A DNA stretch of 56,596 bases, filler included, from Dugesia japonica (GCA_001938525.1; 6 parts of 6 records of this genome joined end to end with filler, not necessarily neighbours in it); one strand, 5' to 3'. Shown: positions 1 through 56,596, numbered from the whole stretch's first letter. Program-made: numbers and translations. Notes: a model not told the origin generated them from the letters alone.

Positions 1-940
1 AATATTTTTGTAAAATCCAATCAATATTTAATGTTAATCTTTAATGTTATAGAATTTCAAGCATATTTTACTTTAAGCATAATTCAAATATAATTTCATT
101 GAATGAAACAATAATTTTTTAGTTGTTCATTAACTGTCGATTTTTTCTCGCATTTTATTCTTATTAATGTTTAAACTCTATATTGAACAATTTTTGTAGA
201 TATCGTTCTTGCTATTTCTTTGTTAAATTATTTTTAAAAATAACTGGATAAATTTCATTTTTTCCAGAATTCTTAAAATTGTTCTTTTATTTTTGATTGG
301 TAAAGAAAAAAAAATGTTATATGGAGTGAATTAAAATTTGTCAATATTAAATTTTCAATTTTTATTTTTTTGGCATTATCGAGGTGGCGGTATATCAAAA
401 TTATACTATATATGTAAAATACTTTAACATAAAATTAAAAATACTTTTAAAATGGCTTTTTTTTGAAAACTTTGACATGGCAAATACAATAATTATCTAA
501 AATAAAACAATTTAAATTTGATTTTCTTTCAAATAAAATTAGCTTTTTAATCCCATCAAATATTTTTTTAATTGTTTTTCATTAATAAAGTATATATTTT
601 TTCATTTCTTTTATTTTTCAACTTACTTTAATAATAATTTTTATTAATTGTTCATATATTATTTTATTGAGTGATATTTTCTATTTTTATAGATTATCAA
701 AAATTTTGAGTTCGGTTGCTTTGATTNNNNNNNNNNNNNNNNNNNNNNNNNNNNNNNNNNNNNNNNNNNNNNNNNNNNNNNNNNNNNNNNNNNNNNNTTG
801 ATATTTATTAGTTATTATTTATTATTAAAAGTAGAGATTATAGCTTGAATAACTTTTTTATAGGATAATTTCTTTTATTAAAATTGGCATTTCGAATATT
901 GGTCTAATAACAATTAATAATTATTTATTTATTTAAATAA

Positions 941-1118
941 CCCTTCGTCGGGTGCAATGTATTAGTCAGATTTACTTATTTTTACTTATTAAAATAGAAA
1001 ATAAATAAAACAACGAGGAAGTCACCGAAGCGATGGATCACAATATTTAAGTTCCAGTGCAGAATTTATAATATTTGTTTGTAGATAATCTATCAGATTA
1101 ATTGCGCCCGACGAAAAG
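941..1118. mobile_element. piggyBac-like MITE (178 bp)
   Basis: 18-bp TIRs CCCTTCGTCGGGTGCAAT / ATTGCGCCCGACGAAAAG (3 mismatches), flanked by ATAA and TTAA (TTAA target site); non-coding. Confidence 0.6.
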
Positions 1119-1481
1119 TTAAATAGAATAATATTATGTTTTGTATTCTTTTATAAAAAGATGTGTGTTAAGTAAACTGTAAATAATTAAAGTTAATTTA
1201 AATTTTAAAAAAGAGTAATAAATTTAGTTATTTTTTTAAAACTAAACGTTTATTCGTTGATTTACATAACTTATTTATTGATTTACTCACTATGTTTCCT
1301 GTGTTGCACGAAGCAATTAATGAATTTATCGAAAATTGAAAAACTTAAATCTTAATAATTTATCTCGTTCATTTGTTCTTTTAGAAGAGCTTTGGGATTA
1401 TTAGGTATTTTTAAAAGCGTCAATTTGTAATTGTTTTATAATGTAAAATTACAGATTATGAAATTAAAATTTTAAATATAC

Positions 1482-3201
1482 TAGGGTTTTTCAAAACTGT
1501 TAAACAGTAACAGCAAAACAGTTATTTTTGGCGAAAATCGAAAAACAGTAAACAGCGGTTTTTTTCACTGTTTTTAATGTTTTTGGAAGTCAAAAATTAA
1601 AAGATTTCTCAATACAAATAATTCATTATTTAAATGAATTTTTGTAATGATAAAATATAAATTTAAATTAATGGAAATTAAAATTTTAAAATTTTTTTTA
1701 AATCTGCTTATTTGAAAACACTTACATCTGAATGTAAAGGAAAATCGGAAAATTTTTACATTGTGTTAGCGATTTTGTTTATCTTATCGAGGAAAATATT
1801 AAATAAAAATACTGTTCAGATAATTACAAAAGTAAGTGAAAATGTAGATTGAATAACTTTGATAATAATAAATAATTATTGTTATCAGCTATGTCATTGG
1901 TATGGGAATATGCCACAAAGAGAAAAAATCCAGAAACAAAAAAGCTAGAAGCTCAATGTAAACGATTCAATAAAATTATCAAATGTTCAGGAAATTAAAT
2001 AACAAAATTGAAAACTCATCTTAAGAAGCATGGTATTGATATCAATAAGTCCTCATAAAATACAACATCCAAAGAGCCTACCAGCGAAAAGAAAGTAAAA
2101 ATTATGACGGATTTTCTCTACAAAAATAATTTTAAGGAAATTAGCACAGATTTAGCTACAGAGAGCAATGACAAGAAATAATTATATAAGACGATCGATT
2201 TCTCGTGATGAATATAGGCTTCCTGCTTCTGAAAGTGATGTAATGAAACTAGTGCACGTAGATTATGAAGAAAAGAGAAGTAAAATATTTGGAAACATAA
2301 AGGAAAATCTTGGAAATGGAGTAAAATTTAGCATGTGTTGACAAGTACACAACTGTAAGAGGAAGACAATTTTTTGCGTTAATATTCATAGTAGTGATGA
2401 TAGAACAACTATAAAAACTGGTCCTGTACGTCTCCTTGCTTTATGCTCTACTCTTGATATGGTTGAGGCAATGGAAAATCATTTAGCTGTCGATAATATC
2501 AGTCGTTAAGATGCAACATTAGTAAGCGCCGAAAAGATTTTGCAATTTATCTTTATTTAACTTTCTGACATAAACAATGACTTTTTAAAAATTCGTGTAG
2601 ATGAAAGAATGAATGAAGATAGCAGGAAGTTATTGCGAAGCCTTAAGGATCCACCTGTTACGCTATCAAAAGCCACATTTACGTTTGCAGGAAATCTTGC
2701 CTCTCGTCATTTTGGTGTTACTGATGTAGACGAAGCGGCTCAACAACCATTGGATATTGATCAAAATGAAATTTTATCATTACAAGATAAATTAAATATG
2801 TTGCTTCAAAAAGATAAATTATCAGAACATTTCTCAGGATTAGGATCAGAGTTAAAGAGACTCAAATCAGAATTTACATTATTCAAAAATACATGTCAGC
2901 GAACTGAAAACCTACAAAAACTATATAAAGCAATTCTTTATATTAAACCAANNNNNNNNNNNNNNNNNNNNNNNNNNNNNNNNNNNNNNNNNNNNNNNNN
3001 NNNNNNNNNNNNNNNNNNNNNNNNNNNNNNNNNNTATTATTATAAGAAGTAAAAATGTAATAGTTAATTGGTGTTTGTTTTATATATGATAAAATAAAAT
3101 GTTAGTGAACAATAAAATGTTATCTTTTACTTTAAGAAATTTGAGAAAAAATAAAATACAGTAAAAAACAGTTGTTAATAACTGTTTTTTGAAAACCACT
3201 G
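1482..3201 (+). mobile_element. degenerate hAT DNA transposon
   Basis: Imperfect termini TAGGGTTTTTCAAAA / TTTTGAAAACCACTG with AAACAG-type subterminal repeats around a transposase relic; TSD not preserved. Confidence 0.7.
1891..2951 (+). pseudogene. hAT transposase pseudogene with BED zinc finger
   Basis: MSLVWEY..AQCK..LKTHLKKHGI (BED-like), KFSM-VDKYTT (first catalytic Asp region), LQKLYKAILYIKP (start of dimerisation motif, rest in gap); stops and frameshifts. Confidence 0.75.
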
Positions 3202-6200
3202 TTTGTTTAAAGATAACCTTACGCATTCTCCAGTTCAATAATGAGTTTACCACTTCGTACCTGGGTTCTTGGTTATTTGTGTCGATCCGTGTAAGTCCTT
3301 CAATTTATCTTAGAAGTATCTGCCTCTAAAGAGTTTTCATAATTAAATGGTCAAAGAAAAACTCAAAAATTCAGCTTAACAGATTCTTAATTCATGTTAG
3401 CTGATATCCTGGCGACATACGATATACGATGCCGAGTAATAAGGTCTTCAGACTGAAATGGCTTTGTTTATTGTGGCATGTTAATACATGCAGTTCCCTT
3501 GTATTTCCCTTATCTTTTAAATCAGGATTCAATTAATTCGCTAAAATCAACATGTTCTAATTAATTTATATAGTACGAATAATTTTAAAACTTATTATAT
3601 TTTCTAAAACTAATATTCTGGAATACAATTGCTGTCATATTTTTTTAATTCCAAATCCAGCAAGTAATAAATATTTGATTTTATAAGAAATAATTGTATT
3701 GCATTAATGTACAAATTTTTTCCGATGCTCTGATTGTAAACAAATAGTTAAAATTTTCTACAAATTTAACTTTTAAATTTTTAAACTTCCTTAATAATTG
3801 ACATTTTATCAGATAAAATTATTTGGCAACATTTTCTCAGGGTGTTGTTTTCTCATTTAAATATTACATTACATTTCCTTAAAAATATTAAAAAGCGAAA
3901 AAATTAATTAAATAATATTGAACAGAAATTGTTACAATTAAATTCTTTTCTATAAATTTTATTTCCGCTAACCAAAAATAAATAAAATTCCATTTAGTCA
4001 CAAGAACGGGTACACTTGTTAATTTAACAAATTTTTTTATTTAAAAGCTATTTACATTTTAATAAATCGATTTCTGATACACTTTAATGATTATATAGTA
4101 TTTCTCTGTATTATGTCTTTCTGTTTCTATATTAAACCAATGATTTAATTGAAATTTGTATCACTCGTCGTAACATTTTCCAACTGACACTGAGTAGACA
4201 CACTTTCAAATGCCAAGATATTTTTTTTATTTCTCTCTTGCTATTGTAAACAAAACAAATTTGCAAAATTGATTTCCGCGATAGATTTTTTTTCTTTTGT
4301 ATAAATAATATAATGAATGAGTTTTGTTAGTACTATATAAATGGTATGCGGAATTATTGTGTGAATTTTGTTGAGATTGAATACGAATTCAATTTCATTG
4401 GTTTCTTCTGTTTATTTTCAAGGTTATTCAATGTTTCATTAGAACATTGAAATGAAAAGAGAACAATTTAAATTATTCAAAAATCAATTGTTATTCTAAT
4501 TTATTAATTTATTTGAAGGGTTATAATTTGGTTAATTTCAATTTTTTTTTAAAAATATCAATTTTATTATATTAAAAAATTAATAAAGTGAGCGTGGGTT
4601 ATTATGATACTTAAATGATGTTCTGCAAATTTCTAATAAAAGACAATCTTATACCCTTGTTATTTCAGTAATATTTCTCTATACTTTATATACTTAGTTG
4701 TCATTAATGTTAATTGATGACTGCTGTTAAACAGCAGGTATATCAAAAACATTAAAAGCAAGTAGTTAAATTAAAACAGTACTGTGGTAAAAAATTGTTG
4801 GTTGTAAATAAGTTTTTTAAATTTTAAAAAGGGGATAATAAGTTAGACGGAAATTGAAAATTAACTAGAAATAGAAATATTATAAATGGTTACTATACTT
4901 GCAGATTAATAAGAAAATATCAAATTTGCCATTCAATTTTTAATTAATTAATATTCTATATAGTATTAATTGGCATTTTAGCTATTTATTTATTTTATAA
5001 AAAAAAATAAAAATACTATGATATAAATTTTTTTGGGGATTATATTTTAAAATAAATTAAATGTTAATATTTGCATAAAATATGTAATATAAAACAATCG
5101 GTTTAGCAGTTTTATTTTGGTTCATTATTATTAGCAAGAAAAGTGCTATCCTCATCAAACACTTATTTATGACAAAGTTTCTTTAAATTGAAAAACTGAA
5201 TTAGAATAGTTTTAATATTCAAGCAAATATACGCAATAATTATTTTAATTATTTTCTTGAAATATTTTAAATTTCAAAAACTTTAAATATTTTAATTGCG
5301 CATATAAATTTGAAGTCAAACAATTCAAATATCATTCTCACAGGTCTTTATATATAATGATAATGTATCAATGTTTATGTAGTTGTGTAGATTCAATTAC
5401 CAATAATCTTCATTGGAAAATGGGTTTTAAAAGCGAATTTAAATTTTTTTTATAATGAGACGGAATTTATTAAAGTTATTTTTTTGAATATTTTTAATTA
5501 AATCATTTAAGAAATTTGTGCAATAAACATAACATTTTATGTAATTAAATGTTTCAAGAAACGGAATTTTTAAATTTATAAATTGTTTAAAGAAAATGAA
5601 TTTTTATTAAATTTAAAAATTTCTAATTTACAGTGTATATTTAAAATTTATAATTCGTAGTCAAAAATAATATTTTTTTGAAATTATTAAATTTCTGATA
5701 TAAAATTAATTGCTAATTTTCTCCAAAACATTGTTATTATATTTTCAAATTTTATTAATAAAATATTTTAATAAACTAATTTTATTTCAGTCTCATTTAT
5801 AAATTTTTTAAGTTTGTTTGAAAAGACAAATTTATATGTTGTTTTTTGTGTTGTCTTGCAATTGAATAAATTGTGGAATGAAAAAGGTTGATTTTTTAAA
5901 TGCATCGATGAATATTCCAAACTCATTTAACATTCATATAACTTCTTAAATGTTTGGTGCTATTATACTGGTTATGTCGAAACGTAAATTTTTGCATAAT
6001 GTATAGTAGAATAGCCATTAGTATAAAAAAATCATATCTTTATTTGTTGAAACTTAAAAATTCAACAACAAAACTAATTGAAAATTCTTATTTTTAAAAT
6101 TCGTTAATTTTTACAAATTTTGAAGCAGTTATGAATCATAATTTATGATGCCTGTCATTAACTCTATACAAGCTTTAGAGTAGCTTTGAAAGGATAATTT

Positions 6201-9200
6201 TACAGAAATTTCTTAAACTTGAAAAAGTAACTTTAAATTAAAGATCTTTTATGATAAAGAAACCATAATATTCCATTTAGAGTTTGTAAGTATTTGATAA
6301 ACTCAACTATCCAGATAGTTAAATAACATCAATCTGAACTATCCGGATATTTCGAAGAAAATTTATTCTTTGTTTAAAATAATTAATTTTAACTGTTTCT
6401 GGATAACAATAATAAAGATTAATGTATTGATATTAATTCAATTAATAATTTATAATAATAAACATATAAAATAACAAATTCAAATGGTAATTTAATCAAT
6501 TAAAATGAAAATGAACATATATAAAAGTAACGTCTTTTTTCTATGATACAAAATTATCAATATTTAGTTTGTTTTAACTTGTTGAAATGAGATGTGATAC
6601 ATTTAGATATATATAAATAATTTTTCTATTTTTATTTTAAAAGATTTATTTTTAAAAAAAGGGTGACATCAAATGTTTCAAATTTGAGTCTTCTTAATTT
6701 TGTTTTAAAATTTCCTGAGGTTGGAAAAAACCCTTGAAGTTGATGTTGGTTTATTTGTCAAATAAATTTTTTACACTCGTTGATCTCTGCTTAGTATTAC
6801 TTAGTAGTAAGTCTATTTTGAGTCTGTATTGAATATCATTTTCCATTAACGTTTTATTTACATTAGTAATTTATGAAATTGCATCTTGTTGTTTGTATAA
6901 CGAGCATGTACGTCGATGAAATCTTTCCATTATTTTAAATTAATTGCGGACTTTGGGTTGAATATTCAAAGTAATTTTCGGATCGTCGAATAATGTCTGT
7001 TTCTAAAATTATCATCAAGGTAAGAGTCTTATTACTGCGTTCATTCATACATTTTTTAAACTGTAACATGAGTATTATACTCATCGAGTATTTAGGCCCA
7101 ACTCCTACCAGTGATATTCCATGATTACCATATTATTCATAATATATGACAAGGTTTTCACATACATATGTGGAAAAGCAAGATTTGTTTTATATTTAGA
7201 ACCTTTTGATATAAACCAATAAAATAAAGAAAAAGTAATTAGTTTTCAATGTAAAGATTTTGTAATTTTTTTTTTTCTACTAGTTTTTTGTTTAAATCGT
7301 ATAGTAATGAAGTTAACAATTTTTACCAGTTTATATTTAACAGTGATGATTAATATAGGACATGTATGCCTGTGTACCATTCCAGTGTTCGTCCACATTA
7401 CATAACAATTATTCACCCTCTTTACTAGACTAACTTAAGTCACCTGTGTTTGCTAAATTTCATTTTTAAAATCTGTAATTCTAATTAGAAATTGTATTTT
7501 AAAATATAAAATATTCTTTCGTTTCCAGCATTTAAGTTTTATAATAATTCTTGATTTATAATTAATTTTATTTGTATAATCGAATACTAGATTTGGATTA
7601 TATTATTTGAAAACATTCTTAAATTAATAAAAAATAAAATATTTTGAATAGTGAGTTTGTTTTGCAAATTTTAAATTAAAATGTTATTGATGAAAATATT
7701 GTGCAATACATAAATATTTAATNNNNNNNNNNNNNNNNNNNNNNNNNNNNNNNNNNNNNNNNNNNNNNNNNNNNNNNNNNNNNNNNNNNTTATGCATCAT
7801 AGATTTTTCTTAGACAGCACGTGTGTAGCTACAGTAAGTGTCATTAGAGTGAATAAATTTATATTTTTAATTGATTAATTTGGTGTGATCATTATTCTTT
7901 TATGCAATGAAACTTTTCAATAAATTCAAATAATAAATACTTTTTAAGAATTCTATTGGTTCTTATTTTCTCCGTAAACAGCATTGCAATCTTCAGTTTA
8001 TTAACTTGTAAATGATTCTTAGTTCTTCAACGTGACTATTACAATTTGAGTTTAAAACTAATTAGAAGTTACTCTTTTGATTACATAAAAATTTATTTCT
8101 ATCATGAAAATTAGATTTGTGTTGCAAAACTCATTTTGCCAATTATTTGTATGTCAAAAGATGACATCTCTAAAATAAATTCCTTTCCTCATTATTGTGA
8201 ATATTCATTATTTAAATTAAATTTCCCGTTTATTAAGTAATATCAATAATTGATTTTATGTTTAAGATGAAGGTAAATATTAATGTAATATATGGGGTTA
8301 AATGTGCATGTTTGTTAAATTGATTGTGTCATCTTTTAGGAAATCGCTGGAGAATTTTAATATAATAATGAAATTGTAATTTAAATTTCATTTGCATTAT
8401 TTTTTACTTATTCAACAATACTTTAAATCCTTTTCACAAAGAATTTATCACCGAAGGATTTAAATTCCCAATCTCGCGGCTTCCGTGTCCATATCATTTT
8501 CAAAAGGTTATACATACTTACTTTCTCATTGACTAATATCTCTTATCAACTGATGTCAAAATTTTATTTCTAGATGACATTTTCTCGAAATTTATACTAA
8601 ATAGTAGATATTTGGCATATAAACATTGATAAGTTCTGTTTTTTTTGATAATCTACCCAGGAGCCACTTGTATTTTACGTACCCTTCGAGGTGTTTCTTG
8701 TGTGAATTCGATGGATTTTGCTTTTTTAAGAGAATGGATATATTGATTTCTTTTTTCATTTGTTCACTTCTTTTACTACAAAATAAAGGAAATGTAATGG
8801 AAGAACTTATCTCCGCCTGAATTCTTCTGACAAATGGTTTGCTAACTTCATTTTATTTTATCGACTCTCCAAGTTAGTCCCATCTGAGAAAGTCTCACTT
8901 TATATAACACAACTTGCAATTATTATTTACTCTAACTCTTTTGGCTTCTTGCACCGACTCATATGACACCTTGATCCGAACGCGAATATTTTTCTTCATC
9001 GAACTATGAACCTAAAGCCAGTTTTTCACTTTGAACTCTGCCGCATTTATGAAAGTCTCTGGGAAATGGTATGATATATGCAATTTCAAATCGGAATTTT
9101 GGTTTTCTGACATCTAAATATATACCGGTAGTATTTAGAGAAATCTAGTAAATATCTAAACCACTTGGCTTCAAAGTTATAATTAAATCTGAAGTGTATG

Positions 9201-10147
9201 TTTAGTTTAAGCATTGTGTAATCAATTTATTTGGCTGATATTTTGATAAACTGAAATTTTAAAATTTATGAATTAATCTAACTACTCAGTCAAAGCCAAT
9301 TGAAAGTTTTTTTGAAATTTTATAATTAAAATTTACGAGCTAAACTAATTTTAAAAGTATTAAATTTTATTATACTTAAATCAAATAAAATAAAGTAGCT
9401 GAAATACGTGCAACAAAAATGTACTAAATGCGACTATATGTTAGCTCCATTTGAATCTCGGTTTGAATTCGCCTCCGAGTAAAATCATTGAAAATTGAGA
9501 CATAGATACAATCATCTCTTTTCATACACGGCTTATTTACAATTTCTGTATTTTTATTTTTATTTAGATTACTGTATATGAAACTGATTTTATTCATTCT
9601 TTATTGGAATTTCATTCACTTGTTTATATCAGTAAGAACAATTATCAAAAAAAATGATTGAGGACTTAATGAATAATTTATTGCTGAAGATTACCCATGA
9701 AAACTTAACACTGCTTGTTTACAACAGTAACAGAACAGAAAAAAAATTCATAAAGACTGAATTCTAATTAGTAATAAAGGTTTCCGCTCTCTTAATGAAT
9801 TTACAACTGTACTTGTGAATAAGAAAGAAATATAACTGCTGACAATCAAGAACGAATTATTTTAATTTATTTTCTAAATAATATACTGTTTTTTTTAAAA
9901 AAAAAATATTTCGTATTTTCTAAATAACAAGTGTAAATTTTCTTTTGAGAATAATTATAACATTTTCTCTTGGTGATTTATGTAATGAACAATAATAATT
10001 CAATATTTTCCTGACATTAAAAAATAGTCTATTTCGATTTTTCATAAATTTGGAATCTTAAATTCTGGAATCATTTTAAATCAATAAATTAAATTATTTT
10101 TAGATATGTATTTAATCTCTGACTTGTTTATTTCGTTTTATGATTTG

Positions 10148-10247
10148 NNNNNNNNNNNNNNNNNNNNNNNNNNNNNNNNNNNNNNNNNNNNTTAATTAAT
10201 TAANNNNNNNNNNNNNNNNNNNNNNNNNNNNNNNNNNNNNNNNNNNN
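10148..10247. other. artificial contig-join linker
   Basis: N44-TTAATTAATTAA-N44, exactly 100 nt, stops in all six frames. Confidence 0.95.
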
Positions 10248-10293
10248 TTTGAATTTTTTGACACCATTGAAACACCATTATTTTATAATAATC

Positions 10294-13200
10294 ATGACAT
10301 CTACGTCGTTTAATAATCCTTACCACATTTCTACTTTAATTGAAAAAGTAATTTCTGCCTCTTTATGTGAAATTATTTAATTTAAATAGATGAATAATTT
10401 GGATAAGGATTTTCGATTTATGGCTATAAATGATCTGATTTCTGATTTACAGAACGATTCATTAAGACTTGATAGTGATAGTGAACGAAAGGTTTTAATT
10501 TAAAATTTATCTTACAAATATGTAATTAAAATTATAGTTAACTAAAGAAGTTCTTAGACTTTTGGAAGATCAAAATTTGGAAGTTCAAAATCAAACTGTT
10601 AAATGGTATATTTAATAATTGTAAATATATTTTTATTTTTAATTAGTTTGTCTTTCTTGGTTCGCAAAATTAAAGAACCTAATGTAGTAAATGTAATTCG
10701 AGATTTAACCTTAAAAATGATTCAAATAAATAATGATAATATGTGTGGAATTTGTGCAATCGGTATAAATTTATTACATAGATAAGTAGTTTCATATTTT
10801 TAAGGTTTGAAAACCATTATTACGGATACCCCACTTACTGAAAACAGTGTTATTTCAATTTTAATTAAGGAAATACCAAAACCTCTAATTGAATTAATGG
10901 ATCAATCAGAAGGTGGAGGCTTACGTCAAATGGAAGCTTTTGATATTATGAGCGAAGTTATTATTAGGTTATATTTTAAATATTTCTAGATTATTAAAAA
11001 TTATTTTATAAATAATTTTTAAAAAATTCGATTAAATTATTAACATTTAACTGATATTTCAAGATTTATCCAATATTTTGCTAAAAGTATATATTCAAGT
11101 ATAAACAAAATCATGTTTAGATTTACAAAATTTTTACCGAAACTAGCTGCATCTTTGTGATGTGCTTTTAAATATGAAATCTGTATAGTTCAAAATAATA
11201 ATGGTATTTTTTGTTTTAAATGAAATTTTATATTAGTCCCAATGTTATATTTTATTATGATTATATAATGTGAGTCTAATTTGTATAGCAGAAAAAGGTT
11301 GTAATGTAAAGGCTTTTACAAAATAAGAACAATTTTACTAAAATTCTAATTGCTTGAAAATTGGACACTTGTTCAGTATCGAGGGCCAGATTAAAAAAGG
11401 AGTTAGGGATCGGACAACCGCACTGGTCACTAAAACTTGTTGGTAAAATAAAATATCTTAATTACATCAAATGAAAAATTTAATGGTATTAGCAAATCAG
11501 TTAAGTTATGGCTGAAATGGCATAAATCCACAAAACATCAAATTTTTTATTTATTTCAGAAATAAGTAACTTAACGTGAGTACCAGGCAGGAATACGTTA
11601 TTGAAATTTATAATATTTTTAAAAATGATAGATTGACGGAGAGGAGTGCCTGAAAACCTTAGCCCGGCACTGTCAATATCCTGTAGGTTTTTTGTGTAAT
11701 AGTTATTTAAAATATGTTGATAATGTATAAACCAGGGTTTAATAATCGGCGAATTGTCTCCTGGATTTATAAAATTTAAATTGAATATTTCAACAAATTT
11801 GTATTTTTTATTATTAATTAATATAAACATATATTCTTAGGTGATGTAATAATGTCAAATGTAAAATAATATTCATTACAATTATTTCGATTTATTTTTA
11901 TTTTGAGTATATATCTGAGGAGGGCAAATGGTACTTTCCAGTTATCTCGACCTCATCAAAAATTTTATTTTTTTAAAATCTTTTTTTTCCAAATAATAAA
12001 AATACAATAAACAATAGAAACAAACAATAAAACAATCATTCTCCAATAGCAGGTGGCCAACGATTCTTCACCTCACCCAGAATAAAATTGAACGGATTCT
12101 CATCGCCAATACTGCTTCTCCACATGAACTCGGCCAAGTAAGACTTCAGGAAGTGATGATCGGTGCCTCTGCGCTTCTTATTCCTCCACTTTGCTGATCC
12201 CCAGATCCTTTCGACGGTCTGAGTGTGTGCGCCTGTCTCTGCATCTACAAAATTGTAACGATGGTTGACCTTAAAGTTTTCAAATCCAGCCCGCTCCAGT
12301 TCTTGTGTCTTGAAGGCCTTCCAGCTGCCTGAGTAGATGATGGTTCCCTCGGCAATGTTCTCCTTGATTCCAGTAAGCAGAGTAGGCACACTTCGATGAG
12401 AAAGCTTTCCTTGGTTTCGCGGCATATCCCTTCGAAGATCCATTGTTGAGGTAGCACCCGACCGGCATTGTTCTTGCGCTTGTTGAAAAGTGATTCATCA
12501 ATTTACACGATCATCCCCTCGCCGCCAATTTGTCCTTGATCCTTTGCCAGTAGAGTCTCCACGCATGCTTGCCTCAGATAGTTACTCCAGTCTGTTGTTG
12601 TTTTTTGGTGATCCTGAGCTCCCTCTTGCACATCTTCCAGGATGTCATTTCCCATGCCCAGATGTAGATGAAACGCGCGACAGTAACGAATGGAAGACGA
12701 GATTGAGCGAACCAGTTGCCGTTGCGAATATTTATCTTCTTATAGTAGACCTGAGTGTGCAATTCCAGAAGATTTCTTTGCCAATGTACAGCTTCATGAG
12801 ATGGTCGTTCTTGCATATTCGTTCTTTTGATAGTAGACCACGATCTTTAAAGAATTTCACAGCTTCCTCCTCAGTCGTTGGCAGACTCCAGAGATTCATC
12901 TTTCTTAAAATTAAAGAAGGAGAGTATTTTATTTAATATTTAATGTAATATATTTTATTTTATTTAAGATTGATTTTGTTTAATTTTGAAAATTAATTTA
13001 TCAATATCTTAAGATTAAAAAAATTATAAAATTTTTGATGAGGTCGAGATAACCGTAAAGTACCGGACAAATAAATTAAATTTCATATGAGGTATTGGTA
13101 TGACAGGTTAAGCATCTCTGATATAAACTAAACTATTTTTAAAATGTATTATAACTAATAAAAGGATTAAGTAAACTAAATGGGGACCAATTTTTTTAAA

Positions 13201-16200
13201 AATAATTAATTATATACTTACTCCATACCATAGGAAACCCGATTTGTTAAAAATACTTATAACAGTAATAAAGCAAAGACAATTAACAAAGTTTATTATC
13301 GTGAATGTGGTTCACTGACAGTTAATCTTTTCTGCCTTATAAACTCCATCACTATGCCTGATGTACTTTCAAAAAGAGAAGTCAAAGTTTTCGGTTTAGT
13401 TTACCAAAAAGTCTCTTATAATGATAACCACAATTCATCAAAATTATGAAATTTATTCCTTAGACATTGCTTATTGAGCGAATTGGAAAAGCCGAGGTCG
13501 TTAGCATTTAAATCAGGAGACTGCACTGGCTGTTTAATGATGGTAATGCTAGGAACAAGTCTATCTCCAAAGTCGTTGAAGCATTCCACATTATTCTTTC
13601 CAACGTGTGGGCGAGCATTGCCCATTTGAGTAATTACATTCTGACACCACTGCATTTTTTTGCAGATTTCTGGCATAATTTCATTGGTCATCTGGCCGTA
13701 TTAGACAATTAACTTTGTAGATATCACCCTTATTATGATTTTTAGAACACAGGGCTTCGACATGTTTCTGAATCCTCCAAATACCAATCAATCCATTAAA
13801 GCCATTTCACATATCAGCCTTAGCAATAACTTAAATTATCATGATTTTTATTTTTTTTAATGTTGTAATCCAGTGATCTACAAAAATTATTACATAATTT
13901 ATAAAGGAAATATGTTTGCATTATGCCTAGATAAAAATTCTTCCAATCAACAATTATTGTGTTCGAATTTATTTCTAATTGAAATTTAAATTCATCCTGA
14001 CATTGTTTATCTCGTGTAACAAAATGAATCACTAGTTCCGTAGTTTTGTATATATCCAAGTTTGATTTGTTAAATAAATTAAACAGAGTTTAATTAATTA
14101 TTATAGTTATTAAAATATAGAACATCTCGAACAACGCTATCTTCATAGTTTTGTGAATAGATAAAAATATTTTAAATAAACCCAAAAATAACTACGTAAT
14201 TAAAATTCTTAAAATTTACGTTTACTCTATTTTAGTGGTAAAAATTCTTTTAAATTAACTATTTATAAAAGAAACTAATTTTTATGTTATAATTTATTGA
14301 AATTCTTCTAAATTAACTAATAAAATAAACTTTGTAAAATTTTTGTAATCACAAAGTAAAAAAATAGTCATACTAAATAGTAAAAAAGTTCAAATTCTTT
14401 CCGATGCGAATCGAATTGTAACAAAAATTGTAAAGAAAAGTAGAATCTTCGGATTCCGAAGCAAATCCAAAGCCTCGGTACATCTCTACTGGATTATATT
14501 TATAGCTTTATATTCCTTATAATTTAGTTCAATATTTTTAATTTCGGAAAAGTATTTAATTCATTTTCGTAAAGAGAATATCAATATTTTTAAAATATTA
14601 TCAATATTTTAACTGTAAAACGATTTTAATTATGCGATTTACAGATTAGGCATGAGGCTACCTCCATATGATCTAAAAGCAGTATTTGTTGCTTGTCAGC
14701 ATCAGTTATTTAATCAAAGGCTGTCAGTGAGAAAACGAGCAATAGCTTGTTTTGGGTCCCTTATAAGTGTAACAGGACCAGATTATTTCAGTGAATTTAT
14801 TTCCTTTATAATGGGAAAATTGTCATATCTTGAAGAAAACAATTTTAAACAGGAGGATTTAAAATCTCTTATTCAGTGCATTGGTGTCTTAACGTAAGAA
14901 ATTTTAATTACTGTATATATATATATATATATATATTACTAATTATTCAAATAAAATAAAATAAAATAAAATATTAGGTGTCCAAATAAGTTTTTGCCGA
15001 TTTTTCAAATTGACATTTCACCAAATAATTTATTATCTTTTCATTGAGAAAACAATTTTTTTCAATATATTACTTCAATCAATTATGCACTTTTATATTC
15101 AAAATATTATAATCTCATATTTGAAATTTTTTATTTGTTAAAATCTATCATTCGTTCCTGCTTATTATATGGATTTAAATTTAGGTCTAATGTCACAGAA
15201 CCTTGTCGAAATATTTGTTTTGTAATTAGGTTACTAGGTTTACTAAGATTGGATTTTCAATTTATTGAATTTCTCGCATGTCTCATCAGTGTACTAACAA
15301 TGTTGGTGCTTTGTAAATCAATTAAATGTTTCTAGTTGGAATGGTTTACTCGTAATTACAATGAAGATGAAACTCTATCAAAATATTCACTAGTTTTAAA
15401 ATGCTTGAAACCACGTATAATCTCGTTAGTCCAAAAATGCGCTTTGGATGATTAAACATTTTGGCCCTTTTTTCCTTCACCATTTTTTGTTTTGACATAA
15501 TTATTCCTTAGCAATTTATCATAATTAGCTCATCCTTAACTCCAACATGGTAAAGGTTTGCCCGAATCAAAAAGGCTTACTGGTACTTCAAAAATTCACC
15601 CGCACCCAGCTTTTTGAATAAAGTGTCGGTTTCTACATATTTATGGGATTCATCTTCCTGATGTTGTATTGAATATGCACACAGATTTTGGACACAGGTT
15701 TTCCTGAGCAATGTTTACTATCCTGAAAAAAGTGATGAGGGGGACTCGATTATCATTGGTAGAAGAAATTCAAAGTATATGCATCAGAAAAAACTAAAAT
15801 CGGTCACTCAAATTCAATATGCAGAAAGTTTTCAATCGTTCGTCAAAAGATTAGAAAAAATGTGCATTATCGGAGGCTGAATATTTTGAAGAAGACGAGT
15901 TTCTTGATTAAAATGGATGTATTTGCAAAAATAATACTAATAAAAGTAATATAGTAAAATGAGTTATAATTACATTTTTATTAGACTATTTTGTGCAAGG
16001 CAAATATTTTTTTGTGCGGCCAGCGCACGCGCTGTTAGAGGGAACATTGGTCAATAAATTTAAAAACTTTAATTATTCTTATTTTTGGAAACAAATATAA
16101 TTTTGAAATTATAATTTTCATATATGAAACTAGTACTAATATTTTTGAAATACCTTTTATATAATTTGTTTGATTTTTCAAAAAGAAATTTACTGTTTAT

Positions 16201-17311
16201 ATATTTTATAATTTCCTACTGTTGAACAATATTCTTATCGGGAATCATTTTTATATTCCATGATGCATATTCGATGTTAATAATCTTTGGAACCTTAGAT
16301 TAATTTAGGAATTATTTAAATAAGAAAAAAATGAGAATAAATAACTGTATGAATCAATGACTTCGGTTATTTTTGTTTTTTATGAGTCGATGTTAACTTT
16401 GAACAACTTTTAATAAAAACATTTTGGTATTAGCTTTCTTATAAAAGTGGACTTTGACTTTCGTACATAAAATTGATTCTTGAAAATGTGCACGAATGTT
16501 AAATGCACAAAAGTAGCGGTATATAAATAGGTAATTAAATCAACAATAAACAGTAAATATTAAGCAGTAAACAGTAAACATTAATGTAATTAGTTACTGA
16601 AACTCAGAAGAAAGATACAAAAAATGATGAAATATACAAAATAGCGAATTTTTCGAAAGTCGAGGTCTGTCTGTAAATGAAATGGACGACTAATTATTGC
16701 TTAAATTTTATTTTGAACAGTAGGATAACTCCAATAAACAATCATTTTATTGTTTCTTTCACTCCTGGTTAAAAATAACTGGTACAAGTTTTGTTTTTTT
16801 CCAATGTTTTAGTTACATTCTTTGTAAGTTAATGTTTCTTACAATTTAGAAAACAACCTGCAAGAACTGGATCTCACATCCATCAAATATATCCTGTTTT
16901 GCAAAATTTAATAAATTTAAATGAAGAAATTCAAGATCTTGTTCTTCAAACTTTAGAAGCATTAATTAGTAAATGCAGTACTGAAATGGGACATTATATT
17001 GATAAAGTAGTGCCAATGTTGCTCAAATTAATATTACATGATCCAAATTATCATTATGATGAAGATGAGGATATGGATTCCTGCGAAGATGAAGATAATG
17101 ATGAAGAGTTGGGATTTTTCTATAATCTCCATTTATTATTTTTAAAAACTCTTCAGTAATGAAGAATTTTTGTATAGCGATGATGAAGATTTATCATGGA
17201 AAGTTCGAAGGTCATCTGCTAAATGTCTAGAAACATGTATATTGACATATCCAGATTTGATAAGAGAGTTTATCAAGTCAGCAGGTCCTGTTTTAATTGA
17301 AAGATTTAACG
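10294..17311 (+). CDS. CAND1: cullin-associated NEDD8-dissociated protein 1, 5' part; exons 10294-10347, 10390-10491, 10538-10605, 10647-10762, 10805-10967, 14645-14893, 16850-17107, 17157-17311
   Basis: Spliced translation [18 protein letters not shown]|[23 protein letters not shown]|..[51 protein letters not shown] matches the conserved CAND1 N-terminus; all introns GT-AG and in phase; downstream exons not found. Confidence 0.95.
11930..13064 (-). mobile_element. Merlin (IS1016/ISXO2-like) DNA transposon in CAND1 intron 5
   Basis: 39-bp TIRs starting GGTACTTT (2 mismatches); 8-bp TSD GGGCAAAT/GGACAAAT; interior richer in GC than the flanks. Confidence 0.92.
12036..12899 (-). pseudogene. 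Merlin/ISXO2-type DDE transposase, disrupted
   Basis: MNLWSLP..C..H..C Zn-ribbon-like start; [12 protein letters not shown]; [13 protein letters not shown]; IYSGSWKAF (catalytic D changed to G); [18 protein letters not shown]; YLAEFMWR; one stop plus frameshifts. Confidence 0.9.
13416..13691 (-). pseudogene. Tc1/mariner fragment, plant-type (DD39D-like) catalytic C-terminus
   Basis: [32 protein letters not shown] resembles the QQDNARPH..QPPNSPDLNVLDLGFF signature; 40 residues between the second and third catalytic positions. Confidence 0.7.
13820..14059 (-). pseudogene. second Merlin-like transposase fragment
   Basis: [16 protein letters not shown] resembles the Merlin T.VDW.NF motif. Confidence 0.45.
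14974..15900 (+). mobile_element. highly decayed mariner remnant(s) in CAND1 intron 6
   Basis: TA-TTAGGTGTCCAAATAAG TIR-like start; near 15830-15890 [15 protein letters not shown], like a mariner C-terminus; other relics in between. Confidence 0.4.
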
Positions 17312-17679
17312 GTAAGGAAATGGATTTGTTTTTTATTTTCGTAAAATTATTTAATAATTATTATATAAATTAATGTTTTACAATTACTATTATTGTGAGA
17401 ATAATTGTTGGATTTAACCATTGATAGTTTTTCAGAATTCATTAAAATAAAAGCTTCGATCAAAAATTTTTAATTATTGTCAAAAACAAAAAAAAAATAA
17501 AATAAAATTTTAATCNNNNNNNNNNNNNNNNNNNNNNNNNNNNNNNNNNNNNNNNNNNNNNNNNNNNNNNNNNNNNNNNNNNNNNNNNNNNNNNNGAAAA
17601 AAATTCATTTACTCTTCTCCAGTAACCTATCAAAACTAACTCGTCAAGATTGCTCAGTCAGAAAATAGTTTTGGATAAA

Positions 17680-17775
17680 ATAGATGGAAATGTTCGTATG
17701 TACGTAAAGATAGTCCTTGCTTTGAGTTTTGTTCTATCTACCGATGCAGCAGCTGCATTTGAAATAGACAGAAAG
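17680..17775 (+). pseudogene. MULE (Mutator-like) transposase fragment
   Basis: DGNVRMYVKIVLALSFVLSTDAAAAFE resembles the MULE ALAFVP..DV..AF motif. Confidence 0.5.
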
Positions 17776-19015
17776 TTGTCAAGTAAAAATGGAAGCCATT
17801 ATCGACTAATAGAAAGATAACTACATAAAAGATTTAATAATAATAATAATATTTATTAATTGAGCTACACGTATTAATACACCGCGATAAATATGCCAAT
17901 CATATATACTACTAATAATAATACATTAATATAAACCGGAGAAACCTTATTACTGAACAGTCATAACTCGGATATCAGCTAGCAGGACACTATGGTAAAT
18001 ACGAGAGGGTGTTTCACAACCCACAATCAAATGCATCAGACGATTTGAATTAAGAACGTGACATTTTCTTAATGTTGGGATAGTTTTTTCTGTTACNTTT
18101 ATTTATTTCAAATTAATATATGTGATGGTTATTTCGTTCTTTGGTAATATGTTTTGAAGAACTCATACGACTCTTTTTTTTTTACCTAAAGGATAACCTT
18201 TATAGCTCCAATACCATCACAACATATTTTTCCTTAGTGTTTTTCATTTTTTTCAGAACTTTTACGATTTTTTTCACTCTTCTACTTATTTTTATTTTAC
18301 CAGGATTTCGAGTAAAATTTAAATAATATTTCCCGGTTTCTCGGAACCAAAAAATCCAAGAAACGTGACTCTGAACATAATTAACCATAATCTAAAATTT
18401 AGATTACAGTTACATATTTTTAATTATATTTCATCTAATATCCAATAATCTACAGGTAGATCGCGATTTACCTTATGGACACTCATAATTCATAAAATTG
18501 AAAATTTCGATCAAAATTTATTTTTATTTTTTGTTCAAGACTTTGAAATACTTTCAAGAATTAAAAAATAAAAAAAACGAATTTTTCATTGAAGCTTTTA
18601 ATTTAATGAAATCTCAAATGCGATCAATGGTTAAGGCCAACAATTATTCTCACAGTAATTATAATTGCAAAAATACTCTATTCATTGATCGTATGCAATT
18701 AATTCCAAGTTAAATGGCGTGTTATCGTGTAATTGAAAACTGCCATTAGTTTTTAAAACTTTTTTTTAAAACTCATAATACAAATATTATAAAATATTAT
18801 TTTTATTTATTATAATTTTTTTTCTTCTAAGTTTTTAATTTTATGAATTATTAAAAAAAAANNNNNNNNNNNNNNNNNNNNNNNNNNNNNNNNNNNNNNN
18901 NNNNNNNNNNNNNNNNNNNNNNNNAAAAGAGATAAGAAACTTTATTTTATGTGTGCATAAAAAATCAACCATATAGGAGTAAAATTTAAAAATTTTAGTT
19001 GTAACTTTAAAAATT

Positions 19016-20121
19016 TGTGATATATTTAAATTATGATAATATTTAAATATATCTAAATTTAAATTATTGAATATTTAAAATCAAATATTCAAAATATTAA
19101 AATGAATTCGATTGGTTTTAATATTGATATTTTATTATAAATATAATTTTAACTTGTTAAATATCTTATTATGCAATATCCACATTTATATAACATGGCG
19201 TCAAATGAGCAGAAACCTTTCCTGCAGAAATATATGTTTAAAGAAAAGGAGTACGGTGCTACCAATAATAGAATAGGGATTACGAACTACAACACAAAAA
19301 ACGACTAAATACTCTCCGTATGAAATAGTATTTGGGAAGAAACCTAAAATCGATGTATAAAATGCTGGAATGAAGAAAACGAACATCACAAAAAGTTCTG
19401 ATCAATATGTAGAACAATTAAAAAGAAATATTATGAATATTCTTGGCCATGTAAGGAAAAACATAGAAGAGCATAAGTACGACTAAGTACTCTCCGTATG
19501 AAATAGTATTTGGGAAGGAACCTAGAATCGATATGTGGAATATTGGAAAGAAGAAAACAAACATCACAAAAAATTCAGATCAATATGTAGAACAATTAAA
19601 ACGAAATATTATGAATATTCATGGCCATGTAAGGAAAAACATAGAAGAGCATAATGAAGTTACAGCAGCTAAATATGACGAATATCGATGGAGAGATGAA
19701 ATTAAAATTGATTATAAAGTGCTGATAAAAAACAATGGACATGATGGTTTTAAAAGGCGATATATTGAACCATTGAAAGAAATAAAGAAAATTAATGAAT
19801 GGACTTACACTTTGCTTGATGAAAATAGAAACACTTTAATTCAAAGAAATTACAACCAAATCAAAATAATACCAAGAGACGAACTTTCCTAAAAGTTGTG
19901 GAGCACATAAAAATCAGTATAAAGTAAACAGAAAAAAGCCTTACCAGTACAACCTGGCCGATCAATTGAGAGTGATATCAGAAGGCGTTATCAAGAAAGA
20001 ATGACAAGGAATCCGAATCATCAATATCGATAAAGCAAAGGGAGGAGTGTGATATATTTAAATTATAGTAATATTTAAATATAGCGAAATTCAAATTATT
20101 AAATATTTATAATTAAATATT
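19016..20121 (+). mobile_element. internally deleted non-autonomous Ty3/Gypsy LTR element
   Basis: 5' LTR 19016-19195 (TGTGATATA...TATATAACA), PBS TGGCG at 19196, integrase C-terminal relic, PPT AAAGGGAGGAG ending 20047, 3' LTR from 20048 cut by contig end. Confidence 0.85.
19240..19892 (+). pseudogene. Gypsy integrase C-terminal remnant with 178-bp tandem duplication
   Basis: STVLPIIE*GLRTTTQKTTKYSPYEIVFGK..; KVLIKN..FKRRYIEP (GPF-like region); 19301-19476 repeated at 19479-19654. Confidence 0.8.
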
Positions 20122-20221
20122 NNNNNNNNNNNNNNNNNNNNNNNNNNNNNNNNNNNNNNNNNNNNTTAATTAATTAANNNNNNNNNNNNNNNNNNNNNNN
20201 NNNNNNNNNNNNNNNNNNNNN
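20122..20221. other. artificial contig-join linker
   Basis: N44-TTAATTAATTAA-N44. Confidence 0.95.
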
Positions 20222-20782
20222 TGAATCTTTGTATTATATAATAATCTAATATAACATTGTATAAATCCAAATAAATTTTTAAAGGGAAACAACCACAAAT
20301 TTTTTTTTGGAATTATAAAGTTTCTTTCTTTTATAAAAACCTAGATTTGCATTCAATCCATCAACATCTAAATCTTCTTTGTTTGTGTCTAGAATCCTTC
20401 CAGATTATTCTCCATAAATATTTTTATAAGTAGAAGTGGTTGTTATAAAATTTAATATTGTTGATATTATTCCAGGATCATGAATTATTTCTACATCTGA
20501 AGATCNCAAAGTCAATCTCATTGATTTAAATAAACTTGGAAACCAATTATTTTCCAAAAATATTATATCTCCATATTTAACATTTATCTCTACTATATAA
20601 TATAACATTGAATTAGAAATGTCTAATAGATTTGATGATTGAAAAGATTGAAAAACTATATCTCCAGAAGACATTAAATGATTAATTGAACCAGATTATG
20701 GTGAAATTCTTAAAACATCATTTTTCAAATATAAAGGTTGAAAATTAATATCACTATCAAGATCAAGTTTTGTGTTAATCAT
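20222..20782 (-). pseudogene. Polinton/Maverick (adintovirus-like) major capsid protein, N-terminal relic
   Basis: One frame with 2 stops: MINTKLDLDSDINF..SP*SGS..GDIVF..LENNWFPSLFKSMRLTLXSSDVEIIHDPGIISTIL..DT..NLGFYKRK..FPFKNLFGF..Y; follows the recalled Polinton capsid motif order NN...LF..I.Y.L.G.EIE....PG..T, N.GF..R, IPL..LFGF..DY. Confidence 0.7.
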
Positions 20783-21034
20783 TTTCTAAAGACAAAAAAA
20801 TATGTTTATTTAAATTTTACTTGTAATTGAATTTTATTTGTTATCATGTTTTTATTTCCATTTGTATTTTTACTTACAGTTGTATTTTTGGGTGTTATAG
20901 TTTTAGGTGTTGTGTTTCTGTTTATGTTTTTATGTATGTTTAAATTTTTATTGTTAACCATGTTTATTTTTTATTTTACTTTAATTTTATATTTCTTAAA
21001 ATTCAAAAAATTTAAAAAATCAACCGATAATCCA

Positions 21035-21164
21035 AGTAGATGTAAAATGATGGTTTCCCGAGAATTGTTTTTTTATATTTACAATACACTATTTTTCCCA
21101 TGACAGATCATGAGGTAAATGAAGGTAGACATCCTTGTCGGGAAACCGTCATTTTACATCTACT
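21035..21164. repeat. 130-bp unit with 30-bp inverted arms (AGTAG...CTACT)
   Basis: AGTAGATGTAAAATGATGGTTTCCCGAGAA (21035-21064) vs 21135-21164, 28/30 complementary. Confidence 0.85.
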
Positions 21165-21169
21165 ATTAC

Positions 21170-22555
21170 ACGAGTAAAACTTCTAGGTATTTTGCATTGA
21201 TTATTGATTCAACATCCGATGTAAGTCATATGAATCAGTTCACTGTTGTCCTTAGGTATGTTCTATCAAACCGACACGAAAATAAAGTTTATTTTCTTTC
21301 ATTGATATCCAAGGTCATGATGCTGCATATTTATTCCTAGTCATCATTGACACTCTTAAGAAATGAAGTATCGATAATACAAAAAACAGAGAGTAAAGCT
21401 ACGACAATGCAAGCAATATTTCAGAGGCAGTGTTCTAATCACTCACTTATTTAGTAGATAAAGCCGCTGGTAAGTCTTGTGCCAATGCAGTGACATTTTT
21501 TGACTTGGCGCAAACCTTCAATATGTGTTTTTTTGCGTCAACCCACAGGTGGCCCATTTTAGAACAACATCTTGAGAAAAATACAAGATGGTCCACGTGA
21601 GCAGATGCTGTTCTAGCTTTTAAAAAAAGCTACAAGGAGATAAAAGCAGCTTTGTCTTATGCAAGTGCTGATGCAATGCAAAAACCAATTGCCAAAGCAG
21701 AGGCTAGTAAGAAAAAAATGGAGCATTACAAGATATCTCTAATGACAGTTTTATGGAATTCGTTGCTGCAACAAATAAATACAATCAGTAAATCTTTGTA
21801 GGATTAAAGATTATGTTTGTCAAAGAAAGTTGAATTCTTTAATTTGTTAACAATTTGTTTTTCAAACCGTCAAACAAAATTTCCTAAGAATTTAGACGGA
21901 GGCAAGACATACATTTGGTATTGAAAACAATAACACTGAGTATGAAGATCAACAGCCTAGAAAACGTACTTTTTTGATGAAACTGCTGAGAATGACATCA
22001 TATTGAAAATACGGGAAAAATTCATTGTTGACACCTTGAACCTTGTGTGTGACAAGTTAGTTATGGAGCTCAAAAACCGCCTGAACGCTTATGAAAGTAC
22101 AAACAGCTGGTTTGGAGTATTATTTACAAATAAACAACTTAACAATCGGAGTGATGGAAACACGATTAAAACTTTGATGGATACATACAAGAATTACATT
22201 GACGGGGACATGTTTGAGGATGAGCTTGATTAATTTATGATCCGTGCAAAAAACTAAAAGATTAAAAATCCCATCGAAATTTATCAGCTCATGGTACGTG
22301 GTCTGCAGTCCAAATTTCTGTATATGGAAACAATTTTGCGTATCTACCTTACAATAACAATTAGTAATGGTTTCGAAGAACGATCATTTTCTGTACTTTA
22401 AAGAGGGAAAAACTATATCAGAAATTCCATTGATCACGATTGGCTAGGTAATTTAGCATTGTTGTGCATCAAATCTGCTGAACCAAAAAAGGAAAACTTG
22501 GATCAACAAATTGATGATTTTATTAGGCTCAAATGCAGAAAGAAAGCAACATAGT
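21170..22555 (+). pseudogene. hAT (Tip100/ZMYM1-like) transposase pseudogene
   Basis: YFALIIDSTSDVSHMNQFTVVLRYV, SYDNASNI, STHRW, TRWS, LRIYLTITISNGFEERSFSVLKR; many stops and frameshifts. Confidence 0.88.
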
Positions 22556-23634
22556 GAGATAAATTAGCGGTGAATAAAATTTTTTGGAATTTTTAATTCT
22601 TCTGTTTTGCTACTTTAACTCTATAATTCATATTCACTTCTATTTCTATAACGTTATTTGTGAATATACTAGTTGGTGAAAAAGTAGCAGCGATTCAATT
22701 TCCAATTTTTGAAATGAAACTTTATATAATAATATTATAAATATAACGCATTACAATAATTTTAATGGGTTACTGAAATAATTTCGACAATATTATTCTG
22801 TATCATTGCTTAAATCTTTATTTAAATAATAATATATGAAGGCGTGCAGAAATAATTTACTTGATTAATAACTAATAAATATTTATTTAATTTTTTAAAT
22901 ATATCTAAATTTAAAGGCTACCGAGAGACCTCTAAATAAAAGTAATTATATTTCATTAAAATAAGAAAAAGCTTCGATCAAAATAAAATTTTTTATANTT
23001 ATTTTTTAAAATATTTTTATATTTAAAGGCTGTTGAAATTACTATAGAAAAATTAATCTCAAATTTAATTTAATCAAATAAAGATTTAAGCAATAATACA
23101 GAATAATATTGTCGAAATTATTTCATTGTCAAAATTATTTCTTCACCACATTTTAACAACCAAGTTACTTTTCATGCTTTTCCCCTAAAGTTAAATCGCA
23201 TCACTTTTCTTACAAATAGTTTCTATAAACAAATATAATTACTGTCACTCACAAAAGGGTTTCAACTTCAAATTCGTGTTTTTGGAGAACTTATTGGACA
23301 AAGATTGGAGAAACTTCATTATTTCGAAACCAGTAAATTTATCTCACATAATGATTTTGAACCAAAACCATTTGATGCATTGATAAAATTATAGGGAAAG
23401 CAGTTGGTAAAATCAATGTGCAACCATTGATCACGAATTTCTTTCAAATAAATATTGATCAAATTGTACCTTTTCGGTTTCTCGTTTTATTTTTTTNNNN
23501 NNNNNNNNNNNNNNNNNNNNNNNNNNNNNNNNNNNNNNNGAATTATAGAGTCTTTCAAAATAATATAAAAATCAGCATAGAAAATGAGCAAAAAAATAAG
23601 AAAAGTTGTGCTGGGCCAGAAATTTGACTATCTA

Positions 23635-25005
23635 TTAGGTGTGTGAATAAGTTTCCGGATTCAGATTAAAGACGCTACAATTGAAATATGCAATTAAAAT
23701 ACATTAATGATATATATGCTGTTTAAAACTGTCAATAATTAATTAATTCCAGTATGAAAATGCCTTGTTTAAATATTCATAATTTTATAATCAAACATGG
23801 AAATATTCGAAAATTCGCGGAAAAAAGAGCACTTGCGCGAAGTATTTTTAGGCTACTTTTTTCTAACAAAACAGCTGATGAAAGTCATAATTTGTTATTA
23901 CAAACATATAGGAAATATGCCTTGTCAAGAAAGCAGTGTTTTGAATGGTACAATCGCTTCAAGAATGAAGAATATGACATCACTGACAAAGGCCGATCTG
24001 GACGGCCGGAAAAGTTTGATGATGAAGATCTTATAGCTTTACTCCGCGAAGAATCATGCCAAACGCAAGAAAAAATTGCAAAATAATTGAAAGTTAATTG
24101 TTCTGCCGCTGTCAAACGTTTACATGCATTTGGAATGATCCAAAAGCAGGGAACTTTGGTACCATGCAATTAAAAGCCCAGAGACGTTGAGAGACGTTTG
24201 TGTACGTGTGAACAGTTGCTTTAATTGCAAAGACGGAAAAAGCTTTTACATCGCATTATTACAGGCGATGAAAAATGGATTCATTATAGTAATCCAAAAC
24301 GAAAAAGATCATGGAGACAGCCGGACCATGCATCTACATAGACAAGGAAACCAAATATTTATGTTCAAAAGCTCATTTTGTGTATTTGGTGGGATCGTCT
24401 CGGTATCATATATTATGAGCTGCTGCAACCGAATGAAAAAATCACAGGGGATCGGGATAGAGTTCAATTGATGCATGTAAGCTGAGCATTAAAGGATAAA
24501 CGACCATATTATGCCAACAGGAATGATAAAGTCATTTTGCTACATGACAATNNNNNNNNNNNNNNNNNNNNNNNNNNNNNNNNNNNNNNNNNNNNNNNNN
24601 NAATGATAAAGTCATTTTGCTACATGACAATGCCCAGCCGCATGTTTTGCAAACGGTTAAAACATTCTTGGAAACCCTTAGATGGAAAGTTTTACCCCAC
24701 CCGCCGTATTTGCCAGCTATTGCCCATACAGATTACCACCTGTTCCGTTGTATGGCTCATGGCCTGGCTGACCAGCATTTTAAGTCTTACGAGGATACTA
24801 AAATCTGGCTCGAATCTTTGATCGCCTCAAAAAAGTAAGGATTTTTTAAAACACAGAATAGGTACCTTGCCTGAAAAATGGGAAAAAGTATTGAAAAGCG
24901 GTGGAGAATATTTCCAAGAATGAATTTTCATAATAAAGTTTATTTATTTTAGTTATCTTTTAGTTATTTATTCAAAAAAATCCGGAAACTTATTTACACA
25001 CCTGA
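23635..25005 (+). mobile_element. full-length DD34D mariner (mauritiana/Mos1-like), transposase inactivated
   Basis: 27-bp TIRs TTAGGTGTGTGAATAAGTTTCCGGATT (2 mismatches) with TA on both sides; SGRPEKF, IITGDEKWIHY, LHDNAQPH, PHPPY..TDYHLF; several stops. Confidence 0.93.
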
Positions 25006-26599
25006 TATTATCATTATTACTACGTAATTATTATTATTATAATTAATCATGCGGATTTATTTTATGTTCTTCGAGATTCTCTCGTATCGAGTATTCCGAA
25101 TTGATTAAGAAGCAGAGAAAATTTGTAAAAAAATAAAGAATGCTTGCAAGACCCAATAAATATCATAATAACTACAGGAACTACAAAATCTGACATAATT
25201 CAAAGATTTTCTGATATCCCTATAATTCTTGTAATTCTAAACATTTTCAATAANNNNNNNNNNNNNNNNNNNNNNNNNNNNNNNNNNNNNNNNNNNNNNN
25301 NNNNNNNNNNNNNNNNNNNNNNNNNNNNNNNNNNNNNNNNNNNNNNNNNNNNNNNNNNNNNNNNNNNNTACTTTCTATTTAGATTAATTTATTAAAGAAA
25401 GAAGGATACAAATATTATTTAAATTTTTTATATTACACAATATTACTATTTAACAACAAATATGATGGATTTTGTATTAAAATTATAACTTTGTTCCTCT
25501 TTAAATATACCCAAAATATCCATTTTTATTTGATCAAATTTCAAGGATTTGAAATGAGAAATATAATTTCTTATTGAATATAAAAGAAGTATTTAGTGGC
25601 AAATGAAAAATTTTGTGACTTTCTAACGTTATTCCATTGCTTTACATGGATGCATTGTTGTCGCGATGGAATCTAATCTTCTGAGACTTCTGCTAGAAGG
25701 AGTTACTTGATTTATTGGTCCCGATGTAGCCGTTAAAAACCGCGCTTGAAATATTTTTCTTCTTCATTTTACTCTGATAATTGAACTGAAAAGAATTATA
25801 TAAAAAGTCACCAAGTAAACTTTATGAAGATAATTTCTTGAAGAATAAAATTGTCGAAAATTCAGATAACTACAGAAAAGAAATAAAAAAAACAAAATAA
25901 CATTTTGATCGAAGTAATNNNNNNNNNNNNNNNNNNNNNNNNNNNNNNNNNNNNNNNNNNNNNNNNNNNNNNNNNNNNNNNNNNNNNNNNNNNNNNNNNN
26001 NNNNNNNNNNNNNNNNNNNNNNNNCAAATCAATAAAAACTTATTAAAGATATGTTTGTGACGTATTTCTGTGTTTACGTATTTCACAATTTTTCCAATAT
26101 CACTTGGAAAAATTTATAAAGCTGTAAATAAGTTATAAATTATAACTGATTTATTTCATTTAAATTATATTAACAAATGAGATCTTTAGAAATATTTATC
26201 AAATTAGTAATTATAAACAATTGAAAATTCATCAAATTGATTATTTTATGTGGAATTATTGATAAAATTTGAGATCTTACTCGCTTAATGAAATATTAAT
26301 CAGTGCTTGTAAATTATTGTTATAACATTGAAAAAATGAATTTTTATTATTAATTTAGTTAATTAACGAATGAAATTAGCAAATAAGAAAATTCTTGTAC
26401 ATCAAATGAGATTAGAATGAAACATTTTATTATTTAACAAAAATAAATTTTAAGTGATTTCCAATTATTTATTAATTCGATTAAATCTGGTTCTGATCGG
26501 GAAAATGAAAATAAATTCAAACTTGAATATCTTGAGATGAGAGATGTATAAATATTTGATTTAGACAAATTTAATGAATAAATGTTTAAATTTTAGAAG

Positions 26600-27284
26600 G
26601 ATTCGTGGACTCCATTGCATCATGCATGTCGTCATGGTCGAGTTGGATTCGTCAAATTGTTATTAACCAATCACTGTGACATTTATTCACGCACTAATGT
26701 ATTTTTATTTTAATTATAACGATTAAATATTTACGTAGGATGGATATCAACCGATACATTTGGCATCTGAGANNNNNNNNNNNNNNNNNNTGAAAATATT
26801 GATAGAAAACAAATGTGATATCAATGCATCTGATGAAGTAATTTATTTGTTATTTACTAAATAATTTATGAATAAATAATAATTTAGTCGGGAAATAAAC
26901 CAATACATTTGGCCTGTGAGAAAGATCATATTGATATTGTGAAAATATTGAAAGAAAATAATTGTGATATCAATGCATCTGGTTATGTAATTGATTTGTT
27001 ATTTACCAAATAATTTATGAATAACTAATAATTTAGTGGGGAAATAAACCAATACATTTGGTATGTAAGAATGGTCATATTGATATTGTGAAAATATTGA
27101 TAGAAAACCAATGTGATATCAATGCATCTAATCAAGTAATTTATTTGCTCTTTACCAAATAATTTATGAATAAATAATAATTTAGAGAGGATATCAACCG
27201 ATACATTTGGCCTGTGAGAGAGATCATATTGATATTGTGAAAATATTGATAGAAAACAAATGTGATATCAATGTATGTAATAAA
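26600..27284 (+). CDS. ankyrin-repeat protein, partial; exons 26600-26698, 26739-26837, 26888-26986, 27037-27135, 27186-27284
   Basis: Each 99-nt phase-0 exon encodes one ankyrin repeat (WTPLHHAC..; GNKPIHLAC..HIDIVKILIENKCDINAS); introns 40-50 nt GT-AG; a degenerate sixth unit follows. Confidence 0.88.
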
Positions 27285-29264
27285 GTATGTTATTTGCTCT
27301 TTATAAATAATTTATGAATAAATGATAATTTGGAGTGGGTATAAACCGATAGATATTGGCAGACAGTAGAACATCGAGAAATAATCGATATTATTATATC
27401 TACTGATCCCGTAAATAATTATTTATTGAAATATTTCAACAGATTTCATTCATAATTATCAATAACAATAGTAATTGTATAAATGAGGTACCCAGAAAGA
27501 AATAACAATTTAAATGTTGCTAAAACTCTTTAAACGCTACGTCATTTATCAAAATGTTACAAATCACCAAAAATCCGTAAAGTAATGAAAGAATCCTTCT
27601 AAATGTAACAAAATTTCCAGAAATAACAAACTTTAGTATTTATTAATTATTTTTTTTTAAAGAAAAAGTAATGGTTGTAACGGTAATTGGAAAGAAAAAA
27701 TAAAATTATTTTATTAGAAAATGTCAAGTGTAGAGTTAAAAAATAAAATAAATTTCAATAATGAAAAAGAAAATCAATATATGATAAAATTAATGAATAG
27801 TCTTTATATTTTATTTCTTTATATAGAAAAAATTTCTCTAAATAAACAAAATAAAATGAGATTTCTCTTTACTGGCAAATCTAAAAGTGCAAACAAACTC
27901 AAAATCAAAACAAATTCGAATTCTGATTTCCTTAATCAAAGGTGTTGTACAACTGTTCTTTCTTTCAAAAATCTCACTGATTATATTTTTGTATAAATTA
28001 TTATTTTTATACTTACTCCAGTGGATTTTGAAAACAATTAAAAAACCAAGAAAATTTGTATTTTTCAAATATATNNNNNNNNNNNNNNNNNNNNNNNNNN
28101 NNNNNNNNNNNNNNNNNNNNNNNNNNNNNNNNNNNNNNNGTCTTCCAAAAGTTTTCAAAAAGATTTAAACATAATAGTTAATTAAAAATAAAATAATTTA
28201 TCTAAATTAACATTAAATTTATTAAATCCACATTTTTATAGGATGGAGTAAGTATATATAACTATTGTCATTTTAGCGGTGCAGTGCGCTACTCTAGCGA
28301 GAACAAAGTATTTGACGGTAAAGATCCTTTAGATAATGTATAGCCAGTTTTTAATTTCCGGATGAATGATACCAGGATCGAGTTGATCCGGGGCAAGTGG
28401 TCAATCTTTTATCCATAATAACTTGTCACTATCAATCTTGAGTGGAGGATTGCACCATAAGATCCGTCATGTCTTTACGCATCCAGCGATACATGTATGT
28501 GAGGTTCAAAAAATGTGTTCGGTTGCGTTTTTGTATTTTAAAAATATGTAGATGTGATTTTATTATTCCTCACAATAAGTGATCTTATCTGAGTCCAAAA
28601 TCAGTTAATTTCCGGTTGCGGTAAATTAAATAAGTTTGGAAGGAAACGGTTTTATTTTATTTCAATCTGTGCTTGGTAAGTTCTAAATAGAACTGTAAGA
28701 TTTTAGCTATTATTATAAAATAGTATAAAAACTTAAAAACGAATAAAATAACTCAATAATTTATTTTCAATCACAAAAGTTTAACACAACTTCGTTTTAT
28801 AAAAATGAAAATTTTTTAAGTAAAAATCGTTACACGTTTTACTCAGCGTTTTCCTATAAAGATAAGAGTAACACAAGATACAATGGCCAAAAATAAACAG
28901 ACGTTGTCCTTCATTGTTTTTGGATGAACGTTTTATCAAAAAAATGGATATAATGGGAAAATTTAAATTACTTAGAAGCAAACCGTCCAGATTGTAACAA
29001 TCTGCATTTACTTTTGATTTAAAATTATTATTTTAATTCCTAACTCGATACTGTTGATCGAGGGGTTATATTTTACAAGCTTCGTAACGCTTGAAATATA
29101 ACTCAAAATTTGTGATTTTAAAATAAATAAAATTTACCTCTTGTAATTCAACTCGCAAAATTTTAATTTATTTCTGCTTTATCTGCTAACTTTATTTGTG
29201 TCAATTTGATTATCTGGTTGCAATTATATACATAATTGAACAACCAATCAAATTGTATCTAACA

Positions 29265-29364
29265 NNNNNNNNNNNNNNNNNNNNNNNNNNNNNNNNNNNN
29301 NNNNNNNNTTAATTAATTAANNNNNNNNNNNNNNNNNNNNNNNNNNNNNNNNNNNNNNNNNNNN
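29265..29364. other. artificial contig-join linker
   Basis: N44-TTAATTAATTAA-N44. Confidence 0.95.

Positions 29365-29412
<48 letters not shown>
29365..29412. repeat. (TTA)n microsatellite
   Basis: 16 TTA units at the contig start. Confidence 0.95.
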
Positions 29413-29413
<1 letters not shown>

Positions 29414-29531
29414 CTGTATTAATTAAAACGCAATTAGTAAAAGGAAAATACACTAAAAGATTAAGATAAACTCCAACCTAATTAGTATAAATCGGTACCA
29501 AATATTAATGATAGATTTACTGATAACTAAC

Positions 29532-32500
29532 CTGACATTGACCTTCATTAGCAAAATATTGACAATTTGAAATGAGATCTTTGCATTCAGTTCTTTTTTT
29601 TGCTTGGTGGTTTTTAGCAATCTCAGTTTCAGTAACATTGGCTTCATTTCTTTCATAATTACTGCCACATTTACCACAGGATCCCAAACAAATTTTAAGT
29701 GTAGTTCCAGTACACTTATTCTTTATTAAATTAAATTCTGGATTTTCATCTATAAATTTAATAAAACTACCTCATTAGCCATAGCATCACAATAGGAATC
29801 TGGAGAATAATTTCTGCAAGGAGCATTTGGTTTCACTAATGTTGTATTTGTTGAACATGTTCCACACGATAAAGCACAATTCGATTTCATAAATCCAGGA
29901 TTGATATTACACTGACCATTTTGGGCCCATTCTTCACACAAGTCTGCATTATGCCGGTCTTTGCAAACAAATTCAATGATACTTGGATCTGTATGATTGA
30001 CACATGTATTACAACTTTTTTTACAGTAAACCTTTGTCCACGTATCAAAATAGCAGAATCCATCGAATTTGTTTTTCTTACACTTAACTTCATCTTGGTC
30101 CATGCATTCTTCAAAAACATATTCATTTTTAAATATTTTTGAAAATTATTTAAATAATATTTAAAAAATTTTGAACCAAAAATAGTTAGTTATTTAATTA
30201 TTTTTCTAAATAAATTTAAATTTTTAATTAAAATCGAATTTTAATTAAATTTTTTAATAAAGAAAACATCTTAAAATTTTTTTTTAATTGTATTTTAAGT
30301 AATGCTTATTTGTTGTATGTTTTTATGAATATTTTGAATATTTTTCATAGTATATTTAAAATATTTATGGTAATTTTTTTTATAAATGTGTTTATAAATT
30401 TCAGAAAATTATTATATTATATTTTAATTTTTGAAAGGTATATTAAATAATCAAATAAATAAAAACAAAAATTTCAGATCAATTTTCTAAAAAGAATTGT
30501 GACAATGGTTTGAATTTCCAACATAAAGCTCGTAATTTATAGTGAAATAGTAACTTTAATTAATTAATCACGGCTAACTCCAATATCAGATAAAGTTCAT
30601 ACTGAGGAAAAATTGATTCTGTACACACATGCACAATCCAGTTTAACATAACAACCAATAAAAGTTATTACTTAATAAACGTTCATCAGGGTAAAATTTA
30701 CATTCTAACTATCAATAAAATAATTTTTCCATGCTGAAATTCCATTGCACGCATACTTACTTTCGATTTTTCATTTCCGAGATAAATTTTGGGTTTCAAT
30801 CAATAAAAATCTTTAGTAGTCTTATTTCTTATAAAAAATTGTCAGTAACCGCCATATGAGGTTTTTACTAAATGTTTTATATTTTACTCAATTATATCAT
30901 TTACATTTGATTTTTCGAAATTTTCTTAACACATATTTAACCACAGGTTCCTTTGTTTAATTAATTTTTCTTCATTTGGAAATTGTCTATGATTAATATA
31001 CAATTATTCTGTTTTCAATCTCTTTCTAATTTTATTGCTTTAGCGCGATTATACATTTCATTTTACATAAATTTATTATTTATANNNNNNNNNNNNNNNN
31101 NNNNNNNNNNNNNNNNNNNNNNNNNNNNNNNNNNNNNNNNNNNNNNNNNNNNNNNNNNNGTATTAGCCATTTTACATACATTTTAAATGTATTTCAATAT
31201 AATTTTGTTAGTTTTCTCGTTAATTTGTACTATTTTAACAATCAGGAAATATTAGAAATAGAATTCATTAAGGTTTTAACAATGTGTGCATTATAAAGTC
31301 TCTTTCTAAATCTCTAAATCATGTTTGATTAGTATAAAATTAGTTGAGCCTAAAATATATAATTAATTCTGAAATGTTAATTTATATTTTCACAAAGTTA
31401 TTTATTTTCATTTACATTTTTTTATTTTAATTACATTAATTTATTGTAATATTTTTTAAATAATATATAAAACAATGTTTTAAAGCGATATTAATTTAAA
31501 AAAAGAATTAAAGTGATATAATTAAAAATCAATTTTTATTAGATGTTTATAAAATTTATTAGTTGTTTAAATATNNNNNNNNNNNNNNNNNNNNNNNNNN
31601 NNNNNNNNNNNNNNNNNNNNNNNNNNNNNNNNNNNNNNNNNNNAAAATTTCAAAATAACGAATTACATTTATTTAGATGAATTTACGCCTAAAATAATTA
31701 TGTAAAAGACGGAATATTTGTTTTAATCATTCAAAACTAAAATGTTGTTAAAACTGTTTTTTTGCGTTAGCATATATGAATACAAATATGAATTCTGTTT
31801 ATTATTTAAAACAATGTTATTAACAGAATTTTTTATTAAAACTTTATTCATTGATTAATTGAAATTTTATTTTTTAAACTATTTGCTTTCATATTTCCTT
31901 TCTGCAATTTTTAATTTTCTAACAGTCATTTAAACAAATATTTAATTGAAAACTTGAACCTTTAGAAAAATTTCAAAATAAAAAATTGTTAAAAACTCTT
32001 AACAATATTTTACACTGTTGAAAATGACATCTTTACGAAATTTATTTTACATAAAAATATTTTTGAATTCGTTGTTGTTGTTCTAGATAAAAAATTAATA
32101 TTAAATTTACGATTTATTGTTTAAATTGTGAATGTAGTTTTCAAAGGTCTTTTATGCGAAATGATAGGAACAAAAAATTGAAAAAGAACTTTTAGAGAAA
32201 CATTTCAATATTCCATTTTTTTATTAGAAAATACTAAGACATACTATATGGTGGTGGTGGTCCATTTCCATAATTACCATAGCGAAAACATCGGCCACAT
32301 GTTTTTCTGCATAGTGCACTAGCTGCCACAGGATTGTTGTAGCAAATGTTAGTTTCAGAAGCATTTCGGCAGTATTCAGTATGATTTGCATCGTCAACAC
32401 ATCGACGATTTGCAAACACTAAAAGAAAATTACTATTAATATGAACATTTTACATTATTAAAATATTTTTAAAAAGTTAAAATGAAATTAACAATTAAAA

Positions 32501-35500
32501 CAATTTTAAATTATTCACATTTTTCAACATATGTAATATTTTCTTTTAAAAATCGTGAAAAGAATATTTCATCAAAACTGTATATCTTATTATATAAAAT
32601 AGATTTTATATATATACGAGGATTGTCTGAAAAGCTTATAGTCCGATCCATTTTCAAACATATTTTTAATTTTTTGTCAACAGTTTATTAAAAATTCATT
32701 CTTTATTTAGTATTAATAAATCGATTATTATATTTTTATCATTTAATTAANAGTATTATTTTTTGTTTTAGTAAATGACTTCGGATGAATTAAAAAATTT
32801 TGAAAAAGATGAATGTCGGGCTGTCATAAAATATCTGTTTTTAAAGGACAAAAGAAATTTATGATGACATGAGCGGAGCATTAAAGAAAACATGCCCGTC
32901 ATATGCAACAGTGGAAAATTGGGTATCATCATTTGAGAGAGGCAAAACAAGCATCCAAGATGAGCCAAGGTCCGGACGACCAATTTCTGCAACAACTCAC
33001 GAGAATATTGAAAAAGTACACGAAATGATTCTTGAAAATCGTCGAATTTTAATCAGAATTATTGCTGAGACCTTAAAGCTATGCAAAGAGCGTGTTGGTA
33101 AAATCATTCATGAAGATTTGAATATGAATATGCTTTCTGCAAAATGGATCTCTAAATGCCTGAATTCTGATCAGGAGCAAAGACTAGTGCAGAGTTCAAA
33201 GGTGATTCTTTCACATTAATTAATCAAATTCTAGTCGTTTATGGTTGCATTTGTTTGATCATGAAACCAAGTAACAACAATCCATGGAGGGGAGGCATTC
33301 CGGATCGCCCCGACCCAAAAAATTCCGAAGACAAAAGTCTGCAGGAAAAGTCTTAGCCACTGTTTTCTGGGATTTCAAAGGCATTGTGATGATTGACGTT
33401 TCAGAAAAAGGTTCAACGATAAATTATGAATATTATTCATCTTTATTGGTTAAAGTTAAAGAAAAATTAAAGCAAAAACGACCTGGAAAGTTAAGAAATG
33501 GCATTCAATTTTTGCAGGACAATCCACCTGCACATACCGCTTTACAGACATTGAATACAATTCAAGATATTGGTTTCCAAGTTTTAAAACATTCAGCCTA
33601 TTCTCCTGATTTGGCTCCGTCTGATTATTTTTTGTTTTTATATTTGAAAAAAATGTTGAAAAAAAACCATTTCGAAACAAACAGTGATGTCATCGAAACT
33701 ACGAAGGCATGGTTTAAAGCCCAATCTGCGGACTTTTACTATGAAGGCATAGGTTCATTAGAAAAAAAATTAATAATTTGTTTGTTCAAACAAACTAAAT
33801 AATTTGCAGCTCAGATGAAATTGTCCATACTTTCAATTTAGCTAAAGTTTATTAATAAGTATCTATTAAATAATTATAAAACTTTATCAAAAACTACCGT
33901 AAAATTTTAAAATATAATACACCAAATATTTCAAAATTTTATATTCTTTATTTTTGAAACTATTTCATTTGAGCACAACTTATATATGAAATTTTAAAAT
34001 ATAATAATATATTTTAATCACTTTTATTTCATTATTTTCATTAATTTATTTATTTCTTAAAAACCTTAAAAATTCTAAAATAAACCTGTTTTTTAATTAT
34101 TTATAAATTTATGATTTTATTAAAATAAAGTAATAGCTTCGATCAAATTATATCCTACAACTAAAAATTAAACATAAAAAAAATTTCAATTTAATTAAAA
34201 ATTTTGAAATGAAATTTAAAATAAATATTATAATTAAAATAAACCAATAAAATTTCAATAAAATATAAACAGTTTTTGTAACAATGTTCTAATATCGTTT
34301 AAATCTATCAAAAAGTCATCATATTCCTGAAAACAATAAAACAACATTTTAATTTGATCGAAGTTATTTTAATGAAATCTCAAACTCGATCAATAGTTAA
34401 GTCCAAAAATTATTCTCACAATAATTGTAATAACAAAATTATTAACTTATGTTTAAAAAAGTGTCTTTTAATTATTTGATTAATTCTTTATTAACAATTG
34501 TAAATTGATTTCAAAATTTTAATTCAAAATTCAATATCCATATTTTTTAACGTAATTCAAATTATTTTAATTTAAAGATATAGATATTAATAGATAGATA
34601 TATAATAAATATAATAATAAATTAACTTTCTGGTGTTTGACAAACACAATTTTTATCAATAAATTGTGTTGTTGGGCAATTAACATTTGAACAATGATCT
34701 GAAATAAGAGAAATTTTAAGTTTTATCAATGATACCATTCATACTTCCGCATTTATACAATTCATTTATAGCTTTAATATCCCAGTAACTTAGATCTTTT
34801 TCTCTTATTTCAAATAACGGAGATTTTTCAGTTTTATTCATCTTCATGTATACTGGTAAGCCATTTTTAGAAAAAGCCTTAAATAAAAATGTTATATGAT
34901 AAGAAGTACAAATTAATTTAAAATTATTTAATAACAAATCCTGTACTGAAGTAAAAAAAAATTCCAGTTTTTTCTTTCATTTAAATTTTTAGAAAAAGAT
35001 AATCTACTTTTTTATCATTCGTTTATTTTCTAAAGATTTATTTTATGTGATTAATGCTTATCTGATTTACACACGTAAACTTCCGATACCATTTCTTATG
35101 ATCACTTTAGTCGTCTATGATCGTACTTCATGCGTTCTTCATTAACTCGTATTATCCTTTTATCAGCATTTTAACTGCGTGCGCTCTTGAATTTCATCCA
35201 ATCAAATTACCCGGTTTTTAAAAGTATATAATTTGTGTTTTATAGATTTTTAAGTATGATATTCTTGCTCTGCAAAAAATTCCTCGTTAAATGATGTGTG
35301 ATATTACAGTGCTCAAGGTAAAAATATCAAAAATGATCGTGACAAAATTTTTAATAGAATGCAATAAAACGTTTCATGATGTGAAACAAAAAGTTTAATT
35401 ACCCTTACTTCAAACAAGAAAAGTTAATTTAAACGAAAAAAATCATAAATCTTAGTTAATTTAGACCCTATATGTAATTACGAGTAATTATGGGATGAGT

Positions 35501-37670
35501 ATGTAATTTATAATGCCATCAATCGATTATACAAACAAAAGTACCTGTGCCATAATCATTATGNNNNNNATACAGTTAGTGTTAGGGTGTAGTAATCAAG
35601 AAAATTAAATATTGCCTGGGATTGTGTAATCAAACATACTTATAGTGTAATCTTTCGGTAATTATGTTATCATAATGTTTACGTAATATTTTTACATAGT
35701 AATCAAAAACCTAAACTCACTGCATATTTTTACTTTGAATTAACTTTAATTTTCAAGAATCGTTGAAATTTTTTGTGTTATCAATTGATCATGTATAATT
35801 TAAGATTTTGTTACTAATTGATGTTAATAAATTAATTATTAATCAAGAATAAATCTGTTCAAGTTTTTCGTCACGTCACATTCATACTCAAATAATGCAT
35901 CCGCGCGAGGGTATATTAATTAAAAATTCAATTATAAACTAAAGTTATTAGGTGAATATATGAATGCTTAATACATCCATATAAAAATTACAATTTTAGT
36001 TCAAAAGAAGATTATAAGATTGATTTTTTTACAAATGATTTGAATTTAACTATGTGCAAATTTTTAGTTTTCGTTAAAAAGAAAATGATTTATTGATTTT
36101 TAGTATTTTCATGAAATTTAAACTTTATATTAAAAGGCGAATCCATTAAAAGTTAAAAGTATCACCGATTGTCCCTCGCTGATCTACATCGTCAGAATTT
36201 AGTAAGATTTATTTTCTAGCCTTTATGTAAAACAGGAGTCTTTAACACGACGCCCGTAGACCGCATGCATCGTGTTTAAATGCGGCCTATAATCCTTCAT
36301 TAGAACTAACAAAAATAGATATACATTTTACCAATTAATTAGCTTTACTTTCGTGTAAAAGTCTTATCACGTGCTTCAAGTTTTAAATAGTTTGTTTTTA
36401 CCATTTCAGACTGACACCATAATCAAGTTAGTTTCTTATTAAGACACCTTCAACCTAATTTTATTGATGACTTCACTATCAATATGCAAACAAAGACGTG
36501 CGTATAACTAAGTCATTGTACTGTTAGTTTTACAATTAAATAATTATAATACTAGGTTGAGTCAAAGGTTCCCGGACACTTTTTATTTTGTCTATTTTAA
36601 TTTTAAAAAAGCAGCGTTATTTAAAAAAAATTGTATTATCTATTTTTATATAGTAAGTCAATTTTATAGATTTAATTTCAAAAAAATATTTATCATAGAA
36701 GCTCACAAAATGGCGGACGAAAAAATCATAATTCGGGGTTTCCTGTGTCATTATTGGAAACAGAGTCTAAGCGTNAGAGCAACAGCCATGAAAATATATA
36801 AAATTGAAGGTCCTGGGATAGTCTCAAAACCCACCTTAGGAGAATGGTTTCGTAGATTTAATGAAGGCGATACCAGTCTATAAGACAAATCACGTTCTGG
36901 AAGGCAATTGTTCCTGATAAATGAAGCTTTGTTGCAAGGTTTTCAACAAAGTCCAGACACCAGCACTCGCATACTGGCTACTCAACTTGGAACATCTAAA
37001 TCAACCATTGTTCGGCACCTTCACGAATTTGGTTTTTCAAATAAGAAACCCAAATTTGTTTGCCATGAACTTGCTGATCAACAAGCACAAAGGAGAGAAG
37101 AAATTTGCAAGAAATTGTTGGATAATCCTAAAGATAACAGGTTCTGGAGACGAATCATAAATAAATTAATTAATAAATAAAATGCAATGATTCGCTATTT
37201 GAATTTGTTTGAAAAAACAATGTTGTCTTTCATTTATAATAAATTTTAAAAGAAATCTTCTTGTCTCAAATTCATCTAACAATGCTTATAATGTTAATAT
37301 TTAATTTAATAATTTTAATTATAATGTTTTTTTCTTTAATATAACACTTACATATGGTGAATACATCATTATCGATTGAAAATCAAAAGGTGTATTAAAT
37401 AATTTATAATGTGCAGACTCAATTTGGAAACCGATTTTAGCATCATCTTGAATATTTTCAATAAAATATCGTATAAATTGATTTCTGTCGGGTCGCATCA
37501 TTTCATGTAGTAATCCTATTGTGTGACCTAATTCGTGTATAACTAAACCATACTAAATATTTTGTTTATTTTAATTTATTTCTTTACAAAGCATTCATAC
37601 TTGACGGCATGCCTTTGAAAGAGTGAGAGATTGTTGTCCGGTTTCTTGCATTCCAATTTCAGAGAAGCAT
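29532..37670 (-). CDS. astacin (M12A) zinc metalloprotease with Cys-rich linker and at least 5 ShK domains, partial; exons 37670-37601, 37552-37352, 34877-34745, 34698-34627, 32418-32245, 30108-29771, 29720-29532
   Basis: CFSEIG; HELGHTIGLLHEMMRPDR (HExxHxxGxxHExxRxDR); Met-turn SIMMY; DIKAINELYKC; six-Cys ShK units ending CRKTCGRC, CKKSCNTC, CALSCGTC, CLGSCGKC, plus the start of a fifth; splice phases consistent. Confidence 0.92.
32615..33802 (+). mobile_element. DD34D mariner (irritans/Himar1-like) in astacin intron, decayed
   Basis: TACGAGG.TTGT 5' TIR-like start; DEPRSGRP, KSAGKVLATVFWD, LQDNPPAH, YSPDLAPSDYFLF; 3' TIR not found. Confidence 0.88.
36552..37158 (+). mobile_element. 5' half of a mariner in astacin intron
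   Basis: TA-CTAGGTTG TIR-like start; WFRRFNEGDTSL*DKSRSGR, FVCHEL, ends at RFWRRII just before the catalytic domain. Confidence 0.82.
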
Positions 37671-38027
37671 CTTAATGAAAAAATTATTACAGGAAATAAT
37701 ATAAATATTATAAACAAATGCTTGATTAATTCTGATAATTTGGATTTTTAATGAAAATTTAAGAAACAAAGTTCTCACAAGTCATTTACACACAAAGATT
37801 AATTATTGGTGTGAGAGAAGTAAAGTTTTAAACACTTAAGTTCATTATAATACACAATTCTAACATTTTCATGATAAACCTAACTTCAAATTTTACAGGA
37901 AGGTTGATATAGAACAAATATTTACTAGGTTTGCTTTGATTATATTTTTAAATTAAATTTAATTATTATTTAATTTAACAGTTCAATAGAAATTAACTTA
38001 ATTATTAGAAACCTTATTTTAGATATA

Positions 38028-38881
38028 CGTGGTAAGACTAAAAAGTCCTTAGACTTTACCAGAAATAATGAAGTCAATAAATATATATTCATAGGTCTCA
38101 TTTCTCGACATAACCACGTTTACATTGAAGCACTTTTTCCAGTGGTCGACCATTCCATCGAAGCACCTTTCAAAGAAATTTTGATCTTTCTGGATGAGGA
38201 ATTTCGTCACGTTGTCTTTTATATCATTCATTGAAACAAACTTATGTCCTTGTATATGTTTCTTCATATGATTGAACAACCAGAAATCACTTGGTGCAAG
38301 ATCTGATCTGTATGGAGGATGATCGAGCTGCACAAATCCAGCTTTTTGTAATGTTCCTTGTGTTTTCTTGGATGTGTGAATAGGAACTTTATTATGGAAC
38401 AAATAAAGATTCTTGCTGCGTGACTTGAATCGCATGCTTCGGGTTTCAAGTATGAGGTTACTGTAGTAAAACAATTTTATGAATTCTTCAGTAAAATCTA
38501 GCTTCACGATGCCATTTTTATTCAAATCAACAGGTCTTCCAGTTTTGGTTGCATCGAAAACCCTTATTCAACCAAATGAAAATTCTTAGATCCAGTTTTA
38601 AATGGTCGCCTAAGATGGGGCTTCTTCACCATATACCTTTTGAAGCTGATTAATAATTCCCTTTTTGCCAGTTCCCTTGATAAGTAAAAATCTGATTACA
38701 CTGTGAAATTCAACATTATCGAACCTTTGTTGTTTAATTATTCTAATCTAGTGCAAACAAAAATTAGCATATTAAAAAAATCGTAAATTTCATACCTATA
38801 TGATTATTATTTTAAATGTAAAATTTTATTTAAATATCTTCAATTTTTCGGATAGTCTAAGGACATTTTAGCCTTACCACG
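38028..38881 (-). mobile_element. internally deleted mariner with both TIRs (854 bp)
   Basis: 28-bp TIRs CGTGGTAAGACTAAAAAGTCCTTAGACT (2 mismatches) with TA flanks; the HTH region (TKTGRP) joins directly to GIVKLDF..HPPYRSDLAPSDFWLF. Confidence 0.9.
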
Positions 38882-39654
38882 TACATAAGCAATATGTTTT
38901 AAATGATTACGCAAATATCAGAATTGATAATGAAATTCAAAAGAAATTAAGAATATTCTTGGAAATAAATCCTAAAATAGGTTATAAATGTTATAAAAAT
39001 TTCTCGCTTAAAAAAAATTACGATAATTTATGCGGTAATATATATATATATATTTATTTGATTTGTGAAAAATAATATTTGGTGCCTTAAAGATGTGATA
39101 CATTTTCTGAAATAGTTAACTTGTTTATTATCTTATATATAAAATTGAAAAGGTTAATATTCTTTTAAGTAAAGAAAATCGGAAGATATAAGATATTATT
39201 TACCAACAACTAAGAAAAATCTTAATATTTTTGATTATGTAGTTAATGAGAAGACTCAAGAGATAGAAAAGAAGTTATTTTACATACGACAGATATAAAA
39301 ACTGTATTGCGATATGCATTTTACAAACAGATTTTGATTTGGATAAAAACAATACAACAGATAACAGTAATTGTTTTATATTCTTTAAGGTCAATAAAAG
39401 CGATAACGATATAGTACATCACTATTTATTCTCTAATAATTTTCAAAAACATACCAAAATTTTATTCCATTCAAAATATAGGTATAGAAACACACAACAT
39501 GAATATCAGACTACGGCGCTGTTGATCCCTAAGAAACGATGCAAAAAAATACATAAATTGATTACAGAGATTGAAATATGCAGTCAAATCGATGGACTAT
39601 CATATATTAAATTGATTCATTTACAGAGTTTCTAATCATTTTATCTCATCCTAA

Positions 39655-39754
39655 NNNNNNNNNNNNNNNNNNNNNNNNNNNNNNNNNNNNNNNNNNNNTT
39701 AATTAATTAANNNNNNNNNNNNNNNNNNNNNNNNNNNNNNNNNNNNNNNNNNNN
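39655..39754. other. artificial contig-join linker
   Basis: N44-TTAATTAATTAA-N44. Confidence 0.95.
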
Positions 39755-39789
39755 AAAAACAGCACTCAGTGGACCCTTTCAAGAATTTA

Positions 39790-40126
39790 CCTAATGCCCC
39801 TTATTAGGTTTTCGGTAGGGAGCGGTTGACCTCAAACATTTATTTGAGGTTCACACTCGCATACCTTTATATTTGGGTTCATTAGTTTTCCCCTTCGTAA
39901 ACTTTATTAGCTGAAATAAATAAACTGATAGGCCAAGATTTATTTTGTTACATTTACATAAACTCAAGAGCACCCTAGTTTAAATGCGCTAGTTTTCTGC
40001 GTCTTCTACGGTCATATTCGAGTAATCCGCAAACACCCCTGCGTTCCGGTCGTGAGGGTTCTTATACCTCTTAAAGGTTACTCTGCCTGAACGCTTATCT
40101 AAGAGGGTCTCCCACTTGTATTCCAT
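39790..40126 (-). pseudogene. small basic ORF relic, possibly spliced
   Basis: MEYKWETLLDKRSGRVTFKRYKNPHDR.. with stops; candidate GTAAAT..TTTCAG mini-intron leading to NKVYEGKTNEPKYKGMR. Confidence 0.3.
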
Positions 40127-40234
40127 TTTGTTTACTAAAAATAAAATATATAGCAACAATGAATCAATAATTAATCAAACAATAACTATAAACAATATCT
40201 ATTCAATTTAATGCTCCACAAGAACTAATATCAG

Positions 40235-40640
40235 TTAAACATGCTCGTCCATATCCACTGGAATGTTCAATGGAAAATTCTCAACGAAAGACCACAAATC
40301 CGTTTCGTCGGAATGCTCAATGGCGCCCTTGGAGAGAATGTAGTCTAAGAGTTCCCTTCGGTGAGTATTACATCTTTCCTTACAGATCAATTTTAAAGTT
40401 TTTCGCAAGAGATCAGGCATGTAAGATCTAGGTCCTATTTAATATAACTAATAAATTAAAGAAGAAATTGTTCGGAAAAGTAAATTAACCGGTTCGTCCT
40501 ATTGAATCTAGTTCTGTGGGTCCCTACTGGAGAAAACGTTAGAAACTAATCCTCCTGTACTTACCAGAATCTTAGTGAGGAAAGTGTGACGCTGATCTTC
40601 TTTACTCGTAACCTCATTAGTATTAGTGGTGCCATTATGA
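40235..40640 (-). CDS. small three-exon hypothetical gene (exons ~40640-40565, 40523-40490, 40434-40235)
   Basis: 41-nt GTAAGT..TAG and 55-nt GT..TAG introns keep frame: ..EDQRHTFLTKIL|GPTELDSIGRTG|PRSYMPDLLRKTLK..DEHV*; TATAAA near 40650; start codon unresolved. Confidence 0.45.
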
Positions 40641-42134
40641 CAGCAACCTTTATAGTATAAATACTAATCCTCATAATGAGTACCAGAAGTATATTCTTAA
40701 CAGAGATACTGATATCAGGTAGATTAGCAGTACAAAAAAGAATAAAACCTATTAGCTATTTCGCTAAGTCAGTTGTGATCGAAGGGGTTGATAACCGCGA
40801 CCATGAAAAGGTTACTAATATTAAATGTAATATGATAATTAGTAATATAGTTAATCAATAATGATAATAGTTTTGTCTTTAAAAATGAAAATTAAAATTA
40901 TGGCTAGGATTAACAATATGTTTTTACACAGTTGCTAATATTGACAGAGTTGATGGCGATGACGTTAACGATACCAGTCAGCTATTCACTTTTACTGCCC
41001 AAATAAATACTCAATGGTCCTGACCCTGAAAACCCTCCAATTAATTGATCATGTCCGAAGGGGTCACCATTGATATTAGTAATTAATCAAGACATTTTTA
41101 CACCAATAAATAATCATATCAAGACTATTAGAATTATTCCTTCGCCTGATAATATTTACAATAACAGTGCTCATTAGATTAGGGGTAACAAAAACGGGAT
41201 TTTATACCACCAGGGAATATCAAAATGGTTACACATCCATTAAAAAATGATATTGTTATCCTTCGTAAACAAATAACGTTTACTCATACCAGTGTCAGCA
41301 TTCGTAAAGCTAATAATTAATAATCTTCGTCGCAATAACACTAGTCACTCTAGTGATAACCACAACTATAATTCGGTTAACGACGAGAATAGAAGTGAGA
41401 ATAAGCGAATAAGAATAATAAATTAATAATTGTTTTAATACGAATCTTAATATCAGTGTTGGCATTATTTATGACAAAAAAAGATTAATAATAATAAAAT
41501 AATAATAATTATAGCCGTCATATTAATGATAACAATACTCCTTTTAATGTTATGGATAAATCCTAATGTTAGATCAAACGGAGTCTCAGCAACTTGGTTT
41601 GTTAATTTAAAAACGGCCTTGGTTGAAATTAGCAATGATAGATGAAATATAACTACTAGTATTGTCATCATAACTTTTCTGCCTATTCAACTTACGGAGN
41701 TTGACTTAGTCACAATTTCTATACACACATAATCATATGACAACAACATGATGTATTTTTCTGACTTAGTTTGCTCATCAATTTACTGGCATGATGAGAC
41801 ATAGTCATTAGTTTACTGCTTGCTAGATTAATTTATAACATGGCTATGTAGTTGAAAAAACGTGACACAATATACAGTGCATAGGTATTGGATTTGTCTA
41901 CCACGGCATAGTCTGCGATTTATTTATTCATCAATCCCGTTCTCAATGATCTTTCAGTACTATTGGAATTTATTTCTCTACAAACGTCAATTTAATGATC
42001 TCTAGCTACAATAATGAATCATTCAGGAGGATTTCTCAAAGTTAATGAATTTAATCATAAAAATTGGAATGGCTGAGCGCGGATGTTGTAAGTTGGTGTA
42101 TTAATAAAAGATTTAATCAATTTCTCTTTTTTAT

Positions 42135-44042
42135 TTAATAATGTGAGGAAATAAAATGACCTAGATCATTACTCTCGCTATCAGTATAGTATGGTATGAA
42201 TTCACGATCTTCTCTCACTTAAATCAATTTACGATCTTCTAGTTCATCACTTGTTTCGATATCGGACTAATATTCAGTTTCACTTTCGAATTCTGTCTGG
42301 CTTCCATTTTGCAGCATCGTCTGTTCTGGGTTTTCGTCATTCTCAGATGCGTCTATATCTGTCTTTTCACCTCTTGGGTTTCGTTATGTCATATCCTCAA
42401 TCATTCTTTGTTGTTCTTCACTATCGTTATGTGGTCTGAGCTCTTCTGGTAACTCCTCCTTGTCCTACTCAGTATCTGTATTATTACTCATACTTGATGA
42501 ACTATCTGCGCTTTCAGATTTTACTTCTCTATCCTCCTCCATATCTGAATCTTGACCAGAGTCTAATATCCATATCACACTATCTGGTTTCTCTTTTTCT
42601 CTAATCATAACTTCTTTCAATATTGGTTCATTATTCGCTTTGCATTGCGTAACCGTATTAACAACAGGGTATATAGAATCTTGCCATGGTTTTTGATTGG
42701 TTATTTGTCTGTACATAATTTTTTTGAATGTTATCCGTTTGGCTGTCGATTCTTGTGCTTTCTCTCTCACTGTTTTCAGCATATCTCTGATTACTCTATC
42801 TTGTCTTATGGGTTTGAATACTGCTTCCATAAGGTTGACAAATTTTAAGTTCTTTATATTTTGGGTATACTTCTTACGCCACTTGTCTTCCGCGAGATCT
42901 CGAATACCGATAACATGTCTTTGTTCAATGTGCAAACTTGTCAGTTTAGTTCCCAATTCATATCCGACTAATATCTTTGCGTAAAGTAGCTGTCTCGTTC
43001 TTAGAATAATAGGATACGCATCTTTACACTTCTTTATCTTCTCATGGGTATACCCTGTACTTGGCGTATAAAAATGCTTTATTTTTTACGTGGGCATAAA
43101 GTTTCGTCCATGATGATTTCTCCTTTATTATTCAATATAGTTAGTTTTACTACCTGCAAATTGAAGTAGGAATCCTTAACTGTTATCATACCCACATATA
43201 CTATTAATTGTTCAATATCGGCTTCTGTTAATATTCCATACTTTAAGAATGATATATGATTAATTAGATTTATATAATTGACTTCGAAATGTCACTTTAC
43301 AGCAGCATATGTAGGAAAAAGTATAGGAATACGATCGTGATAAATTAATTCTACACAAAGAACGGCTGGAATATACTGTATTGCAATTAAATTTTATTTA
43401 CTCCTGGATCTATTTTTCCTCTAATATTAATGTATTGTTCTCAAGCATAGTCATATCTCGTTTCTGGTATGAGAATCTGATAGGGGTTTTTGTAACATGC
43501 AATCTGATTTCTTTAAGTACTCTTTTTCCATTTATTAATGCTTCTTGTGGATATCGATCTATTTCTATGTAGCCAATTAATTGTTGTAGTGAGTATCTCT
43601 GAGCTTTCTGGAATCTTATCAAAATAATATCTTTATCAAAAGTGTTGTTTTTAATACATTAGGGATTGTATTTAAGCCATTAAAAATTTCTATTCTAGGT
43701 TCCCTATCTTTATCCTTAAACACAAAACTTTGTATATGGTTATAAAAATGCGTGATACTTTTTTTTAACTATGGATGAGGATGAAGGAATGTTTGTTGAT
43801 TGTGCTGATTTGTTATTTTTGTTATTCTGTCTTGTTATGTTATTCACTGCTTGCTTGCACTGCTGTGTTGACTGTTGACTGTTTATAATTTGTTGTGACT
43901 GCATTTTGCTAGTTTATTGTTGACTGCTTGTAATTTGTTGTTGTGACTGCATTTTGTGATATGTAGATGATTGGTGATCTTTAACTGGTTTGTTATATAG
44001 TGTTAATTGTTGATTGATCTGGATTATTTTAGATATATTTTG
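42135..44042 (-). pseudogene. long accessory ORF relic (~630 codons): Gln/Ser-rich N-terminus, globular middle, acidic C-terminus
   Basis: Reads through scattered stops and frameshifts; includes listed ORFs 43410-43622 and 42465-42956; in-frame D/E-rich tail continues 110 codons to TAA at 42135; candidate TTTCAG acceptor at 44043. Confidence 0.55.
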
Positions 44043-44206
44043 CTGAAACGTTTCTTTAAAATAATAGAATAATTAACTATTGATTTTAAGGACTGGCTAG
44101 CCCTAAATACTATCACATGTATTAGTAACTTATTATATAAATAAATATATATATATAAATAATAATATAAACCCTTAATATTTTTTGAAAGTTTGACATA
44201 GGGTGT

Positions 44207-44740
44207 TCAGACCAATGTCCATTGGACATAGTTTGGAATTTGTGGGGCATTGCGACGCCAATACCGCTGCCTCTTCCACCTATATCGCTTATGCATTTGG
44301 ATTAATGTAACTATGAACGCAAGGAGGAAGAGTAATGCAATTATTCCTAATATTAAAAAGTGGTGATATAATATTTTTGTGACGAATGGTTTTACTGTTG
44401 TTGTAATCCATAATTGTAGGATTTTCTGTCGTAATTGTTAGTAATCTAATTTTGTGTTATTATTCAACTTCTCTTTGAATCTTTTTAAATTTTCATATAT
44501 ATTCCTACTTATCATTGTTGTTATTTTGATATTCCTATCCGATAGATACTTTATTGTTGTGCTATGCTTTTGTACTGCTGTATTTGTTGTTATTACAGAT
44601 AGACTTTTTTGATTAGCTAAAGTAATAGTCTTGTTTTTTGTTACTGGTGTTACGCGATTACTGAGTAGTGTACTTTAATGAATCATTATTCTAGTTTGTG
44701 GTTTGAATACACTCAAAGTATTTTTTTTAATTTGAGTAGT
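44207..44740 (-). pseudogene. Thr-rich membrane-anchored protein relic downstream of integrase
   Basis: ..VTPVTKNKTIT..ITTNT..STTIK.., then FLILGIIALLFLLAFIVTLI (TM) and HKRYRWKRQRYWRR (basic tail), stop at 44207; two internal stops. Confidence 0.6.
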
Positions 44741-47560
44741 TACTTCCGCCTATTTTGTAAAATAGTCTTTGAATACTAATATGTGCTTGTTACCCTTTAT
44801 GGTTGTTGGTAATTTGGATAGGAAATCGATTGCACATGTTTCCATTGGTAAGCTGGGTATTGGCATTGGTTGCAATGAAACTTTGGTTTTTGTTCCCGTG
44901 TTTTCCTTGTTACACAAATTTTACATGCCTGACACCATTTCTTTACATCCTCTTTAATATTATCCCAATAATATTTTTGTAGTAATCTTGATGTGGTTTT
45001 TCTACTTGATAAATACGCTCCATCATGATATTGTAGCAGTAACAATTTTTTTAAGGAATCTAGTACAACCATCAGATTTTTCCCTAAGTTATTGTACATA
45101 AGCAAATTCTTATACATTTTATACCTAGTATTCTTTTCTTGAATTATCATCTTTTTAATGTCTTGTATTTTTATATCTTTACTTTGTTCTTCCAGAAACG
45201 TTTTCGCATTTGTTCCAGTCATAACGATTGACATAATTTCTAATATATTTATTTCTGGAATTCTTGATAATGCATCAGCATTTTTATTTGCCTTACCTGG
45301 CTTGTATATAATACGTATGTTCATATCTTGAATTTTCATTGCCCATTTCAGTATCCTACTGGATGCGTTTTTATTTTTCCATAAACCCTCTAATGGTTTA
45401 TGATCTGTTCAGATAATTATTTCTGTTCCATATAAAAAGGGTCTAAATTGTTTCAACGCAAATATAATAGCTAAACATTTTTTTTCGATTGTTAAATATC
45501 TTGTCTCTGCTCGCTTTAGCATTCTACTAGCATATGCAATGACACAATCTTTATTCTTTTCGTCTTCCTGACCAAGTACCGCTCCCATGGCATATCCGCT
45601 TGCATCTGTCATTACTATGAATTGCTTTGTAAAGTCAGGATATCTTAATATTGGAGCTGTTAATAATGGTTGTTTTAATGTGTTGAAAGCTTCCTGCTGC
45701 TTTGGACCCCATTTTTGTCTGAGGTTTCTTTGCTTTTTCATCTAATTGCTCTACAATCATGACGTTTTTACTTTCGCCTTTAGTCTTCATACCCTTTGTT
45801 AATTCTACCAATGGTGCTGATATTTTTGCGAAATCTTGTATGAATCTCCGATAATATCAGACTAAACCATTAAATCCTTGTAATTGTTGTACGCCTTTTG
45901 GCACTGGAAAATCTTGGACCACTTTCACCTTCTCTGGATTTGGCTCTAATCCCCTAGATGACACAATATATCCGAGAAATAATACACTTTCATCTGCCCA
46001 TTTACATTTTGTGGGTTTTAACTTAATATTCGCTTTTCTGATTCTGGACAGTACATTTTCTATGTTAATTAAACCTTGTTCAAATGTTTCAGATGCTATG
46101 AGTATATCATCCATATATACAANNNNNNNNNNNNNNNNNNNNNNNNNNNNNNNNNNNNNNNNNNNNNNNNNNNNNNNNNNNNNNNNNNNNNNNNNNNNNN
46201 NNNNNNNNNNNNNNNNNNNNNNNNNNNNNNNNNNNNNNNNNNNNNNNNNNNNNNNNNNTTCTTGTACTGGGATTACATTATAACCTTTATTAGCATCCAA
46301 ACATGCAAAATATTTTGCATTCATTAACTTGTTGAACTGTTCGTGTATTTTTGGAAATGGGTGTGTATCCTTTTTGCAACCTCATTGAGTTTTCTGTAAT
46401 CAATACACATTCGAATTTCACCATCTTTTTTTTTGACTGGTACTATTGGCGATGCCCATTGGGAAAAACTATCCCGTATGATTCCATTTGCTTTTTGTTC
46501 CGCTACCTGTCTTTTTATCTCTGGTCTTAATGCATATGGTGCAACATATGGTCGCTGTTTTATCGGCCTTGCATCACCTGTATCAATTATATGTTTTATA
46601 ATATTGGTTCCTCCGATATCAAATTCATGTTTAGCGAATGCATCTTCATATTTATCTAATAATTTCTGTAGTTGTTGGCTTTGACTCATTGTAAGATCTT
46701 TATTCGTTATCTTTGTTTTCTCGTAATACTTTGTTTGTTTCTGTTTTATTAGCTCTAGTTCATTTGACTTTCCAGTTTGGTTCTGTTGATCCAACATAAT
46801 TTCAAATAGATGCTGACTACTTAACTGACATGTTCTGTTTTTTACTTCTTTAGACCTTTTCTTAGATGAAGATTGTTTGTTTAAACTTGTTTTCGTCATT
46901 TGCTCCTCAATTATAATCTCGCATATTTCATATTCATTACCATTATCAAATAATCTCCCCAATTTTGTTCCTTTATGCAAAGTTACATAGTAATTATTAT
47001 AATTTGCTATTCTCATTGGTATTATATCTTTATTTGGCTTAACACATCCTGGAATTATTGATAAATTTTGTTTTGCTGTTAATTTATTATTTGGTTCGAA
47101 AATAAATGAATTGCTGCTCTGAACTTCAGTATTTATAGGTATTATATTCTCACTGCAACGTTCTATTATTATTAAGTCTGTTGCCAATACGTCATTGTAT
47201 TTTGCTTGTATTAGTATCGGAGTTACCATTTTTAATGTGCTGCTATGTAAATCGATATCATAACCTTTAAGTCGTGTAAGAAAATCCATGCCCAAAATAC
47301 AATTTTGTGTTCCGTTTTCCATTACTCTAAATGGATAGGTNNNNNNNNNNNNNNNNNNNNNNNNNNNNNNNNNNNNNNNNNNNNNNNNNNNNNNNNNNNN
47401 NNNNNNNNNNNNNNNNNNNNNNNNNNNNNNNNNNNNNNNNNNNNNNNNNNNNNNNNNNNNNNNNNNNNNNNNNNNNNNNNNNNNNNNNNNNNNNNNNNNN
47501 NNNNNNNNNNNNNNNNNNNTACTAATTCCATTTATTATGATACCTGTTGTTGGTCTATTA
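44741..47560 (-). pseudogene. pol: Ty3/Gypsy pol: protease, RT, RNase H, integrase (core truncated)
   Basis: IIING..(gap)..ILGMDFL; WASPIVPVKKKDGEIRMCIDYRKLN; YMDD; TDASGYAMGAVL; TDHKPL; NADALSR; YHD..C..C Zn finger; AIDF..DYFTK*AEV then deletion; several frameshifts. Confidence 0.95.
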
Positions 47561-47777
47561 TTGTCTGAATCTACGACTGATATTGAGTAATTTCTTTGAT
47601 ATCTATATTGTTTTGAATCATCTATTTTTATATGTTTTAACTCGATGTTATTTTGTTCATATGGTTTATATTCTGTATCTGATGGTTTATCATTATTTAA
47701 TTTATTTAATTCCTGCTCATCATCTATGTTTACTGTATATATGCCTCGATGTTTTTCTAAGTTTTTTATTTTTTCAC

Positions 47778-48164
47778 TATGGTTTTGTACAATGATGTGT
47801 TTTGCAATAAATGGACAGAAACATGCACCTAGTTTCCATGTGCAATCGAAAACTGCATGTAGTTGTCTAAAAGAAAGTATTTGATGACCCGCTAACTTTA
47901 AAAATGTTAAGACATACCCCCCAAATAAAATAAATGAAAATATATTGCCAAACCATTGCATTCCCCCCAAAAATCTATCTACAAAATTGCCCTTTTAAAA
48001 TGATCAGCGTGCAATAGTGATTCAAAATTCACATCGTCTTCATTACTCCATCTCACTACTTTATCAACCATTACTGATATTATTTTTTCACTTTGTATTG
48101 GAAAAAGCATATGTTTTCTTACTTTCTCAATATCGTTAATTGTATAAATACCACGATTTTCCAT
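47778..48164 (-). CDS. C-terminus of a chuvirus-like (class III, gB-type) envelope glycoprotein, in frame with pol
   Basis: GIYTINDIEKVRKHMLFP..FESLL..WFGNIFSFILFGGYVLTFLKL..LHAVFDCTWKLGACF parallels the recalled chuviral G tail GIY...DL..LR.HIMFP..FGS..G...I.R..K....LH.VYG.S..L.GA.W; one 1-nt frameshift in a T run near 47983. Confidence 0.72.
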
Positions 48165-48165
48165 A

Positions 48166-48265
48166 NNNNNNNNNNNNNNNNNNNNNNNNNNNNNNNNNNN
48201 NNNNNNNNNTTAATTAATTAANNNNNNNNNNNNNNNNNNNNNNNNNNNNNNNNNNNNNNNNNNNN
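48166..48265. other. artificial contig-join linker
   Basis: N44-TTAATTAATTAA-N44. Confidence 0.95.
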
Positions 48266-49449
48266 GGGTTTATCATGAAAATTTAGGATTTATAGTGAAA
48301 TCCTGGTTTCAATTTGAAAAATATATGTTTTTATAATTAAATATAAGAGCCTTAAACCAGATACAATTAATAAAGCGATTGTTGTAAGTAGTCCCATTAC
48401 ATCATAATTTATCATTATTTAGAACAACATATTGACAAAAAAGTAATACCTATTCAATTGTTTCTTATTCAAATCAGGTTTCACTTCATTCTTATCAAGT
48501 TTCTTTGCTTTAAGTTAAAGAAATGAATAACAGTGAGATGGACCAAGTAAGAAAGAATAAGTGTGAGAGGCCGAGAATAAGAAGGTAAGAAATAGCAAGA
48601 TAGTATTATCTAATTTTCTTGAAGTCATGAAATTTAATCTGGAATTTAAATGAACTTTTTTTGATTCGATGAAAACTTACACAATCTTTTTTATCATCAC
48701 TGAAAAATGACAGGAAATTTCAAAAAATGGTTTTAATTAGCTAAAACATTTCTAAAGCTGGTTAAAATTTGCACAATTCTTTTAATCATCGTTGAAAAAT
48801 TACACAAACTTTTATATTTTCAAAATTCCTATGTAAAAGAATGGGAAAATATTTCAAATATTTACTAGAACATTTTTGAAATCATTGAAAAATGACAGGA
48901 ACTTTCGGCAATCTCTTTAATCACCGTTGAAAATTTACAGGAACTTTTATTCACTGTTGAAAGTTTCCATAATCTTTTCTGTTATATGGATTATAATACT
49001 GTCAAGATTCTTGCCTTAATAATTCATTCATATAATTACTTAGCAAATCATCTTGATTTTAAATGTTAATATTCTCGGGGAGATTATCTAAACTTACATG
49101 ATGCTCGCTATCAACAAGTATTAACCTATAAAATAGTCACTATCATTAAGTCCTAACATACACAATATTCGTTACCAACAAGTATTATCATATAAAATAC
49201 TCGCTATCATCAAGTATTAACATACAGGTTTAATCTGTTCATTGCTTATTTCATATAGTCAACTCTATAATTCACACTGAATACATACTTTAGTACAATT
49301 AGCCAGTTAATTATCCACATAATTTAATCTTAATATAGAAAATTCTTTTGAAAATAGATTTCTAATGTGTTAATTCACCTATTAATCATCAACTTGGTGA
49401 TCTTTAACCGTGTTATTCGTACTTACCGTAAAACTTTCCCATTACATAG

Positions 49450-49830
49450 TATCGAGGTATTTTTAATATTTTCGAAAAGAGTTACCAAAATCCGGGAGGA
49501 CGGCTGTACATATTAGTTTGGAAGCATTTTTCCTGAGAAGATATTTTATGTTTGCACAGTCACTTTTTCTTTCTGAGTAAAATAATACCAAATGTGAAAT
49601 TATGCGAGTTATGTACGCATAGAAAATTGAGTACAAAATCTCAAAATTTTAGGTTTTTTCACAACACAACCCCATTTATTTCATCAAGTATTAACTTTGA
49701 CGATTTTAGGTTAACATATTTAGAATCAGCGAAAAGTTCTCTAACTAATAGATACATTTTAAACTTATTTGAGAAGAATAATGTTTTCGAAAAATTTTTA
49801 TTTGAAAAAAATGAAAGCCGTAAAAGTTTT
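49450..49830 (+). repeat. dispersed non-coding repeat, copy 1 (copy 2 at ~52690-52749 plus 54313-54610)
   Basis: Shared blocks such as GGAGGA..GCTGTACATATT..GGAAGCATTTTTCC and GTATTAACTTTG..TTTAGGTTAACATATTTAGAATCAGC. Confidence 0.8.
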
Positions 49831-50039
49831 TAGCAGCTTGGTAAAAAAACTTTAAAATCTGAGATATAGAACATATTTTATTTTCACAAATTTGGGAATC
49901 CCCGGATTCTCAAAAAAAATTCATCTAAAAAATTTAAAAATTTTTATATTATTTAAAAAACATGAACGGTTTGCCTGTATTTCTTTAATTTAAACAAATT
50001 CAACTCTTCATATGATTTTCCTTAAAATTTAACACAAAC

Positions 50040-51120
50040 TAATCAACCCGACAAAATTATAATTCATATTCACCTAAACTGACCAATTTGCGTAAATAAT
50101 TGCCCAAACCGTCCAAAACNNNNNNNNNNNNNNNNNNNNNNNNNNNNNNNNNNNNNNNNNNNNNNNNNNTTTAGCAGCTTGGTAAAAAAACTTTAAAATC
50201 TGAGATATAGAACATATTTTATTTTCACAAATTTGGGAATCCCGGATTCTCAAAAAAAATTCATCTAAAAAATTTAAAATTTTTTATATTATTTAAAAAA
50301 CATGAACGGTTTGCCTGTATTTCTTTAATTTAAACAAATTCAACTTTTCATATGATTTTCCTTAAAATTTAACACAAACTAATCCACCCGACAAAATTAT
50401 AATTCATATTCACCTAAACTGACCAATTTGCGTAAATAATTGCCCAAACCGTCCAAAACTAACCAAAACAGACTAATCTGAGAAAAATGCAACCAATATT
50501 ACTTAAACCGAGTAAATAATTGACCAAATTATTCAAAACCAACCCAAATTAACCATTCCTAATGAAATATTCGACCGAATTCATCTAAAAATGATCCTTG
50601 TGAGCAAATAATTAACCAAGTCTGCCAATATAGAGTAAATAATTCACCAAATTGTCCAAAACTGACCCATATTAACCATTTCTGAAGAAATAATTTACCG
50701 AATTCACCTAAAAATTACCCAAGTTGACCAACCTTGACGAAAATTTGATCGAATTCACTTAAAACCAACTAAATTTGCCCAGATTCGATTTCATCGAGGT
50801 TTTAACTAATTTCACCTAAACCACCCAGAAATTACCAATCCCGAGGAAATATTGGACCAAATTCATACGAACCAATCAAAAATCGACCTTCTTTGACCTC
50901 ACCGAGTAAATTCCTAACCAAATCGTTCAAAAATCACCTAAAACCGACAAGGTTGGCTTAAACTGACCAATCCCGAGGAAAGAATTGACCGATTCGTCCA
51001 AAATTGAACCAAATTCACCTGAACCAACTAAAAATGGACCAAAACGTCCAAAACGTATCCAAATTGACTAATATCGAAGAAATATTCGACCAAGTTTGTC
51101 AATACAGAGTAAATAATTCG
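50040..51120. repeat. degenerate strand-biased minisatellite-like array
   Basis: Recurring ACCAAATT, AATTCACCTAAA and GAGTAAATAATT motifs; A/C-rich top strand. Confidence 0.65.
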
Positions 51121-52749
51121 TTAGTTCATTAAGAGTCTTTTGATCATTCTTACTCATTTCATATATGTATAAGTCGTTAACACAAGTTTTCAATTTTAAT
51201 GGATCCTTATTAAAAAGTATTAATAAAGTAATTAATAAATCAAATATAACTTGAAAAGTATAATTGATAATTATCTGAAAGAAAACATTTCATATTTGAA
51301 GTAATTTCTTGGTTTTTCACACTTGAATATTAGTGTAGATGAATTTTCATTAGTAATAGTTTCTATAGTCTTCCTTTTAAAATAATGAATTAAAGATTAA
51401 ATTTATATAGGTTTTAAAAGAGGTGTATCATAATTAAAGACCTTGATGCGATTAAACAATTGATTTCAGAATATTCTTATTGAAATTATTTAAATAATTA
51501 ATAAATTTTTTTATTTAAAATGAAATAAATTTAATTAATAATTAATATTTATTTTTCTTATTATTATTATTAAAGTGGTTTAAATTCAGTAATTGTATTC
51601 ATTGTTCACCTTTCAAATGTTACTCTTAAAAGACGAATTGACTATAAAAAAATAAATTATTAAATGAATCTTTGAAAGAATAATATTGGAATATTTTAGG
51701 TAAAGCCTTTTCAAAATTATTATTAATAATACTTGGTAGATAATAATCCACATTTGGTCATTCTTTTAGAGGAAAGGTAAAATAAAAATATCAAAATAAC
51801 AAATTATTAAGATGACAAATATTATCTGTCGCTATAAGTTATTATTTAAGTATTATTTATTATGTAAGCAAGGTAATTAATTGACAGAGCTAACAATTTT
51901 ATTTTAATTAAATTATAATTTTAATACAATCTTACTTTAATAAATGACACTAATTATTTACAAACAATTACTTAAAATAACACAAACGTTAATAATCTTT
52001 TATAATAATATTGTCTTGAAATCTAATTAAAAATTACAATTACTAACTATAAAGTATTTCAATAGTAGTCGAATCTTCGGATATTAATAATATCAGAAAT
52101 AATATTTATAACAGAAATTTAATAATTCATATCTTTTTTAAACTATGCTTACTTATTACTGTTTCTCTCCACCTATATTAAAATAATCATTTTATCTTAT
52201 TTCATTTAATATTTTATTTTCAACTTTTCCTCACAATTCTATTTTTAGATATTGTAAAAGAAGTATTAGAATATTCAAGATTTTAAAATAAAATTAAAAT
52301 GTTGGTCAAAAGAAGAATATTGGAAGAATGTGAGTAATCTTTCTAATTTAAATATGGATGAATATCTACTTAAGTTTTATGAAGGGATCGATAATAGATG
52401 TGATTGTTACTATTGATGTTATGAAGTACTTAAAAACATACTTGTAAAGGAGATACGACCAAGGGAAACCGATAAGCAATCCAATTTATCGAAATAGATA
52501 TTAATTTTAAAAAAATTTTGTTTTTCACTTACTTTTTTTATTTAAATGTTCCTCGGCACACCGAAATAAAGTACTGGCTATATATAGCCAGTACTACTAT
52601 ATACTCTTTATGTATTAGATTTGATGATTTTTAACTTTGTTATTCGAACTCACCATAAAATTTCCAATCGAGTAGTATCAATTTCAATAATATTTAGGTA
52701 GTTTTGATATTTTTGAAAAATGTTATCAAATCCCGGAGGATAGCTGTAC

Positions 52750-54304
52750 CAGTGGCTTAGCCAAGGGGGGTTAAGGAGGTTTAACCCCCTTTTGGCGTAT
52801 GAAATTTATTTTTCGATACAACGTGGAGATTCCAAACTGAATATTCGAATATATTTGTGTGTTAATTAACTATTTGATATTAGAATATTTGGAAAAAATA
52901 TTCAAATATTTTTGAACGATACAAAATTTTAAATTGTAAAAATTCAATCAAAGTAAGCTTTGAAAAAAGTTTCAAAGAATCGCATTTTGAATTTTTGCAA
53001 TGTGTTTTATGTGACATTATTTTAGTTGGCTTTTAAAAAACAGTCGCAATAAGTAATTGTTGTTGAAGTCTGAATACATACATAACATTACAAAGTACAT
53101 ATATAACATAGCATGTAGGCAAAAAAAAACATAACAGCAACTTCGAATCAATATCTACAACAAGTTCGAATCAGCACCTGGAGGATTCAAACGAGTATTT
53201 GGTTTCAGCAGTCGATGCAACCCAATCAGATCAACGAACTTTATATTGTTATTGTGTTGGTGTAAATAATAACTCAATGATGTTTAAAACAGTGATTTAT
53301 TTTAGTTTTGTGATTAATTTTATTTGAAACATTTATTTTATTTATGATTATTTTGGACATTTATTTTTATTTTAAAAAAGTTTTGTTGTAAATAATATTT
53401 TTATTAAAAAAATTCAGTTTGTATTAACAGTTTATTTTAATGTAATCATCGATGTGTGTATAGCCTACATATTTAAAATCAGTATAAATACTGATTAGTT
53501 TTGGCTAATTTTTAGTGAAGTTTGATTCAACTAGAATCCGACCTCTCTGGTAAGGCATCTCTAGTTTGTTTCTAAAATCTTGCTTATAGGTTTAATACTA
53601 TAGTCATATTTTTATACACCAAAAATAAATTTATTTAAAGTATTTTGTATTGGTTATTTAAATAAGACGCATATTACTTTATCTATATTTTTCATTAACC
53701 AATATAGTTTATATAATACTGTACGAACATAAAAAGGGAAAATAAGCACCCGTAAAATTCGCAAACATATTATCAAGTAATAGTTATAAAATAATCGAAC
53801 CATAAATAACTTGTTGAGTAGAAATACCCAATATTGTTATTGTCATTAAAAATTATAATGATTAAAATAAATCGTAATCATTAATTTTTTTGGATATTTC
53901 TTATATTTCTTATAATAAATTATTAACAGGTTAAGAGATGTTATAGAATATTTAAAAAAACATCTTTAAAGCAATCTATTTTGCAACAAAATATAGTCCA
54001 AAAAATTGGGTGAAAACTGAAGTTAAAATTGGACATCAAAACAAGATGGAATTCTTTGATTGTAATAATTCGACGATTTTTAATTTTATCACTGTGACAC
54101 CTGTCTGTACTCTGTACTCTCAGTACACTATAATTATTTATCTTTTTCTTATGTCCCATACGTTGTCTCCGTACTTTAAAGAATAAGCTAATGACGTCAT
54201 TATTTAATACTTGGCGTCTGTCTTGTTTTATGTTAGTAAACAAAAACAAAGATTTTGAAAAAAATTTAAAACCCCTCCTTCACATATTCCTGGCTACGCT
54301 ACTG
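52750..54304. mobile_element. non-autonomous hAT element (1555 bp) nested in repeat copy 2
   Basis: TIRs CAGTGGCTTAGCCAAG / CCTGGCTACGCTACTG; 8-bp TSD AGCTGTAC/AACTGTAC; empty site GGCTGTAC at 49502-49509 in copy 1. Confidence 0.9.
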
Positions 54305-55666
54305 AACTGTACATATTCGTTAGGAAGCATTTTTCCGAGATGATATTTTAACTTCGCGCAGTCACTTTTACCTCCTGAGTAAAATTATATCAAATTTGAA
54401 TTAATAGCGGTCATCTGTGCACAGAGCTTTGAGTGATAAGCTCTCAATTTTGAGATTTTTTCACCACTAAATCTCATTTATTTCATCGAGTATTAACTTT
54501 GGCAACTTTAGGTTAACATATTTAGAATCAGCAAAATATTCTCTATCAAATAAGCACTTTCTTAACCTATTTTGAGAAAAATTATTTTTGAAAAATTCTT
54601 CGCAAAATACTGAGAAAACCTAAAAGGATCGCCTTAAAATCCTTAGTCAATATATGTAAAACTATTGCTGCTTAAAAAGCCTTTAAAAAATTTCCTAACT
54701 ATAAAGCTTATAATTTGAAATAAATTCGCCAAACATTTTAAAACACGATTAAAAAATACTTTGTGAGCTAAAATTTTCCCAACTAAATACACAGAGAAAT
54801 ACAAAACAGTAACGTAATAATACCTAATATGATGCAATTTTTAAATTGCCAACTAAATACAATTACTAAGTCAATCACAATTCAATCATTCACTCTTAAA
54901 ACGTAATATTTTATTCAATCTATCGCACAAAAACCTGTTGATTTATATTCTTAATTACTTATTCAATCTATATAATAAACTTTATTTACCAGTTACTAAC
55001 ACAGTCAAATACTCATTTAGTAAAATTAATTTTATGGAAATCCTTTATCTTCATTACTTATTTCATATAATTGACTCCAATAATTCAAATGATCTTTACA
55101 ATCATCTTCTGTGTTCATCTATCATTGATCGACTATCAACCATCTAATTATTCTCATAATTCACTATTTATCCTACAAATTAGTTTTTTTTAAGAATTTA
55201 ATTTAACTTAATACAAAAGTAATTAAGCAAAATAACAACTAAATTTATAACATTAACGAACATAAACTTAAAGTAAAATTTACATCAGATAAATTTGAAA
55301 TACGTAAAATTTATTTGAAAAATATAATCAAATATTCTATACCTCGAAAATCTATCCCATCATACAATAGAAACAATATTAACCTCTTATTGATTGCGTA
55401 ATAAAATTTACGTCAAAACAGGGGATACTTTATGCTATTATGTAATGGTGTTACGTAAATTTATCGTGACCTGAATACATTGGGAATACTGTTTGTTGAT
55501 TGCGTCATTAGATAAGTGTTCCTGTGCACCAATCATTCTCTACTTAAATATCATAGTGAAATTATATTTCTAAAATATAATTAACTTAATTTAATTAATT
55601 AATTTTTTTTATTTATCTATTATATATAAATTATATATACATTTGACGTTAATTTATTATACTCAC

Positions 55667-55975
55667 TTGTACTTATTTTCTAATATGAATACACTTTTAT
55701 CAGATTGGCTTTTAATTGTAACAATTTCATTTACTTTCAACATTGATTCAAATTTGATTTGTAAAAATTTTTTCTGTAATATTATGTTTAATAAAACATT
55801 TCAACTGCTTTAATACCTCTTTACAAACATGAATATTATACAAAATACATTCGGGATTGGTAGAATTAACATTTATATCCAAAGATTTATTCAAAGAAGC
55901 TTGTGTACAATCTTTCCCAGAAATGTGATTTAAGTAAACAATGATAAACAATAGAACTGTCAAAAGGAAATACAT
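55667..55975 (-). CDS. first exon of a putative secreted Cys-rich protein (probable 1-nt frameshift)
   Basis: Signal-peptide-like MYFLLTVLLFIIVYLNHISG, 4 Cys, N-glycosylation sequons; a shifted frame continues FESMLKVNE..ENKY to a GTGAGT donor at 55666. Confidence 0.45.
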
Positions 55976-56596
55976 TGAATAACTTTAAACAATAATCAAT
56001 AGATTCAATCAAGCACATTATATGTGTAAAGAAAACCATTGTTGTCATTGGTTATTCAATAAATGCTAATTAGCAATTAAATAAATTGACACAAAACATC
56101 ATTTTAAAAGTTAGAAATATTAAAAATGAGTTTTATATGGTTAATAATGTATTTCAAAATATATTAAAAATAAAAAATGAATCATTTACGTGATGAGCTT
56201 ATTTCGAAATGGTGATTGCTTTATTTCTCATCCAAAGCATGAAGTACCGATTTTCAAGTTCCTTCACCTTGTCTAGTTGTTTCAAATAGTTCATAAATGT
56301 TGGGTGTCTCATGACTCTTTAGCAAGAACTAGAATTGTTGTGCCTGTTGAAATTGTTCAACTTATCATTATCCTCTGCTGATGGACAAAATTATTTATCT
56401 ATTAGGGTTTTATAATTTTACTTGATTCCTATTGGTTGAAATTCTTTCTAATTATTTCCTTATAATTATGATTATTATTAGGCATATAATTAATTAACTA
56501 ATTAATTTATATAATATATGCATTTATATTTATATATGTATTTATATTTGTGTCACATAATTCTCATAGTAAGCTCTTCTCATGATAATTAATATT

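Follow-up and report, generated by a model that had tools for sequence, protein, structure and literature searches.

A second single-pass membrane protein, probably a polyprotein end, behind the integrase of a decayed gB-type retroelement in Dugesia japonica

The DNA analysed here (the window, 56,596 nucleotides of Dugesia japonica) contains a decayed retroelement whose integrase frame runs on into a threonine-rich segment, a hydrophobic helix and a basic tail. We conclude that this stretch probably preserves the C-terminal part of a second membrane protein of the single-pass type, which lies behind the integrase as the end of the polyprotein. It is very likely that the family encodes a real membrane protein at this place. 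Two intact relatives with a gB-type Env upstream of pol, P0016 and L001, both carry the two membrane proteins, the second in frame with Pol. That the polyprotein of the window's own family includes the protein as well is quite likely, the continuity of the frame being read in the relatives and not in an intact copy of that family, and a join by chance falling in frame in one of three cases.

The window is an AT-rich eukaryotic scaffold that carries N gaps and fragments of DNA transposons. The element lies on its minus strand, begins at the assembly gap at 48148 and extends down to at least 42198. It appears to be a GAG-ENV-POL retroelement of the Ty3/gypsy type, now decayed, in which a gB-type fusogen precedes pol (Table 1); with its deletion and accumulated stops this copy is dead. 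The window holds only the env-pol half of the element, with assembly gaps at 48148 and 39655-39754. A single stop-to-stop frame (46324-47994, 556 aa) leads from the anchor region of Env into the reverse transcriptase. The order PR-RT-RH-IN, read with the protease core masked by Ns, is that of a GAG-ENV-POL errantivirus, and the gB/chuvirus-type Env, its position upstream of pol and its continuity of frame with pol are likewise features of the gB-type members. The 57-aa end piece of Env matched PF24664 with an E of 3e-4, below the curated cut-off. The same end was 43% identical to the Env of P0016 over 56 aa (E 2e-10) and 29-34% identical to that of L001, and these two Env proteins themselves match PF24664 at E of about 1e-83 (P0016, 1.5e-83). 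The linker, protease and reverse transcriptase start were 52% identical to L001 2349-2470. No LTR pair was found in the window or in L001.

Table 1. Features of the decayed element and their positions in the window.
Feature	Position	Strand	Remarks
gB/chuvirus-type fusogen (Env), C-terminal end	47746..48164	-	frameshift split near 47990; remainder beyond assembly gap
Linker, protease region (partly N-masked) and reverse transcriptase start	46324..47745	-	in frame with Env end
Remaining reverse transcriptase	45743..46381	-	different frame, N gap; RVT_1 E 7e-13
RNase H and integrase zinc finger	44914..45741	-	RT_RNaseH E 1e-36; Integrase_H2C2 E 8e-15
Integrase core, first ~55 residues, up to junction	44744..44914	-	56% over 54 aa to L001 2962-3015; 45% to P0016 2235-2289
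Deletion junction	44743..44744	.	estimated 1.3-1.7 kb lost
Thr-rich stalk	44513..44740	-	Thr 21%, Ser+Thr 30%, Pro 3%
Amphipathic helix and Thr-rich juxtamembrane stretch	44360..44512	-	amphipathic helix 44512-44411; hydrophobic moment 0.80, frame maximum
Single transmembrane helix, 20 residues	44300..44359	-	best 19-residue Kyte-Doolittle mean 3.23
Basic cytoplasmic tail (predicted) and stop	44207..44299	-	7 K/R in 15 residues; stop 44209-44207
Decayed DEDD-type exonuclease-like gene, frameshifted	42846..43288	-	31% over 83 aa to L001 exonuclease ORF, E 3e-4
Continuation of exonuclease frame, acidic low-complexity tail	42198..42845	-	translation; family-level depth 128-969

The post-integrase frame starts at 44908 on the minus strand and holds the integrase start, the Thr-rich stretch, the amphipathic helix, the hydrophobic helix and the basic tail in one frame. 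The integrase start reaches the motif DYFTK*AEV at 44770-44741, and three internal stops (44752-50, 44677-75 and 44440-38) interrupt the frame. The initial annotation had described this run from the integrase frame into a Thr-rich segment, a helix and a basic tail, and that description held; it had omitted the minus strand and the three internal stops. The pattern of a helix followed by a basic patch was present a single time across the window's six frames, and none of 200 simulated versions of the 8,076-nt element (order-3 Markov) contained it. Because its thresholds were fixed after sight of the sequence, this result speaks for rarity and not for function. After the junction, 2 stops were present in 177 codons vs 13.8 expected (P 7e-5), a density similar to that of the decayed pol (1 in 276). 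The Thr-rich stretch has 16 Thr in 76 residues (P 7e-4 given the local base composition). The term mucin-like, applied earlier to the protein, fits the Thr/Ser-rich stalk only; even the stalk is poor in Pro, and the lost part probably included a folded ectodomain. A Pfam search with the post-integrase piece gave no match, and searches with the 178-aa piece found no homolog among 418 longer and 42 similar-length candidates.

To characterize the junction and the other copies, contigs of three runs and the raw reads of one RNA run, four of the 24 listed runs and all from the same organism, were aligned to 41701-46122 at 80% likeness. X2 record 14 matches 44743-44979 and then has 177 further unaligned letters on the downstream side. 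From the other side, X2 record 13 and X4 record 22, which come from two studies, match 44417-44744 at 87%, with the 9 letters beyond unaligned. Contigs of other copies thus break within two bases of the junction from both sides, which supports a deletion. No contig bridging the junction was found among 24 of 14,666 aligned pieces. Between the integrase motif and the helix lie 131 residues in the window, compared with 575 in L001 and about 699 in P0016, and from this spacing the loss is put at about 1.3-1.7 kb. The deletion removed the core and C-terminus of the integrase and presumably also the second signal and the ectodomain. The loss of the integrase core, proposed in the initial annotation, is supported both by the contigs that diverge at 44743/44744 and by the longer spacing in the relatives.

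Many copies share the anchor and tail but not the stalk. For bin 44217-44364, which covers the helix and tail, the summed contig depth, which does not equal copy number, was 30,580, 38,240 and 35,338 in three DNA-type runs. In 3 of 3 runs this bin lay in the range of the pol bins at 44809-46122 (about 7,000-59,500). The pre-membrane helix had a depth of 1,231-1,755 and the stalk one of 79-122. The stalk copy match over 328 nt was 87% identical, with 42-43 differences and no gaps; if neutral indel rates are assumed, a gap-free match of this length has a chance of 0.005-0.12. In each of the three runs, 4-5 contigs have 3 extra nt behind 44395 that keep the frame, and the two other indels nearby (44077 and 43760, among the 40 of 857 variant rows listed) affect one base each and lie outside the frame. 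On inspection by eye, the stop at 44209-44207 is kept in loose contig ends while the codons before it vary (two contigs of X1 and three of X4), and the third internal stop is open in five X4 contigs (agreement 0.69). In the RNA run, of which a quarter was read, 148 reads aligned, none at 95% identity or more, so the reads stem from other copies; 68% of them continue into unlike sequence. The RNA depth over the helix was 9.0 in the direction of the pol reads vs 1.5 in the other, with the strand uncalibrated. The helix and tail are present in the contigs of many other copies and in RNA.

These data also bear on whether the stretch is a fragment of a host gene, such as a cadherin-like anchor, or a conserved cis-acting RNA or DNA element that mimics a membrane protein. 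The only four matches among 1.84 billion proteins were fish protocadherin gene models, and the depth is concentrated in a bin of 150 nt, as a host fragment or a cis element might predict. The protocadherin models were rejected as relatives; their scores sum 3-9 repeated helix-plus-basic stretches, and they come from the wrong animals. The sharing among many copies, the in-frame indels and the kept stop position argue against a host fragment or cis element, as does the occurrence of the unit at the same position and with the same layout in two relatives. The folding of the RNA was unremarkable (z -1.7, 13 of 200 shuffles), which speaks against a cis element. We regard a host fragment or cis element as very unlikely and retain a membrane protein encoded by the element.

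P0016 came from a protein search with the region from the Env end to the integrase, in which 120 of 1,732 matching proteins were listed. Of the proteins listed, P0016 (3,108 aa) alone matched the Env end, and it also ranked first for the RNase H-integrase piece and for the integrase start. A hydrophobic helix after the integrase was present in 2 of the 120, P0016 and P0050. P0050/P0144 was dropped as a relative, being an ordinary GAG-POL-ENV element whose single gB Env sits after the integrase. P0016 has the order gB Env, proteases, RT, RNase H and integrase, followed by the post-integrase membrane unit: a hydrophobic segment at 2753, an ectodomain with four Cys, RKKR, a stalk (Thr 19%), a helix at 2986 and a basic tail. 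A locus scan with P0016 yielded one locus, L001, from 32 stretches; the match covered residues 30-2671 of the query only and did not include the post-integrase region. L001 has a single frame of 3,703 aa with Gag and its CCHC knuckles, gB Env, proteases, RT, RNase H, integrase and a post-integrase unit. This unit consists of a signal-like segment at 3305, a 212-residue ectodomain, a stalk (Thr 24%), a helix at 3591 and 8 K/R in 15 residues. Locus scans with the window pol found nothing in metagenome contigs (101 stretches) or viral contigs (7), and scans with alignment A1 found nothing in viral contigs (55) or prokaryote genome contigs (268).

The three units resemble one another in composition. 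In the 15 residues after the helix there are 7 K/R in the window, 8 in L001 and 5 in P0016; Ser+Thr make up 30%, 33% and 26% of the stalk, respectively, and Pro only 3-5% in the window and P0016. At least 127 residues precede the helix in the window, and 266 and 214 in the relatives. The tail of the window (30 aa) is much shorter than those of the relatives (86 and 98 aa), and its pre-membrane helix is without counterpart in L001 or P0016. The window and L001 match collinearly at the Env end, pol (36-56%), integrase start, helix plus tail and exonuclease. When the post-integrase part of L001 was compared with the 56.6-kb window, a single match was obtained, which lay at the helix and tail and had 34% identity over 44 aa (E 0.018). 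In a tree of 41 rows, consisting of the window and the top 40 of 75 matches covering more than 220 aa, without named references and with the composition of the window flagged as unlike the rest, the window, L001 and P0016 fall in one clade at 99/94. The only two intact relatives are 39-45% identical to the window in the RNase H-integrase region.

An exonuclease-like gene lies downstream of the membrane protein in both the window and L001. An upstream piece of the window's gene aligned with L001 at 25% over 56 aa (E 0.03), and the first catalytic motif is not recognisable in the window copy. The exonuclease ORF of L001 matched RNase_T with an E of 0.0011, below the cut-off; the window frame gave no direct Pfam or PDB match and no usable match in the ESM Atlas. 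A 222-aa ORF also lies downstream of the L001 polyprotein.

Given these layouts, we asked whether the membrane protein could be a separate accessory ORF, with its own start or a spliced message, which the deletion joined to the integrase in frame by chance. Of the three Met codons in the frame, those 159 and 102 residues ahead of the stop could serve such an ORF. Separate ORF3s with transmembrane helices are described for rotifer LTR elements in the parts of PMC5408684 consulted, and the accessory ORFs of the planarian element Burro may be separate ORFs or subdomains of a polyprotein according to the part of PMC6431247 consulted. In 2 of 2 intact relatives, however, the unit is in frame with Pol, and P0016 and L001 make a separate post-pol ORF less probable. 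In addition, no signal-like hydrophobic stretch lies between either Met and the anchor. Finally, the RNA depth was 9.0 over the helix vs 1.7-12 over pol, with no enriched short message in the quarter of one run that was read. A separate ORF is therefore unlikely, and a Pol extension is the most likely answer to the question raised in the initial annotation. The idea of a membrane protein brought in by the deletion is refined accordingly: the unit is present, most likely as the end of the Pol polyprotein and not as a foreign gene joined by accident.

Outside position and layout, comparison of the post-integrase proteins gave no clear sign of sequence homology. The score between the window and P0016 was at the level of shuffles (149 of 300). 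Between the window and L001 the score was 54, above 1000 shuffles; an unrelated protocadherin helix scores 83. The ectodomains of L001 and P0016 also compare at shuffle level (881 and 349 of 1000). The link among the window, L001 and P0016 is thus one of position and anatomy, not of sequence homology, and the post-integrase module may be a single gene that diverges fast or a place that was taken repeatedly.

The ectodomain of L001 is a tandem pair (0 of 1000 shuffles). A model from the single sequence predicts two beta-rich domains at low confidence (mean pLDDT 42.5; blocks of 51-67 over residues 11-70), and the best structural match of this low-confidence model was fibronectin FN3 (Z 8.7, rmsd 2.4 A, 81 residues). 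At the same mean pLDDT of 42.5, domain 1 has 7 strands, and the next rows (Z 7.7-7.0) include other sandwiches; many FN3/Ig rows were found at Z 6-7.7. Foldseek gave FN3 pairs at TM 0.23-0.30, and Pfam gave no match to the ectodomain. We take an FN3/Ig-like fold of the L001 ectodomain, a region absent from the window copy, as a lead only. The model of the P0016 C-terminus (pLDDT 33.4) was unusable, and its ectodomain had no usable match in the ESM Atlas. A viral fold library gave 0 matches at E 0.001.

How might such a protein be made? L001 and P0016 each have four hydrophobic segments, and the positive-inside rule places the basic tail on the cytosolic side. An alternating topology would fit: Gag in, gB out, Pol in, the second ectodomain out and the tail in. 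In an intact element, as pictured from L001 and P0016, Gag would be translated in the cytosol, a first internal signal would direct the gB ectodomain into the ER, and after the gB anchor the chain would again be cytosolic through protease, RT, RNase H and integrase. The next internal signal would bring two parts into the lumen, a small ectodomain of the beta-sandwich kind and the Thr-rich stalk, which would probably be O-glycosylated; the last helix would be the anchor, and the basic tail would stay in the cytosol. Cleavage by signal peptidase and by the protease of the element would free the parts, so that production of the second protein would keep pace with that of gB. Its most likely job would be that of the fusogen's partner on the particle or cell surface, binding the target cell at the end of the stalk. 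In the window copy, the deletion would have taken most of the integrase and the front part of the protein, and stops would then have accumulated.

The notion of two surface proteins in one element, already raised in the initial annotation, is supported structurally: the end of a gB-type env lies upstream of pol in the window, and the intact relatives have a type I membrane protein besides the fusogen. We assign an attachment role as partner of gB to the second protein tentatively. Ranked next, and also possible, is a role outside entry, on the host cell or in assembly: the protein could be a decoy or adhesion molecule at the surface, could block re-infection, or could tether Pol to the membrane where budding takes place. 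Between lineages, the ectodomain and stalk have no recognisable similarity, and even among copies the stalk is poorly shared (depth 79-122 vs more than 30,000 over the helix), which marks the anchor and tail as the constrained part. Moreover, gB-type Env elements with a single glycoprotein exist (P0050/P0144), and a partner is thus not obligatory. Fast divergence is, however, equally expected of receptor-binding proteins, and a simple tether would not need the predicted folded tandem ectodomain raised on a stalk. Such roles differ from an entry partner in function only and are compatible with the observed anatomy.

Two-component entry is familiar from viruses: herpesvirus gB needs partner proteins and works with gD and gH-gL, and pneumovirus F works with the mucin-like G. 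We use this pairing of a fusogen with a stalked binding protein as a functional analogy, not as a claim of homology. Pneumovirus G is type II and Pro-rich, whereas the window protein is predicted to be type I and is Pro-poor.

Small cell-cell fusogens of the sORF2/FAST kind also combine a single helix, a polybasic patch and amphipathic segments, and sORF2 lies downstream of pol in 7 of 22 lepidopteran cases in the portion of 10.1101/2025.03.14.642691 consulted. The screen described there uses an ectodomain of 10-50 aa, MGxxxS/T, an ORF of 60-210 aa and at least 3 K/R in the 15 residues after the helix. The window, L001 and P0016 share the helix and the basic patch (7, 8 and 5 K/R) and have neither the short ectodomain nor the N-terminal MGxxxS/T. 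Their pre-helix parts are too long (at least 127 residues, 214-266 in the relatives), none of the Met codons in the window frame is followed by Gly, the true start having been deleted, and the relatives are polyprotein ends. The insect sORF2 proteins, as far as that source was seen, are small, mostly myristoylated and found in env-less LTR elements, whereas the element here already has a fusogen. A FAST-like identity is hardly credible.

Among described elements, the GAG-ENV-POL errantiviruses with HSV/gB-type Env are closest, with the same gB/chuvirus-type Env upstream of pol and high copy number; the order is known for nematodes, bryozoans and flatworms (PMC13524379, Chary and Hayashi, consulted in part). 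By eye and unaligned, the Env proteins of P0016 and L001 resemble six Smed_errantivirus Env rows of that study. Its text, in the parts seen, treats three ORFs and mentions no second membrane protein or exonuclease after the integrase. The planarian Burro/GYPSM1 has env in frame between gag and pol within one polyprotein, and L001 shares with it this arrangement, Gag, the CCHC knuckles and accessory ORFs (PMC6431247, in part). The same excerpts describe a ubiquitin-like domain, for which L001 has a weak Pfam match (E 0.018), and an ORF of about 4,900-5,100 aa vs 3,703 aa in L001; they name no membrane protein after the integrase. BIR, BCL2, MATH and ankyrin, which are domains of Burro/GYPSM1, were absent from the 18 Pfam matches of L001, and the corresponding region is missing from the window. 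The rotifer Juno and Vesta have post-pol ORFs with transmembrane helices or a DEDD-type exonuclease; there, separate ORF3s replace env, whereas here the membrane protein and exonuclease coexist with a gB fusogen (PMC5408684, in part). The Atlas belpaovirus polyprotein also yields two surface glycoproteins, Gn-Gc, but from one captured phlebovirus-type cassette in a Bel/Pao element, whereas two unrelated proteins flank Pol here (PMC9094657, in part). In the literature searched, mostly titles and the beginnings of abstracts, we found no description of a second membrane protein behind the integrase in gB-type elements, and its novelty is provisional.

Taken at its widest, the finding would describe two-component entry in a lineage of invertebrate gypsy-type endogenous viruses, with both components made as one polyprotein that would pass through the ER membrane four times. 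A gB-type fusogen before Pol would act with a receptor-binding protein that is unrelated to it, evolves fast, is FN3/Ig-like and sits on a Thr-rich stalk behind the integrase, in a swappable slot that would set which cells are entered; we offer this as a speculative possibility. Annotation of such elements as three ORFs misses the C-terminal module. The gB-type envelopes are widespread in invertebrate gypsy elements, and transmission is elusive for most elements, according to the parts of PMC13524379 consulted. The particles of some virus-like elements of invertebrates may carry two kinds of surface protein. A second membrane protein co-produced with gB would be a candidate for the partner that binds the receptor or acts as the trigger, and would give a means of testing how these elements move between cells.

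The short, imperfect Gln/Ser-rich repeats behind the membrane ORF had a summed contig depth of family copies of 83-565, a measure that is not a copy number. Farther along, window 40160-42140 was low-copy (depth 20-53 across 41701-42144) and had no Pfam match; this region probably lies outside the retroelement. Hydrophobic, partly open plus-strand frames were seen there. No end of the retroelement was found.

Other mobile-element remnants and host exons were also present in the window. The ISXO2/Merlin-like remnant was flanked by inverted repeats of 45 nt (91% complementary), and the integrase C-terminal fragment carried a tandem duplication of 176 nt. Two of the mariner-like remnants had HTH_48 and Transposase_1 matches; the rest were recognised by eye. 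The HEAT-repeat exon is presumably CAND1-like.

Features of the window and of the intact relative locus L001
Feature	Position	Strand	Remark
ISXO2/Merlin-like transposase remnant	window 11930-13064		E 8e-9
Mariner-like transposase remnants	window 23739-24821, 32845-33802, 36512-36883, 38049-38567
Integrase C-terminal fragment, different gypsy-type element	window 19301-19892
Repeats (arrays and duplicate)	window 26710-27354, 49091-49250, 49889-50459
ShK-domain gene, host exon	window 29750-30145	minus	E 2.5e-10
HEAT-repeat host exon	window 16833-17159	plus
Gln/Ser-rich repeats	window 43790-44000	minus	between membrane ORF and exonuclease gene
ORFs downstream of polyprotein	L001 11375-13852		222-aa ORF, DEDD-type exonuclease ORF, 88-aa ORF
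Aspartic-protease-like stretches	L001 about 1970-2230		after Env

The tandem arrays had 149-nt and 32-nt units. The 231-nt duplicate, whose 97% identical copies flank an N gap, is probably an assembly overlap. Gaps built of an N-run, TTAATTAATTAA and a second N-run (window 10148, 20122, 29265, 39655, 48166 and others) are assembly linkers, across which the contig order may be arbitrary.

Between Gag and Env, residues 848-903 of the L001 polyprotein gave a weak ubiquitin-like match (E 0.018), reminiscent of the Ubi/SUMO domain reported in Burro, the giant gypsy elements of planarians. A second such stretch, near residue 590, was judged by eye. Two extra aspartic-protease-like stretches followed Env in L001 and in P0016, an intact relative protein. 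In P0016 a third, Asp_protease_2 stretch (about 2570-2660) lay behind integrase and ahead of the membrane protein that comes next, and the GAG-POL-ENV protein P0050 had an aspartic-protease-like domain likewise placed (1178-1271). These extra domains may serve to free Pol from membrane anchors by cleavage.

The 222-aa ORF of L001 had no Pfam match. An exonuclease-like gene is also retained in the window (region 42198-43830), as in L001, so this gene may be characteristic of the lineage to which the elements belong.
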